The notes under the pieces: model-generated
Told to the model about the DNA's origin: nothing
Database searches by the model: none
The model's input: the letters and a program-made list of their open reading frames with translations, nothing else
Position numbers and translations under genes: made by a program
Shown here: one piece after another, positions 1 to 63,169 of the stretch
Numbering within the stretch: the first letter of the stretch is position 1
Layout of the letters: the number at the start of each line of letters is the position of its first letter
From: a virus
Lineage: Duplodnaviria; Caudoviricetes
Reading direction: 5' to 3' (one strand)
Length of the DNA stretch: 63,169 bases
Virus record (IMG/VR): IMGVR_UViG_3300009184_000047
Location: 1-63,169 of that record

Positions 1-1
1 C

Positions 2-346
2 AGATCTGGTACAACTGTAACTGTAACTAAAGTAGCTCATGGATTAAGTACAGGAGATAAAATTGGTATTCATTTTGAATCTGGTACAGGTGGTGCAGCA
101 ACTGATGGTAACTACACAATAACTAGATTAACTGCAGATACATTTACGCTTACAGATATTAATACTGGAACAATTACCGCATCACCAACAGCAGTGTATT
201 CTACAAAATGGCTATTAACTTATAATGTTTCTGCAGCTGATACATACAACAATGCTCCTATTATCCCAGGCGAAGGTGTGCGTGTAGATAATGGTGTTTA
301 TGCTTATATGGTTAACGTAGAAGCTACTCAAATATATTACGGATAA
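2..346 (+). CDS. 5'-truncated virion structural protein
   Basis: Open frame 2 from the window edge: RSGTTVTVTKVAHGLSTGD...IPGEGVRVDNGVYAYMVNVEATQIYYG*, TAA at 344-346. Thr/Gly-rich beta-type sequence. Confidence 0.75.
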   Translation, partial: RSGTTVTVTKVAHGLSTGDKIGIHFESGTGGAATDGNYTITRLTADTFTLTDINTGTITASPTAVYSTKWLLTYNVSAADTYNNAPIIPGEGVRVDNGVYAYMVNVEATQIYYG

Positions 347-349
347 TAT

Positions 350-571
350 ATGAATAATGAACGTGAATTAGCGGAACACGGTGTAGAAATTAAGCATATT
401 CAATCTGATGTAGATACTATTATGGAAGACATGGATCAGTTAAAAAAACGTCTTGATAGTATTGAAAAAACACTAGAAGAGATTAAAGGCGGCTGGAAAG
501 TATTTATCGCTATTGCTACAGTTCTTTCTGGTGTTATAAGTTGGATGGTAACTCATTGGTTAGGTAAATAA
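350..571 (+). CDS. Small coiled-coil protein with C-terminal transmembrane helix (XhlA/holin-like)
   Basis: Heptad-like N-terminus, then hydrophobic WKVFIAIATVLSGVISWMV. Confidence 0.55.
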   Translation: MNNERELAEHGVEIKHIQSDVDTIMEDMDQLKKRLDSIEKTLEEIKGGWKVFIAIATVLSGVISWMVTHWLGK

Positions 572-1095
572 TGCCAAGTAAATCTAAAGCACAACATAAA
601 CTTATGGAAGCAGTAGCTCATAACGCTAAATTTGCTAAAAAGGTTGGTATACCACAATCTGTAGGTAAGGATTTTGCAGAGGCTGACAAAGGTAAGAAGT
701 TTGCTAAAGGTGGACTTTATGCCAATATCCATGCCAAACAAAAACGTATAGCATCTGGATCTGGTGAACGTATGCGTAAGGTTGGATCAGAAGGCGCACC
801 TACAGCTAAAGACTTTAAAGACTCAGCAAAGACTGCCAAAATGAAAAAAGGTGGTGTATCTTTGTCTATTGGACGTGGTGAAAAATTGCCTGTATCTAAA
901 GGCGCTGGTTTAACAGCTAAAGGCCGTGCTAAGTATAATAGTGCAACAGGATCTCATTTAAAAGCTCCACAACCACAAGGTGGCGCTCGTAAAAGATCAT
1001 TTTGTGCAAGAATGTCTGGTATGTCTGGGCCTATGAAAGATGAACAAGGCAGACCTACTAGAAAAGCAGCTTCTCTCAAACGTTGGAAATGTTAA
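571..1095 (+). CDS. Basic hypothetical phage protein
   Basis: 174 aa, K-rich, FAKGG and MKKGG motifs, C-terminal RKRSFCARM...SLKRWKC. Translationally coupled to the upstream gene. Confidence 0.75.
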   Translation: MPSKSKAQHKLMEAVAHNAKFAKKVGIPQSVGKDFAEADKGKKFAKGGLYANIHAKQKRIASGSGERMRKVGSEGAPTAKDFKDSAKTAKMKKGGVSLSIGRGEKLPVSKGAGLTAKGRAKYNSATGSHLKAPQPQGGARKRSFCARMSGMSGPMKDEQGRPTRKAASLKRWKC

Positions 1096-1110
1096 TTTAA
1101 GGAATATATT

Positions 1111-1509
1111 ATGAAAAAGAAATCAGTAAACCCAGCAATGGCTATGATGGCAGCACGTGCAAGACGCATTCCATCTGTTAGACCTTCTCCAATGGGTATG
1201 CCACAAGTGGCTCCTAATGCAGTAGCAACTCCTCCAGGTATGCCAGCTATGCCAGGCATGAAAAAAGGCGGAATGATGAAGTCAGATGCAAAAGAAGATA
1301 CAAAAATGGACAAAGCTCAAGACAAAGCTATGATCAAAAAAGCATTTAAACAACACGATATGCAAGAGCATAAAGGCGGCAAAGGTACTAAGTTAGCTTT
1401 ATGTAAAGGTGGCAAGGCTATGAAATATGCATCTGGTGGCAAAGCTTCTCAATTAGCTAAAGCTAATGGCATTGCTGTTCGTGGTAAAACTCGTGGAAAG
1501 ATTGTTTAA
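1111..1509 (+). CDS. Small basic protein with KKGG motifs (putative internal head protein)
   Basis: AAGGA RBS; MKKGG and YASGG motifs; ends GIAVRGKTRGKIV. Confidence 0.7.
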   Translation: MKKKSVNPAMAMMAARARRIPSVRPSPMGMPQVAPNAVATPPGMPAMPGMKKGGMMKSDAKEDTKMDKAQDKAMIKKAFKQHDMQEHKGGKGTKLALCKGGKAMKYASGGKASQLAKANGIAVRGKTRGKIV

Positions 1510-1511
1510 TC

Positions 1512-1772
1512 ATGGCAAGAGATCCTATTCAAGAAAAAGCAGATAAGTTAGATAAAGAAACAAAAGAAACTCAGGCGCAACAAAAAGCTGAGTTTGAAAA
1601 GCCTAGAAAAAATATGCCTGGAGAACCAGATCAAGGTCCATTGCCAGATATTAAAAAAGGTTTACTAAAAGGATTAGAAGTTGGCGGTGGTAAATCTTTA
1701 GGTATGAAAAAAGGTGGATCAGCTTCAGCTCGTGCAGATGGTTGTGCTATCAGAGGAAAAACAAGAGCTTAA
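1512..1772 (+). CDS. Small protein with KKGG motif, C-terminus paralogous to 1111-1509
   Basis: MKKGGSASARADGCAIRGKTRA resembles the C-terminus of the previous ORF. Confidence 0.7.
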   Translation: MARDPIQEKADKLDKETKETQAQQKAEFEKPRKNMPGEPDQGPLPDIKKGLLKGLEVGGGKSLGMKKGGSASARADGCAIRGKTRA

Positions 1773-2168
1773 ATGCCTGTAGATTACTCTAGATACGAAC
1801 CATATTGGGTAAAAGAATTTAGAAGATGTGAGCATTGGATTGAAGCAGCATTAGAATATTCACATGGCACACATGATATTAAAGATATTTTTGAATGTGT
1901 TGCTAATGGAACATTAGAATTTTGGCCTGGTAAAGAATGTGCTTTAATTAGCCAAGTCGTCCAGTACCCAAATAAGAAAATGATTCATGTATTTTTAGCT
2001 GGTGGCGATATAAGTGAAATTCAAGAAATAGAACCATATATTGTTGAGTGGGCTAAGCAACAAGGATGTTCAGCGTTATCCTTAACTGGAAGACCTGGAT
2101 GGACTAAAAGTTTTTTAAAGGATATTGGGTATCAAAATACTCAAGTTCAAATGATTAAGGAGTTTTAA
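1773..2168 (+). CDS. GNAT-fold-like virion-associated protein (paralog of 23690-24109)
   Basis: YPNKKMIHVFLAGG...GC...GRPGW pattern shared with 23690-24109. Confidence 0.6.
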   Translation: MPVDYSRYEPYWVKEFRRCEHWIEAALEYSHGTHDIKDIFECVANGTLEFWPGKECALISQVVQYPNKKMIHVFLAGGDISEIQEIEPYIVEWAKQQGCSALSLTGRPGWTKSFLKDIGYQNTQVQMIKEF

Positions 2169-2648
2169 ATGGGTGCAGCAGCTGGAATGCAGGGCGGTCA
2201 AATGAGACCACAACAACCACAACAACAACCTATGGGTGGACAACAAGCTCCACGACAAGGTAAGGGTCCTGGATTGCCTATACCACAACAACCTCAAATG
2301 GGTGGTATCAGACCTTACCAACCAGTAGGTGCCAACAATGGTCCATTTAATCAAAATCCAGTCCAACAAGTAAATCAACCACAGCAACCATTACCTATTT
2401 TTAATGGTGGTGCAAATGATTATTTTAGTGGAGCTAATATGCCACAAGGCAAAGGCCCTATTCAAATGCCACAAGGTGTTCCGCCTCAAATATTAAATGC
2501 ATTTAAAATGCAACAAATGCAAAATCCAGGAGCTAAAGGACCAGCACAAACTCAAGCGATGCAACCTATGATGCAACAACAAATGCAACCAAATACAAAT
2601 ATACAGCCAACTAATATACAGCCATTTAATATGGGTGCAATGAGATAA
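2169..2648 (+). CDS. Gln/Pro/Met-rich low-complexity protein
   Basis: GGAG RBS; 159 aa, almost no acidic residues, repeated QGKGP. Confidence 0.7.
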   Translation: MGAAAGMQGGQMRPQQPQQQPMGGQQAPRQGKGPGLPIPQQPQMGGIRPYQPVGANNGPFNQNPVQQVNQPQQPLPIFNGGANDYFSGANMPQGKGPIQMPQGVPPQILNAFKMQQMQNPGAKGPAQTQAMQPMMQQQMQPNTNIQPTNIQPFNMGAMR

Positions 2649-3400
2649 TGGGTCAATCGGCTACCCAATTAGGTCAACAAGGTTCTGATTATGGTCAATA
2701 TGGTAATCAACCCATAAGCCCAGTATCGCCTTTTGGAATGAATCTTAATACAAGTGAAAATAAACGTGTTAATGATTACAATGCTGCAACAAATATTCCA
2801 AGCCCTCAATTGCCAGCTAATATACCTAATCAAAATGCTACATGGTATCCAGGTATGTATCCAACAAATCAACCACAGTTTGGTACCAGTGCATACTCTC
2901 CACAAACATTTAATTTGCAAGGACATCCTAGCGATGGACATAATCCATTAGGTACTGGTGCTACAATACCAAATCAAGCAATGTCTAGCCAAGGTCAAAT
3001 GGTTAAACAAATGGCATCTGGCGGAATAAGTAATTTATTTTCTACTCTTATGCCTAAGACAGCAAGTGCATCAGCTAGTGATCCTGTTGTAGTAAATAGA
3101 TTCTCACCTTCTCAAGAAGCAATAACGCATCCTAGTACAGTAGCAAATAATCCAATTTTTTCTTCTTCAGGAAAAGGGTTGGGGCAATCAATTATTCCAT
3201 CATTGTATCAACAATTAAAGTTAGGCAAGGGTCCAGCAGCTACTATACCAGAAGAAGTAACTACGCCTCCAGCACCTGTAGTTCCAAGATCTATTTATCA
3301 GCCATCATATACACAATATGCACCAGTTAATAAAATAGATACTGATTCATATGGTAATCCATTATTTAATAACGGTGGCTTAACAAAGGAATTAATATGA
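2648..3400 (+). CDS. Pro/Gln/Asn/Ser-rich, probably disordered protein
   Basis: 250 aa, coupled start; MASGG, FNNGG and GKG motifs. Confidence 0.7.
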   Translation: MGQSATQLGQQGSDYGQYGNQPISPVSPFGMNLNTSENKRVNDYNAATNIPSPQLPANIPNQNATWYPGMYPTNQPQFGTSAYSPQTFNLQGHPSDGHNPLGTGATIPNQAMSSQGQMVKQMASGGISNLFSTLMPKTASASASDPVVVNRFSPSQEAITHPSTVANNPIFSSSGKGLGQSIIPSLYQQLKLGKGPAATIPEEVTTPPAPVVPRSIYQPSYTQYAPVNKIDTDSYGNPLFNNGGLTKELI

Positions 3401-3576
3401 GACCTTCACGTGGAATGGGAGATATTGCCCCATCAAAAATGCCTAAAGGCAAAAAGAAAGCCCGTAGAGATAATACTGATTTTACTCAGTATGCTAAGGG
3501 TGGAAAAGTTGCGTCTAAAGCAAAAAGTAAATCAAAATTTGCAAAGCTTGCAAAAAAACTTATGTTAGGTAAATAA
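3397..3576 (+). CDS. Small basic protein, 59 aa (not in ORF track)
   Basis: MRPSRGMGDIAPSKMPKGKKKARRDNTDFTQYAKGGKVA...; AAGGA RBS; overlaps both neighbours. Confidence 0.75.
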   Translation: MRPSRGMGDIAPSKMPKGKKKARRDNTDFTQYAKGGKVASKAKSKSKFAKLAKKLMLGK

Positions 3577-4520
3577 TGGTAGATAAAACTACAGGAACCT
3601 CCGTATTTAATCTAAACATGAACGACCTCATTGAGGAGGCGTTTGAGCGTTGTGGTTTAGAATTAAGATCTGGTTACGACTTTAAAACAGCTAGACGAAG
3701 CTTAAATCTATTAACTATAGAATGGGCTAATCGTGGCATTAATTTATGGACTATAGAAGAAGGTCAAATTCCTTTGGTCACTGGTCAAATTACTTATCCA
3801 TTGCCTGTAGATACTATTGACTTATTAAGCACTGTAGTTAGAACTGGCTCAGATACTAATCAAGTAGACATTAATATTAGCCGTATTTCAGAAGATACAT
3901 ATTCTACAATACCTAATAAGAACGCTAATGGCCGCCCTATACAGCTTTGGATTAATAGGCAATCTGGTAATACATCTACTTCTACTGTATACTTATCAGC
4001 TTCTATTAGCTCATCTGATACAACTATATCAGTAAGTAGTGTAGCAAGTCTTGCAGCTACTGGATATGTTCAAATAGATAATGAAGTTATTTTATATCAA
4101 AATATAGATAACGCTACCAATCAATTATTAAACTGTTTCCGTGGTCAAAATAATACCACTGCAGCTGCACATATAGCCACTACAAGCCCTTATAATTACT
4201 TATCCATACCATTACTACCAAATATTAATGTATGGCCTACACCGAACGCTGGCGGTGATTATACATTTGTATATTGGCGTTTAAGAAGAATTCAAGATGC
4301 TGGAACTGGCGTTGTCATTAATGACATTCCTTTCCGCTTTTTACCATGTATGGTAGCTGGATTAGCATTTTACTTAGCTCAAAAAGTTCCAGAAGTGGAT
4401 CCAAATAGAGTAGCTATGTTACAAGCTGATTATGAAAAACAATGGGATCTAGCATCTCAGGAAGATCGTGAAAAGGCACCTATTAGATTTGTGCCACGTA
4501 ATATGTTCTACACAAGGTAA
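3576..4520 (+). CDS. Putative head-tail adaptor / neck protein
   Basis: LIEEAFERCG...ARRSLNLLTIEWANRG helical N-terminus; position at the start of the tail module. Confidence 0.6.
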   Translation: MVDKTTGTSVFNLNMNDLIEEAFERCGLELRSGYDFKTARRSLNLLTIEWANRGINLWTIEEGQIPLVTGQITYPLPVDTIDLLSTVVRTGSDTNQVDINISRISEDTYSTIPNKNANGRPIQLWINRQSGNTSTSTVYLSASISSSDTTISVSSVASLAATGYVQIDNEVILYQNIDNATNQLLNCFRGQNNTTAAAHIATTSPYNYLSIPLLPNINVWPTPNAGGDYTFVYWRLRRIQDAGTGVVINDIPFRFLPCMVAGLAFYLAQKVPEVDPNRVAMLQADYEKQWDLASQEDREKAPIRFVPRNMFYTR

Positions 4521-4523
4521 GAG

Positions 4524-4958
4524 ATGCCTAATAAATATTCATCAGGTAAATATGCGATTGCTGAATGCGATCGTTGTGGTCAAAGATACAAGCTTAAAGA
4601 GCTGTCAAAAATGATCATTAAGACCAAGCTTTTTAACATTAAAGTTTGCCCAGAATGCTGGGACCCAGATCAACCACAGTTACATTTAGGTATGTATCCT
4701 GTCAATGATCCACAAGCAGTACGTGAACCAAGACCAGATGTGAGTTATAATGTAGGTGGCACAACTGGATTAATGACAAATCCATATGATACAAACGTTA
4801 ATAGTGTGGATGATGCTGGATACCCTACTGATGGTAGTAGACAGATTCAATGGGGATGGCAACCAGTAGGTGGTGCTAGTTACTTTGATACATTTTTAAC
4901 GCCTAATAACTTATTACCACAAGTTCAAATAGGCACTGTTACAATAGTTACAACTTAA
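4524..4958 (+). CDS. Zn-ribbon-containing hypothetical protein
   Basis: CDRC...CPEC motif. Confidence 0.65.
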   Translation: MPNKYSSGKYAIAECDRCGQRYKLKELSKMIIKTKLFNIKVCPECWDPDQPQLHLGMYPVNDPQAVREPRPDVSYNVGGTTGLMTNPYDTNVNSVDDAGYPTDGSRQIQWGWQPVGGASYFDTFLTPNNLLPQVQIGTVTIVTT

Positions 4959-4969
4959 GGAGAAATAAA

Positions 4970-5164
4970 ATGGCATTTAAAAAAGCAGCTGACGGTATTA
5001 CTAAACAAGGTAAAACAAAAGGCAAAAATCTAGGTGATTCAGGACCAATAGCTGGTATTCAATCTGGTAAAGGTTCTAAAGGCGCATCCTCAGTAACTTC
5101 ATTATCTATGAAGAAACTTGGACGCAATTTAGCAAGAGCAATGAATCAAAAAAAAGGTAAATAA
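4970..5164 (+). CDS. Small basic protein
   Basis: AAGGAG RBS; ADGITKQGKTKG resembles the motif in 1111-1772. Confidence 0.7.
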   Translation: MAFKKAADGITKQGKTKGKNLGDSGPIAGIQSGKGSKGASSVTSLSMKKLGRNLARAMNQKKGK

Positions 5165-5166
5165 TC

Positions 5167-5496
5167 ATGGCTAAAGAAAAATTTGCAGTTGATCCAGCAA
5201 CATCATATCCGCTAGGTCACGCTAAAGAAAATAAACCAGCTAGTGCTTATACTGGATTTGAATATCCAGAAGGTGGCGGTGATGATATTGGTGTATATAA
5301 ACAACCAATGGAAAACCCAAATGGCACACAACAAGAAGCTGTTTCTATGCCAGGTAATGGCATGAGCAAGATGAACATTTCTGTTGGTGGTGTTAGCAAA
5401 GGCAATTATGCAGATGTTAACCCATATGGTGTTAAAGAAATGCGTGGTTATGGTGCAGCAACTAAAGGCCGTAAAATTAGCGGAAAACAAGGATAA
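5167..5496 (+). CDS. Hypothetical protein
   Basis: 109 aa in-operon ORF ending MRGYGAATKGRK. Confidence 0.7.
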   Translation: MAKEKFAVDPATSYPLGHAKENKPASAYTGFEYPEGGGDDIGVYKQPMENPNGTQQEAVSMPGNGMSKMNISVGGVSKGNYADVNPYGVKEMRGYGAATKGRKISGKQG

Positions 5497-5502
5497 TTCT
5501 TA

Positions 5503-6423
5503 ATGAACTATGTTCAGCTGTATCAAACTATACAAGATTATACTGAAACTACTGAAGCTTTATTTGTAAGTAATATTCCTCGCTTTGTTAAAGAAGCAGA
5601 GGAAAGAATTTACAATTCAGTTCAAATACCTGCATTACGCAAAAATGTAACAGGTACGCTCACAGCAAGTAATCAGTATTTATCTTTACCAGATGATTGG
5701 CTATCAGCCTATTCTTTGGCAGTGATTGATGCAAGCGGAAACTATAGTTACTTATTGAATAAAGATGTTAACTATATTAGACAAGCTTTTCCTAGTCCAA
5801 CATATACTGGTCAGCCAACGCATTATGCATTGTTTGGGCCTCAATATACAAGCATTAATGAACTATCATTAATATTGGGTCCTACACCAGATAGTAGTTA
5901 TTCTGTTGAGTTACATTATTTCTTCTACCCACCTACTATTGTACAGGGTGAAATTGCTACATTTACAACACTTGTTGCTGGCTCTTTATATATTCCAGGC
6001 ACATATGCTGATGTTCCATTAACTAATGGTAATGGTAGCGGTGCTACAGCTACTATAGTTGTAGGATCACTTGGCACAGTCACATCTGTAACATTAAAAG
6101 ATGGTGGTCAATTTTATGCTGTAGGTAATGTATTAAGTGCATCAAATACATATCTTGGAAATAGTGGATCTGGATTCTCTATTACAGTCAATACAGTAAC
6201 CAACTCAGCTGGAACAAGTTGGCTTGGTGATAACTATGATCCAGTATTATTATATGGCTCATTAAGAGAAGCTATGCTATTCCAAAAACAAGAACCAGAG
6301 ATGATTAAAAATGTTGAAGACAAATACATGGAAGCTTTGTCTCAACTTAAACGTCTTGGTGATGGACTTGAGCGTGGTGATGCTTATCGTGATGGTCAAA
6401 CTAAACTTAAGGTTAGGTCATGA
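5503..6423 (+). CDS. Putative tail adaptor / tubular protein with inserted beta domain
   Basis: MNYVQL...FVKEAEERIY, PTPDSSY and WLGDNYDPVLLYGSL motifs typical of podovirus adaptor proteins. Confidence 0.6.
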   Translation: MNYVQLYQTIQDYTETTEALFVSNIPRFVKEAEERIYNSVQIPALRKNVTGTLTASNQYLSLPDDWLSAYSLAVIDASGNYSYLLNKDVNYIRQAFPSPTYTGQPTHYALFGPQYTSINELSLILGPTPDSSYSVELHYFFYPPTIVQGEIATFTTLVAGSLYIPGTYADVPLTNGNGSGATATIVVGSLGTVTSVTLKDGGQFYAVGNVLSASNTYLGNSGSGFSITVNTVTNSAGTSWLGDNYDPVLLYGSLREAMLFQKQEPEMIKNVEDKYMEALSQLKRLGDGLERGDAYRDGQTKLKVRS

Positions 6424-6842
6424 TTGTTCAAACATCTTGTACGGTATTTAAATATAACTTAATCAGTGGAGCGGAAGACTTTAATAGCCCTAGTCCATAT
6501 GTGTATAAAATAGCTTTATATACCGCTAATGCTGATTTAAACAATACTACAGTAGCTTACACAACAACAGATGAAGTTACTGGAACAGGATACACTGCTG
6601 GAGGTTTAGTACTAACTCCTAGTGTTGGGAGTGATGCTTCAAATAACACTGCTTATGTATCATTTAGCAATGTTACTTGGAGTCCTGCAAATTTTACTTG
6701 TAGGGGCGCTTTAGTTTATAATAGCACTACTGGAGCAGCCGTTTGTGTATTAAATTTTGGATCTGACAAAACAGCCACTACTAGTTTCCAAGTCCAATTT
6801 CCATCAGCAACATCAACAAGTGCAATATTAAGAATTCAATAA
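6420..6842 (+). CDS. Virion tail structural protein
   Basis: YKIALYT...EVTGTGYTAGG...VLNFGSDK; beta-rich. Confidence 0.65.
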   Translation: MIVQTSCTVFKYNLISGAEDFNSPSPYVYKIALYTANADLNNTTVAYTTTDEVTGTGYTAGGLVLTPSVGSDASNNTAYVSFSNVTWSPANFTCRGALVYNSTTGAAVCVLNFGSDKTATTSFQVQFPSATSTSAILRIQ

Positions 6843-6852
6843 GGAGAAATAT

Positions 6853-7464
6853 ATGATTAACGAAACAGGCGGCTTTGGTGACTCAGCCATAGCTACATTA
6901 AATACAAATGCTGCATCAGCAGAAGATCTTGGCGTACATGGTCATTATCATGTTGTATGCCATGACAAAGCAGGCAATCTAAAATGGGAAGAAAAGTTTC
7001 CTAACTTAGTAGTTGCAGCTGGTAAACAATTAATGCTTGATACTTTATTAAGAACATCAGGTACATATACTACAGTTGGACCATTTTTAGGTCTTACAAA
7101 AGTATCATTAACACCAGCAGCTACAGATACTATGACTACATTAGTAACTACTAATGCAGCTGAATTTATTAACTATACAGTAGGTGGTTCTGCAGTTCGT
7201 GGTACAGCAGTATTTGCAGCTTCAACATCATCAGGCTCAACACCATCAAACGTTACAACATCAACAGCTACTGCAGTTACTTACACCATTACAGGTGCAG
7301 GTGGTACAGTTTATGGTTGTTTCTTAGTAACAGGCTCTGGTGCAGTAAGCACACAAAGTTCTACTGCAGGTACATTATATAGTGAAGGTAACTTTGCAAC
7401 AGCTAAAGTAACAACAGCTGGCGATACAGTTTCAGTTACATACTCTACAACTGCAACAAGCTAA
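6853..7464 (+). CDS. Virion tail structural protein
   Basis: AAGGAG RBS; KWEEKFPNLVV; Thr-rich. Confidence 0.65.
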   Translation: MINETGGFGDSAIATLNTNAASAEDLGVHGHYHVVCHDKAGNLKWEEKFPNLVVAAGKQLMLDTLLRTSGTYTTVGPFLGLTKVSLTPAATDTMTTLVTTNAAEFINYTVGGSAVRGTAVFAASTSSGSTPSNVTTSTATAVTYTITGAGGTVYGCFLVTGSGAVSTQSSTAGTLYSEGNFATAKVTTAGDTVSVTYSTTATS

Positions 7465-7474
7465 GGAGTCCTAA

Positions 7475-9130
7475 ATGGCTCTAGCGTTAAATGATCGTGT
7501 CCAGCAACAGGGTACGGCCAATACTACAGTTAGTTTTACCTTAACTACCTCAGTTACTGGGTTTCAATCTTTTGCTGTTATTGGCAACGGAAATACGACC
7601 TATTATGGTGCAACAGACGCATCTGGTAACTGGGAAGTAGGTGTTGGTACATACTCTACAACTGGACCTACATTAACACGTACAACCATACTAGCTTCAA
7701 GTAATTCAGGTAGTGCTGTAACTTTCTCTGGCACAGTCAATGTCTTTGTTACATACCCTTCAGAAAAGTCTATTAATTATGATGCCAATGATGTAGCTAC
7801 AATTGGTTCTACATTAAGCTACTCAGATACAGGCATTATTGGTTCATTTGCTTCTACAGTTGCTGGCTATAATCAAGTTATTATTCAGAATAAAAGCTCT
7901 GCTACAAACGCTTCAGCTAATTTAAATATATCTAATGATGCATCTACAGGATCAACAGGATATGTTGAATTGGGTATTAACTCATCTGCATTTACAGGTA
8001 CAGGCTCATTTAACCTTCCAAGCGCTTCGTACTTAGCTTCTGCTTCTACTGATCTTACTATTGGTACATATGGTGCATATAATGTGCATTTTGTAACTAA
8101 CAGCAGTACTACTGATGCGATGACCATCTTTAATTCAGGTGGTGTTTCATTAGGCGGATATAGCGATCCTGGTATTGGTACTTTATATGCTAATAATGTA
8201 TATGTAGGATTTACTACAATTACAGCAGCTGCTGGCACTACAATATTAACCAATGCTTCTGCTGGCTGGCAAAATGTTGTAGGTACTACTACACAAACAA
8301 TTAGATTGCCTGTTGCTACAACGCTTTATAAAGGGTTAACATTTACTATAACCAGTAGCAGTACAGGTAATGTCACTATTACTGATAGCGCATCAGCAAC
8401 AGTAGATACAATTATTACTGGCGGTACAGCTGTTATGGTATTAACAGATAATACTACTTCCGCAGGTACATGGAAGGCTTATAGTTATATACCATCTTCA
8501 TATGATTTTAATTCTACCTCAGCTTCATTTGGTAATGCCTCAATTACCAATGCAGTATGGAATGGTACAACAATTGCATCAGGTTATGGTGGTACTGGCC
8601 TAACGACTTTTACTGCAGCTAACAATGCTATTTATTCTACATCAGCATCAGCTTTAGCGGCTGGTACTTTGCCTGCAGCAGCTGGTGGAACAAGCTTTGC
8701 TACCTATGCAACTGGCGACATTATTTATGCATCTGCCACAAACACTTTATCTAAATTAGCTGCAGGAACTAATGGATACGTATTAACATTAGCAGCTGGT
8801 GTACCTTCATGGGCAGCAGCATCATCTGGTGTTACGGTCACTAATGATACATCTACAGCTACTTCATTATATCCAACATTTACAAGTGCAACTTCTGGAT
8901 CTATTTCTGGTGTTAGTGTTACAAGTACTAAATTTACATTTGTTCCGTCTACAGGAACTTTAACTTCACCTCAACTAAGCGCATCTAATGGTCTTGTAGT
9001 TAATAGTAAAACGGTAGCAGTTAGTTATTCAATACCTTCTGGATCAAGTGCAATGAGTACTGGTCCTATTACAGTAAATAGTGGTATTGCAGTAACAGTG
9101 CCTTCAGGATCTCGCTGGGTAGTTATCTAA
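7475..9130 (+). CDS. Tail fibre / spike protein
   Basis: MALALNDRVQ...WEVGVGTY...LTRTTILASSN anchor, GGTG repeats, C-terminal GPITV...VPSGSRWVVI. Confidence 0.7.
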   Translation: MALALNDRVQQQGTANTTVSFTLTTSVTGFQSFAVIGNGNTTYYGATDASGNWEVGVGTYSTTGPTLTRTTILASSNSGSAVTFSGTVNVFVTYPSEKSINYDANDVATIGSTLSYSDTGIIGSFASTVAGYNQVIIQNKSSATNASANLNISNDASTGSTGYVELGINSSAFTGTGSFNLPSASYLASASTDLTIGTYGAYNVHFVTNSSTTDAMTIFNSGGVSLGGYSDPGIGTLYANNVYVGFTTITAAAGTTILTNASAGWQNVVGTTTQTIRLPVATTLYKGLTFTITSSSTGNVTITDSASATVDTIITGGTAVMVLTDNTTSAGTWKAYSYIPSSYDFNSTSASFGNASITNAVWNGTTIASGYGGTGLTTFTAANNAIYSTSASALAAGTLPAAAGGTSFATYATGDIIYASATNTLSKLAAGTNGYVLTLAAGVPSWAAASSGVTVTNDTSTATSLYPTFTSATSGSISGVSVTSTKFTFVPSTGTLTSPQLSASNGLVVNSKTVAVSYSIPSGSSAMSTGPITVNSGIAVTVPSGSRWVVI

Positions 9131-10030
9131 ATGTTTGGATATGCAGCATTTGCTCAACCTACATTTGCTGGATTGGGTGGTAATTCATTTTCTGCTTCCA
9201 TAACAGAAGATATTACTTTAGCTGATTCAAATACTCAGGCTTGGGCATTTGGCCAGACTATCACTGAAAATGTCACAATAGGTAATGTTGATTCACAAGC
9301 TGGACTATTCTTTGCAAGCATTGTTGAACCATTTACCATAGATGACTCAAGTACTCAATTAAGTGCTTTTGGTCAGTCCATTACAGAAGATGTGATTATG
9401 GCAGATACGCCTACTATGGTAGCAGGATTTGCATCAAGTATTACAGAAAATAGTAATTTAGCAGACTCATCTGTACAGTATTTTGCAGCATTAGAAACTC
9501 GTAATGAAGATTTTACTATGGCTGATGTAGCCTCAGTAATAGCTCAGTTAACACAGTCTATTATTGAAAATGTAAATATGGCTGATACGCCAACCATTAC
9601 AGCTCAGTTCCAGTCTTCTATTACAGAAGATATGACTATGGCAGACGCAATCAGTATTTTAGCTGATTTTGTCACAAGTCAAACTGAAGATATTACGATG
9701 GCTGATATTATTATTATAGGATCAGCCTATATATTTGTTATTGATGAAAACTTTAATAGTGATGATGCATCAACCATTATTCAGGTATTTACTGAGTCAA
9801 TAGCAGAAAATATTAATTTAGCTGATTCAGCTAGTATTGCAGCACAATTTAAGTCTGCAATTATAGAATCATTTACCGCATTAGATTTATCAGATGTGGG
9901 AGGTTGGTTAAGAATTAATGATACCCAACTTGAAGTATGGAGCAATGTTAATAATACCCAAACTACCACTTGGGCCTCAATTAATCCAGATACTTTCACC
10001 CCATGGAACAAAATTAACAATAGTCAATAG
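9131..10030 (+). CDS. Acidic tandem-repeat structural protein
   Basis: About 11-12 copies of a ~21-22-aa unit containing SITEDxxMAD. Confidence 0.65.
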   Translation: MFGYAAFAQPTFAGLGGNSFSASITEDITLADSNTQAWAFGQTITENVTIGNVDSQAGLFFASIVEPFTIDDSSTQLSAFGQSITEDVIMADTPTMVAGFASSITENSNLADSSVQYFAALETRNEDFTMADVASVIAQLTQSIIENVNMADTPTITAQFQSSITEDMTMADAISILADFVTSQTEDITMADIIIIGSAYIFVIDENFNSDDASTIIQVFTESIAENINLADSASIAAQFKSAIIESFTALDLSDVGGWLRINDTQLEVWSNVNNTQTTTWASINPDTFTPWNKINNSQ

Positions 10031-10072
10031 GGCAAAAAATGACTATAATATACACATAAATAAGGACTTAAT

Positions 10073-11461
10073 ATGGCTTCCACCTATTCAACCAGTTTAA
10101 GAATACAGCTTATTGGCACAGGCGACCAGTCTGGTGTCTGGGGTACTTCTACAAACAATAATCTAGGCACTCTAATAGAGCAAGCCATTACTAATGTAGG
10201 ATCAATTACCCTTTCTGGATCTACCTATACTTTATCTTCATATAACGGCATTACAGATGAATCAAGAAATGCTGTATTAGTATTTTCTGGATCATTAGGT
10301 GCAGCTTGTACAGTTGTAGCTCCAGCTGTATCAAAAACATATATTGTAAGAAATAATACTACTGGTGGGCAAAATGTTATTATGTCTGTAGGCGTTGGTT
10401 CTACAGTGACTATTCCAAATGGTCAAACATACATTATTTACTCAGATGGATCTAATTTCTATTCAGCAAGTAATTATAACTCAAGTAATGTTCAAATCAC
10501 TGGTGGTACGATTGATGGAACAACCATTGGTGGAACTACTCAAGCAGCGGGTTCATTCTCTGATTTAACTGCTTATAATAACGCTACATTTGGCGTATCT
10601 AGTGCGGCACAAACAGTTTCTATTACTACAGCAACTCCAGCACTTGTAACTATGGCTGTGGGTTCTACACCATCTCCAAACGCAAGAGTTACATTTACAT
10701 CTTCTGGTACATTACCAGTGCCTCTTACAGCTGGTACAACTTACTATGTAGTAAAAATTAATAGTACAACATTTAACTTATCTACAACATCTGGCGGTGG
10801 TTCTTTAGTTAATACAACCAGTGGATATACTGGTACCATTTCAATGGTAACTAATTCAGATGTTACATTTAATACACCTACAGTCAACGTACCTAATAAC
10901 TTAATATTTGTAGGTACTGGTGCTGTTGCAGTTCCTAAAGGTACTACAGCTCAAGAGCCAGGTAGTCCAGTAGCTGGTATGATTAGATATAATACAGAAA
11001 CAGAATCTTTTGAAGGTTATTCTGGCGGTGCATGGGGTCAAATTAACGGTGGATCTAATATTACAGGTTCTGGTTTATGGCAAAACAGTCAAAACATTAC
11101 AGTAACTCAACTTGTATCCTCTGGTTATAGTGCAATGAGTTCTGGTCCAATTTCTATAGCATCGCCATATTCACCTCAAACATTTACAGTAACGATTGCA
11201 AGCCCAGGCGTAGTGACTGTGCCTACTACACTATTACCAACTGGTACTACAGTTGAACTAACAACTACTGGAGCATTACCTACAGGGCTTTCTACTGGAG
11301 TGACTTATTTTGTGGTTAATCCATCAGGTCTTACATTCCAACTAGCTTTAACCGCTAATGGCACCCCAATTACAACAACTGGTACCCAGTCAGGTATACA
11401 CACTATTACACCTACCGTGTATGTTAGCGTCCCAAGTGGATCACGCTGGGTAATCATTTAA
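10073..11461 (+). CDS. Tail fibre protein
   Basis: MASTYS...GDQSGVWG anchor; GMIRYNTETESFEGY; C-terminal VPSGSRWVII. Confidence 0.7.
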   Translation: MASTYSTSLRIQLIGTGDQSGVWGTSTNNNLGTLIEQAITNVGSITLSGSTYTLSSYNGITDESRNAVLVFSGSLGAACTVVAPAVSKTYIVRNNTTGGQNVIMSVGVGSTVTIPNGQTYIIYSDGSNFYSASNYNSSNVQITGGTIDGTTIGGTTQAAGSFSDLTAYNNATFGVSSAAQTVSITTATPALVTMAVGSTPSPNARVTFTSSGTLPVPLTAGTTYYVVKINSTTFNLSTTSGGGSLVNTTSGYTGTISMVTNSDVTFNTPTVNVPNNLIFVGTGAVAVPKGTTAQEPGSPVAGMIRYNTETESFEGYSGGAWGQINGGSNITGSGLWQNSQNITVTQLVSSGYSAMSSGPISIASPYSPQTFTVTIASPGVVTVPTTLLPTGTTVELTTTGALPTGLSTGVTYFVVNPSGLTFQLALTANGTPITTTGTQSGIHTITPTVYVSVPSGSRWVII

Positions 11462-11470
11462 GGAGATATT

Positions 11471-12253
11471 ATGGCAGTCACACTCAACGCATCAACATCA
11501 AGTGGATTTATACAAACCGCTGACACATCTGGGTCTATTCAATTACAAGCTAACGGGACAACTGTATTAACAGCTGGATCAACAGGCGTAGTAATCCCAG
11601 CAGGTACTACAGCAATAGCTCCATTACAATTAACATCTGGTACTAACTTAACATCTGCTACAGCAGGCTCAATTGAGTACAATGGTTATTCACCATACTT
11701 TACACCATTTGGTACAAGTAGAGGCATAGTTCAAGCATCACAATACTATGAATTAAATACAGCATATGCTGGTGCTAACGTTAGTACAGTGCAATCACTA
11801 TTTGGTTTAACCAATGGTTTTACTTTACAAGCATCTACTATTTATGAATTTGAATCTGTTTTTGCATTATGTAAGACTGCTGGTACTACTTCTCATACTA
11901 TTTCTTTAGGGTATGGTGGAACTGCTACTATAAATAATATTTTAGTTCAAACATCTGGTAATTTTGTTGGTGGACAGCCACCAGTAAGTCAAATATCAAC
12001 TAATGCAGTACAATTGGCTATATCAAATTCAGTAGCAGCAAATGTAGTATCTACAGCTAGTGTAACTGCAAGTGTTACATTTTTCGCAATTGTTAAAGGA
12101 ACAGTATCCATTAACGCTGCAGGTACATTCCTACCACAATACACATTATCAGCAGCTCCAGGCGGTGCATTCACAACCCAAATTGGTAGCTATTTCAAAA
12201 TTGCCCCATTAGCCGCATCAGGTGCTAACGTATCTATTGGTAACGTAAGTTAA
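11471..12253 (+). CDS. Tail fibre-associated / receptor-binding protein
   Basis: AAGGAG RBS; ADTSGSIQLQ N-terminus related to the downstream Gly-rich proteins. Confidence 0.6.
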   Translation: MAVTLNASTSSGFIQTADTSGSIQLQANGTTVLTAGSTGVVIPAGTTAIAPLQLTSGTNLTSATAGSIEYNGYSPYFTPFGTSRGIVQASQYYELNTAYAGANVSTVQSLFGLTNGFTLQASTIYEFESVFALCKTAGTTSHTISLGYGGTATINNILVQTSGNFVGGQPPVSQISTNAVQLAISNSVAANVVSTASVTASVTFFAIVKGTVSINAAGTFLPQYTLSAAPGGAFTTQIGSYFKIAPLAASGANVSIGNVS

Positions 12254-12265
12254 GGAGAAATAAAA

Positions 12266-13186
12266 ATGTCAAGCGTTGTCATTTCAGGCGATACATCAGG
12301 CTCAGTCACTCTTTCAGTTCCAGCAGTTTCTGGATCTAACACACTTACTTTTCCTGCTCTTACAGGCACATTACAACTTGGCTATACAGCTTCTTATTTA
12401 GTTGTTGCTGGAGGTGGTGGTGGAGCTGGAGACTTAGGTGGTGGCGGTGGAGCTGGTGGATATATTACTGGTACAACAACTTTAACCGTAGGTACAGTTT
12501 ATACTGCAACTATAGGCGGTGGAGGAGCTGGTGGAGTGCCTGGAGCTGGAACATCTGGAACAAGTTCAACTTTTACTGGTATTACAACTGCAGTAGGCGG
12601 TGGTAATGGTGGTTCTGGAACTGGTGGTTCTGGTGGTGGGGTTAGAGGAAATGGCCCTGCTGGTATAGGAACACCTGGTCAAGGTAATAATGGAGCCAAT
12701 GCTCCTAATAATGATAACTCTGGTGGTGGTGGAGGAGGCGCTGGTGGCGCTGGTACTATATCTAGAGTATCTCCAGCATCAGCTGGAACTGGAGGATTAG
12801 GTACTGCATCTTCAATCACGGGTTCATCAGTAACTTATGCTGGTGGAGGTGGTGGAGGTGGTGGCTATCCCGCAGCTCCTTCTGCACCAGCTGGCATTGG
12901 AGGCCCTGGTACACCTGCAATTTCTGGAGGAAATGGAGGAACTGGCCCTGCTGGAGGCCCAGCAACAAGTGGTGGTGCTGGAGTTGTAAATACTGGCGGT
13001 GGTGGTGGTGGTGGTGGTGTAGCATCCCCATCAGGACCAGGTGGTGCTGGTGGTTCAGGTGTTGTAATTCTTTCTGTACCTACTGCATCTTATACAGGAA
13101 CATTGACTGGAACATATACAACAGGAACTTCAGGATCTAATACAATTATAAAATGGACCACGGGTTCAGGAACCTACACTGCATAA
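12266..13186 (+). CDS. Glycine-rich (polyglycine-II-type) fibre-tip protein 1
   Basis: YLVVAGGGGG...NTGGGGGG...GGSGVVILSVP...WTTGSGTYTA. Confidence 0.75.
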   Translation: MSSVVISGDTSGSVTLSVPAVSGSNTLTFPALTGTLQLGYTASYLVVAGGGGGAGDLGGGGGAGGYITGTTTLTVGTVYTATIGGGGAGGVPGAGTSGTSSTFTGITTAVGGGNGGSGTGGSGGGVRGNGPAGIGTPGQGNNGANAPNNDNSGGGGGGAGGAGTISRVSPASAGTGGLGTASSITGSSVTYAGGGGGGGGYPAAPSAPAGIGGPGTPAISGGNGGTGPAGGPATSGGAGVVNTGGGGGGGGVASPSGPGGAGGSGVVILSVPTASYTGTLTGTYTTGTSGSNTIIKWTTGSGTYTA

Positions 13187-14121
13187 TGACTCAACTTATA
13201 CTTTCTGGCGACACCTCAGGCTCTATTACTCTTGCAGTACCAGCTATTGCTGGTAATCAAACTGTAACTATTCCAGCAGGTACAGGAACAGCGTTACTTG
13301 CACCATATACAGTTTCTTATTTAGTTGTAGCTGGTGGTGCAGGTGGTGGCTCATCTGGAGGTGGAGGCGGTGCAGGTGGTTATATTACTGGAACAACTGC
13401 TTTATCAATTGGAACTGTTTATACAGCAGTGGTAGGTGGTGGAGGTGCTGGAGCAGCAACTGGAACTGCGGATAAAGGTACAAATGGTACTGACTCAACA
13501 TTTACAGGATTAACATCCGCTGTTGGCGGTGGTGGAGGCGGTGGAAATCAAGCAGCTCCAACTGGAAATGGTCAAAATGGTGGTTCAGGTGGCGGTGCAG
13601 GTTCTTCAGGAACTGCAGTAGTAGGCGGAACAGCAACTCCAGGTCAAGGCAATAACGGTGGTGCTGGATCAACAGTTGCTCCCTCTTACGCTTCTGGTGG
13701 TGGAGGTGGATCAAGTGCTATAGGTGCTACAGGAACACCAGGAGTCTCAGGTGCTGGTGGCGCTGGAACATCCTCTTCAATTACAGGATCTGCAGTAATT
13801 TATGCAGGGGGTGGTGGTGGTGGTGCATATGCAGGACCAGGAGTAGGCTTAGGTGGGCCAGGCACTCCAGGCGTTTCTGGCGGTAATGGTGGTACAACTA
13901 CAGGTACCAATGGAGTAGCTAATACAGGAGGAGGCGCTGGCGGTGGAGGTGGTGGCGCTACACGTTATGCTGGTGGAACTGGCGGTTCAGGCGTAGTTAT
14001 ATTAAGTGTTCCAACTACTAACTATTCAGGAACAACTACAGGATCTCCAACTATAACAACAAGCGGATCTAATACTATAATTAAATGGACAACAGCAGGA
14101 TCAGGAACTTATACAGCATGA
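13186..14121 (+). CDS. Glycine-rich fibre-tip protein 2
   Basis: Start revised to the TAATG-coupled ATG at 13186 (MTQLILSGDTSGS, parallel to paralog 1). Confidence 0.75.
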   Translation: MTQLILSGDTSGSITLAVPAIAGNQTVTIPAGTGTALLAPYTVSYLVVAGGAGGGSSGGGGGAGGYITGTTALSIGTVYTAVVGGGGAGAATGTADKGTNGTDSTFTGLTSAVGGGGGGGNQAAPTGNGQNGGSGGGAGSSGTAVVGGTATPGQGNNGGAGSTVAPSYASGGGGGSSAIGATGTPGVSGAGGAGTSSSITGSAVIYAGGGGGGAYAGPGVGLGGPGTPGVSGGNGGTTTGTNGVANTGGGAGGGGGGATRYAGGTGGSGVVILSVPTTNYSGTTTGSPTITTSGSNTIIKWTTAGSGTYTA

Positions 14122-14384
14122 TGACTATAGAACAACTTATACAAGAATTTACTAACGAACAAGGATTTCAATTTGGCATAGATATTGTCATGAAATCTTT
14201 ACGCCCTAACGCACTGTATTGTTTAAGTGCATCTGGTGGCACATTTAACATTGTAGAATGGGATGAATCTAATGAACTCCCAGCACCTACATCACAAGAA
14301 ATCAGAGACGAGTATATTCGTCATCAAACGATTAAAGAAATGTTAGAATACTTAGATACTAAACAAGATAGGAAAACTGCATAA
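14118..14384 (+). CDS. XkdW-like tail fibre chaperone
   Basis: SLRPNA...W...PAPTSQEI motif, between fibre genes; start revised. Confidence 0.5.
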   Translation: MMTIEQLIQEFTNEQGFQFGIDIVMKSLRPNALYCLSASGGTFNIVEWDESNELPAPTSQEIRDEYIRHQTIKEMLEYLDTKQDRKTA

Positions 14385-15364
14385 TGCCATTTTTAGTTGA
14401 TGGAACCAATGGTAATCAGTTTGCTACTTGGACAACTGCTACCCGACCTTCTTCTCCTGTAACAGGACAGGTGGGTTATAACACTACTACAGGTCAATTA
14501 GAAGTGTATAACGCTACTTACTCAACATGGAGTACTGTTGGAACATCAGGAAATAATTATTCCGCTTCATACCTTATAGTTGCTGGTGGAGCAGGTGGAG
14601 GTGGTAACTGGGGCGGAGGAGGTGGAGCTGGTGGCTATTTAACTGGCACAGCAACACTTATTTCTGGTACAGTTTATACAGCTACAGTAGGTGCAGGGGG
14701 TATTGGTGGTAATAATTCAGTAGTTGCCACAAATGGAACAAATTCTACATTTACTGGCTTAACAACAGCTGTAGGTGGTGGTGCTGGCGGTGGTTCTAGT
14801 GCGCCTGCGGCTGTTTCAGGTGGTTCAGGTGGTGGAGCGCAAGGATCTACTAATTCAGCTGTTGGAGCTTCTGGTACTCCTGGCCAAGGTAACACTGGTG
14901 GGCCAGCTATAGGAACAAATATTAATGGCGGTGGTGGAGGAGGCTCTTCTGCTGCTGGTCAAGGTGGTGGTACAGGATCTTTAGGCACTGGTGGAGCAGG
15001 AACAGCTTCAAGTATTACTGGAACTCCAGCTACATACGCAGGCGGTGGAGGTGGCGGTGGATATAGCCCTCCTGGAGCAAATGGCGCTGCTGGTGGTTCA
15101 GGCGGTGGTGGTGCTGGAACAGGAGTTCCAAGTGGAAATGGTACAGCAGGAACAGTTAATACAGGTGGTGGTGGAGGTGGTTCTGGTGGAGGTGGTGCAG
15201 GCACAGGTGGTGCTGGTGGCAGTGGAATAGTAATTCTTTCAATACCAACTTCAAAATATACTGGAACCTATACAGGAACTTTAGCAAGTCCAGGATCACC
15301 GATAGTAAGTGGTGGCAATACAATATTAGCTTGGACCACAGGTTCAGGAACCTACACAGCATAA
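14384..15364 (+). CDS. Glycine-rich fibre-tip protein 3
   Basis: WTTATRPSSPVTGQVGYN N-domain plus the same Gly-rich domain. Confidence 0.75.
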   Translation: MPFLVDGTNGNQFATWTTATRPSSPVTGQVGYNTTTGQLEVYNATYSTWSTVGTSGNNYSASYLIVAGGAGGGGNWGGGGGAGGYLTGTATLISGTVYTATVGAGGIGGNNSVVATNGTNSTFTGLTTAVGGGAGGGSSAPAAVSGGSGGGAQGSTNSAVGASGTPGQGNTGGPAIGTNINGGGGGGSSAAGQGGGTGSLGTGGAGTASSITGTPATYAGGGGGGGYSPPGANGAAGGSGGGGAGTGVPSGNGTAGTVNTGGGGGGSGGGGAGTGGAGGSGIVILSIPTSKYTGTYTGTLASPGSPIVSGGNTILAWTTGSGTYTA

Positions 15365-15372
15365 GGTAAATT

Positions 15373-16359
15373 ATGGCATCAATATTAGACCCATTTAAAG
15401 GACAGACATTTCCAACCTGGACAACAGCTACTCGTCCAGCTTCTCCTATTACAGGTCAAGTAGGCTACAATAATACTACAGCTCAGCTAGAGGTTTATAA
15501 TACAATAGGTGGTTGGCAAAATGCAGGTACATCTGGTAATTTAGTTCCTGTTTCTTACTTGATTATTGCAGGCGGTGGAGGTGGTGGTGGATATCTTGGC
15601 GGAGGTGGTGGCGCTGGTGGATACTTAACTGGCACAGCTAGCTTAACTCCTGGAACAGTATACACAGCAGTTGTAGGCGGTGGTGGCGCAGGTGGTGCTA
15701 ATACCAGTGGAGCAGGAAATGGAACTGCTGGATCAACTTCAACCTTTACAGGATTAACTTCTGCTGTTGGCGGAGGTTATGGCGCTGGAGCTTATAATAC
15801 AGCAGGAGGATCTGGCGGATCTGGTGGTGGTGCAAGCAATAACTCTTCAACAGGCGCAGCTGGTGGCGCAGGCACTCCTGGACAAGGTAATAATGGTGGC
15901 GCTTCAACAGCTTCAACAGTTAATTATGGTGGCGGTGGTGGTGGTGGAGCAGGGGCTGTTGGTAGCAGTGCTGTAACAACAGTAGCAGGTGCAGGTGGTG
16001 CAGGAACTGCTAATTCAATTACTGGAACTCCAGCTACATACGCAGGTGGTGGCGGTAGTGGTAGTTATTTTAGTGCAGCTGCAGCAGGAGGATCTGGCGG
16101 TGGCGGTGCTGGCGGTAATCCAGCAACTGCAGGAACTGCAAATACAGGAGGAGGCGGTGGTGGTGGTGCATCAAATACTCCAGCTTCAGCAACAGCAGTA
16201 GGAGCCGCTGGTGGATCAGGCGTTGTCATTTTATCTGTGCCAACTTCAAGCTATTCTGGTACTTATACTGGAACTTTAGCAAGCCCAGGCGTACCAGTAG
16301 TAAGCGGATCAAATACAATATTAAAATGGACCACTGGTAGTGGTACTTATACGGCTTAA
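15373..16359 (+). CDS. Glycine-rich fibre-tip protein 4
   Basis: Same architecture as protein 3. Confidence 0.75.
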   Translation: MASILDPFKGQTFPTWTTATRPASPITGQVGYNNTTAQLEVYNTIGGWQNAGTSGNLVPVSYLIIAGGGGGGGYLGGGGGAGGYLTGTASLTPGTVYTAVVGGGGAGGANTSGAGNGTAGSTSTFTGLTSAVGGGYGAGAYNTAGGSGGSGGGASNNSSTGAAGGAGTPGQGNNGGASTASTVNYGGGGGGGAGAVGSSAVTTVAGAGGAGTANSITGTPATYAGGGGSGSYFSAAAAGGSGGGGAGGNPATAGTANTGGGGGGGASNTPASATAVGAAGGSGVVILSVPTSSYSGTYTGTLASPGVPVVSGSNTILKWTTGSGTYTA

Positions 16360-16368
16360 GGGAATAAA

Positions 16369-17277
16369 ATGGCTATAGTTATTGATGGAACAAAAGGTGA
16401 AAATTTTCCTACTTGGACGACAGCTACTCGTCCAACAAGCCCTTCTACTGGTCAAACAGGATACAATACTACTACGCTTCAATTAGAGGTATACAATTCA
16501 ACATATGGTAAATGGTTTTCAGTTGGTGTAGACCCATCTGCTCCCTATACTGCTACTTACTTGGTTATTGCTGGTGGTGCTGGTGGCGGTGCTAATGGTT
16601 TCCCAGGATCTAGATCAGGAGCTGGTGGTGGTGCTGGTGGTTATCTGACAGGCACCTTAAGTTTAACTCCAACTACAGTTTATACAGCTGTTGTTGGCGC
16701 TGGTGGACCAGGTGGCGTTACCCCTGCAGGTGTAGGTACAAACGGATCAGCTTCAACCTTCCCAGGTGTTACTGCAACAGTAGGTGGTGGAGGTGGTGGA
16801 TATTCAGGACCTGGCGGTGCTGGTGGTGGATCGTCTGGCGGATCTGGTGGTGGAGGTGGTCGTGATGCTGGTGGCGCAGGCACTCCTGGACAAGGATATA
16901 ATGGAGGCACAGGACCTGGAGGTAATCCTCCTTATGGTGGAGCAGGCGGTGGCGGTTCGGCTGCAGTAGGTGGTAACGGTGGAGGTGCTGCTGGAGGAGC
17001 TGGAACAGCAAACTCTATTACAGGTACTCCATCTACATATGCTGTTGGTGGAACTGGTAATGGAGCTGCGTTAGGAGCTAATAATACTGGTAACGGAGGT
17101 GGCGGTGGTGCTGCTGGACCTTCTAATGGTGGTAATGGAGGCTCTGGGGTAGTTATTTTATCTGTGCCTACAACTTCATATCCAGGAACTGTAACAGGCT
17201 CACCAACAGTGACAACATCAGGAAGTAATACTATAATTAAGTGGACTACAGCTGGGTCTGGAACATATACAGCTTAA
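16369..17277 (+). CDS. Glycine-rich fibre-tip protein 5
   Basis: Same architecture as protein 3. Confidence 0.75.
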   Translation: MAIVIDGTKGENFPTWTTATRPTSPSTGQTGYNTTTLQLEVYNSTYGKWFSVGVDPSAPYTATYLVIAGGAGGGANGFPGSRSGAGGGAGGYLTGTLSLTPTTVYTAVVGAGGPGGVTPAGVGTNGSASTFPGVTATVGGGGGGYSGPGGAGGGSSGGSGGGGGRDAGGAGTPGQGYNGGTGPGGNPPYGGAGGGGSAAVGGNGGGAAGGAGTANSITGTPSTYAVGGTGNGAALGANNTGNGGGGGAAGPSNGGNGGSGVVILSVPTTSYPGTVTGSPTVTTSGSNTIIKWTTAGSGTYTA

Positions 17278-17301
17278 CAATTTTTTAATTAGGAGATACA
17301 C

Positions 17302-17658
17302 ATGTCGCATTTCGCAAAAGTAACAGATGGTAAGGTAACGCAAGTTATCGTAGCCGAAAAAGAATTCTTTGATACCTATGTAGATTCTACACCAGGTGAA
17401 TGGATTCAAACTTCATACAACACACAAGGTGGTAAACATCTTTTAGGTGGCACACCATTACGTGGTAACTACGCTGGTATCGGTTACACATATGACCGTA
17501 CTAATGATGTATTTTATCCAGCACAACCATTCGCAAGCTGGACTATTTCAGCACCAGATTGGACATGGACAGCTCCAGTAGCTATGCCTACAGACGGTAA
17601 AATGTATACATGGGATGAAGCTACTAAGTCTTGGACTGAAGTAACGCTTCCAGCGTAA
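17302..17658 (+). CDS. Putative tail fibre assembly protein
   Basis: MSHFAK...WIQTSYN...RGNYAGIGYTYD...YTWDE family that commonly follows Gly-rich fibre genes. Confidence 0.6.
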   Translation: MSHFAKVTDGKVTQVIVAEKEFFDTYVDSTPGEWIQTSYNTQGGKHLLGGTPLRGNYAGIGYTYDRTNDVFYPAQPFASWTISAPDWTWTAPVAMPTDGKMYTWDEATKSWTEVTLPA

Positions 17659-17762
17659 TGAGATTTATTCTCACGTGCTTATTAACTCTACTATTAGTAG
17701 GGTGCGTCACTTACATGCCTTATGCATGGGGTGAAACAACTGTGACTGAAGGAATAAAATAA
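17658..17762 (+). CDS. 34-aa putative lipoprotein (not in ORF track)
   Basis: MRFILTCLLTLLLVGCVTYMPYAWGETTVTEGIK*; LVGC lipobox; TAATG coupling at both ends. Confidence 0.55.
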   Translation: MRFILTCLLTLLLVGCVTYMPYAWGETTVTEGIK

Positions 17763-18034
17763 TGAACATGGAAAAAATAACAAGCATGTTATTCCCAGTG
17801 ATAGTCTTGGCTATTGCTTGGTTACTTACGTCTATGACTACTATTCAGGCTGACTTAATTACTATTAAATCTAAAATGCCTAATCTTATTACAGAACAAG
17901 GTATACCGACTGACAGCCCAATATCAGCTGAAGCTAGAGCAAGACTTAGAGAAGAACTTAAAGGTCAAATAGCAGAACTATCTATACGTATTAGGTTATT
18001 AGAAGAACATGAAAAATCAAAAGGATTTAAATAA
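17762..18034 (+). CDS. Membrane-anchored coiled-coil protein of the lysis module
   Basis: N-terminal transmembrane segment, C-terminal heptads. Confidence 0.55.
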   Translation: MNMEKITSMLFPVIVLAIAWLLTSMTTIQADLITIKSKMPNLITEQGIPTDSPISAEARARLREELKGQIAELSIRIRLLEEHEKSKGFK

Positions 18035-18525
18035 TGTTTAGCATAATTAGTGGTATATTAGGCTTTGCCACATCTGGACTTCCAAGCCTATTATCTTTCT
18101 TTCAACAACGTGGAGATCAAAAGCATGAACGTGATATGGCTCAAATGCAAAATGAACAAACTTTGGCAATGGCTGAAAAAGGCTACCAAGCTCAACAAAA
18201 AGTAGAAGAAATTCACTTAGAACAATCCCAAGTAGAAGCATTTGCACAAGAAAGAGTAGCTTTATATGCACAAGCGTCTAAAGAATCTGAAGGTGCTTCT
18301 CAATGGATTATTAATTTAAGAGCCTCTGTAAGACCTATCATTACTTATATCATTGTATTTTTACTTGTGTTTGTAGATGTTGGTGGTTTTATGTGGGCTG
18401 TATTTGGTCATACTGGTGTTGATTTTCCAACTGCATTAAATGCAGTATTCTCAGAAACTGAGGAAGCTATATTAACTTCTATTATTGGTTTCTGGTTTGG
18501 TAGTCAAGCATTTAGTAAAAAATAA
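18034..18525 (+). CDS. Putative holin (3TM / GTA holin type)
   Basis: LRASVRPIITY...IIGFWFGS motif; directly upstream of the lysozyme gene. Confidence 0.7.
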   Translation: MFSIISGILGFATSGLPSLLSFFQQRGDQKHERDMAQMQNEQTLAMAEKGYQAQQKVEEIHLEQSQVEAFAQERVALYAQASKESEGASQWIINLRASVRPIITYIIVFLLVFVDVGGFMWAVFGHTGVDFPTALNAVFSETEEAILTSIIGFWFGSQAFSKK

Positions 18526-18971
18526 TGAATATATCAGATGTCGGTATATCCATTATTAAACAGTTTGAAGGCGTTCGTAATCGCCCCTATCGTGATTGTA
18601 TTGGGCTTTGGACTGTTGGTGTGGGTCATCTTATTGGGGATGGCAAATCATTGCCTGAATCTTGGAATAAAACTTTTACAGAAGAAGAAATAAATTCAAT
18701 ACTAAAGCAAGACCTAAAAAGGTTTGAAATTGGAATACATAGATTATTACCTAAAGTTATTCTTAAGCAATGCGAATATGATGCTTTGTGTAGCTTTACT
18801 TTTAATCTTGGTTTGGGAACATTACAGCGATCAACTCTCCGTCAAGCGTTGCTTAGAGGAGATAAAAAGACTGCTGGTGAAAAAATACTAAAGTACTGTT
18901 ACGCTGGTGGCAAGGTAGTTAAAGGCCTTCAGAAAAGAAGAATAGCTGAATATAACTTATTTAAACAATAA
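18525..18971 (+). CDS. Endolysin, GH24 phage lysozyme
   Basis: FEG...YRD...WTVGVGH catalytic E-D-T motif; FNLG; GLQKRR. Confidence 0.92.
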   Translation: MNISDVGISIIKQFEGVRNRPYRDCIGLWTVGVGHLIGDGKSLPESWNKTFTEEEINSILKQDLKRFEIGIHRLLPKVILKQCEYDALCSFTFNLGLGTLQRSTLRQALLRGDKKTAGEKILKYCYAGGKVVKGLQKRRIAEYNLFKQ

Positions 18972-18974
18972 ACT

Positions 18975-21545
18975 ATGCCATTACAAAAACTAACATATAG
19001 ACCAGGATTAAACCGTGAAGGAACCAACTATTCTAACGAAGGTGGTTTCTATGATGGTGATAAAATTCGTTTTAGATCTGGACAAGCTGAAAAGATTGGT
19101 GGATGGGTTCAGGTAGATTCAGACCAATATTTAGGATATGCTAAATCTTTATGGACATGGATTGATGTAGATGGACTGTCAAGCTACTTATCCCTTGGTA
19201 CAAACATTAAATACTATATATTTTTTGGTGGTTCTTATTATGACATTACGCCAATCTATAGAACAGATGGAACTGCTTTAGCAGCACCATACAACTTACC
19301 AGCAAGTCCATTAGCTACATCTAATGGATCTCCACTTGTTACTATTACAGACAATAATTACAATCCATCTGTAGGTGATTATGTAATCATTACAACTACA
19401 GCATCTGTAGGTGGATTAACTATTTCTGGTGAATATACAGTCACTGCTGTAACAAGCACTACAACATATCAAATTACTGCATCATCTAATGCATCCTCTA
19501 ATGCAACGGGTGGTGGTACAGTAGTTATTAAATATGAATATCCAATAGGAGCTTCATCAGCTATTCCAGGGTTGGGCTGGGGTGCTGGACCATACTCACT
19601 TACAATTCCAGTAGCATTAGGCGCAAATCCATTTCTAACCTCATCTAGTGGATCTACAGTCACAGTAACACAAACAGCTCATGGATTAAGTAACGGTAGT
19701 TATGTAGCCTTTTTAGGACCATCTACCAATACGCCTATATATTCAACGCCAGCATTTAATGGCATCCCAAAAGCAGCATTACAAGGTACATTTGTTATTA
19801 GTAATGTAGCTACTAATACATATGACATTAAGCTTCCAGAAGAACCAGCAGGCTCATTTACTATAGGACAAACCTATACTATTGCTACAGCAGGTACTAC
19901 AAGCTTTACAGCGATTGGTGCCGCTAATAATACACCTGGTACAGTATTTACAGCTACGGGTCGTGGATCTGGTACAGGCACTGCTTATATTACAGCTACA
20001 TCAGCTAGCTCTGGTGGTGGTTCTGGTATTGTAGCCTACCCACAATATGGTTCACGTGGATGGGGTACAGCAGCATCTACAGGTATTTCTGGCTCTATTA
20101 GACTCTGGTCAAACGATAACTATGGTGCAGACCTTGTGATTGCTCCTCGTGGTGGTCCTATTTATTATTGGCAAGATAGTTTAGGTGTTTCAGTAAGGGC
20201 ATCTAGTGTAGCTACATTAGCTAATGCAGCACAGTTAGCATCAAGCACAGCTACATTTGCAGGTAGTGCATCTACTATTACAGTTATTAATCCAAATAAT
20301 ATTCTGCCATATTCTTATATCACTGGAACAAATATTGCATCTGGAACTTACGTTACTAGCGCCTATGTGCCAGGATCAACATCAGTTCCGCTTTCAGCAG
20401 CAACTACTGGAGCTAATGATGCTAACGCTTATTCATTTTCATACGCAGGTTCATTTGTACCTAACTCAACTAATCAAGTTATTACATCATCTATCCAACA
20501 GTTTATTATTGCATTAGGTGCTAACTCATATAATCCAACTAATCCAAGTACTGCATTCAATCCAATGTTAGTACGTTGGTCAGATCAAGCAAATCCATAT
20601 CAATGGGTGCCACAAGTCACTAATCAGTCTGGTGAATATGCGCTTACTAATGGCTCATATATTATGTGTGGTACAGCTACACGCCAAGAAATTTTAATAT
20701 GGACTAATTCATGTCTATATTCAATGCAATATGTAGGCTATCCATATGTATGGAGTTTCCAAGTATTAATGGATAATATATCTATTATTTCGCCTAACTC
20801 TGCTGTTACAGTTAATAATGTAACTTATTGGATGGGTAAAGATAAGTTCTACATGTACACTGGTGTGGTCCAAACCTTACCATGTTCATTAAGACAATAT
20901 GTATTTAATGACTTAAATGAAGATCAAGCATTCCAAATATTCTGTGGATCCAATGAAGCATTTAACGAGGTTTGGTGGTTTTATTGTTCATCAGACTCAA
21001 CGGTTATAGACAAATATGTCATATATAACTATTTAGATAAAGTATGGTCATATGGAACAATGGGAAGAACAGCATGGTTGCAATATGGTATTAACCCATA
21101 TCCAGTTGCAGCAGATTATAATTCAAGACTTTTATATCATGAGGTAGGAACAGATGATGTTGCAACAGCAAGCCCACAACCTATTGACGCATACGTACAA
21201 TCTTCTGACTTTGGCATTGAGGCTGGTGATCATCTTGGCTTTGTATGGCGTGTGTTGCCTGACGTCAATTTCAATGGCTCAACCATTAATAATCCAAGCG
21301 TTACTATGACGCTTTATAGTAAACAAAACTCTGGCGCAACACCAATTCAAGGTGATATTGATACTGTTACAAGCGGACAAAACTATACATCAACGCATCA
21401 ATATACAGTACAAACATTTAGTGGACAAGTATATACTAGAGTGCGTGGAAGACAATTAAGCTTTAAAATACAATCTACTGGATTAGGCACAGCTTGGCAA
21501 CTTGGCATTCCTCGTATAGATGTTAAACCAGATGGAAGAAGATAA
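18975..21545 (+). CDS. Tail nozzle / tubular protein B-like (DNA stabilisation) protein
   Basis: 856-aa beta-propeller-like sequence (KIGGW, VRWSDQ, FNEVWWFY) located before the ejection genes. Confidence 0.65.
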   Translation: MPLQKLTYRPGLNREGTNYSNEGGFYDGDKIRFRSGQAEKIGGWVQVDSDQYLGYAKSLWTWIDVDGLSSYLSLGTNIKYYIFFGGSYYDITPIYRTDGTALAAPYNLPASPLATSNGSPLVTITDNNYNPSVGDYVIITTTASVGGLTISGEYTVTAVTSTTTYQITASSNASSNATGGGTVVIKYEYPIGASSAIPGLGWGAGPYSLTIPVALGANPFLTSSSGSTVTVTQTAHGLSNGSYVAFLGPSTNTPIYSTPAFNGIPKAALQGTFVISNVATNTYDIKLPEEPAGSFTIGQTYTIATAGTTSFTAIGAANNTPGTVFTATGRGSGTGTAYITATSASSGGGSGIVAYPQYGSRGWGTAASTGISGSIRLWSNDNYGADLVIAPRGGPIYYWQDSLGVSVRASSVATLANAAQLASSTATFAGSASTITVINPNNILPYSYITGTNIASGTYVTSAYVPGSTSVPLSAATTGANDANAYSFSYAGSFVPNSTNQVITSSIQQFIIALGANSYNPTNPSTAFNPMLVRWSDQANPYQWVPQVTNQSGEYALTNGSYIMCGTATRQEILIWTNSCLYSMQYVGYPYVWSFQVLMDNISIISPNSAVTVNNVTYWMGKDKFYMYTGVVQTLPCSLRQYVFNDLNEDQAFQIFCGSNEAFNEVWWFYCSSDSTVIDKYVIYNYLDKVWSYGTMGRTAWLQYGINPYPVAADYNSRLLYHEVGTDDVATASPQPIDAYVQSSDFGIEAGDHLGFVWRVLPDVNFNGSTINNPSVTMTLYSKQNSGATPIQGDIDTVTSGQNYTSTHQYTVQTFSGQVYTRVRGRQLSFKIQSTGLGTAWQLGIPRIDVKPDGRR

Positions 21546-21739
21546 TGGCAGATACCACCACCAATATATTATTACCTACTAAAGCACCTAATCTCCCAAT
21601 TAGTGCAACTGAGTATAGTCAACAATATCAAGATCAATTGATGAATGCATTAAGACTTTACTTTAACCAATTGGATAACTTTTCAAGTCAAACCATCGGT
21701 GTAGATAATAGTCAATCTGTTATGATTTGGATGGGATAA
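21545..21739 (+). CDS. Small tail-associated protein
   Basis: APNLP...LRLYFNQLD; coupled start. Confidence 0.65.
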   Translation: MADTTTNILLPTKAPNLPISATEYSQQYQDQLMNALRLYFNQLDNFSSQTIGVDNSQSVMIWMG

Positions 21740-21742
21740 TAC

Positions 21743-22081
21743 ATGTCTAATTATCAAGCTATTACCCAAGCAAAATTAGGACAAATAGTTCTAACTGCTA
21801 CTATTAACACAGTATATACATGCCCTGTAAATACAAGAACATTTATTAAAGATATTAATATATGCAATACCACAGGAGCCGCTATTACAGTTAATGTTCA
21901 TTTAGTGCCATCTGGTGGTACAGCCGACACTACAAATGCTTTAGTTTATGGATATTCTATAGCAGCTAATTCTTATTGGCAAAGAACTGGGTCACAGATC
22001 ATGAATGCTGGAGATACCATACAAGCCAAAGCTTCTACAACGGGTACAACCATTACAATTAGTGGTGGAGAAGGTGTGTAA
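21743..22081 (+). CDS. Small beta-sandwich virion protein
   Basis: 112 aa beta-rich in-operon ORF. Confidence 0.65.
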   Translation: MSNYQAITQAKLGQIVLTATINTVYTCPVNTRTFIKDINICNTTGAAITVNVHLVPSGGTADTTNALVYGYSIAANSYWQRTGSQIMNAGDTIQAKASTTGTTITISGGEGV

Positions 22082-22127
22082 ATATGGTAAAATACATGAA
22101 AATAACTCTATTTAAAGCGAGTCCATT

Positions 22128-23690
22128 ATGAGCTTAGTCTTAGCCGCCAAACATCTAGAATCCCATGGTCGCCATGGAGATACTGAATTAGTTCACATGT
22201 CTAAAGGCGAAGTGAAAGCACTTCGTGGTTTAGCACAAATTCATGGTGGTGATCTAACAATCAACCCTAAAACGGGTCTTCCAGAAGCTGGTTTCTTAAG
22301 TTCAATTCTTCCAACTGTATTAGGTGTTGCTGGTGCCGCAATGGGCATTCCTACACCGCTACTTATTGGTGGTATTGGATTAGCAACTGCAGCTCTTACT
22401 GGAGACTTAGGCCAAGGTATTATGGCTGGATTGGGAGCTTGGTCAGGTGGTAAATTAGGTGCAGATATTGCTGAAGCCTCTACATTAGCACAAACAGGTG
22501 CAGATGTTGGCACTAAAGCTTTTGAAGCTACTGCTGATTCAGCACTTAAAACTACTATGGAACCATTCTCAGAAACATTAGGCAGAGGATTTACAGTTGA
22601 TCCAACTAAAGAATTTCTTGGTCAATCATTTACACCATCAAGTGTTTCAGGTATTGCAGATCAAGCAAAATCATTTGTTCCTAATATTTCTACTGGCGTA
22701 ACAGGATTTCCACAAGGAACAGCTGCTCCATCATTTTCATCTGCACCTTCTGCATGGGAAAATTTTAAATCTGGCGCTACATATGCAAAAGAAAATCCAA
22801 TAGATTTCTTATCTAGACCTGGAGTAGGTTTGAATACAGCAATGGCTGTATCACCAGCAATATTATCTGCTATGGAACCAAACTATAATACAGCCCCTAA
22901 AGCTGCTGAAGATCAAAATCCATTTGGCTTTAAAAAGCTTTCACCAGACTTTAAAGGCACTTTTGGAATACGACCAAGCCCATATTACCAAGCTCAGTAT
23001 ACAGATTACACAAAAAATCCTTATATTCCTAAAATGTTAACTTCAGCAGGCGGTGGATTACAAACAACTCATTATGCAAATAGAGGTTTAGTTCAATATG
23101 GATTAGGTTTATTAGACCAAGAACAAAAACCAGCGCCTATTACACCTACAGATCCTGGAGCTGCATACAGTCCAGCATACAATGCGCTTGGTCTATCTCC
23201 GTATGAAAAAGATACTGAAAATATGTCTTCAGATAAGATGGCACAATCAATATTAAAACAAGCTAAAGCTTTAGGTAAAATGGCATCTAGAGCATCTGTA
23301 ATGATGCCAGATCCAGCTAAAACAGCAATCGCTTCTATTCAAAGTGATGGTCAAACACCATCAGCAAAAGAAGGTGGCCTGCAAGGTTACGCTTTAGGCG
23401 GATTAAGTCTTGGACATTTAGGAGGATACTCAGATGGTGGTAGATTACTTAAGGGACCTGGCGATGGCGTTTCTGACTCTATACCAGCCTCTATCGGTCA
23501 TAAGCAGCCAGCAAGATTGGCTGAAGGCGAGTTTGTTATCCCAGCTAGAATTGTTTCAGAATTAGGAAATGGTTCAACAGATGCTGGAGCTAAAAGACTT
23601 TATGCAATGATGGATCGCATCAAAGCTAAACGTAGAAAATCAAAAGACATAGCAGCAGATACTAAGACGTACAATTACTTACCTGCGTAA
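22128..23690 (+). CDS. Putative ejection / internal virion protein
   Basis: GRHGDTELVHM...TINPKTGLPE leader, hydrophobic Gly/Ala segment, C-terminal GPGDGVSDSIPA...LAEGEFVIPA domain. Confidence 0.65.
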   Translation: MSLVLAAKHLESHGRHGDTELVHMSKGEVKALRGLAQIHGGDLTINPKTGLPEAGFLSSILPTVLGVAGAAMGIPTPLLIGGIGLATAALTGDLGQGIMAGLGAWSGGKLGADIAEASTLAQTGADVGTKAFEATADSALKTTMEPFSETLGRGFTVDPTKEFLGQSFTPSSVSGIADQAKSFVPNISTGVTGFPQGTAAPSFSSAPSAWENFKSGATYAKENPIDFLSRPGVGLNTAMAVSPAILSAMEPNYNTAPKAAEDQNPFGFKKLSPDFKGTFGIRPSPYYQAQYTDYTKNPYIPKMLTSAGGGLQTTHYANRGLVQYGLGLLDQEQKPAPITPTDPGAAYSPAYNALGLSPYEKDTENMSSDKMAQSILKQAKALGKMASRASVMMPDPAKTAIASIQSDGQTPSAKEGGLQGYALGGLSLGHLGGYSDGGRLLKGPGDGVSDSIPASIGHKQPARLAEGEFVIPARIVSELGNGSTDAGAKRLYAMMDRIKAKRRKSKDIAADTKTYNYLPA

Positions 23691-24109
23691 TGGAAATCTC
23701 TTTAGTTCCTAGAGAATATATAGATCATGCATGGCCTCAAATACAGGCTTATGCAGAAAAATGCGCTAAATACACTTACGGCAGATACACTGCTGAGGAT
23801 ATGAGGCATGGAGTTTTAACCAACCCAGCACAACAATTATGGGTTGCGTTTGATGAAAGAGGTATGGTTGGATTTTGGATTACTGAAATCTATGACTATC
23901 CTCAAAAAAGAGTTCTAATGTTGCATTTTGTAGGTGGAAAAGATTTTCACAGTTGGAGAGTCGTTGGATTCCCAATATTATTAAAGTTTTGTAAAGAACA
24001 TGGTTGTGAAGTTATGGAGTCTTATGGCAGGCCTGGCTGGAAGAAATTCTGGGAAGCTGAAGGTTATAAGGCACGTTTTGTATTTTATGAATTACCAGTG
24101 GACAATTAA
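23690..24109 (+). CDS. GNAT-fold-like virion assembly protein
   Basis: YPQKRVLMLHFVGG...GC...GRPGW; position next to ejection genes. Confidence 0.6.
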   Translation: MEISLVPREYIDHAWPQIQAYAEKCAKYTYGRYTAEDMRHGVLTNPAQQLWVAFDERGMVGFWITEIYDYPQKRVLMLHFVGGKDFHSWRVVGFPILLKFCKEHGCEVMESYGRPGWKKFWEAEGYKARFVFYELPVDN

Positions 24110-24111
24110 AT

Positions 24112-26340
24112 ATGTTTAACAATAAATTTAGAATAGGTGTATTACAACATCCTGGATATCACAAGGGTAAAGGTGGTGGGGGTGGATCTGCTGCGCCAAC
24201 TACAAGCACATCTTATTCTACCAATGTTCCAGAATATGCACGTCCTTATGTAGAGAACATGCTTAATGCAGCACAGTCTCAAATCTATACGCCTGACATG
24301 GCAGGATTTAATCCTTATACACCTTACAGTAGCAATCCTACAGACTATATAGCTGGCTTCTCTCCAATGCAAGAGCAAGCATTCACTACAGCTGCTGGCA
24401 TGAGAGTGCCTGGTCAATACGGAACAGCGACTCTAGGAACTTTAGGTGGTATGGCTGGCCTAGCTGGTGTTGAATCTGGCATGGGTAATGTAGGTTCAAA
24501 CTATGCACGTATGGCTACAAGCCCATATGCTATGTCAGCATATATGAATCCATATGTTAATGCAGCCTTAGCTCCAGAACTTCAATTAGCTAACCAACAA
24601 TACGATATAGCTGGTCAAAAACAACAAAGTCAAGCAGCACAACAAGGTGCATTTGGTGGTAGTCGTGAAGCGCTTATGGGTGGTTTAAACAGACAAAATC
24701 AAATGTTAGCTCAAAACCAATTGATTGGTCAGGGTTATAACAAAGCTTTTGATGCAGCACAACAAGCACAACAATTTGGTGCCAACTTAGGCCTTCAAGG
24801 TTTACAAGGTCAGCTTGCAACTAACCAAGCATTCTTAGGTGGTGCAAATCAATTAGCTGGTATTGGTGGCGCACAACTTGGCGCACAACAAGGTATTGCT
24901 AACTTACAAAATCAATTTGGTCAACAACAGCAAGGCCAACAACAAAATGTTATCAATCAAGCAGTTCAGGATTACGCAACTGCTCAACAGTATCCGTTCA
25001 TGCAATTGGGTCTGCTCAACTCTATGTTGCGTGGTCTTCCAATGCAACAATCTTCTACACAGATGTATCAAGCAGCTCCAAATCCAATATCACAAATTGC
25101 TGGTCTTGGTTCTGCAGCTTATGGTTTATTTGGCGGTGGTGGCAAAAAAGATGGTGGAGTCATTAAAGCAGCTGGCGGCATTCCTATGTCACACTTTAAT
25201 AAAGAACAATTAGATAAAGTACAACAAAGCCCATACTCAACACCTTTAGCTAAAATGGTAGCTAATGGAGAGTTAGGTATAGATAATTATATTAGAGCTA
25301 ATCCAGAAGCTAAAAGTTTATTTGCACAGAATATGCAACAACTTCCACAAACGCCTCCTACCCCTATGCAAACAGCTATGATGCCACAAACTAGAGCTGG
25401 TTTAGATAACATTGGCACTGGTGAAATGACTCAAATGGCAGGTGGTGGTTTACTAGCATTCGTAGGTGGTGGTGATACATCCTATGATGGTGTCAATCTA
25501 CCAACTCCAGGCCCAACAACCGGCATGGGAATGGATCCAATGAAAGCAGATGCTGAAACATTAATTAGACAAGAGTTATTATCTTCAAGGCCTGAAAGTG
25601 AAGCCGCTCAAAAACAAAGAGAAGCTTTAGAAGCAAGTATTGCAAAAAGTGAAAAATCTAGAGGCTCAGATAAATGGACAATGTTAGGTCTTAATTTAAT
25701 GGCTCAAACAGGTCCGTTTGCATTAACTAATTTTGGTAACGCTGGATTAAGCACTCTTAAATATATTTCAGAACAAGAAGATCTTACTGATAAAGATCGT
25801 AAAGAACTTCTTAAATTTGCAGTTGAGCAAGATAAGAACAAGCTTACACGTGATGATATGTTACGTACAGGGCTTCTCACAGCTGAAACAAATAAAGCCA
25901 TGAAAGAATTGACAGCATCAAATGAAAGACGTAGAAATCAAGATGCATCAGATATTAAGAATGAGCAATTGCTTCAAAAGTATACTGCTGATTTTGGCTC
26001 TAAGCTTGATGCTGAAGAGAAAAGAATACTTGCAGCTGCTAAATACTCAGGTTATACTCCTGAATATATACGTGCATTAGCTTACAATAATGTGGTTTCT
26101 ATGTCACCACAAAAAATGCTAGATCTTCTTGGTAAGCAACCTATACCTAAAGATCAAATGCCACCCCCTAAACCAATAAGAGCGCCAGAACCTCCTGGCT
26201 TTGGTACAAGAGCTGCAGATTATTTTTTTGGTGATAAACAAGCACCAGCAGCAGCGCCTGCCGGACCAAAAACAGGTGATACAAAGGTTATTGGTGGCGT
26301 AACATATGGATATGACGGCAAAGGCTGGCTGCCACAATAA
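24112..26340 (+). CDS. Putative ejection (DNA transfer) protein
   Basis: Gln/Ala/Gly-rich, GAFGGSR motif, coiled-coil segments. Confidence 0.65.
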   Translation: MFNNKFRIGVLQHPGYHKGKGGGGGSAAPTTSTSYSTNVPEYARPYVENMLNAAQSQIYTPDMAGFNPYTPYSSNPTDYIAGFSPMQEQAFTTAAGMRVPGQYGTATLGTLGGMAGLAGVESGMGNVGSNYARMATSPYAMSAYMNPYVNAALAPELQLANQQYDIAGQKQQSQAAQQGAFGGSREALMGGLNRQNQMLAQNQLIGQGYNKAFDAAQQAQQFGANLGLQGLQGQLATNQAFLGGANQLAGIGGAQLGAQQGIANLQNQFGQQQQGQQQNVINQAVQDYATAQQYPFMQLGLLNSMLRGLPMQQSSTQMYQAAPNPISQIAGLGSAAYGLFGGGGKKDGGVIKAAGGIPMSHFNKEQLDKVQQSPYSTPLAKMVANGELGIDNYIRANPEAKSLFAQNMQQLPQTPPTPMQTAMMPQTRAGLDNIGTGEMTQMAGGGLLAFVGGGDTSYDGVNLPTPGPTTGMGMDPMKADAETLIRQELLSSRPESEAAQKQREALEASIAKSEKSRGSDKWTMLGLNLMAQTGPFALTNFGNAGLSTLKYISEQEDLTDKDRKELLKFAVEQDKNKLTRDDMLRTGLLTAETNKAMKELTASNERRRNQDASDIKNEQLLQKYTADFGSKLDAEEKRILAAAKYSGYTPEYIRALAYNNVVSMSPQKMLDLLGKQPIPKDQMPPPKPIRAPEPPGFGTRAADYFFGDKQAPAAAPAGPKTGDTKVIGGVTYGYDGKGWLPQ

Positions 26341-26347
26341 TAAATAA

Positions 26348-29300
26348 ATGGCTAACATTACTCCAACAGTTAATGTTACACCCGAAGAGCAACCAAAGTA
26401 CGTAACAGATCCAGAATTACTTAAAGAGCTTAATTCGGTTGGAACACCCAAGTCAAGTGCCGCAGGGTACGTGACAGATCCTGAGCTGTTAAATCAGCTC
26501 AACGCCCCTGCTCAACCTAAAATTCAACAGCAATCTTTAATTACGCCAGAAATGCTTCAGGGCAAAGCCGAAGCTCCAGGCAATACAAGTCTTGCAGATT
26601 TCCTAGTACACCCTATTGATACACTCACTGGCAAAGATAAGGTTAGCGATCAAAGCTTAAATGATCTTGTAACGGGACAAGAACTACCTGGTGGCAGTCA
26701 TCCTTTCTTAGCATCTACCGCTAAGGGCATTATGAACTTTAAGTCCATGGTGAATGATCAATTCATATCAGAAATTCTTCCACTAATAGAAGATCATAAG
26801 AGACAATATGGCCTTAACTATGAAAAAGCCACCCCAGAACAACGTAAAGACTTCTTAAACTCTGAGGCTGAACTAGCTACACATCTTAATAAACAAGCGC
26901 AATATAATAAAGATGTTGAGGCTGTGACTAAAAAGTATGGCACAGATGACTTCTCTAAAAAGGCAGATAGCTTATATTCTAAGCCTGAATTTCAAGAAGC
27001 ATCTCCGTTAAAACAATTTCAAATGTATGGTAATTTAGTCTTATCTCACCCTGCAGACTTGCCAGCACATATTGCTACAGTATCCCTAGAAAGTTTACCA
27101 ACGTCATTAACTTCTATTGTTGCCGCAACTATGGCAAACTTTATGAAGTTAGGCCCATCAGGAGCTGCTTATGCAGGTGGTGCAGCATCAGGTGCAACTG
27201 AGTTTGCTACAGAATATGTAGACTTAAGACAACAAGGTAAGTCCCATGAAGAGGCTACCATGCAAGCCGGTGTTAAATCTACTCTAATAGGTAATATGGA
27301 TGCTAGATCCTTTGATTCAGCTGGTAAAGCTCTAGATAGAATCATGGGCCAAGTAGACAAAGGTATTGTAAAACGTGTATTAAGTACTGCTAAAGAGACT
27401 GCCAAAGAATTAAATAAACAAGGTATGTATGGTGCAGCGGGTGAAGTATTAGGTTCAATTGCCAGCGGACAAAAGGTAGATCCTAGAGCAGCGCTAGACG
27501 AATACTTTGGTGAGCTTGCTACAGGTCCATTAGAAGCATTAACTACCTATCGTGGCAAGTTAGCAGAAGAACAAGCTGCAGGCGCACCACCAGCACCACC
27601 AGGTACTCCACCACCAGGAGGAGGCGCACCACCAACACCAGGTGCTATTAGTGATACTGAGTTTGATGTTGCAGATATTCCTGGCACACCACCAACTACA
27701 CCACCACCAGCTACGCCAGCAGTAGAACCTGAAAAAACTCTTGAAACTAACCAGGCCTTACCTATTGTTCCAGAACTACAATCTAAAGTAGATGAATATT
27801 CTGAGTTATTAAAAAAATACGATCCAGTTGCATATACTCATATGATGGCTGATATAAATAATGGTCTTATTCAATCAGAAGATAGTTTAAAAGAGTATAA
27901 AAGATCATATGATGAGATTGTAAAAGCAAGACAAAAACGTGCAGAACTAGAACAAGAAAAAAATGATTTGGCTAAAGATTTAATAGCTACAGACTATGGA
28001 AGATCATTAAATATAAAATGGGATAAAGGTGAAATTAAAACATTAGAAGATCTTCAGCCATTTAGAGATCTAGTTAGAGAAAAAGCAACTAGAAATGTAT
28101 TAAAAGCTCAAATGGCGCCTAAGTCAATAGAAGATAAAGCCGTTGAAAAAGAAGCTAGGGAATTACAATCTGAAATTTCAAAATACAATCCATCATTTGC
28201 AGAAGGAATGAAATCTGCAATTGATAAAGGATCTGTTCAAACCAGCGAAGATTTAGATTTTTATAAACGTAGATTACAAGAGTATAAAACTAGATCTGGA
28301 GAAGAAAAATCTACAATTAAAGAAACTTATGGTTGGAAATCTTTTTATGATGATGAAGCAGAACTTGCTGATAAAGAAAAAACATTAGCCAATGCACCAC
28401 AATCTATAAAAGACAAAGTAGCAAAAGCAGATCAACTTATACAAAAAATAGCTGATAAAGTAAATGAAGCTGGTTATTCTATGGTTTTTTCAGGGGAAGC
28501 ACCAGATAATATTAGAAATCTTCAACGTAGAGCATCTGGCATATCGGGAACTATAGCAGCAGTTCTTAACAAATCTAAAGCAATTCAAAAAAATTATAAG
28601 AGAGCTAATCCAGAAAGGCTTGATCAAAGATTGTCTGATCTTGAAGAAGAAGCTCAAGGTAGTGTAAGTGATTTAAATCAAGTAGATGTTACATCTATGA
28701 AACTTAATAAGTTGCTTGACGCTGAAATAAAAACTGCAACTCAAGAAGGCCGTGGTCAGGATATACTTGATAAATTAAGTGAAGATAATATAACACCCAA
28801 GAGTGTTGCCAACAAATTCTGGGATGAAACTTACTTTAAGTTGCCAGCAGAAACTCAATCATATTTTAGAAAATATCTAAATAAACTTACAAGCTTTAAA
28901 CCTGGAAGCGTATTAGCTGTAGATAGAGAAGGTAATAGTGTTATTGCTAAAGACTGGATTGAAGTTGGAAAAGATCATGCTATTGATTTAGGTAATGACG
29001 CAGAAAAATTAGAAGGCACAGAACGTGGTTATGTAGCTTTAATGGATGAAGCCAATAGAAGAATGGCAGAGAAAAAAGAAGCTCAACCAAAGATTGCTGC
29101 ATTAAAAGTTGCAATTGATGATTATGTAACATTTAAAGAGCCTGTTATTCAATACAAAGGTAATCAGCCATTTAAAGCAGAAAAAACTATACGTGGCAGA
29201 GTTGTATCAATTAAACCTAATGGCGACTTGGAATTAAAAAGTATTGAAGGTTATTATACAAAACCAGTATCTGAAGTTACAGCAGAACAAAAAGAAGTTA

Positions 29301-32300
29301 CTCCTCAAGCTGAAGAAAAACCAGCAGTAAGATATGATCCATCTACAGATAAATATACTGGAAATATAAAGCTTGGTGATACAGTAAGCGATGGCAAAGA
29401 TAACTTTATTGTTACAAGAAGATCTGGCTATCTATTAGAAGTAGATAAAGTTACCCCAGAAGGAAGAAAGGTTTATGGATCTATTAATGTTGATCCTACA
29501 TCTACTGAATTTAAAAGTGATTTATATAAAGTAGCTGAAGCACCCAAGATAGAGGAAAAGAAACCGGAAGAAAAAGAAGATATTGATCAAAAAGACTATG
29601 ACCTTATTAAGTATGTAATTACCCATAATAAACCATTATCTAAGTTTAAATATATTCAAGAAGGAAGCCAAGGTGTTGGATTTCCTGTATGGATAAAAGT
29701 ATTAAAAGATCTTGGATATACTCCAGAAATAAAGCCAGTGAAGGTGATTGGCGGAGAAGAAAGATATAAAGATTTTATTTACGTTCCAGAGCTTGATGAA
29801 TCAGTAAATCAAGAAATTAAAAAACCAAAGGTTGAAGAAAAACCTACTGGAGAATTAAAGTCATTTCCAAAAGATATTCAAGTTAGACTTGAGCGCTTAC
29901 ATCGTCTTGCTACTTTAGCTGAAAAAAAAGTAATGGATAAGCCACTTACAATGAATGATGTTGTAAATGCTTATAACAGAGCTGAAGATTCTAAAAAAGA
30001 AGAGACTCTGGCAAACACTGAAAAGAGTATGGCTAAACAAGCCGAAGACAAGCTATTACTTAAGATTGAAAAAGAATATGTAACGCAGTTTGAATCCATG
30101 CCACCAAAGAAACAAGGATTAATTGCAGCAATCAAGAATGGTTCTCTTGATATATCTAAACAAGAATGGGCTAAAGATGCATACGATCTATTTAAAATTA
30201 AACAAGTTAAGGCGGCTACAAAACTAGAAGGTGTAAGTGATCCGGTTGCAGAACAGTTAAAGAAATTTAATGCTGGTGATTATAGAATGCCAGAAAAAGT
30301 ACGTGGAACAAAAGATGAATCGCTTCAGATGTCTGGCACACCAAGCGCAAAATACGCAGAAGAAGAAAATGAACGCAATTTTAAAGTTTATGAAGAGGCA
30401 GCTAAGTTATTCTTAGAAGGCCCATTGGATGCTAAGCCAGAAAAAATTCTTGAGACTGAAGGATTTAAAGATAATAGTATACAGCCACAACCAATTGAAA
30501 AGAAATCAGCGGATAAAGCTATTGCTAACGCTGAAGAACAAAACAAAGTTATATCTGAAATCATTGATAAAAAAGATGTTAGATATTATTTGGGTGGCAT
30601 ATTAATAGATCGTGAGAATGATCGCATGGTTACATGTGATGGTCACAGAGCAACTATATTAAAGAAACCAGATTACTCAAGCGTTCCTAATCCACCAGAA
30701 AAAACAACGGGTGATTTAATATTAAAAGATGATGGAACATGGATAGATGGTAAGTATCCTGCTATTGATCGAATTATCCCTGAATCACATGCTGATAATA
30801 AAATAACAGTTAATGCCAAAAATATTGCAGACTATGCTCGTGGAATTGAAAAGGCTAATAAGTTTCTTAAGTCTGACGAAGTATTTAGTATTTTTCTTCA
30901 AAATCCAGATGCATTTGGTACATTTAACGCTAAGTTTATTAGACAAATGGGAGACTTGTTTAGAAGATTTGGATATAAAGATATTATCTTAAGCCTTGAT
31001 GAGGGTAAAAAGCTATTTGCCACTTCCCCAGACGGTAAGTTGTCTCATATTGTTATGGGAATTAGAAGTAAAAATGAAATATTTAAAACATTCAGCAAGA
31101 TATTTAAGGTAGAAAAAGCCAAGGGAGCTAGAGGTGATGGTCAAACTATTGAGTCAATTAAAGACCGCATCATTAGAGAATTTGGTAGAAGCGTTCAACA
31201 GTTATTTAAAGATGGTGTTATTGTTGTAGTCAATACTGTTGCAGAGCTTGATCCAAAATACCAAAATGAACTAGACGCACAAGACAAAGCTTTCTTTGAT
31301 AAAGAAACTGGTGTGGCTTACATCATTGCTGATCGTGTATCTGCCGGTGATGTACGTGCAGTAGTGCTACATGAAGTTGGTGAACACTATGGCCTACGTG
31401 GCATGTTAGGTGAAAAGGTATATAACCAACAACTTGAGAATCTTAAGAAACAAAAAGACCGTGACATCATTGTAGCTAAAGCATGGGAGCATGTATTAAA
31501 GAACTATGCTAACTTACTTGAGACAGATGAAAAACAATTCTTACGTGAAGTGATGGCTCGTATTGGTGAAAGCGCACCAACTCACAATCTATTCCAACGC
31601 ATTAAGACAGCAATTAAAACCTTCCTAGTTAAGAAAGGCATTATTAAAAACTTAACGGGTGCAGAGCTACAGGATCTTGTTATGAGATCATTACATACAG
31701 TTGTTAAAGGTAGACGTGTATTGAGCAGTGGCACTGGATTAGAATCAGCCCGTGGACCAAGTGAACCAGATGCTAAACGTGAACTTGATGATGAGTTTAG
31801 AGCTAATGATGTTCCAGACGCACCATTCAACAATCAAAAAGATATTGCAGATAAGCTTACAGAAAATATTGGCGAAGCTAAAAAAGTAATTAGAGATGTA
31901 GCTGCTGCACCTAAACAATCTGGCATAAAGATGATTAGTGGATTAGATAAAGCCCTTACTACATTCAGAGTTAAGAACGTATTCTTTGGTGCCGGCATTG
32001 AAGAGACTGAAGCTAAAAAATATGCAGGAAAACTAATTGATGCCATGGGTAAGGCGGTTGCATCTGTATCATTAACCAATGCAATTCATGCTGGCCACAT
32101 TGCTGCCAATGTAATGGATTTAGGTAAACTTACATTTAATCAAGCAACGCAAATGTTCCAAGCTGTAAGATCTCAATTCAGTATGAGCAACGTATTTAAG
32201 CTTGAAAGAAAACTATTTAAAAAGCTAGGAAAACAAACTGCAACTAATTTAATCAATACATTCTTTGAGGCTAAACGTGCAAGAAGTATTCAAAATGAGT

Positions 32301-34564
32301 ACTTGAATAGAGAAGCTGAATTAGAACGTGCGCTTGATGCAAAAGAAGATCCTGAAGTAGCTCAACGTAACTATGAATCTATTGTAAAAGCTTATAAGAA
32401 AATACCAGAATATTTCCAACGTAGAAATGCTAATGGCGATCTAATGTTTACAGACGTGATTGAGAATGGTGAGATTGTAGATCAGTTACCAATCCTTAAT
32501 GATGATGTGATTGATGATTACATAAGAAAAGACCAAGACTTCCCAGAGCTAAAAGAAATGATGGATAACTGGACTGCCGTTAATCATAACATGATCGATA
32601 ACATGGTATTTGCTGGCATCATGAGTGAGAAACGTGGAGCTAATCTTAAATCAATTAAAGACTATGTGCCATGGTTCCGTATTCAAGATGATGCTGAAGA
32701 GTTGCATGCACCATCAAATTTTGTGGCTGGCCTTACAAATATCAGTAAAGAAAGAGTATTCCGCAAAGGTGCTGTGTCTGCACGTATTGATAACATGATT
32801 GATAACATGGTTTATAACACCATGATGATGACTCGTAACTCTATACGTAACTATGGCGCATTACAAATTGCTAAAGCATATGCTACTCGTAAACCAAATG
32901 GCAAGCTTCAAGTGTTTCCTAAAGAAGGTGTAATGCCGGATGGGGCAGTTAGAACTAACATCTTGGTTAATGGTAGACGTATTATTATTGAGATTAAAGA
33001 TCCGAATCATGCAGCTGCATTGATGGGACTTGAAAACTTAGAGCTTCCTATCCTAGATGTGTTAAGTAGTTTCTCTCAAGGTTTAAGACGTGGCGTTACA
33101 ACCAACCCATTCTTCCAATGGTGGCAGGTTTGGAAAGACGCACCTACAGCTGCAGCAGTTACAGGACTTAAGAGTCCATTAAAAGTTTGGGGAAAAATAT
33201 TAGGCAGCTTCTTTAGCGCCTTGAATCCTAACGATCCTATAGTGCAAACACTAAAATCATATGGTATCGGTGGCTTCCAAAGCTCAGGTAGAACAGCAGA
33301 AAAAGAAGTAGGTTTAACAAGGGGTCAAGCCCTTATGAATATTGGCCCATGGATCTTAAAAATATTAGATCATATTGGTGATGCTTCAGACTATGCTCAA
33401 CGTAGAATTATTTATCAAGAAGTATTAAAACAAGGTGGCACTGAGATGGAAGCTCTATTTAGAGCCAATGCTGTTATTGACTTCTTGCGCCATGGCAATA
33501 GTAAAAATGCGCTGATGCTTGTAAGAACAGTAACGTTTATGAATGCTTACATCCAACAGATTGATGTATTAGCTACATCTATGGCAGGTGGTGGATTTAA
33601 GGGCTTGGATAGGAAGAAAGCCAGGGAAAGATTCAGAAGAACAACATATACATTAATTGCTGTAGGTTTATTATATTGCATGATGAAAGGTGGTGATGAT
33701 GATTATGATAAGCTTGATGACCAAACTAAGATGAGAAACTTTATCATCGGTGACATGAAGATACCTATTAATACATCTTATGGCTTTATGTTTAAAGCTC
33801 TACCTGAAATGATATATAACTATATTATTAAACATGGAACAGACAATGCTATTGATGGAACACGATTAAGAAAAGCTTTAATGAAAGCAGCATTTGATTC
33901 GTTGCTTGGGCCTAATCCAATTCCTACGGGTGTTAGAGCGCCAGTTGAAATTATATTAAACCATGATTTCTTTACTGGTGGCACAGTGACTCCAAAAGGT
34001 ATGGAAACCTTAGATACGTATATGCAATATACAAGTTCAACATCTAACCTAGGAAAGCTAATGAGTCATCTTACACTTGGAACATTGAATCCAATTGAGT
34101 CTGATCACTTAATGAGAGGTTTATTTGGCACAGTTGGATCAACTGCTGGATGGTTATCTGATATGTTTACCAGTGACAAGCCAGAAAGAGTATGGGCTAG
34201 AAACCCAGTAATAGGTCAAGTATTCTTACCGCCTGAACCACGTGGCCGTGAAGATCTATTCTACGAACTTAAACAACGTTCAGATAAATCCTATAATACA
34301 TGGGAAACTCTTAATAAGAGAGGCCGTGCAGATGAGGCTGAGAAATACTTTGATAAAAATAAATCAACGATTATGGTACATGACTATATAACAAATGCTG
34401 AAGCTGGTTTAAAAGAGATTAATGCAGAGATAAGAAGACTATCTGACGATCCTAGATTAACATCAGCAGAAAAACGTGAACAAATTACTATATTCCAACA
34501 ACAAAAGAACAATATATTAGAAAGTGTTAATCAGGAACGTCTCCGGGCTGAACGATCTGAGTAA
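26348..34564 (+). CDS. Giant polyvalent ejection protein (beta-clamp-like domain, zincin-like motif, probable LPD38-type C-terminus)
   Basis: 2738 aa, last gene of the virion module; DVRYYLGG...TCDGHR; LHEVGEHYG; C-terminal helical region. Confidence 0.75.
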   Translation: MANITPTVNVTPEEQPKYVTDPELLKELNSVGTPKSSAAGYVTDPELLNQLNAPAQPKIQQQSLITPEMLQGKAEAPGNTSLADFLVHPIDTLTGKDKVSDQSLNDLVTGQELPGGSHPFLASTAKGIMNFKSMVNDQFISEILPLIEDHKRQYGLNYEKATPEQRKDFLNSEAELATHLNKQAQYNKDVEAVTKKYGTDDFSKKADSLYSKPEFQEASPLKQFQMYGNLVLSHPADLPAHIATVSLESLPTSLTSIVAATMANFMKLGPSGAAYAGGAASGATEFATEYVDLRQQGKSHEEATMQAGVKSTLIGNMDARSFDSAGKALDRIMGQVDKGIVKRVLSTAKETAKELNKQGMYGAAGEVLGSIASGQKVDPRAALDEYFGELATGPLEALTTYRGKLAEEQAAGAPPAPPGTPPPGGGAPPTPGAISDTEFDVADIPGTPPTTPPPATPAVEPEKTLETNQALPIVPELQSKVDEYSELLKKYDPVAYTHMMADINNGLIQSEDSLKEYKRSYDEIVKARQKRAELEQEKNDLAKDLIATDYGRSLNIKWDKGEIKTLEDLQPFRDLVREKATRNVLKAQMAPKSIEDKAVEKEARELQSEISKYNPSFAEGMKSAIDKGSVQTSEDLDFYKRRLQEYKTRSGEEKSTIKETYGWKSFYDDEAELADKEKTLANAPQSIKDKVAKADQLIQKIADKVNEAGYSMVFSGEAPDNIRNLQRRASGISGTIAAVLNKSKAIQKNYKRANPERLDQRLSDLEEEAQGSVSDLNQVDVTSMKLNKLLDAEIKTATQEGRGQDILDKLSEDNITPKSVANKFWDETYFKLPAETQSYFRKYLNKLTSFKPGSVLAVDREGNSVIAKDWIEVGKDHAIDLGNDAEKLEGTERGYVALMDEANRRMAEKKEAQPKIAALKVAIDDYVTFKEPVIQYKGNQPFKAEKTIRGRVVSIKPNGDLELKSIEGYYTKPVSEVTAEQKEVTPQAEEKPAVRYDPSTDKYTGNIKLGDTVSDGKDNFIVTRRSGYLLEVDKVTPEGRKVYGSINVDPTSTEFKSDLYKVAEAPKIEEKKPEEKEDIDQKDYDLIKYVITHNKPLSKFKYIQEGSQGVGFPVWIKVLKDLGYTPEIKPVKVIGGEERYKDFIYVPELDESVNQEIKKPKVEEKPTGELKSFPKDIQVRLERLHRLATLAEKKVMDKPLTMNDVVNAYNRAEDSKKEETLANTEKSMAKQAEDKLLLKIEKEYVTQFESMPPKKQGLIAAIKNGSLDISKQEWAKDAYDLFKIKQVKAATKLEGVSDPVAEQLKKFNAGDYRMPEKVRGTKDESLQMSGTPSAKYAEEENERNFKVYEEAAKLFLEGPLDAKPEKILETEGFKDNSIQPQPIEKKSADKAIANAEEQNKVISEIIDKKDVRYYLGGILIDRENDRMVTCDGHRATILKKPDYSSVPNPPEKTTGDLILKDDGTWIDGKYPAIDRIIPESHADNKITVNAKNIADYARGIEKANKFLKSDEVFSIFLQNPDAFGTFNAKFIRQMGDLFRRFGYKDIILSLDEGKKLFATSPDGKLSHIVMGIRSKNEIFKTFSKIFKVEKAKGARGDGQTIESIKDRIIREFGRSVQQLFKDGVIVVVNTVAELDPKYQNELDAQDKAFFDKETGVAYIIADRVSAGDVRAVVLHEVGEHYGLRGMLGEKVYNQQLENLKKQKDRDIIVAKAWEHVLKNYANLLETDEKQFLREVMARIGESAPTHNLFQRIKTAIKTFLVKKGIIKNLTGAELQDLVMRSLHTVVKGRRVLSSGTGLESARGPSEPDAKRELDDEFRANDVPDAPFNNQKDIADKLTENIGEAKKVIRDVAAAPKQSGIKMISGLDKALTTFRVKNVFFGAGIEETEAKKYAGKLIDAMGKAVASVSLTNAIHAGHIAANVMDLGKLTFNQATQMFQAVRSQFSMSNVFKLERKLFKKLGKQTATNLINTFFEAKRARSIQNEYLNREAELERALDAKEDPEVAQRNYESIVKAYKKIPEYFQRRNANGDLMFTDVIENGEIVDQLPILNDDVIDDYIRKDQDFPELKEMMDNWTAVNHNMIDNMVFAGIMSEKRGANLKSIKDYVPWFRIQDDAEELHAPSNFVAGLTNISKERVFRKGAVSARIDNMIDNMVYNTMMMTRNSIRNYGALQIAKAYATRKPNGKLQVFPKEGVMPDGAVRTNILVNGRRIIIEIKDPNHAAALMGLENLELPILDVLSSFSQGLRRGVTTNPFFQWWQVWKDAPTAAAVTGLKSPLKVWGKILGSFFSALNPNDPIVQTLKSYGIGGFQSSGRTAEKEVGLTRGQALMNIGPWILKILDHIGDASDYAQRRIIYQEVLKQGGTEMEALFRANAVIDFLRHGNSKNALMLVRTVTFMNAYIQQIDVLATSMAGGGFKGLDRKKARERFRRTTYTLIAVGLLYCMMKGGDDDYDKLDDQTKMRNFIIGDMKIPINTSYGFMFKALPEMIYNYIIKHGTDNAIDGTRLRKALMKAAFDSLLGPNPIPTGVRAPVEIILNHDFFTGGTVTPKGMETLDTYMQYTSSTSNLGKLMSHLTLGTLNPIESDHLMRGLFGTVGSTAGWLSDMFTSDKPERVWARNPVIGQVFLPPEPRGREDLFYELKQRSDKSYNTWETLNKRGRADEAEKYFDKNKSTIMVHDYITNAEAGLKEINAEIRRLSDDPRLTSAEKREQITIFQQQKNNILESVNQERLRAERSE

Positions 34565-34904
34565 TCACTACGTCACAAGATCCACCCTTAGTAACATCCA
34601 TCCTAGTAATACATAACTTATCTATTTGAGAATCATTCTCATATACTCCAGCATGTTCTAATGCATCTAACAATGGCTTTAGCACGTTATCTACATCACG
34701 CTTCCTATTATCGGGAGGGTATAGGTATACCTCCATCTTCAATCGTGCGTTTAATGGGCCTTTACGTGCGTTATAGGCACATAAAAACACAGCTTCTCTA
34801 AACTCTTTTCCTTTCTTTCCTAAAAACTTCTTAGAACCTAGCTGGCCCCAATAGTGATTTACGGTAGGAGGATAGGGTAATGTTATTTTGAGTTCGGATG
34901 TCAT
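34527..34904 (-). CDS. rusA: RusA-family Holliday junction resolvase
   Basis: LPYPPTVNHYW and RDVDNVLKPLLDAL...NDSQI motifs; start revised to MTSELK. Confidence 0.9.
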   Translation of the reverse strand: MTSELKITLPYPPTVNHYWGQLGSKKFLGKKGKEFREAVFLCAYNARKGPLNARLKMEVYLYPPDNRKRDVDNVLKPLLDALEHAGVYENDSQIDKLCITRMDVTKGGSCDVVITQIVQPGDVPD

Positions 34905-34911
34905 AAGTGTT

Positions 34912-34941
34912 ATTATAGCAGATGAATTAATATAGGTACAA
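34912..34941 (-). promoter_or_regulatory. Sigma70-type promoter for rusA
   Basis: TTGTAC-18 nt-TATAAT with TGn extension on the minus strand. Confidence 0.6.
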
Positions 34942-34945
34942 CCTA

Positions 34946-34974
34946 TTGACATGTATTTTATTCTATGCCACTAT
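34946..34974 (+). promoter_or_regulatory. Sigma70-type promoter for the rightward recombination operon
   Basis: TTGACA-17 nt-CACTAT with TG extension. Confidence 0.5.
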
Positions 34975-35005
34975 GTTGTTTCATTATATACGAGGATTTT
35001 GTGTA

Positions 35006-35143
35006 ATGGAACCATTAACAGCGTTTGTACAGATTATGTGTTTATTCTTTGGGTACCAAGATAAGCATGATAAATTTATGGATGAATGTTTAAAAACAAA
35101 GACTCAGGTCGAATGTCAACAATTATGGAGGGAACAAAAATGA
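35006..35143 (+). CDS. Small hypothetical protein
   Basis: GAGGA RBS before MEPLTAF; start revised. Confidence 0.55.
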   Translation: MEPLTAFVQIMCLFFGYQDKHDKFMDECLKTKTQVECQQLWREQK

Positions 35144-35424
35144 AAAGGTTTTTAGTGTTATCAGAAGTAGAAATGGAAGATATTCAATATCATGATCTTA
35201 ATAAGAAAGGTATTGAAACAACAGATTTTATTATTTCAGTCTTAGCAGATCATGGCCGTGGTCGTGGTTTAAAAATTAAAATGCGTTGCTTGGAAAATGA
35301 ATATCATTTGCTTGATGACGTATGTAAAGCAGCTGATTCAATAGCAAAAGATAAAGCATTTGATGAGTTAGAAGAAACACTACTAAATAATCAATTGTGT
35401 GTATCTGGGAATTGTGGTGAATAA
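35140..35424 (+). CDS. Hypothetical protein
   Basis: ATGA overlap with the upstream gene, GGAGG RBS; start revised to MKRFLV. Confidence 0.65.
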   Translation: MKRFLVLSEVEMEDIQYHDLNKKGIETTDFIISVLADHGRGRGLKIKMRCLENEYHLLDDVCKAADSIAKDKAFDELEETLLNNQLCVSGNCGE

Positions 35425-36299
35425 TGAAAATTACTAACAAATTTAAATTGCCCCAGCCATTTGTGAATGTAGCAAAAAATCCAAATTACTCAAAAGGCAA
35501 AGCTCATATATCTGCAACAGGTCTTTTAAATAGCCCCAAGATTCTTGCTTTAATGAAAAAGTTTGATGATGATCTTGAGCAAGATGTTATGGATATGGTG
35601 CCTCAAATGATGGGTACTGCATTTCATCATATGCTTGAACAAGGCTTTGATAATGAAAACATTATAGAACAAAGATTTCATGCAGAAATAGATGGTTGGA
35701 AAATATCAGGTGCAGTAGATCTTCAAGTAGTAGAACAAAATGGACTGCACATTAAAGATTATAAGACAACATCTGTATGGGCTGTCATGAATGACAAGCC
35801 TGAATGGGAACAACAGCTTAATATCTATGCATGGTTATTTGAAGAAAATAAGAAAGAAAAAGTTCAGTCTTTAGAGATCGTTGCGATATTAAAAGATTGG
35901 AGCAAGGGCGAAGCAAGTCGCAAGCCGGACTATCCACAACAAAGAGTTGTTATGGTCCCTATTAGACTTTGGTCAACAGAAGAGCAAGAAAAGTTTATTA
36001 AGGATAGAATAGCTAAACATAGCGCTTGTGAATTTGCTATGGAAACAGGCGGAAACTTACCAGACTGCACTCCAGAAGAGATGTGGGAAAAGCCGGCTGT
36101 ATGGGCTTTAATTAGACAAGGTAATACTAGAGCCAAGTCTTTACATGATTCTCCAGCATCAGCAGAAGAAGCAAAAAAAGAAGCTGGATCTGGCTATGAT
36201 ATACAAATTAGACAGGGCGAAAGAACTCGTTGCAAAGACTATTGTTTGGTTAATAATTATTGCCAACAATATAGAGATTACTTGGAGAAACAAGCATGA
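35424..36299 (+). CDS. PD-(D/E)XK (RecB/Cas4-like) exonuclease
   Basis: GTAFH, SGAVD, DYKTT, QLNIY motifs and C-terminal CxxxCxxxxxC. Confidence 0.8.
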   Translation: MKITNKFKLPQPFVNVAKNPNYSKGKAHISATGLLNSPKILALMKKFDDDLEQDVMDMVPQMMGTAFHHMLEQGFDNENIIEQRFHAEIDGWKISGAVDLQVVEQNGLHIKDYKTTSVWAVMNDKPEWEQQLNIYAWLFEENKKEKVQSLEIVAILKDWSKGEASRKPDYPQQRVVMVPIRLWSTEEQEKFIKDRIAKHSACEFAMETGGNLPDCTPEEMWEKPAVWALIRQGNTRAKSLHDSPASAEEAKKEAGSGYDIQIRQGERTRCKDYCLVNNYCQQYRDYLEKQA

Positions 36300-36538
36300 G
36301 TAAAAATGTAGGCGCAGGGAACGGATATGATTGGCATGATGCAGTTAATCATCCCAAACATTATACAAGTCATCCAAGTGGTGTTGAATGTATACAAATT
36401 ACCGAACATATGTCATTCTGTCTTGGTAATGCACAAAAATATATTTGGAGGGCTGATTTAAAGCATGATGCAATAGAAGATATAGATAAAGCTATATGGT
36501 ATTTACAACGTGAAAAACAAAGGAGACTTAAGAAATGA
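36296..36538 (+). CDS. DUF3310 family protein (T7 gp1.7 / SaV-like)
   Basis: VNHPKHY...ECI...GNAQKYIWRA...EDIDKAIWYL. Confidence 0.85.
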   Translation: MSKNVGAGNGYDWHDAVNHPKHYTSHPSGVECIQITEHMSFCLGNAQKYIWRADLKHDAIEDIDKAIWYLQREKQRRLKK

Positions 36539-37218
36539 ACGTATATAAAAAGTTACAACAAGCAAGGATGGCTTTGCAAAAAGCAACCTTGAAAAAATCC
36601 GGCAGAAATAAATTTGCTGGGTATGAGTATTTTGAATTAGCAGACTTTCTACCAACGATTCAAACAATCTTTGTAGAGGTAGGCTTATGTGGGACTGTAT
36701 CATTTGGTACAGAATTGGCAACGTTAACCATCGTAGACACGGATGCAACTACTGATACACAACCAAACTTTGTGATATTTAGTTCACCTATGTCTACGGC
36801 TGAGTTAAAGGGCTGTCATGCAATTCAGAACCTTGGGGCAGTGCAGACTTATTTGAGACGCTATCTTTGGGTGGCAGCGATGGAGATTGTGGAACATGAC
36901 GCTCTAGATGCTGTAACTGGCAAGGACGAACCAAAAAAAGCTGAACCTACAGTAGCAAGTCCACCGATTGTAGGTAAACCTGGTGAGTGGCAAATAGAAG
37001 CATCTCCAAAACCTGATGGTGATCCTGTGATGTGGTTAAATTCCATTGATCAAGCAGTCACTATGGGCCTAAAAATGGCAAATAAAGTAGATGATCTTTT
37101 AATGATATTCCAAAAGAACAAATCTTTGTTTGAGCTTGTTGAAAAAACTGACAAGATATTCTATATAGAACTCATGGCAAAATTTACTGAAACAAAACAA
37201 AAACTAGAAGGGAAATAA
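36535..37218 (+). CDS. erf: ERF-family single-strand annealing protein
   Basis: KKSGRNKFAGYEY...QNLGAVQTYLRRY. Confidence 0.8.
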   Translation: MNVYKKLQQARMALQKATLKKSGRNKFAGYEYFELADFLPTIQTIFVEVGLCGTVSFGTELATLTIVDTDATTDTQPNFVIFSSPMSTAELKGCHAIQNLGAVQTYLRRYLWVAAMEIVEHDALDAVTGKDEPKKAEPTVASPPIVGKPGEWQIEASPKPDGDPVMWLNSIDQAVTMGLKMANKVDDLLMIFQKNKSLFELVEKTDKIFYIELMAKFTETKQKLEGK

Positions 37219-37220
37219 TC

Positions 37221-37481
37221 ATGGCTGAAATTAGATTAAACAGTGGCTCTTTGAGTCAAAATAGAAAAAAGCTTACGGAGAAACATCCGGATCATGTAGG
37301 AAAAATTAATGTAGATCGTAACTTACTTATGGATTTATTAGCTAAACATGCTGATAGTCCAGTAATTAAGTTATCTTTATCTGCATGGAACAAAACGAAT
37401 GGTGAGACTGGAGACGGTTTTTTAAGCCTATCTGTATCAGAACCATATGAAAAACCAGTAACGAATCCCTGGGAGCAGTAA
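37221..37481 (+). CDS. Putative ssDNA-binding protein (DUF736-like)
   Basis: HPDHVG...LSAW...FLSLSV; follows ERF. Confidence 0.55.
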   Translation: MAEIRLNSGSLSQNRKKLTEKHPDHVGKINVDRNLLMDLLAKHADSPVIKLSLSAWNKTNGETGDGFLSLSVSEPYEKPVTNPWEQ

Positions 37482-37903
37482 TGGATAAGTTCGAGTTTGA
37501 AGCTGTTAAGTATGCTTTTAAACAAGATAAAAATGGTTGTGTTTTAACTCTAGTGATACATCCCGATGATCTCCCTGAATCAGTGTTCAGGGATTTCATT
37601 GGTGCTAGATATAAAATTGAAGGCATAAGACTTAACGGACGTGACGAGCCAATTGACAGGCAAGAAGAATTTGCTGGAGATAGAGCTGTAAAAATAGCTG
37701 GCATGCTTTGTCGTGAGACTAAGTTTTGGGATTTCTTGCATTCAAAAAGTGAAATACCAACCAAAGACTATGAATCTGCTACACAGTGGTTAAGGTTTTA
37801 TTTAGATTTAGAATCAAGAGCGCAGCTTAAAACAAACGTAGCAGCTCAAGAAAAGTTAGTTAATTTATATAGGGAATATAGCTCATGGAAACCGACAAGC
37901 TAA
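37481..37903 (+). CDS. Hypothetical protein
   Basis: 140 aa coupled ORF. Confidence 0.7.
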   Translation: MDKFEFEAVKYAFKQDKNGCVLTLVIHPDDLPESVFRDFIGARYKIEGIRLNGRDEPIDRQEEFAGDRAVKIAGMLCRETKFWDFLHSKSEIPTKDYESATQWLRFYLDLESRAQLKTNVAAQEKLVNLYREYSSWKPTS

Positions 37904-38169
37904 TACCTTATTCAGTTTACTTACCAAAGGAACTGCATAAGAAACTTAAGGCGCTTGCTAAAGATAGAAAAGCTTCAGAGCTGATTCGTAATGCCATTCA
38001 AATGATTATTGATGGTAATACTGCATATAACAGCGGTTACAATAAAGCGTTAAAAGATGTTATTCAAGTAGTTATTTCTGATGATTATGCAATGGTTATT
38101 TCTGTTCATAATAAAGCTATAGGTTTAAGAATTATTGATGACATTAAAACTTTGGAGTTATCAAAATGA
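37885..38169 (+). CDS. Ribbon-helix-helix DNA-binding protein
   Basis: YSVYLPKELHKKLK...SELIRNAI. Confidence 0.65.
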   Translation: METDKLIPYSVYLPKELHKKLKALAKDRKASELIRNAIQMIIDGNTAYNSGYNKALKDVIQVVISDDYAMVISVHNKAIGLRIIDDIKTLELSK

Positions 38170-38348
38170 CAAATAACGAAAAAGAGTATATGGAGTCATT
38201 GTATGCTGGGCTTGCCATGATGGGTTATCTCATTCGTGGCGCTCCCATACATAAAATACCAGACGATGCAAAAGCTATGGCCAAAGCTATGATGGGTAAT
38301 GAGCCTACAGTAGGACTTCCTGCAATTAAAAGAAGAACAAGAAAATGA
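38166..38348 (+). CDS. Hypothetical protein
   Basis: GGAG RBS, coupled. Confidence 0.6.
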   Translation: MTNNEKEYMESLYAGLAMMGYLIRGAPIHKIPDDAKAMAKAMMGNEPTVGLPAIKRRTRK

Positions 38349-38518
38349 ATGATAAAAGATACTGCTCATCATGTTTGCAATTTAGGACTGCAGAATCTGG
38401 CAAGTTAGTTAATACAGCCAATAAACATATTAGACGCTTTAAATGCGCTATATGTTTAAGCAAGATGGTTAAACCAAAAAAGGAGCTTTATGTTTCAAGA
38501 GCTTATCAAAATAGCTGA
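38345..38518 (+). CDS. 57-aa zinc-finger protein (not in ORF track)
   Basis: MNDKRYCSSC...FKCAIC; ATGA overlap. Confidence 0.6.
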   Translation: MNDKRYCSSCLQFRTAESGKLVNTANKHIRRFKCAICLSKMVKPKKELYVSRAYQNS

Positions 38519-38693
38519 AGAGTTATATACAATAGACAGGCCTTTAGGTATTAAACTTGGCAAATGCTTAGAAGGTCTAGGTAAGAAAGTAGCTGAACAT
38601 AATAAAGAATCTAAAGAAATGTATGTTAAAATCAAGCGCTTAGAGTCTAAGATAAAGACTTTAGAAGCCAATATGCGTAGGAGAATGCACTGA
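38490..38693 (+). CDS. Hypothetical coiled-coil protein
   Basis: AAGGAG RBS. Confidence 0.6.
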   Translation: MFQELIKIAEELYTIDRPLGIKLGKCLEGLGKKVAEHNKESKEMYVKIKRLESKIKTLEANMRRRMH

Positions 38694-38893
38694 TGGAAAA
38701 CTATAAACAATGGATGGAACAAAAACTTACATCCGAAGATATGGATAGACTGCCTAAAGTATATAAGCCATTAACCCAAGAACAGATCCTAGATATTCTT
38801 TTACAAAATAAATGGAATATAGGTGATAATGACGGGTTGACAGATATTGTTAACTTAGTACGATCTATAGAAAAAGCACATAACATTACATAA
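38693..38893 (+). CDS. Hypothetical protein
   Basis: AGGAG RBS, coupled. Confidence 0.6.
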   Translation: MENYKQWMEQKLTSEDMDRLPKVYKPLTQEQILDILLQNKWNIGDNDGLTDIVNLVRSIEKAHNIT

Positions 38894-38900
38894 GGGCTAT

Positions 38901-39524
38901 ATGAAAGATCCAAACTTTGAATTATTATTTCCAACTCCAGTTATGTTTAATGATATTGGAAGGGACTTTACAGAAGTTGAATTAGAGTTTATTAAGAAGC
39001 ATGGAAAAGAAGGTATGACAAATCGCAATGTAGGCAATGTCACATCCAACAATAACTATATTCTAAATGAGCCAGAGCTTGCTGATCTTAAGAAAGATGT
39101 TACGGAGCATATCAATGAATACGTTAAACGAGTCTATAAGCCTAAATACCCAGCAGAAGCATTTGTTACTCAATCTTGGCTCAACTACACAGCAAAGGGT
39201 GAGTTTCACCACAAGCATGAGCATCCCAACAGCTTCATCTCTGGAGTATTATATATCCATACAGACGCTTCAAAGGATAAGATCACATTCCATAAATCTG
39301 GATATCAACAAATTCAACTGGTGTCAGATACTTTTGATGTTTACAATTCTTCTTCTTGGTGGTTTAATGTAAAACCTGGTGGTATTGTAGCATTTCCATC
39401 AGGCTTAACGCATCATGTAGAAGATGTAGTAGCAGACGAAACACGTGTTAGCCTAGCATTTAATTCATTTATTAAAGGCACAATAGGCGACAATAAATCA
39501 TTAACGGAGTTTATCAATGCATAA
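38901..39524 (+). CDS. 2OG-Fe(II) oxygenase-like protein (TIGR02466 type)
   Basis: LFPTP, HEHPNSFISGVLY, FPSGLTHHV and RVSLAFN motifs. Confidence 0.85.
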   Translation: MKDPNFELLFPTPVMFNDIGRDFTEVELEFIKKHGKEGMTNRNVGNVTSNNNYILNEPELADLKKDVTEHINEYVKRVYKPKYPAEAFVTQSWLNYTAKGEFHHKHEHPNSFISGVLYIHTDASKDKITFHKSGYQQIQLVSDTFDVYNSSSWWFNVKPGGIVAFPSGLTHHVEDVVADETRVSLAFNSFIKGTIGDNKSLTEFINA

Positions 39525-40083
39525 CCTAGAAGATTACATCAAGATCTATCCAGTATTAGATGAAGCATTTTGCAGTAAAGTCCAAGAAGAACTTAAGTCA
39601 GCTACATGGAAGCAACATGAATTTTATAATCCAGCTGATGGAACCTATGGACCACAAAGTGGAAATCGTGAGCTTGATGTATCTTGGGATGATATTCCTA
39701 GTCGTCAAGAACTTACACAAAAGGTATGGGAAACTATATCCCAATACATTATTACCGATATGAATAAATCCTATTACAATGGCTGGTCTGGATTTACTCA
39801 TGTTAGATTTAATCGTTATTATCCAGATAGGCTCATGGCTTTACATTGTGATCATATCCATTCTATGTTTGATGGCAATACCAAAGGTATTCCAACACTT
39901 AGCGTATTAGGATCATTAAACAATGATTATGAAGGTGGCGAGTTCCTTATGTTTGATGATGAAAAGGAATATAAGCTTAAAGCTGGTGAGATTATGGTAT
40001 TTCCATCAGTATTCTTATATCCGCATAGAGTAGCACCAGTAACTAAAGGTGTTAGAGATACATTTGTTTCTTGGGTTTGGTAA
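39517..40083 (+). CDS. 2OG-Fe(II) oxygenase, prolyl-4-hydroxylase-like
   Basis: HCD...LNNDYEGGEF...FPS...HRVAPVTKGVR. Confidence 0.88.
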   Translation: MHNLEDYIKIYPVLDEAFCSKVQEELKSATWKQHEFYNPADGTYGPQSGNRELDVSWDDIPSRQELTQKVWETISQYIITDMNKSYYNGWSGFTHVRFNRYYPDRLMALHCDHIHSMFDGNTKGIPTLSVLGSLNNDYEGGEFLMFDDEKEYKLKAGEIMVFPSVFLYPHRVAPVTKGVRDTFVSWVW

Positions 40084-40370
40084 TGTACCGCAATAAAAAA
40101 CTATTAGTAATTGTAAGAGAATCTCCATGCCAGGTATGTGGTATTGAAGATGGCACAGTGGTTGCAGCGCATTCAAATCAGATGAGGGATGGTAAATCTA
40201 TTTCTATGAAGTCTCATGATCATAGAATCGCAGCAATGTGTTTTAAGTGTCATGCTAATCTTGATCAAGGCAGTAAGATGACCAGGGAAGAGCGTGTTAA
40301 TATGTGGGAAGAAGCACATCGTGCTACAATCGGCTGGTTATTTGAAAAAGAACATTTGGAGGTTAAATGA
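40083..40370 (+). CDS. DUF1364/YbcO-like putative HNH-type nuclease
   Basis: CQVC...VAAH...CFKCH; start revised to MYRNKKLL. Confidence 0.65.
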   Translation: MYRNKKLLVIVRESPCQVCGIEDGTVVAAHSNQMRDGKSISMKSHDHRIAAMCFKCHANLDQGSKMTREERVNMWEEAHRATIGWLFEKEHLEVK

Positions 40371-40487
40371 GAACATTAATAGGATTCCTTGGTATTATGT
40401 TTATTCCATTAGCAGTTATATGCGTAGCATTTAGATCTGCTTGTGGTTTTGTAGTTAGGTGGGCAAATCATGGATTGGAGAATATAG

Positions 40488-40733
40488 ATGATTAGCGCAA
40501 TTAAAGAACCCTATGCTTGGGTTTACGAAGAATTTGACAGTAATAATCAATTATTAAAAAGCTATACCACTCCATTCAAGCCATCAGAAATATCTTTCAA
40601 AGACGAAATCAAATCAAAGCTTCATAACATTGTATTAACTCCCTTATTTAGATGTGATGATAAAGCTGAAAAATATACTGCAGTAAAAAAATACGACAGC
40701 AAATTATTAATAGAAGCAAACCTAGGACTTTAA
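40488..40733 (+). CDS. Hypothetical protein
   Basis: GGAG RBS, 81 aa. Confidence 0.6.
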   Translation: MISAIKEPYAWVYEEFDSNNQLLKSYTTPFKPSEISFKDEIKSKLHNIVLTPLFRCDDKAEKYTAVKKYDSKLLIEANLGL

Positions 40734-40734
40734 C

Positions 40735-41079
40735 ATGGCAAAACTTATCTTAGAAGAACACATTAAAGCTACCTATATATATCTTAGGTCTATTGCACCA
40801 TTCAACACATGGGATCTGCCACCAGCATCAAAAGTGTTATTTGAACTATTAGATGATTATGAGTTTATGGGTGAGTTTGATGTAGAGCCTTTGGTTATTA
40901 GACTATCACCCTTAAGACAATGCACATTAGAAAATTTATTAAAAACTACTGCACATGAATTAGTTCACATGAAGCTTTACTTAGAGGGAAAAACACATTA
41001 TGATAAACATGATATGACCTTTAGGAAATATATGAGTCAAATCAATGAATTATATGGCTGGGACAAACTTGATCTTTAA
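40735..41079 (+). CDS. SprT-like zinc metallopeptidase
   Basis: TAHELVH...H...F motif. Confidence 0.65.
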   Translation: MAKLILEEHIKATYIYLRSIAPFNTWDLPPASKVLFELLDDYEFMGEFDVEPLVIRLSPLRQCTLENLLKTTAHELVHMKLYLEGKTHYDKHDMTFRKYMSQINELYGWDKLDL

Positions 41080-41092
41080 CGAGGGGAAATAA

Positions 41093-41797
41093 ATGAAATA
41101 CAAGTCAGTGTTAGTAATATCAGATTTACATATACCGTATCATCACCCAGATGCATTTAGATTCTTAACTGCATTAAAAAAGAAATACAAGCCAGATTGC
41201 ATTATTAACATTGGAGATGAGTTAGATATGCATGCTATGTCTATGCATGATTCTGATCCAGATCTTTATTCGGCAGGCCATGAGCTTGCCGCATCTATAG
41301 CATATATTCAACAGCTAGAAAAGATATTTCCTAAGATGACTATCGTTCACTCTAACCATTCATCTATGCTCTTTAGACGTGCATTGAAGCACGGAGTTCC
41401 CAAAGGCTATCTAAAGCATTATAATGATTATTTAGGCGTTGGTAATGGATGGCAATGGGTAGATGATCATACCATCACACTTAGCGATAGTAGTCGATGC
41501 TTCTTTACTCATGGATTATCTGCTGATGTTCTTAAAGTAGCCATGCAGTACGGGATGCATACTGTGCAGGGCCACTACCATACCAAGTTCAGCATAGGAT
41601 ACTATTCAAATCCAGACGCATTGGTCTGGGGCATGCAAGTTGGATGCTTAATCAATCAAAAATCTATGGCATTCCAATACGCTAAGAACTTTAAGACTAG
41701 GTTTATTGTAGGTTGTGGCATGATCCTTGATGGCCAGCCAAAACTTATGCCAATGGTATTAAATGAAAATGGAAAATGGATAGGTAAGTTAGTATGA
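41093..41797 (+). CDS. Calcineurin-like metallophosphoesterase
   Basis: SDLH, GDELD, SNH, THG and GHYH motifs. Confidence 0.88.
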   Translation: MKYKSVLVISDLHIPYHHPDAFRFLTALKKKYKPDCIINIGDELDMHAMSMHDSDPDLYSAGHELAASIAYIQQLEKIFPKMTIVHSNHSSMLFRRALKHGVPKGYLKHYNDYLGVGNGWQWVDDHTITLSDSSRCFFTHGLSADVLKVAMQYGMHTVQGHYHTKFSIGYYSNPDALVWGMQVGCLINQKSMAFQYAKNFKTRFIVGCGMILDGQPKLMPMVLNENGKWIGKLV

Positions 41798-41962
41798 GTT
41801 ACATTATGTTTGTAATTATGTTTGGTAATTTTGAACTAGAAATGTATAGCGTTCCCTTTGACTCTCAATTAACTTGTGAGAATGCAAAGACCGCTATTGT
41901 TGAGCAATATGATAAGAAAAAGGTGGGCGTTATGCCCGTAATTATGTGTGTAAGGAAATAGA

Positions 41963-42172
41963 ATGGCAAGTGAAGCAGGAAAAGGCAGTAAACAAAGACC
42001 TACAGATAAAGAAGCCTATGATGAGGCCTATGAACGTATATGGGGTAAAAAGAAAAATCAACCTTATAAAGAAAGACCTTATAAGGATGGCTTAAACTTT
42101 GACACAGATACAGACAATATAAATGATGTAAAGTACGATATATATATGCCAAAAGATCACTATGAAGAGTGA
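41963..42172 (+). CDS. Hypothetical protein
   Basis: GKGSKQRP...YERIW; AAGGA RBS. Confidence 0.6.
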   Translation: MASEAGKGSKQRPTDKEAYDEAYERIWGKKKNQPYKERPYKDGLNFDTDTDNINDVKYDIYMPKDHYEE

Positions 42173-42323
42173 TGTTCCAAGCCCTTGCAAGAATATTTGC
42201 AAGCTAGAAAATAATATATGTGTAGGTTGTGGTAGAAGTAAAAGAGATATAAAGAACTGGTCTCAGTATAGCAACGAGACTAAGTATCAGATCATCCATA
42301 AAATCAAGAAGAAAAAATCATGA
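42162..42323 (+). CDS. DUF1289-like small Cys (putative Fe-S) protein (not in ORF track)
   Basis: SPCKNICKL...CVGCGR...I..W signature. Confidence 0.75.
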   Translation: MKSDVPSPCKNICKLENNICVGCGRSKRDIKNWSQYSNETKYQIIHKIKKKKS

Positions 42324-42442
42324 ACAGATTGCAAGTGATCACAGATGCTATAGTTGTTACAGCTATGATCTATGCGCTTGGTAATTTTGCCCATGGTATG
42401 ATTCTTGCTTATCAATGGTTCACATGCAATATGCATATGTAA
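42320..42442 (+). CDS. 40-aa membrane peptide
   Basis: MNRLQVITDAIVVTAMIYALGNFAHGMILAYQW...; ATGA overlap. Confidence 0.45.
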   Translation: MNRLQVITDAIVVTAMIYALGNFAHGMILAYQWFTCNMHM

Positions 42443-43057
42443 CTACCAAAACATATTTAATGCGCCATTAATCCGTATTAAATGCCCCTGCAATGTAATC
42501 CTATATTCGTTTGGCACATACTTTTTAAGGCTTGCCATCCTGTGAACTATTTCTCCACTATGTCCTACAATACCACCTTCTTCATATGGTAGATACCTTG
42601 GTATTCCATCCTCAATAAAATCCATACCACCCCCACCTGTAGGCAGTTTAATCGCTATTGTAAATGAGTATGGGTCTTTTGATCCAAGATCTAATGTTTC
42701 ATGCGGAAAGTCTTGATGCCATAACCCAGCATGTTCAAGTAAGAATGGGCTTGACTCAAAGATATGAAAGGAAGGGTAGGCTAATTCATTATTAAGATAC
42801 ACCTTCTCTTTAAAGTGATGAGATAAGTGATCAATAATGATACGATATGAAACGGCAAATTCCCTAAGTAAAATAGGGTTTAGTTTCTTGATGTCTTCTT
42901 TGTAGGCGGGTGTTTTGCCATCTTGATAGGCGTTTCTGCCTAATGTATGGAAGGAAAATTCATCTGATCTTGATACCCAATAGTCTTTAAGTTCAAAGAC
43001 TTTATCAGCTATCTTGTCAGTATCAATGCGTAGTTTGTGTATATCAAAAGGGGGCAT
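42443..43057 (-). CDS. 2OG-Fe(II) oxygenase-fold protein
   Basis: WHQD...SFT...GGG...HR...RITLQG, i.e. HxD...H...R spacing. Confidence 0.65.
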   Translation of the reverse strand: MPPFDIHKLRIDTDKIADKVFELKDYWVSRSDEFSFHTLGRNAYQDGKTPAYKEDIKKLNPILLREFAVSYRIIIDHLSHHFKEKVYLNNELAYPSFHIFESSPFLLEHAGLWHQDFPHETLDLGSKDPYSFTIAIKLPTGGGGMDFIEDGIPRYLPYEEGGIVGHSGEIVHRMASLKKYVPNEYRITLQGHLIRINGALNMFW

Positions 43058-43066
43058 ATAGCCCCC
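43046..43066 (-). terminator. Intrinsic terminator-like hairpin after pqqA
   Basis: Minus strand GGGGGC-TATAT-GCCCCC followed by TTTT. Confidence 0.6.
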
Positions 43067-43075
43067 AATTATACA

Positions 43076-43147
43076 TTACTTGTTCATTACGTACATAGTC
43101 ACTTCAAAGCCAAAACGCATTTCTGTTGCTGATGGAGTTGTCCACAT
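43076..43147 (-). CDS. pqqA: Pyrroloquinoline quinone precursor peptide PqqA
   Basis: MWTTPSATEMRFGFEVTMYVMNK* (23 aa), ExxxY core, AAAGGA RBS. Confidence 0.95.
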   Translation of the reverse strand: MWTTPSATEMRFGFEVTMYVMNK

Positions 43148-43348
43148 AATATTTTCCTTTGTATGTAAAAAAGATCTATTTTTGATACACAAACACCTTT
43201 GTATGTAATTTACTCCATACAAGCTAGTTTGTATTGAATATAATGCGCTTTTTGCTATACAAAATCCTCAGTAAAACCATGATAGATGCCTAATCCTATA
43301 TAATATTTAGTTATATACAACTATTTCTATATAACTTTTATATATTAC

Positions 43349-43377
43349 TTGACAGGTATCCACCCATTTGCTATAGT
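43349..43377 (+). promoter_or_regulatory. Near-consensus sigma70 promoter
   Basis: TTGACA-17 nt-TATAGT, with TGn extension. Confidence 0.8.
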
Positions 43378-43383
43378 TTCATT

Positions 43384-43502
43384 TGTGAGTCCCTTTCCTC
43401 ACACGATCCTTTACATTTGCTTCTCTCTCTCGTAATGGTCAACCCTCGGTGTCCCTCGCACCTTAAAAACCCTTAGATTAAAAACCTAGGGGTTTTTTCT
43501 TT
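43384..43502 (+). ncRNA. Candidate small RNA with anti-Shine-Dalgarno loops
   Basis: Bounded by a promoter and a terminator, no RBS-led ORF, three hairpins with C/U-rich loops. Confidence 0.6.
43465..43502 (+). terminator. Intrinsic (possibly bidirectional) terminator
   Basis: AAAAACCCTTAG-loop-CTAGGGGTTTTTTCTTT. Confidence 0.75.
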
Positions 43503-43509
43503 CTACCTC

Positions 43510-43538
43510 TTGCACAAATTTAAAAATAGGCGTATATT
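43510..43538 (+). promoter_or_regulatory. Sigma70-type promoter for the replication operon leader
   Basis: TTGCAC-17 nt-TATATT. Confidence 0.6.
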
Positions 43539-43544
43539 TATAAA

Positions 43545-43865
43545 TGAGAGATGTGAATGCAAAGGTGATAAGAGAACTATCGTTCTTTTTTCTCCTATCT
43601 ATTCTCATCTTTCCGTACTCCAAACGATATCAGAGAGCCTAAATGGGCTGCTTGGAAAAATACATAGGCCGTGCTTACACCCGCATGCGTGCAACCTCGT
43701 GAACTTAAATGGGTATCATACAAGATATACAGGACTGGGGTGACTTGCCTACTGTATGTCGAGTGAACATTAACTCTGTGTAGGACTGGTGGCACTGGTG
43801 TTCTCTTCCTCTGCTGTGGGTCAAAGGTGTTCTTCTCACCCTAGGCGGAGCTATGTCTCAAACAA
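43545..43865 (+). ncRNA. Candidate structured RNA / long 5' leader
   Basis: About 320 nt without a credible ORF, raised GC, several G-U-containing stems. Confidence 0.4.
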
Positions 43866-43887
43866 ATGAAAGGAGCTAAAAAAAAAT

Positions 43888-44061
43888 ATGGATTTTACCC
43901 ACGCAGTAGTAGATGACGGAGACATTATACGAAAGTATAGATGGTCCAAAAGAGAAGCTAAATGGTATAAAGATTCACATCCTGATATAGATGTGGTAGA
44001 GTTGCCTAAAGCACCAAAGGAAGTATTTAATATTAATGATTACGAGGAGGCACCATTTTGA
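43888..44061 (+). CDS. 57-aa hypothetical protein (not in ORF track)
   Basis: AAGGAG RBS; MDFTHAVVDDG...YEEAPF*. Confidence 0.65.
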   Translation: MDFTHAVVDDGDIIRKYRWSKREAKWYKDSHPDIDVVELPKAPKEVFNINDYEEAPF

Positions 44062-44270
44062 AGAGCGAACAAATAAAAACATTAGCTAGTGCAATTGTTG
44101 AAGGCATGGCAGCAAGAGAAGTAGAACAGTATTGTAAGAATCTAGTTCATGACATAATGAAAGATATGAATCAAGCGGATATAGATGAAGCTCAAAAAAT
44201 AGCATTAGAAACATTGAATGCTGATGTGCCAAGACTTGTAGATCCGTCAAAAAGTGAAACAATACATTAG
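44058..44270 (+). CDS. Hypothetical protein
   Basis: GGAGG RBS, TTG start overlapping the upstream stop. Confidence 0.55.
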   Translation: MKSEQIKTLASAIVEGMAAREVEQYCKNLVHDIMKDMNQADIDEAQKIALETLNADVPRLVDPSKSETIH

Positions 44271-44278
44271 GAATAATT

Positions 44279-44437
44279 ATGGTTGATACAAAGAAAACAA
44301 TAATAGTTGAAAATGTTTTGGTTAAGGGATATATTAAACACGCTAATGGTAAAAAGACTATGTTTGAATTTAACAAGCAAGACTTTAAGCCATCATCATT
44401 TGAGAAAATATTTGAGGAAGTTGGGAGTAAGTTATAA
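44279..44437 (+). CDS. 52-aa hypothetical protein (not in ORF track)
   Basis: MVDTKKTII...EVGSKL*; fills the gap in the operon. Confidence 0.55.
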   Translation: MVDTKKTIIVENVLVKGYIKHANGKKTMFEFNKQDFKPSSFEKIFEEVGSKL

Positions 44438-44664
44438 TGTATACAAAGCTTGATGACAATAAGAAAGCCGATATAATTAATTATTATATGAATGCTAAAC
44501 CTGATTGCACTCTTAAAGAAATTATTCAGGATTGTTATACCACAAGAACAAGATTGGCTTATTTAGAGAGATGTGGTCTTATAAAATTACCTAATCCAAT
44601 GCCATTTGGGTTAAGAAACAAAAAGTATTATGAAAACAAAGCCCTTCAATCAGCAAGTTCATGA
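44437..44664 (+). CDS. Putative winged-HTH protein
   Basis: TLKEIIQDC...LAYLERCGLI. Confidence 0.45.
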   Translation: MYTKLDDNKKADIINYYMNAKPDCTLKEIIQDCYTTRTRLAYLERCGLIKLPNPMPFGLRNKKYYENKALQSASS

Positions 44665-45052
44665 TGCATGTGATCCACCAGCAAGAGAAGCCGTAAGAAA
44701 ATATATCAAATCTACATGGGATTTAAACGCATGGCATAATCCGGATAAGTATGCAGTAGATTTAATTATAGAGAGAAACAAAGAGGCGATTGGGTATGCA
44801 GAGATAGAAATGAGAGATTGGGATCACTGTCCCTTTAACACCATTCACATTCCCAAACGAAAAGATAAATTATTTGATAACAATAAAAGGACTATATACT
44901 TTGTTGTGTCAAAGAGCATAAAGAGAGCTTGGTATGTAGATTCACAACTGATTAAAAATTCATCAGTGCGTGAGATACCTAACAAGGCAGTAAGTCAAGG
45001 GGAATATTTTTATGATGTTCCAATTAAGCTCTTCACACAGATCAACTTATAA
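44630..45052 (+). CDS. Putative PD-(D/E)XK-fold protein
   Basis: YAVDL...YAEIE motif. Confidence 0.5.
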   Translation: MKTKPFNQQVHDACDPPAREAVRKYIKSTWDLNAWHNPDKYAVDLIIERNKEAIGYAEIEMRDWDHCPFNTIHIPKRKDKLFDNNKRTIYFVVSKSIKRAWYVDSQLIKNSSVREIPNKAVSQGEYFYDVPIKLFTQINL

Positions 45053-45065
45053 AATAGAATTATAA

Positions 45066-45383
45066 ATGGGTGATATTGAATCAGAGTTAAAACATGCGCT
45101 ACAAAAGATCAAAGAGCTTTCTAATGTAATTATAGATCTTGATATAGAAAATACTAAACTCAAAGACATCATCAACTCACAGAATTGGGAAGCAAGTCCA
45201 TTTGAAAAGTTTTATATCCACCATGAGATTACATCTCTCCGGAAGCAGATAGAAAATCTAACAAGGGATCTACAAGCAACAACTACAACTCGCAATATGT
45301 ATATGAATCGTAATGCGGAGTTGATTCGTTCCAATAACGGAATGAAAAACTTTTTAAGAAAAAACAAACTGCAAATGCGGTAG
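45066..45383 (+). CDS. Coiled-coil hypothetical protein
   Basis: 105 aa with heptad pattern, upstream of the helicase. Confidence 0.6.
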   Translation: MGDIESELKHALQKIKELSNVIIDLDIENTKLKDIINSQNWEASPFEKFYIHHEITSLRKQIENLTRDLQATTTTRNMYMNRNAELIRSNNGMKNFLRKNKLQMR

Positions 45384-45421
45384 CCTAATCCAAGGGGTTC
45401 TTGGACATTGAAAGGAGCAAC

Positions 45422-46915
45422 ATGTTAGCACTACGTGAACACCAGCTCGGTGTTATTGATCAATTGAATAAGGGATTTTCTGAAGGCCATAGATCACAAC
45501 TTCTATATGCGCCTACAGGGTTTGGAAAGACTGAAGTTGCTATCTATTTAATGCATGCCATGGCAGAAGAAGGTTTAAGATCGGCAATGATCCTAGATCG
45601 TATTGTGTTAGTAGATCAAACCAGCTCAAGATTAGAAAAATACAACATACCTCATGGCGTATATCAAGCTAACCATTGGAAATATAATACCTACGAAAAA
45701 ATTCAAGTCTGTTCTGCTCAAACACTAGAACGCAGACAACAATTCCCTAAAATAGATGTGCTTGTAGTAGACGAATGCCATATCACACGATCGCAGATCA
45801 GCAAGCTTATTGAAAACAATCCGGAGATGAAGGTCATTGGCTTAACTGCTACACCATTCACAAAGGGGCTGGGTAATCTTTATAGTAATGTAGTATGCGG
45901 ATCTACGACAGATAGTCTTGTGACAAGTAAATGGCTTACTCCATTAAAGGTTTATTTTGCCAAAGAGATTAACATGGCCGGAGCTAAAAAGCTTGGTGGT
46001 GAGTGGTCTCAAGATGTAGTAACTGAACGTGGCATGCAGATCACAGGTGACATTGTGCAAGAGTGGATCAAAATGACACATCAAATATTTGGTATGCCTA
46101 AAAAGACTATTGTATTTTGTGCTGGTGTAGCCCATGGAGAAGACCTTGTTAGGCAGTTTGCCATAGCAGGATACAACTTTGTTTCAGTATCCTACAAAGA
46201 TAATAGCGAATATAAAAGAGAGGTCATAGAAGACTTTAGCAAACCTGATACAACTATCCATGGCTTGATTGCTACAGATATCTTAACTCGTGGCTTTGAT
46301 GTTCCTGACGTCATGATTGGTGTATCTGCAAGGCCATTCAGCAAGTCATTATCTAGCCATATACAACAAATGGGTCGTGTGATGCGTCCTCACCCAGAAA
46401 AAGAATTTGCACTCTGGCTGGATCATTCTGGTAATTATTTAAGATTCAGAGATGATTGGGATCGTGTATTTGAAACCGGTGTCCAAGAGCTTAATGAAGA
46501 GAAGGTCGAAAAGACCAAGCGTGAGCCTTCTAAACGTGAGAAGCATGAAGCTAAATGCCCTAAATGCTCATATCTATGGACGCCTAAAGCATTGCATTGT
46601 GAGTCTTGTGGATACGAAAGACCGGTTAATCAGTTTGAAGCAATAGCTGGTGAGATGTATGAAATTAAGATGAATACAAAAACATCTATGCTTGATAAGC
46701 AAACCTTTTATTCAGAGCTGCTCTATATTGCTCATGAGAAAAACTACAATCCTAATTGGGCTTCCCATAAATATAAAGAGAAGTTTGGCGTATGGCCTAA
46801 TCAGCTAGATAAAAAACTACAAGTTGAGCCTTCTATTGATACATTAAATTGGGTTAAGCATAAAACAATTGCATATGTTAAAGCAATGCAAAAACAAAAT
46901 AGGAGGTCAGCATGA
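45422..46915 (+). CDS. Superfamily II (DExH) helicase with Zn ribbon
   Basis: APTGFGKT, DECH, TAT, GFD and QQMGRVMR motifs, CxxC-CxxC; AAGGAG RBS before ATG 45422. Confidence 0.92.
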   Translation: MLALREHQLGVIDQLNKGFSEGHRSQLLYAPTGFGKTEVAIYLMHAMAEEGLRSAMILDRIVLVDQTSSRLEKYNIPHGVYQANHWKYNTYEKIQVCSAQTLERRQQFPKIDVLVVDECHITRSQISKLIENNPEMKVIGLTATPFTKGLGNLYSNVVCGSTTDSLVTSKWLTPLKVYFAKEINMAGAKKLGGEWSQDVVTERGMQITGDIVQEWIKMTHQIFGMPKKTIVFCAGVAHGEDLVRQFAIAGYNFVSVSYKDNSEYKREVIEDFSKPDTTIHGLIATDILTRGFDVPDVMIGVSARPFSKSLSSHIQQMGRVMRPHPEKEFALWLDHSGNYLRFRDDWDRVFETGVQELNEEKVEKTKREPSKREKHEAKCPKCSYLWTPKALHCESCGYERPVNQFEAIAGEMYEIKMNTKTSMLDKQTFYSELLYIAHEKNYNPNWASHKYKEKFGVWPNQLDKKLQVEPSIDTLNWVKHKTIAYVKAMQKQNRRSA

Positions 46916-47733
46916 GATTTGAAGATTTTGCCAGCAACCATGGTCTGATTCTAAAAAATTTGGTCACTGATCGCTGGGTGGCAACTCCCACGACCGATCA
47001 CCCTAGGAAAGCTAATGGACGATATAAATTTCTTGGCAGTATTGGTTGGGTGCAGAATTGGTCAACTATGGATAGACCAGCTCAATGGATTGAAGAGGGT
47101 AAAAATGCCTCAAGCCCTGTAATCTTAAAAAAGATAGCTGACTCTGAAAATGATAGGAAGATCCGTGCAGATCAAGCTTCTAAAAAAGCCGGTTGGATCT
47201 TAAAGCAATCAGAGAAGAAAACTCACCCATACTTAATTAGCAAAGGATTTCAAAACCAGCTGGGTCATGTATGGAACGATCAGTTAGTTATACCCATGAG
47301 GATCGATACTAGGCTTGTGGGGTGTCAACTCATCGATAACCAAGGGGTCAAGAAGTTCTTGAAGGGACAAACGACCAAGGGGGCAACTCTCACCATTGAC
47401 GCAAAGGGCTTTCCTATTTTCTGCGAGGGTTATGCGACCGGTCTCTCCATCAGAGAAGTCCTCAAAACCAGCAATATCAAGTATGTGATCCACATCTGTT
47501 TCAGTGCATCTAACATGCAATTCATAGCTAGGAAGTTTCCCTACGGACTCATCGTTGCCGATAATGATAATTCCCATGTGGGAGAGATTACCGCTAGGAA
47601 AACAGGCAAGCCGTATTGGATCAGCTCTGCAATCGGGGAAGATTTTAATGATTTTCATAAGAGAGTGGGAACTTTCCAAGCCTCTCAAGCTTTAAAAAAG
47701 AAATTAATAGAAATAGGTAGCTTGGTAATCTAA
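46912..47733 (+). CDS. TOPRIM-domain DNA primase
   Basis: CEGYATG, ADND and DFND motifs. Confidence 0.85.
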   Translation: MRFEDFASNHGLILKNLVTDRWVATPTTDHPRKANGRYKFLGSIGWVQNWSTMDRPAQWIEEGKNASSPVILKKIADSENDRKIRADQASKKAGWILKQSEKKTHPYLISKGFQNQLGHVWNDQLVIPMRIDTRLVGCQLIDNQGVKKFLKGQTTKGATLTIDAKGFPIFCEGYATGLSIREVLKTSNIKYVIHICFSASNMQFIARKFPYGLIVADNDNSHVGEITARKTGKPYWISSAIGEDFNDFHKRVGTFQASQALKKKLIEIGSLVI

Positions 47734-47748
47734 ACTACCTATTATAGA

Positions 47749-48129
47749 TCAATAAAAGTAAAGATTATTGACTTGGGCTAATAATGGCTTGTTAAACACA
47801 TTATGTTTTGGGCTGATGCGATTATCATGGAAAAACTGACTATGACCCACAGGGTTATAAGTATAACCTTTTTGTTTTGTTAAAAACTTAACCGCTAATA
47901 ATTGATAGGTTAAGAATGTTTTGCGATCCGGCTCTTTCATTTTGCCATTTTGCATTAAAGTAATGTATTCGAATTGCTTGGGTGCGTAGATCGTGTCACA
48001 TACTCGACTGATCGTTTTAGCTCTATTCATAACCACGTGATAGACTGCGATTTGGTTATTAAAATTGCTACCAGCTTCACCATATAAAACGTAGGCAAGA
48101 CACGCACTTGCAAGTTGTAATTCTCCCAT
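47749..48129 (-). CDS. SleB-like cell wall hydrolase (Hydrolase_2)
   Basis: CLAYVLYGEA...VVMNR...QF...FY. Confidence 0.8.
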   Translation of the reverse strand: MGELQLASACLAYVLYGEAGSNFNNQIAVYHVVMNRAKTISRVCDTIYAPKQFEYITLMQNGKMKEPDRKTFLTYQLLAVKFLTKQKGYTYNPVGHSQFFHDNRISPKHNVFNKPLLAQVNNLYFY

Positions 48130-48173
48130 ATAGTCTCCTTTTAGTTACTATGGAACGTCCATACTATCAGTAT

Positions 48174-48206
48174 TCACAAGGGTTTTGAAGCATACAACCC
48201 TTGTGA
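48174..48206. repeat. Perfect 11-bp inverted repeat
   Basis: TCACAAGGGTT-N11-AACCCTTGTGA upstream of the hydrolase gene. Confidence 0.75.
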
Positions 48207-48224
48207 TCTGTGTTAAAATAAGCC

Positions 48225-48419
48225 TTATGGCTTACCCCTTTCTCCAAAATCAGCGATCAAAACTACTAATTCATAGTCTCTGCTGAATTCCTTAATGGGA
48301 GCTTTAGTCCATAGATAAGTCGTAGCATACTTATAAATGCTAGTCCCACTTTTCTTCTTTACCTTATAGGCTTGGCACTTAAAAAACTCTGCCCCCTGTA
48401 AAGCTTGTTGTTCAGTCAT
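48225..48419 (-). CDS. Early hypothetical protein
   Basis: GAGGTG RBS, coupled. Confidence 0.55.
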   Translation of the reverse strand: MTEQQALQGAEFFKCQAYKVKKKSGTSIYKYATTYLWTKAPIKEFSRDYELVVLIADFGERGKP

Positions 48420-48639
48420 TTTTCACCTCGACTATTCTAAATGTATCACGATCCGGAACGTCAGACATATAATTATCATCTACGGCAGTTTGGCAATCAT
48501 CTAAAAATTGATCTAAAGCAATTTCAGCCTCTTCTTCAGTATCATAGATAGTTGGTATAGTCGTTCCGTCATCTTCTTCCGATGACCATGTATTAGTCCA
48601 GCCACCACACAAACATTCTTCTTGCACCTCATAAGGCAT
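48412..48639 (-). CDS. Early acidic hypothetical protein
   Basis: GAGGAG RBS; D/E-rich. Confidence 0.65.
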   Translation of the reverse strand: MPYEVQEECLCGGWTNTWSSEEDDGTTIPTIYDTEEEAEIALDQFLDDCQTAVDDNYMSDVPDRDTFRIVEVKND

Positions 48640-48797
48640 TATAATTTCTCCTCTGTATAAACATCTTTATATTTAAAAGTAATAACTAACATCTCATGTG
48701 TAGGATCTGCTTCGCATACTTTACATATCTCATTCCATACATCTTCATGATGAAAGTCATCGGGGTATAGCTTTAAATGTGCATATTCACTCATCAT
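48639..48797 (-). CDS. Early hypothetical protein
   Basis: Start revised to MMSEY after a GAGGAG RBS. Confidence 0.55.
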   Translation of the reverse strand: MMSEYAHLKLYPDDFHHEDVWNEICKVCEADPTHEMLVITFKYKDVYTEEKL

Positions 48798-48960
48798 TTT
48801 TCTCCTCAAGTTCTGTGCGTTTATCATAATTAATATCAGATAGCCATTCACTAAAGCTTCCACTTACATCACCCTCGCCAAAGTCTTTTGTAGTGCCATC
48901 TAAAAATGTTATCTTAATCTCTACATTATCTATTTGATTAAATTCAATCTCTTCACTCAT
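48787..48960 (-). CDS. Early acidic hypothetical protein
   Basis: Start revised to MSEEIEF after AAGGA. Confidence 0.55.
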   Translation of the reverse strand: MSEEIEFNQIDNVEIKITFLDGTTKDFGEGDVSGSFSEWLSDINYDKRTELEEKNDE

Positions 48961-48962
48961 AT

Positions 48963-49205
48963 CTAGTCCTTTCTCGTAAATTGACCATTGACACGTTTTT
49001 GAAAGTCTTCCCATGCTTCAGCATAATCATGGCAATAATGACCCCAAGTCGTAGACCTAGGATCTCCTTCAAAATACTTCCATGTCACATATGGCGTAAT
49101 GTCGTTAATCCATCGAGCTAACACTACACCATGCTTCTCATTCTCAAAAAATGCCATAACTTTAGCTCCGTTATGCAAAATATCACCTACATTCATCTTA
49201 CTCAT
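48963..49205 (-). CDS. Early hypothetical protein
   Basis: PYVTW...TWGHY motif; start revised to MSKMNV after AAGGAG. Confidence 0.6.
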   Translation of the reverse strand: MSKMNVGDILHNGAKVMAFFENEKHGVVLARWINDITPYVTWKYFEGDPRSTTWGHYCHDYAEAWEDFQKRVNGQFTRKD

Positions 49206-49464
49206 TATTGTTCTCCTTGTATTCAAGCTCTTCGTCTTTAGATTCTTTTAACTCTAACCATTCTTCTTCCAGCTCTGCATCGGTTAGCTCCTTAACTCCT
49301 TTGTCTTCCATGCCATTGTTTACTATATTCCATATCCAATTGTCATTCACGCTATAGTCTGACGTGATCCAATCGAATGCTTGTCGTGCTAGAAAATACT
49401 CTTTCTCTTCCCTTGTATATTCTTTATTGGCTTCATACTTTATTTCTGCATCATAATTAATCAT
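49198..49464 (-). CDS. Early acidic hypothetical protein
   Basis: E-rich, coupled. Confidence 0.6.
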   Translation of the reverse strand: MINYDAEIKYEANKEYTREEKEYFLARQAFDWITSDYSVNDNWIWNIVNNGMEDKGVKELTDAELEEEWLELKESKDEELEYKENNNE

Positions 49465-49618
49465 CGCTTCCCCCTTTATGCTTTCCTGTTAATAATTCTT
49501 CGTAAGTAACGCCTTTCTCATAAAAGTTTAGACAAGCACCACATAACAAGTCTTCCATCTCGCCTGTTTCTTTTATATAGTCTTCACTTTCACCGCACCA
49601 CTCGCAATTACTCATCAT
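49457..49618 (-). CDS. Early small Zn-finger protein
   Basis: CEWC...CGAC; start revised. Confidence 0.5.
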   Translation of the reverse strand: MMSNCEWCGESEDYIKETGEMEDLLCGACLNFYEKGVTYEELLTGKHKGGSDD

Positions 49619-49820
49619 CGTCCCCTTCCATTTGTAAAAATGAATCAATCACTTCATGACCCAATTCGGTTAAGCGATCTTGAATTTTATCTTCATGGTC
49701 ACTCAACCACTCTTCACACTTTTTCATTGTCCACTCCGGTTTCATGCATGAAATATCTTCAGCTCTCCATGGATTTGCACAATAAGCCCTGCCATGCCAT
49801 TTAACACTCATAATTTTCAC
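49608..49820 (-). CDS. Early hypothetical protein
   Basis: AAAGGTG context, GTG start. Confidence 0.55.
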   Translation of the reverse strand: MKIMSVKWHGRAYCANPWRAEDISCMKPEWTMKKCEEWLSDHEDKIQDRLTELGHEVIDSFLQMEGDDDE

Positions 49821-50052
49821 CTTTCATGTAAAAAATAGAAATTTTCCCTTCAGCCGTGCATTTATAGTCACACGCCCCCACCTACCTACCACAAGTCTCC
49901 GTGTATTCTTCGATGTCCAAGATCCGACAGATCTCATTATACTCTTCGACTCCGCCACTACTCATTCTTTGGCATTCCCAGCCAAGATCTAAAATAAGAT
50001 CTCGTAGGCGATCCAGCTCCTTACCAATTGGCACTTTAGTCATAATGATCTC

Positions 50053-50268
50053 CTAGTCCCTTGGATCAATAAAACGACCCACTTTAACAACGTGAGACAC
50101 TCGATCAATAGCTACTTGGCGATCTATAAAACTTCCAAGATCACGACCAAATGCGACCGCTTTAAAATTATTAGCTCCATTACATGTTACTTGACCAAAT
50201 ATAGTCTTTGTAGCCGGATCGTAACAGATATCGTTACTAGTCCAATCTAATACTTTATCGTTATTCAT
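50053..50268 (-). CDS. Early hypothetical protein
   Basis: GGGGAGAG RBS. Confidence 0.6.
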   Translation of the reverse strand: MNNDKVLDWTSNDICYDPATKTIFGQVTCNGANNFKAVAFGRDLGSFIDRQVAIDRVSHVVKVGRFIDPRD

Positions 50269-50428
50269 TGCTGACTCTCCCCTATAAAAGTAATGATTGC
50301 TTCTTCCGTTTTAAAAGATATTAAATCCGGATATTCACACCAAAATTTCTCTTGGGCATCGTGATAATCTTCGGCTTCAATTTCTACTTGATAAACAATT
50401 TTTTCATATGCTTCGATTAAAAACTTTC

Positions 50429-50647
50429 TCATACATAATGCTCCTCTGCTGGTTCAAATTTTGGCAACGTATCGCCATCATCGACTTCGACAAAAGCATA
50501 AGATAGCTTTATATTATTAAAAAGATCATCTCTATCCATAATACAAGCCTTGTCTCTTGCGATTAAAGCAGATTCCCATCTAGCACCGGCTTCCACTTCC
50601 AAGTCGATATAAGCATCAAAAAATACTCTTGTTTGAAACTTTTCCAT
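50429..50647 (-). CDS. Early hypothetical protein
   Basis: AAGGAGAGAG RBS. Confidence 0.6.
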   Translation of the reverse strand: MEKFQTRVFFDAYIDLEVEAGARWESALIARDKACIMDRDDLFNNIKLSYAFVEVDDGDTLPKFEPAEEHYV

Positions 50648-50681
50648 ATCTCTCTCCTTTGGTTACGATTATCAAATGATA

Positions 50682-50715
50682 ATCAGATAGCACTCGGTTA
50701 AGAATGCTATCGGAT
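50682..50715 (-). repeat. Intergenic hairpin D (divergent member of the early hairpin family)
   Basis: mRNA AUCCGAUAGCAUUC-UUAACC-GAGUGCUAUCUGAU. Confidence 0.55.
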
Positions 50716-50716
50716 C

Positions 50717-51217
50717 TCACTCGCTTTCTCTGCTTCTTGTATCTTCACCATATTTAGTAGAATACTTCCCAATGAAGCCCATACCTTCTTCTTCATAGTC
50801 GCATTCTATATCATAGTCATCATTCTGATCTTCAACGTCTCTGTTCCTGCCGTCCAAGTAGATAAAGAATTCAATTGGCGGAGACCATGCGGTATCAAAA
50901 TTTGCATAGAAAGTATCACCGGAGACATATGCTTCACCGGCATCAGTATCGATGTCCCATTTTGTTCCCCATTTTGCTACGCACCAATCATACCAATTTG
51001 CATACCCATACTTCTCGATATTGGCTTTTTCCTTGATCTCCAATTCCTTTTGCTTTTCATCATCGCTATATGATCCAGCTATGGTGTCTTGAAGATCTTG
51101 TGGACATGGATATAAAGTCTGCATGAAGCGACCGGAAGTCCATGCATCTACAAGCTTCTGTATCTTTGCTGAATCTTTGCTTGTGATTCTTAAATTATTA
51201 CTGCACCAATTAGGCAT
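50717..51217 (-). CDS. DUF1281 / YubB ferredoxin-like domain protein
   Basis: MPNWCSN...WYDWCVAKWGTKWD...FDTAWSPP...YEEEGMGF. Confidence 0.8.
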   Translation of the reverse strand: MPNWCSNNLRITSKDSAKIQKLVDAWTSGRFMQTLYPCPQDLQDTIAGSYSDDEKQKELEIKEKANIEKYGYANWYDWCVAKWGTKWDIDTDAGEAYVSGDTFYANFDTAWSPPIEFFIYLDGRNRDVEDQNDDYDIECDYEEEGMGFIGKYSTKYGEDTRSRESE

Positions 51218-51393
51218 GTAATTCCCCTTTCATTAAGTTTTCTAATTGTTTTCTAGCACCTTGCAATTGTTTAGCTAACATCTCATCAAAATCATTACCA
51301 GCTCGATCAAATAGCTCTACTTCTACATCGTGCAGATCACTCACAATGCTGAATAGTTTTTCTTCTTTTACTTTGCTATGCATCATTCTCTCC

Positions 51394-51882
51394 TTAAATT
51401 AAATCGCCATTTTCATAAAATTCATAGTCATTAGCATCGACCATGTCTTTGTAATACTCAAAAGTCTCTTGATGCTCCATGTCAGACTTTATACTTTTAA
51501 GACCAGCTTCAATAGCATCTTCAAAAGCACCTTTGATATTCCCATTAATCTTTACTGAATCAATAAATGCTTCTTTTAAGTCAAAGTAGACACAATAGCC
51601 GTCTTGATGGGTATCAATAAGCTTGATAGCTTTATCAAAATTTATGCCCCTAAATACATCATTAGTCGCATCAGTCGTAATAAAACATCTTCCGTAAGTG
51701 CCTATCTCATAGTCTTTTAAACCAACGCCAAAAGCATCAGCAAAAGCCCTGATAGATTTTATACCTTCATCTACCCAAATATACTCAAAATGATTGCTAT
51801 TGACGTAATTCTCCCAAGCTTTCTTTTGTGCTTCTTCAGATAGCTCATTAAAACTAAATACATTCAAAGATAATACTCTCAT
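51394..51882 (-). CDS. Conserved early phage protein
   Basis: FSFNELSEEAQKKA...ANDYEFYENG. Confidence 0.7.
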   Translation of the reverse strand: MRVLSLNVFSFNELSEEAQKKAWENYVNSNHFEYIWVDEGIKSIRAFADAFGVGLKDYEIGTYGRCFITTDATNDVFRGINFDKAIKLIDTHQDGYCVYFDLKEAFIDSVKINGNIKGAFEDAIEAGLKSIKSDMEHQETFEYYKDMVDANDYEFYENGDLI

Positions 51883-51913
51883 ATATTTCCCTTTCGTGAA
51901 TGGCTAATATCAG

Positions 51914-51946
51914 CCCCCAAGCTCCCTGAATCAAGAAGCTTGGAGA
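51914..51946 (-). repeat. Intergenic hairpin C
   Basis: mRNA UCUCCAAGCUUCUUG-AUU-CAGGGAGCUUGGGGG. Confidence 0.7.
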
Positions 51947-51951
51947 TAATA

Positions 51952-52329
51952 CTATGCGACTTGTTTATTATCATGTCCTTTACAAAAGAATCTAAACTCC
52001 GGATAAAACCCTTCGAAGAGCTTGATCTTATCCCCCTTGATGCCGATCTTCATAACCATGACTATATCGTCTTTGATAATATATTCATAGTCTTGACCAC
52101 AATCTTGTTCTGCAAAAGGCGGATAGAGATAAGTGTTACCCCAATCACCATTCTTGAGCTTTTCTACGACTGAAGCCGATAAGCATTCAATACCATTGTT
52201 CTTGGTTTCTACTAATACTTCCGCCAATTCCTGACCATGCACGGACGGAAAGCCGTCATACTGCCTATAAATACATACCAATGGCATGTCTGCATCGTTA
52301 TAAATATACGTTAATGACCTTGTTCCCAT
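51952..52329 (-). CDS. Conserved early phage protein
   Basis: MGTRS...IYRQYDGFP..HG..L...EYEY-type family. Confidence 0.7.
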   Translation of the reverse strand: MGTRSLTYIYNDADMPLVCIYRQYDGFPSVHGQELAEVLVETKNNGIECLSASVVEKLKNGDWGNTYLYPPFAEQDCGQDYEYIIKDDIVMVMKIGIKGDKIKLFEGFYPEFRFFCKGHDNKQVA

Positions 52330-52674
52330 GATTAAAACCTTTCTCTAATAATTGATTGAGCATTCCAAGTCCTAACAAGCTTAAAAAAACTAGCTTCTCT
52401 TTGAGTCCTTGGATCTGCAAAATGAAAGTAATTGCCACTGAAAAAATTGTTTCTTAACATAATGCGATCTTGCTTTTCTTTATCTAAACTAATCTTTTTC
52501 ATGATGATAATTCCCCTTTGATTAAAAATCCCATTCCTAACACCAGCTCAAAAAGTCCCCCCAGCCATTGACTTTGAAATATATCTATCGATCCAGCTTG
52601 AAGACATAGGATTGAGACGGCTAGATGTGCCGTCCCAAGTGTTAAAAAGATAATACTTTGGCGAGTCCAAAAGC

Positions 52675-52953
52675 TCATAGATCCGCCCCCCTTACTCTGT
52701 CCATAATATATTTAAACAAAATATACTTTGCGACATTCAGCTCTTGCCGGAGATGATTCTCTTCAGGCGTCTGATCGTCCGACTCCTGATAGCAAAATCT
52801 TTCTTGCAAATTAGAGAGATGACCAGCCAAGGTCATACAAGCATCATAGATCGACCCAGCATCTTCCGACACTAGATCATCGATCAAGCGAGACGGCATG
52901 CCGTAGCATTGCTTTTCCCATGCGAGAATCTCTTCTTCTGTTCTGACTTCCAT
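52675..52953 (-). CDS. Early hypothetical protein
   Basis: AAGGGG RBS. Confidence 0.6.
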   Translation of the reverse strand: MEVRTEEEILAWEKQCYGMPSRLIDDLVSEDAGSIYDACMTLAGHLSNLQERFCYQESDDQTPEENHLRQELNVAKYILFKYIMDRVRGADL

Positions 52954-52989
52954 AAAATTTCCCCTTTTCCATTATGGCTCAAAGACAAG

Positions 52990-53023
52990 CCCCCAAGCCC
53001 ACTCTTGTGAATGAGCTTGAAGA
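52990..53023 (-). repeat. Intergenic hairpin A
   Basis: mRNA UCUUCAAGCUCAUUC-ACAA-GAGUGGGCUUGGGGG. Confidence 0.75.
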
Positions 53024-53028
53024 ATGCC

Positions 53029-53394
53029 CTACTTATCACCCAGCGACCATGCGACCGACTCCAAAGCATACCAAGCCAAGCCATTATAGACACTAGTCCG
53101 ATCTTCTGACTTCGGATCATAAAGACCGGAAGCGATCTCATCTTCTGACATGCCTTCGAAGCATTTAAAACCCCTTAACATCTCCAAAAGACCCAAGCCG
53201 AAGTTTTCTGCATCGTCTTTCAGAGCTTGGATAATTAGATCGAAGTTTTTCTTCGTAAAGTCCAAGGTCTCATGATAATAAATGAAACCGGAGACCCCTG
53301 CAGAAGCTCCGCCTTGCATAATGTCCGGTATTGCTTCGAGAAATTCTTCCCTTGTTCCATACTGCTCGATGACTGCCTTTTCTAATGTTTTCAT
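53029..53394 (-). CDS. Acidic early protein, possible anti-restriction factor
   Basis: GVSGFIYYHET..F...LAWYALE; AAGGAG RBS. The function is inference only. Confidence 0.55.
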   Translation of the reverse strand: MKTLEKAVIEQYGTREEFLEAIPDIMQGGASAGVSGFIYYHETLDFTKKNFDLIIQALKDDAENFGLGLLEMLRGFKCFEGMSEDEIASGLYDPKSEDRTSVYNGLAWYALESVAWSLGDK

Positions 53395-53403
53395 GGTGTC
53401 TCC

Positions 53404-53625
53404 TTAAAGTGATTTAATTAATTTTTGAATGCCTTCAGCTGATCGAATCCAAGCTTCAGGGGCTATTAGAGACCCCTTCCACTCTTCAGAAGAGAGAATC
53501 TTCTCTCGATCTTCCACGACCCCAGCTGATAACCTTTCTAAAGCTTCATAAATAAAGCAATAGGTCACCGGATCTCTACGATCCAGCTCGGCTTTAATTG
53601 CTTGTGCTAGTGTTTTCTTTTTCAT
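53404..53625 (-). CDS. Early hypothetical protein
   Basis: AAGGAG RBS. Confidence 0.6.
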   Translation of the reverse strand: MKKKTLAQAIKAELDRRDPVTYCFIYEALERLSAGVVEDREKILSSEEWKGSLIAPEAWIRSAEGIQKLIKSL

Positions 53626-53854
53626 GCTTTCTCCTTAATATAAGTCCGCTTCATCATTCAAAAAACGACCTTCCCAAACTTCGAGAAGGCTTTCCTTGGT
53701 TTCTGCTTCCCAATCACTTTCAAAGCCTTCAGAGCTTCCAAAATGATCTTCTTTCCATGCTTCCAAAGCTTTCTTTTTGTCTTTCATGCTCTCTCCTTAA
53801 ATGATCGAAAACCGATCCCCAAGCTCACTCGATGGAATAAGCTTGGAAGCGATT

Positions 53855-54019
53855 CTAGTCTTCTTGGTGCTTGTAATATAGATCAATGAAAGCTTGTCCG
53901 CTTTCTTCGTCATATTGAACGATTTCCGGATCGCTGGAAGCCCCCAGCAAGTTTTCGAGTAGCTCCACTGCGGTTTCAAGATCTAGATCGTTGGTAGTGA
54001 ATTTTCTTGGCTCGATCAT
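53855..54019 (-). CDS. Early acidic hypothetical protein
   Basis: Start revised to MIEPRK after GGGGTGG. Confidence 0.5.
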   Translation of the reverse strand: MIEPRKFTTNDLDLETAVELLENLLGASSDPEIVQYDEESGQAFIDLYYKHQED

Positions 54020-54020
54020 G

Positions 54021-54185
54021 TCACCACCCCACTGCGATTTCTTCGCCAAACTCGACCAAGTCGCCCCTTTTTAAAAGCCTTATGGCTTCAGTCAGGGCTT
54101 CTTCTTCTGTCTGATATTCCCACTCTTCCGGCTTCGAGTGGATCGAATCTCTGCTTAATACGTAAAATTGACGTTGCGATTGCAT
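54021..54185 (-). CDS. Early hypothetical protein
   Basis: Start revised to MQSQRQ after GAAAGGGA. Confidence 0.55.
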   Translation of the reverse strand: MQSQRQFYVLSRDSIHSKPEEWEYQTEEEALTEAIRLLKRGDLVEFGEEIAVGW

Positions 54186-54249
54186 AGGTATTCCCTTTCT
54201 TTTTTGATTGTTAGATCGTGCCACATACTTTGAAGCACTGCTTTAAAGA

Positions 54250-54453
54250 TTAAATAGTGCATGTTAGATCCTTGTGCTTTTGGTAATAATAAGTAAGGTT
54301 AGAGAGTAAGTCGTCCAGCTCTCCCAGCAGATCGGCTTTATTTGATTCTAAAAGACTTAAGGCATCAGCAATCCTTCGCTTTTGCTTTTTCTTTTCTGCG
54401 ACCAAGTCCCTTAATCTTTCTATTTCTTTTTCTACTTCTTGAAGTTTTGACAT
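54250..54453 (-). CDS. First gene of the early operon, coiled-coil protein
   Basis: AAGGAG RBS; heptad pattern. Confidence 0.6.
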   Translation of the reverse strand: MSKLQEVEKEIERLRDLVAEKKKQKRRIADALSLLESNKADLLGELDDLLSNLTYYYQKHKDLTCTI

Positions 54454-54477
54454 GCTTTCTCCTTGGGTTAGTTTAAA

Positions 54478-54511
54478 CCCCCAAGCCCACTCTTGCGAAT
54501 AGGCTTGAAGA
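54478..54511 (-). repeat. Intergenic hairpin B
   Basis: mRNA UCUUCAAGCCUAUUC-GCAA-GAGUGGGCUUGGGGG; 31/34 identical to hairpin A. Confidence 0.75.
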
Positions 54512-54947
54512 TTCCACTTAATCGAATTGTCCTAGACATCAGGCGTCCGCATCGATCGCCCAGCATTTACAGCTCTGGTCAGCTGGTGAAAGCTTATAGG
54601 CTGATGAACCGAGTCCAGCCGTCTTACACTAAATGAGATCTTCTCACGAAATAATAAAGATTTGCAAGTATTTTCATCACTTATTTTCGGTGGCTCGATC
54701 CGGTCACTTTTGCGGCACTCGACCAGCAAGACCAGCACCAGCCCTGAAAACTTTCTCGCCCCCTTGTATTTATATGGCTAAAAGCGAAGCGGTCAGCCCA
54801 GCATCGAATCATCTAATAATACCTATAGTGAGATATCACATAGGGAGAGATCGTGTCTCTAAATCGATTTATGGAAGCCAAGGTGCTTCTTTTTTAAGCA
54901 GATATAGAGTAAAATGATCCTTTCATTATTGTTCCGACTTTATACCC

Positions 54948-55868
54948 ATGAAGATAAACAGATCACAGATCCGAGAAGCACTCGACCAGCTACCCATCGA
55001 GGAGATCTTACTCGGTAACAAAGCAGAGTCCAACACCTTGACTCACAAACAGAAAGCCTTTGCCGAAGAGATAGCCAAGGGAGCGACCAAAGCCGGAGCA
55101 TATAAGAAAGCTTATGCATCGAAGGGGACAAGCCACACAAGAAGCCGTGAAGGATCGAAGCTCCTACAGAACCCCCAAGTCTCCACCCATGCAGAGCAGA
55201 TAAGACTTGCTATAGAGGCACAGAAATACCTTTTCCCTGCTCATTTAAGGGCATTAGCTATCCAACAATTAACCGAGAAGGCTCTAGATCCTACGATCCC
55301 CCCAGCCATTCAGGTCAGATGCCTAGAGCTTATAGGTAAAATGTCAGACGTTGCACTCTTCCAAGAGAGGAAGGAGATCCAGCAGACCGCCACCACTAGC
55401 GAAGCCAAGTCCAAGCTCATATCTACTTTGGCAGAAGCAATCAGATCCAGCAGATCTTTATCTATAGACCGAAAGAAAGACGCAGAAGACTTACTGAAGG
55501 AGATCACCGGAGACGATCCGATCACGATCGACCAGCTCCCAACGATCGAAGATCAGGAGACAGAAGATCCGGAGACAGATCCAACCGGAGTCCAAGTCCA
55601 AACAGATCCGGAGATCGAAGAAAGGGAGATCTTGACGACCCCACCCACTCCGACCCCCCAAAATTTGACGGCTTCGGCAGCCAGCCCTTGTCATAGTATT
55701 CCAGACAAACAATTATCTAATTTTACAGATAGTACCCCTACTGAAATTGTGGTTACAGAGGGGGAGGGGGTATCTAATTTTTGGGAGTCTTTTGAGAAAG
55801 CGCCTATAGAAAACACCCCCCCTTCTAATTTAGGGTCCCCTATAGACCCATGGGATATTTCTAAATGA
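54948..55868 (+). CDS. terS: Terminase small subunit
   Basis: LTHKQKAFAEEI..G.T...AYKKAY HTH, LELIGK; upstream of terL. Confidence 0.75.
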   Translation: MKINRSQIREALDQLPIEEILLGNKAESNTLTHKQKAFAEEIAKGATKAGAYKKAYASKGTSHTRSREGSKLLQNPQVSTHAEQIRLAIEAQKYLFPAHLRALAIQQLTEKALDPTIPPAIQVRCLELIGKMSDVALFQERKEIQQTATTSEAKSKLISTLAEAIRSSRSLSIDRKKDAEDLLKEITGDDPITIDQLPTIEDQETEDPETDPTGVQVQTDPEIEEREILTTPPTPTPQNLTASAASPCHSIPDKQLSNFTDSTPTEIVVTEGEGVSNFWESFEKAPIENTPPSNLGSPIDPWDISK

Positions 55869-56002
55869 TTTATGAACGTATAGACATTGACTATATCTAT
55901 GACCATCTCCTATGGGCTTATGTCTTCCTTATCTATATGATTACTTCTATTATGGCCATATACAGAATATGGACTGAACTTTGTCACAAGGGGGCAAAAT
56001 GA
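55865..56002 (+). CDS. 45-aa membrane peptide
   Basis: ATGA overlaps at both ends; hydrophobic core. Confidence 0.4.
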   Translation: MIYERIDIDYIYDHLLWAYVFLIYMITSIMAIYRIWTELCHKGAK

Positions 56003-56087
56003 GAAACAGTGAACTATTTGGATTGCTTTTGATGTTGATTGTCTTAATTGCCCTTATGTACGACTTACATGTCCTGGGTCAAGCTAT

Positions 56088-56249
56088 ATGAAAAAATATA
56101 AATATGAACTTGATGACGGCCAACTTACAGATGAGCAATATGCAAAGATAAAACAATTGGCTGAATACGAGCTGGATAAGTCTACAGGCGAGGTGGTTAA
56201 GAAGTATGTAGACATTTTACATAACGATGGATTTAAAAAGAACAAATGA
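56088..56249 (+). CDS. 53-aa hypothetical protein
   Basis: MKKYKYELDDG...; ATGA overlaps. Confidence 0.45.
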   Translation: MKKYKYELDDGQLTDEQYAKIKQLAEYELDKSTGEVVKKYVDILHNDGFKKNK

Positions 56250-56470
56250 CCCCAGCACAAAAACAAATATTCATTATTGTAGATGAGTTCTGGAAAAGAT
56301 ACGGCTTTGGACCTACAGTGGATGACGTGGTGCGTCTAACGGGCGCAAAAGGTAGAGGTAATATTGCCCGTAAGATGCATATCCTAATCGAACTTGGGGT
56401 TTGCAAAGGGGTCAAGGGGCGGGCAAGATCAATCAGGCCAGCTGGATTAAAGGTACGTGATCTTGAGTGA
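56246..56470 (+). CDS. LexA-type winged-HTH DNA-binding protein
   Basis: MTPAQKQI...GFGPTVDDV...ARSI resembles the LexA N-domain. Confidence 0.75.
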   Translation: MTPAQKQIFIIVDEFWKRYGFGPTVDDVVRLTGAKGRGNIARKMHILIELGVCKGVKGRARSIRPAGLKVRDLE

Positions 56471-57956
56471 TAAAGTCATAGAGCTAATGAATATGCTATC
56501 GTCTGAAGAACAGGCTATGGTATTAGAGCAAGTCCGTGAATATGACAATGCATTGCTTCGTGAAGAAGGTGTAGAAGACTTCATGAAGTTTGTAACCACA
56601 ATGTGGCCAGGATTTATCCATGGTCGTCACCATGCTGTGATGGCTAAAAAGTTTGAGGACATAGCTAATGGAAAAATTAAACGTCTTATTATTAACATGC
56701 CTCCTCGTCATACTAAGTCTGAGTTTGCATCTTATTTACTTCCTGCTTGGTTCTTAGGACGTTTTCCTGGCAAAAAAATTATTCAATGCTCAAATACAGC
56801 AGAATTAGCAGTTGGGTTTGGACGAAAGGTCAGAAATCTGGTAGACTCTGAAGTCTATGGTAAAATATTTCCAAATGTTGCCCTTCGTTCTGACTCTAAA
56901 GCTGCTGGCCGCTGGTCTACTAATGCTAATGGTGAGTATTTTGCTATCGGTGTTGGTGGTACTGTCACTGGTAAAGGAGCAGATCTTCTCATCATTGATG
57001 ACCCGCATTCGGAACAAGAAGCGGCATTAGCTGCTGGAGATCAATCCGTATACGATAAGGTCTTTGAGTGGTATACCTCTGGTCCTCGTCAACGTCTTCA
57101 ACCAGGAGGTTCTATTGTAGTCGTTATGACTCGTTGGGCCAAGCGAGATCTGACTGGTAAAATTGTTCAAGGTATGATGGATCGTGATGGAGATGAATGG
57201 GAAATCATTGAACTTCCAGCAATCCTACCTTCTGAAAAACCTTTATGGCCAGAGTTCTGGTCTTATGAAGAACTAGATAAACTACGCATTGAATTGCCGT
57301 TAAGTAAATGGCAAGCTCAGTATCAACAAAACCCTACCTCTGAAGAAGGTGCGCTTGTCAAACGTGAGTGGTGGCAAGTATGGGAAAAAGACATACCACC
57401 AAGATGTGAATTTATTATTCAAAGCTGGGACACAGCCTTTACCAAATCTGAACGTGCAGATTATTCTGCATGTACAACATGGGGTGTTTTCTATAAAGAT
57501 GAAAATGAAAACGATCCGCATATTATTTTGCTTGACGCATTAAAAGAACGCATGGAGTTTCCAGAGTTGAAACAAAGAGCTTTGGAATACTACCAAGAAT
57601 GGCAACCCGATGCATTCATCGTGGAAGCTAAAGCATCAGGTGCGCCTTTAATTTTTGAACTAAGACGGATGGGAATCCCAGTTCAAGAATTTACGCCAAC
57701 TCGTGGTAACGATAAGATATCACGGGTCAACTCAGTGAGCGATTTATTCGCATCGGGTAAGGTGTGGGCGCCAAGAAAACGTTGGGCAGAAGAAGTCATA
57801 GAAGAAATGGCAGCATTTCCTAATTCAGACCATGATGACTTGGTTGACTCAAGCACTCAAGCACTTATTAGATTTAGACGTGGAGGCTTTGTAACCCTGC
57901 CTTCAGACGAGCCAGATGAGCCACGTGAGTTCCGCAGAAAGGTGGCTTATTATTAA
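56457..57956 (+). CDS. terL: Terminase large subunit
   Basis: MPPRHTKS Walker A, LLIIDDP Walker B, SWDTA and HDDLVD nuclease motifs. Confidence 0.93.
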   Translation: MILSDKVIELMNMLSSEEQAMVLEQVREYDNALLREEGVEDFMKFVTTMWPGFIHGRHHAVMAKKFEDIANGKIKRLIINMPPRHTKSEFASYLLPAWFLGRFPGKKIIQCSNTAELAVGFGRKVRNLVDSEVYGKIFPNVALRSDSKAAGRWSTNANGEYFAIGVGGTVTGKGADLLIIDDPHSEQEAALAAGDQSVYDKVFEWYTSGPRQRLQPGGSIVVVMTRWAKRDLTGKIVQGMMDRDGDEWEIIELPAILPSEKPLWPEFWSYEELDKLRIELPLSKWQAQYQQNPTSEEGALVKREWWQVWEKDIPPRCEFIIQSWDTAFTKSERADYSACTTWGVFYKDENENDPHIILLDALKERMEFPELKQRALEYYQEWQPDAFIVEAKASGAPLIFELRRMGIPVQEFTPTRGNDKISRVNSVSDLFASGKVWAPRKRWAEEVIEEMAAFPNSDHDDLVDSSTQALIRFRRGGFVTLPSDEPDEPREFRRKVAYY

Positions 57957-57997
57957 TAAAAAGGTTAAAATATTGTATCTACCATTAAAGGATTATT

Positions 57998-60493
57998 ATG
58001 TCAATTGATAAAGCCCTCTACGAAGCTCCTCAAGGTCTATCAGGTATAGACTCCCAGCAACCAGATATGGAAATAGAAATTGTAAATCCAGATGCCGTTC
58101 ATATGAATATAGACGGTTTGGAAATCAATTTAGGTCCAGAAGAAAAAGATAAAGAAGACTTTGCCGATAACTTATCTGAATACATGGATGAAGGCGAGTT
58201 AACAGAACTTGCTGGTGACTTAATAGGCGATTTTGATGCAGACGTTGATTCAAGACGTGATTGGATTCAAACTTATGTAGATGGATTAGATTTACTAGGG
58301 CTTAAGATTGACGAAAGATCAGAGCCATGGGATGGCGCTTGTGGCGTTTATCATCCTATTCTAGCTGAAGCTGTAACCAAATTCCAATCAGAAACAATCA
58401 TGGATACATTCCCAGCATCAGGCCCAGTTAAGGGTGAGATTGTGGGTAAAGAAACTCAAGAGAAAAAAGATGCCATGGGCCGTGTGGTAGCGGACATGAA
58501 CTTTGAATTGACAGATGCAATGCCAGAGTATAGACCTGAACATGAAAGAATGTTATGGGGCGTAGCTTTATCAGGTAATGGATTTAAAAAGGTTTATGTA
58601 GATGCAGCGTTAGATCGTCAAGTATCTATGTATGTACCAGCAGAAGATTTAGTCATGCCTTATGGCGCATCAAGTCTTGAACAATCTGAGCGTGTAACTC
58701 ATGTCATGCGTAAGACAGAAAATGAATTAAAACGTTTACAATTGGCTGGATTTTATCGTGATGTAGAAATTGGTGAACCACAAAGTAACTTAGATGAAGT
58801 TGAAAAGAAAATTGCAGAGAAGTTAGGCTTCCGTGCAACAACTGATGATCGTTATAAAATTTTAGAAATGCATGTTGACTTGGATCTTCCAGGTTTTGAA
58901 CATACAGATAAAAAAGGTAAGGCTACTGGACTAGCGCTTCCATATGTAGTTACCATTGAAAAGAATACAAGTACGATCCTAGCTATTAGACGTAACTGGG
59001 AGCCTGATGATGATACGCATCAAAAGCGTCAACACTTTGTACATTACACATACATACCAGGTTTTGGTATTTATGCATTTGGTCTTATCCATCTAATAGG
59101 CGGTTTTGCTAAATCTGGAACATCCATACTTAGACAATTAGTAGACGCTGGATCACTGGCAAACCTACCTGGTGGATTTAAAACTCGTGGCCTTAGAGTT
59201 AAGGGTGATGATACACCAATTGCTCCAGGTGAGTTTAGAGACGTAGATGTACCTTCTGGCACGATGAAAGACAATATCATGCCGTTGCCGTACAAAGAAC
59301 CATCACAAACGCTTATCCAATTACTTAATCAAATTATTGATGAAGGTAGACGTTTTGCTGCAGCTGGAGACTTAAAAGTTTCTGATATGTCAGCTAACAG
59401 CCCTGTAGGCACTACATTAGCTATTCTTGAGCGTACATTAAAAGTGATGTCAGCTATTCAAGCTCGTATTCACTTTGCAATGAAGAAAGAGTTTAGACTA
59501 CTTAAGAAGATTATTTCTGAGTATGCACCACAAGATTACTCATATGAGCCTTCTACAGGTAATCGCAAAGCACGTAAATCTGATTATTCATTAGTTAATA
59601 TCATTCCAGTATCAGATCCTAATGCAGCTACGATGTCACAAAAGGTAGTTCAATACCAAGCTGTATTACAGTTATCACAAACAGCACCACAGCTTTATAA
59701 CTTACCTTACTTACATAGACAAATGCTAGAAGCTTTAGGTATTAAAAATGCAGATAAGTTAGTAGCTATTCCAGAAGATATGACGCCAGTGAATGCTGTA
59801 TCTGAAAACGTACAGGCTTTATCAGGTAAACCATTAAAAGCATTTATTTTCCAAGACCATAAGTCACATATTCAGATCCATATGGCTATGATGAATGATC
59901 CAAAAGTAAAACAACTTATTGGTCAAAATCCACAAGCTCCAGTCATTGCTGCTGCATTACAAGCACATATTACAGAACATGTAGGCATGGAATACCAACG
60001 TCAATTAGAACAAATGGCTGGTATATCTATTCCTTCGCTTGATAATGAAGACAAGAGAATGTCACCAGAAATGGAAATGCAAATTACTCAAATGGCAGTT
60101 CCTTTTGCTCAACAACTTCTTAATCAAAATCAAACTGAAATTGCAGCTCAACAAGCACAGCAAGCAGCTCAAGATCCAATTATTCAAATGCAATTACAAG
60201 AGCTTCAATTGAAGGCTAAAGAAGTTGATATGAAGATGAAGAAACTACAAATTGATGCAGCTTCTAAGGCAGATCAACTTGAGATTGAAAAACAAAGATT
60301 AGCTACACAAGAAAAAATTGCTGGCATGCAAGTAGGTGCTAAGATTCAATCTGAAAAAGCTCATCTAGCTTCTAAAGAAAGATTGGAAGGTATGAAGATT
60401 GGCAATGACATTGGTAAGGCTAAAGCTCAAATGTCTTTACAAGAAAGACAAATACAAAACAAACAACAACCTTCAAACAAGGAAACTAAATGA
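57998..60493 (+). CDS. Portal protein
   Basis: 831 aa directly after terL, with a long Gln-rich C-terminal coiled coil (P22-like barrel). Confidence 0.85.
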   Translation: MSIDKALYEAPQGLSGIDSQQPDMEIEIVNPDAVHMNIDGLEINLGPEEKDKEDFADNLSEYMDEGELTELAGDLIGDFDADVDSRRDWIQTYVDGLDLLGLKIDERSEPWDGACGVYHPILAEAVTKFQSETIMDTFPASGPVKGEIVGKETQEKKDAMGRVVADMNFELTDAMPEYRPEHERMLWGVALSGNGFKKVYVDAALDRQVSMYVPAEDLVMPYGASSLEQSERVTHVMRKTENELKRLQLAGFYRDVEIGEPQSNLDEVEKKIAEKLGFRATTDDRYKILEMHVDLDLPGFEHTDKKGKATGLALPYVVTIEKNTSTILAIRRNWEPDDDTHQKRQHFVHYTYIPGFGIYAFGLIHLIGGFAKSGTSILRQLVDAGSLANLPGGFKTRGLRVKGDDTPIAPGEFRDVDVPSGTMKDNIMPLPYKEPSQTLIQLLNQIIDEGRRFAAAGDLKVSDMSANSPVGTTLAILERTLKVMSAIQARIHFAMKKEFRLLKKIISEYAPQDYSYEPSTGNRKARKSDYSLVNIIPVSDPNAATMSQKVVQYQAVLQLSQTAPQLYNLPYLHRQMLEALGIKNADKLVAIPEDMTPVNAVSENVQALSGKPLKAFIFQDHKSHIQIHMAMMNDPKVKQLIGQNPQAPVIAAALQAHITEHVGMEYQRQLEQMAGISIPSLDNEDKRMSPEMEMQITQMAVPFAQQLLNQNQTEIAAQQAQQAAQDPIIQMQLQELQLKAKEVDMKMKKLQIDAASKADQLEIEKQRLATQEKIAGMQVGAKIQSEKAHLASKERLEGMKIGNDIGKAKAQMSLQERQIQNKQQPSNKETK

Positions 60494-60678
60494 GTGAATT
60501 AGATGCAGTAGTAAATGAAATTAATGCTCAAGTAGCAAATCTACAAGAACATTTAGGTACAGGCGCAGCCAAAGACTTCGCTGAATACCAAAATATGTGC
60601 GGAAAGATATCAGGTCTTCTATCCGTATATCGTTATATCAAGGACCTAAAACAACACATGGAGAACTCAGATGAGTGA
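60490..60678 (+). CDS. Small portal-adjacent protein
   Basis: Y...CG.I.GL motif; coupled. Confidence 0.65.
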   Translation: MSELDAVVNEINAQVANLQEHLGTGAAKDFAEYQNMCGKISGLLSVYRYIKDLKQHMENSDE

Positions 60679-61081
60679 AATACTAATCGGCTCAAACACC
60701 GATGATGTAAACCAGGCAACAACACTTCCCCAAACGGATGAAGAAAAAGCAAAGCAACTCCCAGAAGTATCAGGCTATCGTATTTTATGTGCGATACCAG
60801 AAGCAGAAAAAGAGTTTGAAAGTGGATTAGTTAAATCCGATCAAACAATGAGAAATGAAGAACTTTTATCTACAGTATTTTTTGTAGTTAAAATGGGTCC
60901 AGACTGTTACAAGGATGAAAAAAGATTTCCTTCAGGTCCTTGGTGTAAGGTTGGAGACTTCATATTAGCCCGCCCTAATTCAGGCACTCGCTTGAAAATT
61001 CACAATAGGGAATTCCGAATAATCAATGATGATAGTGTCGAAGGTATCGTAGAAGATCCTCGTGGCATTAGTCGCATTTAA
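60671..61081 (+). CDS. GroES/Cpn10-like co-chaperonin
   Basis: GYRIL...ESGLV...VVKMGPD...KVGD...RIINDDSV. Confidence 0.8.
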   Translation: MSEILIGSNTDDVNQATTLPQTDEEKAKQLPEVSGYRILCAIPEAEKEFESGLVKSDQTMRNEELLSTVFFVVKMGPDCYKDEKRFPSGPWCKVGDFILARPNSGTRLKIHNREFRIINDDSVEGIVEDPRGISRI

Positions 61082-61092
61082 GGAGAATATAA

Positions 61093-62055
61093 ATGGCTGA
61101 TAATGATTTTAAATTTCCAGACGAAATGGAAGAACCAGAAAAAAAGGTAAATGCTGAAGAAAATGAGATTGAAATTGAGGTGATTGATGATCGCCCTGAA
61201 GAAGATCAAAGAAATTCAACACCATTACCTAAAGAAATTGTAGAAGAAGTTGAAAATGACGACTTGGAAGAATATTCTAAGGAAGCTAAACAACGTTTAC
61301 TACAAATGAAGAAGCTTATTAATGATGAACGTAGAGAAAAAGAACAAGCTTTACGTGAACAACAAGAAGCTATCCGTGTAGCACAGACAATATTAGAAGA
61401 AAACAAGAAGCTAAAGGATGATTTAACCTCTGGCGAAAAGGTTTTAGTCGATAATGTTAAAGTTTCTGCTGCACGAGACCTTGAAGTAGCTAAAAAAGCT
61501 TACAAAGAGGCTTACGATTCAGGTGATTCTGAATTATTGGTAAATGCTCAGGAGCAATTAACTGAAGCAAAGCTTAAAATGAACCAGTATGACAATTATA
61601 AGTACCAATATGATGAAGAATCTTTCAAAAATCAAGAAAATGCTGTAAAATCACAGTTACAACAGTCACAACCTGCTCGTTTGGATTCAAAAACCCAAGC
61701 ATGGCTAGACAAAAATAGCTGGTATGGTACAGATGACGACATGAGTTTCCTTGCAATGGGTATTCATAGAAGGCTAGAACGTGATGGAGTCCCAATTGGC
61801 TCTGATCACTACTGGAGTTCAATAGATACCGAGATGCATAAACGATTTCCAGAGAAATTTGCTGGTGAATCAACTGCTGAAACCAAAGATTCAGTCAGAC
61901 AAAAATCCTCAACGGTCGTAGCGCCTGCTACTCGTTCTACATCCCCAAAAAAGATTAGATTGACGCAGACACAATTAGCTTTGGCTAAGAAGTTTAAACT
62001 TTCTCCAGAGCAATATGCTATGGAATTAACTAAATTGGAGTCCCAAAATGGCTGA
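61093..62055 (+). CDS. Putative scaffolding protein
   Basis: Acidic N-terminus, coiled coil, basic C-terminus; lies between portal and capsid genes. Confidence 0.7.
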   Translation: MADNDFKFPDEMEEPEKKVNAEENEIEIEVIDDRPEEDQRNSTPLPKEIVEEVENDDLEEYSKEAKQRLLQMKKLINDERREKEQALREQQEAIRVAQTILEENKKLKDDLTSGEKVLVDNVKVSAARDLEVAKKAYKEAYDSGDSELLVNAQEQLTEAKLKMNQYDNYKYQYDEESFKNQENAVKSQLQQSQPARLDSKTQAWLDKNSWYGTDDDMSFLAMGIHRRLERDGVPIGSDHYWSSIDTEMHKRFPEKFAGESTAETKDSVRQKSSTVVAPATRSTSPKKIRLTQTQLALAKKFKLSPEQYAMELTKLESQNG

Positions 62056-62494
62056 AAATAGAATTCCCCGTGAAGTAGATACCCGTCAACAGGAAGAACG
62101 CCCTAAACAGTGGCAAGCTCCTGAGTTGTTACCAGAACCTGATAAAGAGCCTGGTTACAAATATAGATGGATTAGAGTTTCAATGCTGGACTCACCAGAC
62201 CCACGCAATCTTAGTGCTAAACTTAGAGAAGGCTGGGAACCTGTAAGAGCAGAAGAGCAACCTAAGTTTCAACTGTTAGCTGATCCCAATAGTCGTTATA
62301 AAGACAACATTGAGATTGGCGGATTATTACTTTGCAAGACACCTGTTGAATTGGTCGAGCAAAGAACAGCATATTACGATAAACAAACGCAATCGCAAAC
62401 TGATGCTGTAGATAATAATCTTATGCGTCAAAATGACCCTAGAATGCCTCTTTTTAATGAGAAGAAATCTAGCACTAGTTTTGGCAAAGGTTAA
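62048..62494 (+). CDS. Conserved head-module protein
   Basis: YRWIR...EGWEPV...GGLLLCK. Confidence 0.65.
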   Translation: MAENRIPREVDTRQQEERPKQWQAPELLPEPDKEPGYKYRWIRVSMLDSPDPRNLSAKLREGWEPVRAEEQPKFQLLADPNSRYKDNIEIGGLLLCKTPVELVEQRTAYYDKQTQSQTDAVDNNLMRQNDPRMPLFNEKKSSTSFGKG

Positions 62495-62517
62495 TTTATT
62501 AATATTAGGAGATTTTT

Positions 62518-63141
62518 ATGGCTTATCCAACCGTAAGTACTCCGTACGGTTTTAAACCGATTAATCGTGTAGACGGCATTGCATATGCTGGCGCAACATT
62601 ACAATTACCTATTTCAGGTTCTTATAATACTGCAATCTATAACGGTGCATCAGTTAAACTCGTAGCGGGTGGTACAATTGAATTATCAGGCGCAACTACT
62701 ACAGGCACTATTATTGGTGTTTTCATGGGTGTGCAATATGTTAATTCATCAGGTCAAACAGTTCAAGCTCAATACTATCCAGGTACTAGCGTTACTAATG
62801 CTATTGCTTATGTAGTGGTTGATCCAATGGCTGAATTCAAAGTAGCAGTAACAACATCTGGTACAGCTGGCACAGTAACTTATGCTAATGCAACTATCTT
62901 AGGTACTAACGTAGCTGAGATTCAAAACGGCACAGGTTCTACAACAACAGGCGATTCACAAGCATCTATTGTTAAACCTGCTAACGGTGCTGGTGATACA
63001 ACTACACTCCCATGGAGAGTTGTTGGTTTAGTTCCAGATACTGCATACTACTTTTCAACTACATTAGTTTATCCTGAAGTAATTGTGAAGATTAACAACC
63101 CACAGTTGACTGCCCTTACAGGCACAACTTACACAGCTTAA
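62518..63141 (+). CDS. Putative capsid decoration / minor head protein
   Basis: PYGFKP...IGVFMG...VKIN; beta-rich; precedes the capsid start. Confidence 0.6.
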   Translation: MAYPTVSTPYGFKPINRVDGIAYAGATLQLPISGSYNTAIYNGASVKLVAGGTIELSGATTTGTIIGVFMGVQYVNSSGQTVQAQYYPGTSVTNAIAYVVVDPMAEFKVAVTTSGTAGTVTYANATILGTNVAEIQNGTGSTTTGDSQASIVKPANGAGDTTTLPWRVVGLVPDTAYYFSTTLVYPEVIVKINNPQLTALTGTTYTA

Positions 63142-63156
63142 CTAGGAGAATAAAAC

Positions 63157-63169
63157 ATGGCTATTTCAC
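63157..63169 (+). CDS. 5' fragment of probable major capsid protein
   Basis: AGGAG RBS then MAIS...; only 4 codons visible. Call rests on position and on no capsid gene being seen elsewhere. Confidence 0.45.

Follow-up and report, generated by a model that had tools for sequence, protein, structure and literature searches.

The β sliding clamp of Escherichia coli (DnaN; PF00712, PF02767 and PF02768) is a chain of ~366 aa made of three similar domains, and clamp-binding motifs (CBMs) of the form Q-φ-x-L-F dock in a hydrophobic pocket located between domains II and III. The residues lining this pocket are given in the available text of PMC11139829, which assigns R152, L155, T172, G174, H175, R176, L177, P242, R246, V247, V360 and M362 to subsite I, and H175, N320, Y323, V344, M362, P363, M364 and R365 to subsite II. 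In the β dimer, I78 and F106 of domain I contact I272 and L273, and a second set of contacts links K74, R96, R103 and R105, also of domain I, to E298-E304 (PMC11139829). The β variant I272A/L273A is monomeric; according to the same text it binds DNA, binds δ ~50-fold tighter than the dimer does and cannot tether Pol III for processive synthesis (PMC11139829).

Two further groups of proteins are relevant here. The standalone phage 'mini clamps' (phrog_3007) are truncated DnaN relatives of 175-250 aa, encoded by free genes in replication modules, some of which retain a complete PF02767 domain II. Polyvalent proteins, for which packaging and injection together with the DNA have been proposed in general (Iyer et al. 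2017, PMC5512222), are giant and multidomain, and LPD38 is a marker of those of the phage type, being phage-only according to the available text of that article. In its main text the terms 'clamp', 'DnaN', 'sliding' and 'Pol III' have zero occurrences, and a DnaN-derived module is not among the domains named there (PMC5512222). In the full-text literature searched, no polyvalent or ejection protein is described as containing a domain derived from a clamp.

We describe here a DnaN-derived module lying within a phage protein of 2738 aa. The window, meaning the whole stretch of DNA that was analysed, is 63169 bp long and constitutes a whole IMG/VR virus record with a completeness of 99% (CheckV). 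The giant ORF shares this record with terminase and portal genes, and its surroundings are as follows:

18525-18971: endolysin, upstream of the 2738-aa ORF
18975-21545: virion structural protein, upstream of the 2738-aa ORF
24112-26340: ORF resembling phrog_4287 'DNA ejection protein', neighbour of the 2738-aa ORF
26348..34564, + strand: polyvalent-type ORF of 2738 aa carrying the DnaN-like module (ORF list)
33695..34210, + strand: LPD38 domain, aa 2450-2621 (PF18857; 79.8 bits, threshold 27)

Exonuclease, Erf, helicase and primase genes are found downstream, and the phage also has RusA. The ORF thus stands in the virion and late gene setting of a phage-type polyvalent protein. Like the polyvalent proteins of PMC5512222, as far as its available text describes them (P1 Dar, N4 virion RNAP-like), it encodes a giant multidomain protein placed among virion genes and ending in a C-terminal LPD38. 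Besides the DnaN module, LPD38 is the only domain recognisable over threshold by Pfam in the whole protein, and the 461 aa downstream of the module gave no significant match in Pfam or PDB. Gene order and family suggest that virions carry the protein and release it into the cell along with the DNA. A conserved association of the module with a zincin peptidase was considered and rejected: the motif of the window, HEVGEH, reads HExxxH and not HExxH, and among 37 large proteins only 9 have an HExxH within 400 aa downstream of the module, with a spacing that varies.

The module itself is composed of a core, an extension and a tail, and the core contains five motifs recalling DnaN:

30140..30508, + strand: family-specific N-terminal extension, aa ~1265-1387 (alignment, AF2)
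30509..31069, + strand: DnaN-derived core, aa 1388-1574 (PDB matches, family profile, AF2, Foldseek, VIA-align)
30569-30598, + strand: KKDVRYYLGG, aa 1408-1417
aa 1427-1435, + strand: MVTCDGHRA
aa 1467-1478, + strand: DGKYPAIDRIIP
aa 1526-1531, + strand: FNAKFI
31046-31066, + strand: HIVMGIR, aa 1567-1573
31070..31108, + strand: C-terminal tail with a conserved aromatic, ..NEIFKTF.. (alignments, AF2)

An earlier sequence-only reading had singled out these five motifs as DnaN hallmarks, and all of them are indeed in the frame of the 2738-aa ORF (aa 1408-1573, nt 30569-31066). It had also located the domain correctly, except for a start at 30540 that is one base off frame, the codon beginning at 30539.

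Profile searches and structure prediction, both proposed at the time as a check on the region around aa 1400-1575, point to β clamps. Searched as a single sequence against PDB chains, aa 1381-1587 gave 25 matches at E ≤ 10, all 25 of them β sliding clamps, the best (E 9.6e-5) being aligned at β 148-191 and 235-258. A profile built from 40 aligned sequences (A1: the window domain plus 39 homologous segments) matched solved β clamps at E 2e-20 over β 145-365. The AF2 model of the core obtained with A1 (pLDDT 90.3, pTM 0.84) was compared with known structures by Foldseek, which gave 284 matches at E ≤ 0.001; the top ones listed, at E 5e-9, were all β clamps. VIA-align superposed model residues 8-194 on E. 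coli β 128-366 with Z 15-16 and an rmsd of 2.5-3.1 Å over 164-170 residues; the fold is therefore that of β domains II and III, both of them reduced, domain II keeping one helix and five strands and domain III two helices and six strands in the AF2 model. Curated thresholds are not reached by PF02767 (15.2 bits against 27) or TIGR00663 (27.5 bits against 137.65). By fold and homology, aa ~1388-1574 are securely a true, diverged DnaN homologue. The module shares with DnaN the fold of domains II and III, the interdomain pocket residues and the motifs DVRYYLNG, ATDGHR, G.FPDY.RV.P, FN..Y and VVMP.R.

The differences from DnaN are equally clear. Domain I (PF00712) has no match in the module or anywhere in the 2738-aa ORF, and instead of three similar domains in a ~366-aa chain the alignment begins only at β 128. 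In the family profile, ~29 residues of domain II (β ~204-232) have no counterpart, and neither does the 20-residue stretch β 297-316, an acidic strand that carries E298, E300, E301, E303 and E304. The head-to-tail dimer interface is thus lacking in the module. Since both domain I and the acidic interface strand are absent, a canonical head-to-tail ring cannot form, and these missing parts should exclude encirclement of DNA by the module. The designation 'clamp mimic' used in the sequence-only reading is therefore apt for the DnaN fold and the pocket motifs, and fails for a ring-type clamp, which would need domain I, the missing half of domain II and the interface strand. The module is a DnaN derivative that has kept the pocket and cannot form a ring; it sits inside a giant protein and possesses, unlike DnaN, an N-terminal extension and a C-terminal tail of its own. 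In being ring-incompetent with the pocket kept, it resembles the β variant I272A/L273A; that variant is engineered and has three domains (PMC11139829, available text), whereas the phage module is natural, comprises ~1.5 domains and is known from sequence and model.

The pocket was mapped through the A1 profile alignment, which placed 17 of the 18 listed positions (V344 not counted). In the window these are occupied by R1412, L1415, C1430, G1432, H1433, R1434, A1435, P1471 and R1475, followed by I1476, N1527, F1530, I1568, M1570, G1571, I1572 and R1573. Ten of the 17 are identical to E. coli β, four are conservative replacements (V247I, Y323F, V360I, M364I) and three differ (T172C, L177A, P363G), so that the earlier alignment of the hallmark motifs with the β-clamp pocket is borne out. 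Residues of both subsites I and II are present, and the family consensus equals β at most positions. Among the 40 members, M362 is invariably M, R152 is R in 39, and G174 and P242 are G and P in 38 each; L155 (L, 34/40), H175 (H, 33/40), T172 (T, 32/40), Y323 (Y, 31/40) and R176 (R, 29/40) follow, and R246 is R in 29 and K in 6. The subsite II residues N320, Y323 and R365 are also conserved in the family. Pocket positions account for 9 of the 25 best-conserved columns out of 181 (hypergeometric p 5.2e-5), and mean conservation is 0.70 in pocket columns vs 0.41 in the others (Mann-Whitney p 3.5e-6). The pocket is thus what the module family conserves best. Pocket columns overlap the motifs by which homologues are detected as well as the structural core, and their conservation is therefore no proof of a ligand bound in trans.

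How widespread is this module? HMMER searches against 1.84 billion representatives retrieved 72 proteins with E ≤ 1e-3, of which 43 stay within E ≤ 1e-10 and 5 within E ≤ 1e-30; 38 of the 72 are at least 900 aa long. Sixty-three homologues were scanned for other domains, and of the 33 large ones among them 30 carry polyvalent-protein families, which answers in the affirmative the earlier question of whether the domain recurs in other polyvalent proteins. The families found beside the module are LPD38 (13 proteins), LPD1, LPD3, LPD23, LPD37 and LPD39, together with ART-PolyVal, InPase, DarA_N, PBECR1/3 and MuF_C; others carry YkuD, GNAT, DUF6884 or an N6 methylase. Polyvalent-associated domains are thus united with the module in single giant polypeptides, through LPD38 in the window and through these families in its homologues. 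The module, for which Pfam has no model, thus recurs as a cassette in phage polyvalent proteins. For 10 homologue clusters the source name either reads 'hypothetical protein' or is missing, and the ESM Atlas points to small viral clusters only, of which one bears the name 'DNA polymerase III, beta subunit'. Only seven IMG/VR records, the window included, contain the extended module. Cultured-phage relatives were sought by megablast with the 2738-aa ORF and by tblastn with one other family member, neither of which gave a match; tblastn with another member returned two uncultured faecal 'Bacteriophage sp.' records and one partial Burkholderia phage match. The polyvalent version of the module is essentially confined to metagenomes.

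Matches in cultured phages are restricted to standalone genes of ~180 aa (29 records, coverage at most 56%, identity 31-36%), annotated as 'RusA-like', 'DNA polymerase III beta subunit' or 'putative beta-clamp protein'. One of the last, gp10 of Serratia phage Eta, lies between a ParB-like gene and a helicase. These mini clamps are truncated like the module, but they are free genes in replication modules and do not have the N-terminal extension that characterises the polyvalent version. The window module matches phrog_3007 at aa 1408-1508 (E 1.2e-11, profile positions 19-151 of 190), a partial match inside the 2738-aa ORF and not a full-length, free-standing one. As a separate observation, phrog_3007 is mislabelled 'RusA-like', its content being β-clamp relatives.

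The N-terminal extension is marked by the motifs GSLDIS, F.AG.F, Y.EAAK.FLEG.LDAK and P.PIEK. In 34 of the 72 retrieved proteins the domain has this conserved region immediately before it, and the most widespread part of the region corresponds to window aa ~1275-1400. In an AF2 model of aa 1265-1590 (alignment A4, 15 sequences; pLDDT 84, pTM 0.80), the extension consists mostly of helices and one long ordered loop, with a pLDDT of 82-86 in the loop despite its lack of secondary structure. The possibility that it is a diverged DnaN domain I was rejected: it is helical, and only model residues 128-310 align to β clamps. On the other side of the core, the tail has the family consensus φ-F-[KA]-P-φ, situated 5-12 residues past the equivalent of β R365 and adjoining the pocket. 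Its F is found in 34 of 45 sequences and is nearly invariant among the 10 sequences of alignment A3; in the AF2 model of aa 1265-1590 it forms a β-bridge with a local pLDDT of ~78. A third family trait is a basic helix, R-G-x-x-K-A-x-K/R followed by Y/F, which is the first of domain III and occupies the position of the β helix bearing I272 and L273 (R in 37, K in 35 and K/R in 38 of 45 sequences).

The absence of a polymerase, remarked upon in the sequence-only reading, holds for the whole 63169-bp record: profiles of families A, B and C (PF00476, PF00136, PF07733) have 0 matches in the window, and no polymerase family is found among its 67 ORFs. None of the three profiles is matched in the six related IMG/VR records carrying the module either, three of which are 100% complete (44, 85 and 90 kb). 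For comparison, 48 records with other DnaN-like genes were considered, encoding either standalone mini-clamps (175-290 aa) or full-length clamps (350-420 aa). A family A polymerase is present in 12 of the 48, and in 9 of the 28 complete ones, all 12 belonging to the mini-clamp class, and a family B or C polymerase in none of the 48. The remaining 19 complete comparators also lack polymerases of families A, B and C, and the correlation is not significant. Because most complete comparators have no polymerase of these families, the absence of this enzyme fits a recruitment of the host machinery and does not single it out.

Binding of a CBM by the module was also addressed by predicting a complex with residues 900-945 of E. 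coli Pol III α, which we take to be a segment with an internal QADMF motif; E. coli α serves here as a stand-in partner and may not be that of the host. ESMFold2, supplied with A1, returned a score of 0.40 vs 0.02 for the best control, with runs agreeing in at least 70% of contacts and a partner pLDDT of at least 48. Of 157 solved complexes, 116 reach the mark applied, as do 2 of 215 mismatched pairs, counts which hold only roughly since an alignment of our own was used; at scores of 0.60 or below, the mark is reached by only 18 of the 157 solved complexes and by both passing mismatches. The pass may moreover reflect memory, because many β-peptide complexes are solved. The prediction therefore lends weak support to the binding of CBMs by the module.

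The reading that we favour, to which we attach a probability of roughly 40%, is that the module is a CBM receptor acting in trans that recruits the host replisome. The giant protein would be packaged and would enter the cell along with the phage DNA; once inside, the module would act as a monomeric receptor for host proteins carrying such motifs, capturing the host Pol III holoenzyme or clamp loader, through the CBMs of α or δ, at the entering genome, and its basic helix (R-G-x-x-K-A-x-K) may lie on DNA. A phage encoding helicase, primase, Erf, exonuclease and RusA but no DNA polymerase makes this capture of Pol III or the clamp loader the most likely use of such a receptor. In keeping with this reading, the monomeric β variant still binds DNA and holds δ ~50-fold tighter than the dimer (PMC11139829, available text). 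Several points nevertheless weigh against recruitment, which is the least certain part of the best explanation: the conserved φ-F-x-P tail (34/45) could fill subsite I in cis, the window itself carries T172C, L177A and P363G, an injected protein would be present in few copies, and a non-ring clamp gives no processivity (PMC11139829, available text). A more specific version, in which a virion-delivered monomeric 'half clamp' seizes, via the CBM of δ or α, one of the few Pol III holoenzymes or clamp loaders of the cell at the point of DNA entry, with the φ-F-x-P tail maybe acting as a latch displaced by the host ligand, is put forward only tentatively and is rather doubtful in all its details.

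The same tail is the principal argument for an explanation involving no host target, in which the module would be a self-contained structural or assembly domain that folds, packages or assembles the giant protein, its pocket being filled by its own φ-F-x-P tail, by the N-terminal loop or by a peptide of an ejection protein. A phenylalanine retained past the R365 equivalent in 34 of 45 sequences, nearly invariant in A3 and predicted by AF2 to form a β-bridge (pLDDT ~78) would suit such a plug, all the more as an LF dipeptide alone can bind subsite I (PMC11139829, available text). The long loop of the extension, predicted with a pLDDT of 82-86 though devoid of secondary structure, would be a second occupant. 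A third is suggested by the CBM scan of the phage proteome, where the one strict CBM-like motif is QLGLL, at residue 298 of the neighbouring 742-aa ORF, and none is C-terminal. Conversely, the contact between tail and pocket is a putative one and the F is absent from 11 of the 45 sequences; subsite II (N320, Y323, R365) is conserved, which a two-residue plug would not require; and in the predicted complex, itself weak evidence, the α peptide is still placed with the tail present. We regard this explanation as unlikely, including the variant in which the latch is displaced by host ligands.

Pocket conservation would serve equally well a decoy or inhibitor, the alternative raised in the sequence-only reading, competing with host β for CBM-bearing proteins, for instance Hda, MutS/L, translesion polymerases, δ or a defence factor, the outcome being a shutdown of host replication or repair, or a blunted defence. 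Homologues in which the module is paired with DarA_N, ART-PolyVal, PBECR nucleases or an N6 methylase, all counter-defence or host-modifying functions, are in keeping with such a role, as is the tight binding of δ by monomeric β (PMC11139829, available text). The few copies delivered by a virion, however, make stoichiometric sequestration implausible for most CBM proteins. Moreover, we know of no defence system dependent on a CBM. No result separates a decoy from a recruiter, and we hold the decoy to be quite improbable.

Least credible among the alternatives, and very unlikely in our view, is a DNA-binding saddle or unconventional oligomeric clamp, with a concave helical face lying on phage DNA, ssDNA held in the pocket or several copies forming an open or closed assembly on DNA: the conserved basic residues in the first helix of domain III (37/45, 35/45 and 38/45), the location of mini-clamps in replication modules, as in Serratia phage Eta, and the facts that a β monomer retains its DNA binding and that ssDNA can lie in the pocket, as in a crystal of β with primed DNA, speak for it, but the β DNA contacts R24, R73 and R80 belong to domain I (PMC11139829, available text), which is absent here, and the basic helix may instead be a protein interface because the β dimer contact (I272/L273) falls there. 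The remaining probability goes to something else.

The repertoire of polyvalent proteins thereby gains an unannotated cassette of ~300 aa. As a natural, minimal and monomeric β pocket, the module could serve as a reagent for the study of CBMs and of antibiotics targeting the pocket. How a phage lacking a polymerase gains hold of the scarce host replisome just after entry is poorly understood, and if the recruitment reading is true, a DnaN pocket module brought in with the genome would offer a direct answer, open to testing, to the problem of replisome capture. It would then be the first injected replisome-recruiting factor, and DnaN-derived polyvalent modules would constitute a new functional class.

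The clamp module of the giant ORF (the 2738-aa polyvalent-type protein) matches phrog_3007, a family of standalone phage mini-clamps labelled 'RusA-like Holliday junction resolvase'. This label looks wrong because the members of phrog_3007 are beta-clamp relatives. A genuine RusA resolvase is encoded in the window by a convergent ORF that shares the final 38 nt of the giant ORF:

34527-34952, (-) strand: RusA resolvase (PF05866, E 2.7e-15)

Homologues of the module were encountered in several architectures. The module is present twice, in tandem, in P0050 (687 aa), and is split by an insert of ~25 aa in all four of P0028, P0029, P0032 and P0034 (508-770 aa). At locus L054, a full-length DnaN-like region is enclosed by an ORF whose length is 938 aa or more. 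The shortest complete context observed for a polyvalent-type module is a protein carrying the family-specific N-terminal extension and the module at its extreme C-terminus:

L089, 358-2253: 631-aa protein with extension and module, in a 64-kb viral record

Polymerases were counted in the IMG/VR records behind loci L007-L083. Of the 28 complete phage or prophage records encoding a DnaN-like gene, 19 lack DNA polymerases of families A, B and C, and the records with a family A polymerase (n = 12) all fall in the standalone mini-clamp class (175-290 aa).

Downstream of the module, the giant ORF carries this motif:

31370-31387 (aa 1675-1680): HEVGEH

A zincin motif, HExxH, was considered here and rejected, the sequence reading HExxxH. 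The surrounding region (aa 1625-1763) has phrog_873, labelled 'endolysin', as its sole match, with none in Pfam or PDB.

Elsewhere, the window encodes the following:

3576-4520 and 5503-6423, (+) strand: two ORFs matching the SU10 adaptor protein domain (PF24175)
38901-40083, (+) strand: two 2OG-Fe(II) oxygenase ORFs, side by side
60671-61081, (+) strand: GroES-like co-chaperonin, adjoining the portal gene

A tandem array of five paralogues (12266-17277, (+) strand; ORFs of 302-328 aa), all matching phrog_2295 and the Pfam domain Gly_rich_2, probably encodes tail or receptor-binding proteins that have diversified. The two SU10 adaptor ORFs suggest that the phage possesses the tail architecture of an SU10-like podovirus.

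What the first reader, a model, noticed from the sequence alone, without database searches (positions are those of the whole stretch)
43349..43502. Candidate multi-loop anti-Shine-Dalgarno sRNA matching the phage's own early genes
Seen: a near-consensus promoter, ~115 nt with no RBS-led ORF, then a terminator. The RNA folds into GUGAG-[UCCCUUUC]-CUCAC, CAUUUGC-[UUCUCUCUCUC]-GUAAUG and GGUGU-[CCCUC]-GCACC, with linkers AUCCUUU and ACCCUC, so every unpaired stretch is anti-SD-like. Early leftward genes have unusual RBSs that complement the loops: GAAAGGGA (51888-51895 and 54192-54199), GAAAGGGG (before 51217), GAGAGAGA (50649-50656) and GAGAGAA (before 51386). Late genes mostly use plain AAGGAG. 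Known analogy: C-rich-loop sRNAs such as staphylococcal RNAIII and RsaE block RBSs. Inference: an RNA switch that silences early (or host) translation, with different loops addressing different RBS classes.
Basis: partly seen in the sequence, partly recalled or inferred. Interest (0 to 1): 0.85.

Follow-up and report, generated by a model that had tools for sequence, protein, structure and literature searches.

The report
Phage small RNA targeting neighbouring leader
A small non-coding RNA gene of an uncultured phage is real and conserved, but rather than blocking ribosome-binding sites in general it is matched, phage by phage, to the first twenty bases of the transcript that starts right behind it and leads into the replication genes.

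Summary
The RNA gene is real. It has a near-consensus promoter (43349-43377), a ~113-nt RNA (43384-43499) with three hairpins, and an intrinsic terminator. It has no conserved ORF and no Rfam match. It occurs once per genome. A covariance model found it in 26 related loci with strong covariation.

However, complementarity to start regions is no higher than for composition-matched shuffles. The leftward genes also pair better with a generic anti-SD tail, because their SDs are simply stronger and G-richer.

The main new result concerns the middle domain, 43408-43427. It is antisense to 43546-43565, the first ~20 nt of a transcript predicted from a second conserved promoter (43510-43538). This pairing co-varies across 23 distinct pairs in the window's group and 21 in a divergent group. 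Cognate pairs beat non-cognate pairs in both, with 0 of 10,000 permutations as good.

The target is the 5' arm of a 5'-terminal hairpin. Behind it lies a large covarying leader domain, which in divergent relatives is Rfam's orphan Betaproteobacteria-1 RNA. The helicase-primase operon follows.

Best reading: a phage-specific antisense regulator of the replication-operon leader, resembling P1 c4 and ColE1 RNA I in logic. Expression and the direction of control are untested.

The parts
43349..43377 (+). Promoter P1 of the sRNA: TTGACA, 17 nt, TGcTATAGT (extended -10)
   Evidence: 11 of 12 matches, with TG. The -35 is invariant, the -10 is kept and the spacer is variable across 9 loci.
43384..43499 (+). 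The sRNA, about 113 nt. The start near 43384/5 and the end near 43497-9 are predicted, not measured.
   Evidence: Fold z = -4.9. Covariance model R1 gave full-length hits in 26 loci. 96.9% of cells are paired and 22 of 31 pairs change on both sides. One copy per genome.
43384..43403 (+). Hairpin 1, UGUGAG[UCCCUUUC]CUCACA. The loop is invariant in the window's group. Function unexplained.
   Evidence: 6 of 6 pairs covary across groups (GUGAG/CUCAC versus GUCAG/CUGAC).
43408..43427 (+). Antisense domain A (CCUUUACAUUUGCUUCUCUC): the 5' arm and pyrimidine loop of hairpin 2 (hairpin 2 spans 43405-43440)
   Evidence: Pairs with 43546-43565 at 18 of 20 positions, including 2 G.U (read). Co-variation.
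43443..43462 (+). Single-stranded CCCUCGG, conserved in both groups, running into hairpin 3 GGUGU[CCCUC]GCACC. Function unexplained.
   Evidence: Hairpin 3 has 5 of 5 pairs covarying.
43465..43498 (+). Intrinsic terminator of the sRNA (12-bp stem, 9-nt loop, U6). The minus strand also looks like a terminator.
   Evidence: 99.3% of cells paired and 5 of 12 pairs covary. Minus-strand echoes of the model appear.
43510..43538 (+). Predicted promoter P2: TTGCAC, 17 nt, TATATT. The start is expected near 43545/6.
   Evidence: One search lists a site with 9 of 12 matches here, read one base over (first hexamer from 43511, 16-nt spacer). The hexamers and the 17-nt spacing are conserved in all 25 distinct leaders examined and are invariant columns in A7 and A8.
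43546..43565 (+). Target T (GAGAGAUGUGAAUGCAAAGG): the first ~20 nt of the P2 transcript
   Evidence: The cognate duplex is -22 kcal/mol. Structure counts. G.U pairs far outnumber A.C mismatches, 31 to 3.
43546..43613 (+). 5'-terminal hairpin of the P2 RNA. T pairs with the CU-rich 3' arm T' (43591-43613), which the sRNA's antisense domain imitates.
   Evidence: 21 of 25 distinct leaders have at least 14 of their first 22 nt paired with a 3' arm. For the window, z = -6.5.
43613..43848 (+). Large structured leader domain ('type A'), absent from Rfam. It sits where relatives carry the Betaproteobacteria-1 RNA.
   Evidence: Conserved at 69-79% identity even in divergent loci. 93.6% of cells paired, 29 of 55 pairs change on both sides, 0 of 500 shuffles as good. 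No Rfam hit.
43888..47733 (+). The operon behind the leader: small ORFs, a weak PDDEXK-like ORF, a helicase (45401-46915) and a primase-like gene (46912-47733)
   Evidence: The scan reported no plus-strand terminator-like site between 43500 and 45000. It is limited to loops of 3-8 nt, and for that reason it also missed the sRNA's own terminator.

Best explanation
Window 43384-43499 is a stand-alone phage sRNA gene of about 113 nt.

Its middle domain (43408-43427) is an antisense element for 43546-43565. That stretch is the first ~20 nt of the transcript predicted from a second conserved promoter, P2, which starts 11 nt behind the sRNA terminator.

In the P2 RNA this stretch (T) forms the 5' arm of a ~68-nt 5'-terminal hairpin. 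The hairpin's 3' arm (T') has a sequence the sRNA imitates. Behind the hairpin lie a ~235-nt structured leader domain and then the operon with helicase and primase.

Shown here: the gene's anatomy, its conservation and structure, the A-T complementarity, and the co-variation of A and T through a hypervariable 'specificity' segment.

Inferred: the abundant sRNA (its promoter P1 is near consensus, P2 is weaker) catches nascent T before T' is transcribed, or invades the hairpin. It replaces the protective 5' hairpin with an intermolecular duplex. This most likely lowers expression of the leader and replication operon, through RNase III/E-type decay or by refolding the leader.

Because the matching segment differs from phage to phage, control is phage-specific, like an immunity or incompatibility determinant.

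My odds: about 0.8 that A-T pairing is the selected function, and about 0.5 that the outcome is repression rather than activation.
For: The gene. Promoter, fold, no Rfam family, one copy per genome. 26 covariance-model hits come from 30 sources. 96.9% of cells are paired against 81.1 +/- 0.9 in shuffles, and 22 of 31 pairs change on both sides, with 0 of 500 shuffles as good.

Pairing in the window: 18 of 20 positions, duplex -22 kcal/mol.

Co-variation in the divergent group.
- Alignment A7 (9 sequences): 88.9% of cells paired against 78.4 +/- 1.8 in shuffles (0 of 500). 15 cells change on both sides against 5.5 expected (0 of 500). Slid controls give 32-49%.
- 21 distinct (A,T) pairs from 24 viral contigs: own duplex -29.1 against non-own -20.8 kcal/mol. 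The cognate target ranks first in 15 of 21. 0 of 10,000 permutations do as well.

Co-variation in the window's own group.
- Alignment A8 (9 sequences): 83.3% paired against slid controls of 41-60%. 6 pairs change on both sides (8 of 500 shuffles as many). Covariation score 0.206 against 0.141 (6 of 500).
- 23 distinct pairs: own -23.5 against non-own -18.0 kcal/mol, rank 1 in 10 of 23, 0 of 10,000 permutations as good.

A third variant, L018, shows the same layout with yet another matching segment.

RNA level and strand: 297 Watson-Crick pairs, 31 G.U pairs and only 3 A.C mismatches in 16 cognate duplexes.

The target lies at a fixed distance behind conserved P2 hexamers and forms a 5'-terminal hairpin in 21 of 25 distinct leaders.

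The downstream leader is a genuine structured RNA. In 7 divergent loci it is RF02932 at 86-94 bits, against a gathering score of 49.4.
Against: There are no expression data. No listed sequencing run is on record as RNA, so both transcripts, their ends and P2 itself are predictions.

The direction of control is pure inference.

T is almost fully paired with T' in the predicted hairpin, which leaves no obvious toehold.

Exceptions exist. In L002/L034, the closest relative, T and T' have both changed and only about 9 bp (GAGAGAG) still match the unchanged sRNA (rank 14 of 23). L075 ranks 16 of 23 and L076 ranks 22 of 23. L019 and L073 rank 17 of 21, L024 ranks 8 of 21 and L065 ranks 7 of 21. The window's own pair ranks 5 of 23, behind targets that my script's 36-nt target windows show to be nearly identical to its own.

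Duplex energies ignore intramolecular structure. Alignment A9 is fitted to the model. The sequences were collected with patterns from conserved parts of the sRNA, which biases what counts as invariant, though not the A-T test.

Hairpin 1, hairpin 3 and CCCUCGG are conserved and play no part in this model.
Confidence: 0.7

Rival explanations
1. The RNA is a multi-loop anti-Shine-Dalgarno RNA whose C/U-rich loops block translation of the phage's leftward ('early') genes or of host genes, with different loops serving different RBS classes.
For: The exact complements sit in SD position before 4 of the 24 leftward genes called by my own ORF caller: GAAAGGGA twice, GAAAGGG once, GAGAGAGA once.

The early-minus-other difference in duplex energy exceeds shuffles: 1 of 100 mononucleotide shuffles and 0 of 60 dinucleotide shuffles.

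In G001, the phage's own divergent sRNA against its own block gave 4 of 60 and 1 of 60.

GAAAGGGA lies in start regions in 2 of 4 occurrences in the window and 2 of 4 in G002, both of which carry loop UCCCUUUC. In G001, which has another loop, it is 0 of 2.

Loop 1 is invariant and otherwise unexplained.
Against: k-mer complementarity equals that of shuffles.

The leftward genes pair equally better with a generic anti-SD tail.

The early-block energy itself is matched by 9 of 60 dinucleotide shuffles, and G002 shows no signal at 31 of 60.

In G002 the GAAAGGGA start regions belong to genes outside the equivalent block. The complement of G001's loop 1 is in 0 of 5 start regions.

The CU-repeat loop has a better, co-varying partner elsewhere.

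The host is unknown, so host targets could not be tested.
Confidence: 0.1
2. Cis-only model. The 'sRNA' is the 5' part of a long P1 read-through leader, and A pairs with T within one molecule. P1-started and P2-started transcripts then carry different leader folds, and the terminator acts as an attenuator.
For: A and T lie on the same strand 120 nt apart, so the co-variation fits intramolecular pairing just as well. In a read-through RNA, A would meet T before T' is made.
Against: The terminator is strong (12-bp stem, U6), conserved and covarying.

The P2 hexamers and their 17-nt spacing are conserved in 25 of 25 distinct leaders, and T starts at a fixed distance behind the -10.

A near-consensus promoter followed by a terminator is the usual anatomy of a free sRNA.

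The two modes may coexist.
Confidence: 0.12
3. The A-T complementarity has no function of its own. A is a duplicated copy of T', or the two form a DNA-level inverted repeat (a protein site or an origin structure). The sRNA's real targets would then lie elsewhere, for example in the host.
For: A resembles T', since both complement T. The locus lies beside replication genes, where origins and repeats are common.
Against: Complementarity is kept through a hypervariable segment in 44 distinct pairs. That needs selection or constant gene conversion.

In the window, A and T' use different bases opposite the same G and U positions of T (read).

31 G.U pairs against 3 A.C mismatches point to pairing of plus-strand RNA rather than DNA.
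Confidence: 0.06

Closest known systems
c4 antisense RNA of phages P1 and P7 (immI), and the related CI RNA of satellite phage P4. The P1 operon and the role of C4 come from passages of PMC8198154. The P4 details and the RNase P processing are recalled.
   Same: The antisense RNA is encoded on the same strand, upstream of the transcript it controls, rather than opposite it. Complementarity is short, not full-length. Differences in specificity between relatives define immunity types (P1 versus P7, recalled). Mutations near the target give escape (P1vir), which may parallel the natural mismatch variant L002.
   Different: There is no match to any Rfam model, C4 included (E up to 10). The sRNA has its own promoter and terminator instead of being processed from the operon transcript. 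There is one continuous 18-25-nt match at +1 to +20 of a ~340-nt leader, about 320 nt ahead of the first start codon, not at an RBS. No lysogeny genes were seen among the ORFs I scanned. A large structured RNA lies between the target and the genes.
RNA I / RNA II of ColE1-type plasmids. The review PMC5415839 mentions them in one passage. The details are recalled.
   Same: An RNA of about 110 nt with three stem-loops binds the 5' end of a long, structured, replication-linked RNA within a kinetic window. The matching segment acts as an incompatibility-like specificity determinant.
   Different: RNA I is transcribed from the opposite strand and is fully complementary. Here the gene lies on the same strand, 120 nt upstream, with 18-25 bp of complementarity. 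Nothing shows that the P2 RNA primes replication, and it appears to run on into protein genes.
Countertranscript-driven attenuation in pT181 and pIP501 (table entry in PMC5415839)
   Same: An antisense RNA binds the 5' part of a replication-gene leader that can fold in alternative ways.
   Different: That system is cis-encoded on the opposite strand. Here the hairpin at the tip of the 5' stem-loop is weak (0 to -13 kcal/mol) and is not a convincing terminator.
   Same: There are several unpaired C/U-rich stretches in hairpin loops, followed by a terminator.
   Different: There is no Rfam match. SD targeting is not supported beyond base composition. The main pairing element has one dedicated, co-evolving target.

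Membership tests
C4 antisense RNA family (P1/P7 c4, P4 CI; the Rfam accession is recalled as RF01695) | Sequence and structure match to the family's covariance model | tested here: not met
   cmscan of 42500-44500 at E up to 10 gave only three chance-level hits (snoR29, GibS, NsiR1).
C4 antisense RNA family | Encoded on the same strand, upstream of the target it pairs with | tested here: met
   A at 43408-27 and T at 43546-65 are both on the + strand. The target, however, has its own predicted promoter.
C4 antisense RNA family | The target sites cover the ribosome-binding site of the first downstream gene | tested here: not met
   T is at +1 to +20 of the predicted P2 RNA, and the first ORF of 45 codons or more starts at +344. 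The short frames inside T are not conserved; L008 changes AUG to AAG together with a compensating sRNA change.
C4 antisense RNA family | Matured from a longer precursor by RNase P | not testable with these tools
   ARAGORN found no tRNA-like element. No RNA data are available.
ColE1-type RNA I / RNA II | The antisense RNA is transcribed from the strand opposite the target's 5' end | tested here: not met
   The promoter, terminator and G.U pattern all place both RNAs on the + strand.
ColE1-type RNA I / RNA II | The target RNA is the replication primer | not testable with these tools
   Only its position beside helicase and primase genes and its large structured domain are known.
pT181/pIP501-type attenuation | Antisense binding lets an intrinsic terminator form in the leader | tested here: inconclusive
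   The apical hairpin has a U-rich tail but only 0 to -13 kcal/mol in 15 loci.
Anti-SD C-rich-loop sRNAs (RsaE/RNAIII type) | Unpaired C-rich motifs in several loops | tested here: met
   The loops are UCCCUUUC, UUCUCUCUCUC and CCCUC. In divergent relatives they are CCCACAC, UCCUAGCAG and CAC.
Anti-SD C-rich-loop sRNAs (RsaE/RNAIII type) | Complementarity to start regions of target genes beyond what base composition gives | tested here: inconclusive
   k-mers equal shuffles. The generic anti-SD tail shows the same early-gene bias. Only the early-minus-other contrast is unusual, at 0 of 60, and it is not reproduced in G002.
Betaproteobacteria-1 RNA (RF02932), considered for the leader domain behind the target | Match to the Rfam model at or above the gathering score of 49.4 bits | tested here: not met
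   The window has no hit. Nor do L011, L031, L018 and L007, which carry the window's type of domain, or L024. Relatives L023, L019, L020, L013, L026, L015 and L008 match at 86-94 bits in the same position.

The most novel reading that the evidence does not exclude
The sRNA and the 5' end of the P2 RNA form a fast-evolving lock-and-key pair that sets phage-specific replication control. The P2 RNA is not merely a leader. Its large structured domain (the window's unnamed type, or Betaproteobacteria-1 in relatives) would act in starting DNA replication, as a primer or origin RNA, and the sRNA would gate its folding as ColE1 RNA I gates RNA II. This would create incompatibility or superinfection-exclusion groups among co-infecting lake and ocean phages, and would give an orphan Rfam motif its first function.
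Probability: 0.15. Interest if true: 0.85.

Novelty: new variant of a known kind. Interest (0 to 1): 0.7.

Why it matters
Regulatory RNAs of uncultured environmental phages are almost unknown. In this case sequence comparison alone identifies both a new sRNA family and its target, and 44 naturally varying sRNA/target pairs serve as built-in compensatory mutants.

The hypervariable matching segment implies selection for private, phage-specific control. That is the logic of immunity and plasmid incompatibility, here found in phages that show no lysogeny genes among the ORFs I scanned.

The system also places an orphan structured RNA (Betaproteobacteria-1), and a second unnamed domain of about 235 nt, under sRNA control directly ahead of the replication genes. 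That makes their function testable.

The matched pairs could also serve as sets of regulators that do not cross-react.

Tried and rejected
- Expression evidence. No RNA holder was listed among 24 runs. The one run guessed to be RNA is probably DNA, and its contigs show nothing about transcript ends.
- RNAalifold on nine near-identical sequences gave 0 covarying pairs because they were too similar. This was solved by finding divergent members with a covariance model.
- A conserved phage target for the single-stranded CCCUCGG. The only shared site lies inside the primase gene. I read it as part of the Toprim domain's conserved-glutamate motif (recalled; one search gave only a weak, sub-threshold Toprim hit). 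It does not match G001's own sRNA. Rejected.
- An alternative partner for the freed T' arm. The best sites vary in place and are weak, -11 to -27 kcal/mol. In the window and L035 the best site is the first gene's RBS, which is only a hint.
- An intrinsic terminator inside the 5' hairpin: weak.
- GC skew as an origin marker. It merely follows gene orientation.
- Host or prophage copies. There are no helicase relatives and no sRNA pattern in 185,579 species genomes. The GenBank phage collection matched only the pqqA part.
- L009/L022 scored weakly with the model (E about 1e-3) and show no A-T match, so I left them out of the family. L012 was dropped as identical to L011.
- In one search, L083 and L098 (no terminator found by my regex) and L101 (no TTGC -35) were dropped before counting.
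- Gene starts come from my own crude ORF and RBS caller. It favours purine-rich upstream regions, equally for the real RNA and its shuffles.
Full report
WHAT THE WINDOW IS

The window is one complete IMG/VR virus record of 63,169 bp, estimated 99% complete. Terminase and portal genes lie at 54.9-60.5 kb. Virion-protein and tail-fibre-like genes lie at 0.6-4.5 kb and an exonuclease at 35.4-36.3 kb. A block of small leftward genes spans 47.7-54.5 kb.

A rightward operon runs from 43,888 to 47,733 and holds a helicase and a primase-like gene. I saw no integrase among the ORFs I scanned.

The finding lies in an 830-nt gap without long ORFs, between a leftward pqqA peptide gene and this operon.

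THE OBSERVATION

The promoter TTGACA-17-TGcTATAGT (43349-77) is the best promoter-like site in 42-45 kb, matching 11 of 12.

The RNA 43384-43499 folds into three hairpins plus a terminator at -29.5 kcal/mol. The z-score is -4.9, and 0 of 200 shuffles fold as well.

Rfam has nothing for it at E up to 10. The GenBank phage collection matches only the pqqA part.

The conserved hairpin 2 is a different pairing, CC.UUAC/GUAA.GG around a 17-nt pyrimidine loop.

A REAL RNA GENE

The helicase brought in 26 related viral loci. An exact 20-mer of hairpin 1 brought in 8 contigs.

In nine aligned copies the -35 is invariant, the promoter spacer is free to vary, and the conserved block begins at the predicted start. 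That is the signature of a transcribed gene rather than of a protein-coding or DNA element.

A covariance model built from six copies found full-length, same-strand hits upstream of the helicase. In the first search, 19 of 33 sources scored at E of 2.4e-5 or better. After more loci were added, 26 hits came from 30 sources.

On that model-fitted alignment, 96.9% of cells pair, against 81.1 +/- 0.9 in shuffles and 29-47% in slid controls. 22 of 31 pairs change on both sides, including 6 of 6 in hairpin 1 and 5 of 5 in hairpin 3.

Each of five relatives' records has a single copy.

There are two groups.
- The window's group carries loops UCCCUUUC, ..UCUCUC.. and CCCUC.
- A divergent group carries GUCAG[CCCACAC]CUGAC, an invariant UCCUAGCAG, the shared single-stranded CCCUCGG, and GGAUC[CAC]GAUCC.

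I called 108 ORFs with a crude caller of my own. Start regions with an 8-nt complement to the RNA body number 7. Mononucleotide shuffles of the RNA give 3.8 +/- 2.6, and 129 of 1000 do as well. Coding-window controls give 2.0. The RNA therefore likes purine-rich start regions no more than any RNA of its composition would.

The 24 leftward-block start regions pair better than the other 84 (-13.6 vs -9.6 kcal/mol, p = 4e-6). They do so equally with a generic anti-SD tail (-8.8 vs -5.6, p = 2e-6). They are simply more purine-rich and G-rich.

Against shuffles:
- The early-block energy was reached by 3 of 100 mononucleotide shuffles.
- It was reached by 9 of 60 dinucleotide shuffles.
- Only the early-minus-other contrast is unusual (1 of 100 and 0 of 60). 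Part of the reason is that the RNA pairs worse than all 60 dinucleotide shuffles with the other genes.
- Relative G001 shows a similar weak contrast for its own, different sRNA (4 of 60 and 1 of 60).
- Relative G002, with the same loop 1, shows none (31 of 60 and 18 of 60).

GAAAGGGA sits in start regions in 2 of 4 occurrences in the window and 2 of 4 in G002, though in G002 these are genes outside the equivalent block. The complement of G001's loop 1 sits in 0 of 5.

I read this as no real support, with a small residue that I cannot exclude.

WHAT THE MIDDLE DOMAIN REALLY MATCHES

Folding each sRNA against the DNA just downstream of it showed long complementarity at one fixed place.

In the window, 43408-43427 (CCUUUACAUUUGCUUCUCUC) pairs with 43546-43565 (GAGAGAUGUGAAUGCAAAGG) at 18 of 20 positions, two of them G.U.

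In the divergent group, CAC-AUUGUUUUCCUAGC pairs with GCUAGGAAGACAAU-GUG at the same place. Matches of up to 18 nt are perfect (L011). Changes are compensated on both sides. For example, L008 has CACUUUG opposite CAAAGUG where L023 has CACAUUG opposite CAAUGUG, and L026 has UUUACC opposite GGUAGA.

Formal counts, divergent group:
- Alignment A7: 88.9% of cells paired against 78.4 +/- 1.8 in shuffles (0 of 500).
- 15 cells changed on both sides, against 5.5 expected (0 of 500).
- Slid controls give 32-49%.

Formal counts, window's group:
- Alignment A8: 83.3% of cells paired, against slid controls of 41-60%.
- 6 pairs changed on both sides (8 of 500 shuffles as many).
- Covariation score 0.206 against 0.141 (6 of 500).

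Pattern scans gave more copies: 24 viral contigs for the divergent group and 27 metagenome contigs for the window's group.

Among 21 distinct antisense/target pairs of the divergent group, the own duplex averages -29.1 kcal/mol against -20.8 for foreign targets. The cognate target ranks first in 15 of 21, and 0 of 10,000 re-pairings do as well.

Among 23 distinct pairs of the window's group the figures are -23.5 against -18.0, 10 of 23 and 0 of 10,000.

The matching stretch has two parts:
- A constant seed: GAGAG opposite CUCUC in the window's group, and GCUAGG opposite CCUAGC in the divergent group.
- A hypervariable segment that differs from phage to phage yet stays complementary.

L018 is a third variant with the same plan.

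G.U pairs (31) far outnumber A.C mismatches (3) in 16 cognate duplexes. This points to pairing of plus-strand RNA, not of DNA or the other strand.

EXCEPTIONS, STATED PLAINLY

- In L002/L034, the closest relative, T and T' have both changed. Only about 9 bp remain with the unchanged sRNA (rank 14 of 23).
- L075 ranks 16 of 23 and L076 ranks 22 of 23.
- L019 and L073 have 14 bp and rank 17 of 21. L024 ranks 8 of 21 and L065 ranks 7 of 21.
- The window's own pair ranks 5 of 23. The 36-nt target windows printed show that several relatives have targets nearly identical to the window's.

WHAT THE TARGET IS

Eleven bases behind the sRNA terminator lies a second promoter-like site: TTGCAC-17-TATATT at 43510-38 (the scan lists a 9-of-12 site here, read one base over). 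In the divergent group it is TTGCAA-17-TAAyCT.

Its hexamers and spacing are kept in all 25 distinct leaders examined. The target begins 7-8 nt behind the -10, so it is the very 5' end of the predicted transcript.

On its own, that 5' end folds into a ~68-nt terminal hairpin. The target T pairs with a CU-rich 3' arm, T' (43591-43613). In 21 of 25 distinct leaders, at least 14 of the first 22 nt pair in this way, despite the sequence turnover.

The sRNA's antisense domain is thus an imitation of T' and competes with it for T.

Behind the hairpin comes a ~235-nt domain (43613-43848). It is conserved even in divergent loci and is clearly structured. 93.6% of cells pair, 29 of 55 pairs change on both sides, 0 of 500 shuffles match this, and slid controls give 34-44%. 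It is absent from Rfam.

In seven divergent loci the same position holds Rfam's Betaproteobacteria-1 RNA (RF02932) at 86-94 bits, against a gathering score of 49.4.

The scan reported no plus-strand terminator-like site between the domain and the first gene at 43888. It only accepts loops of 3-8 nt, so this is weak evidence that transcription runs on into the operon.

HOW IT MOST LIKELY WORKS (INFERENCE)

A strong promoter makes a stable, terminator-ended sRNA in excess. The sRNA binds T on the nascent P2 RNA in the ~45-nt window before T' appears, or it invades the hairpin. Either way it replaces a protective 5' hairpin with an 18-25-bp intermolecular duplex and frees T'.

By analogy with same-strand phage antisense RNAs and plasmid copy-control RNAs, I expect negative control of the leader and replication operon.

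Private, co-evolving specificity is what one expects if cross-talk between co-infecting relatives is costly, as in immunity or incompatibility.

I could not find a convincing induced terminator or a conserved new partner for T'. The effector step, whether decay or refolding, therefore remains open, and so does the sign of control.

COMPARISON WITH KNOWN SYSTEMS

The nearest in logic is the c4 RNA of P1 and P7. It is encoded in the same operon as icd and ant and is needed for full repression. P1vir carries a mutation near its binding site. I saw these points as passages of PMC8198154. Citron and Schuster 1990 I saw only as an entry in that paper's reference list.

P4 CI RNA and the details of ColE1 RNA I/RNA II are recalled. 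The review PMC5415839 mentions ColE1, CopA and pT181/pIP501 attenuation in passages that I read.

The present RNA fails the one membership test available, the Rfam model. It also differs in having its own promoter and terminator and in targeting a transcript's first 20 nt, far from any start codon.

Betaproteobacteria-1 does not occur in the main text of PMC5737381 (0 occurrences). I recall that paper as the motif's source.

I found no description of this system. One search listed 15 of the 71 papers that matched, none of them relevant by title or abstract. The term 'Betaproteobacteria-1' occurs in 3 unrelated papers. These searches are narrow, so this is not proof of absence.

VERDICT

The sRNA gene is confirmed. 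The anti-SD reading is largely replaced by a dedicated, co-evolving antisense pair that controls a structured replication-operon leader. Expression and the direction of control are untested.

Noticed in passing
window 43079-43147 (-), with a terminator-like hairpin at 43066-43050 (-): A 23-codon pqqA gene, encoding the precursor peptide of the cofactor PQQ (Pfam PF08042, 41.3 bits against a cut-off of 21.1). Its DNA is 79-92% identical to stretches of three Methylophilales/Methylophilaceae phages and one uncultured Caudoviricetes record. It also recruits very deep coverage from lake metagenomes. This is an auxiliary metabolic gene that hints at a methylotroph host.
   Followed up: partly
window 43156-43168 and 43196-43208 (+): Two exact copies of the 13-mer CCTTTGTATGTAA, 40 nt apart, upstream of pqqA. 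The first copy overlaps the pqqA ribosome-binding site on the other strand. There are no other exact copies in the window. They could be an operator or a duplicated RBS.
   Followed up: no
window 43613-43848 (+): A structured RNA domain of about 235 nt that has no Rfam family. 29 of 55 pairs covary in 8 sequences. It is conserved across divergent phages, including ones (L007) that have a different upstream element in place of the sRNA.
   Followed up: partly
L023:4479-4601, and L019, L020, L013, L026, L015, L008: Rfam's orphan Betaproteobacteria-1 RNA (RF02932, 86-94 bits). In these phage contigs it sits directly behind the sRNA-targeted 5' hairpin and ahead of the replication genes.
   Followed up: partly
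L002/L034 (helicase 98% identical to the window's), downstream of its sRNA: A natural mismatch variant. The sRNA is the same as the window's, but both arms of the leader's 5' hairpin are replaced, and only about 9 bp still match the sRNA. It could be an escape variant or a recombinant. L076 and L075 are similar cases.
   Followed up: partly
L007:9177-9227 (-): A hammerhead type I-like hit at 30.5 bits, just under the gathering score of 34 (E = 0.0012), in a related phage contig.
   Followed up: no
window 26348-34564 (+): One ORF of 2,738 codons among the structural genes. It was not examined.
   Followed up: no
window 60671-61081 (+): A GroES-like co-chaperonin gene behind the portal gene (PHROG 3188, E = 1.6e-11).
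   Followed up: no
window 47749-54453 (-): The leftward block uses G-rich SDs. AAAGGGG, AAGGGGA and GAAAGGG occur in 3-4 of its 24 start regions and in 0 of the other 84. That is a real difference in RBS style between gene blocks, whatever its cause.
   Followed up: partly
L075, L079, L093: Members of the window's sRNA group also occur in marine metagenome contigs, not only in freshwater ones.
   Followed up: no
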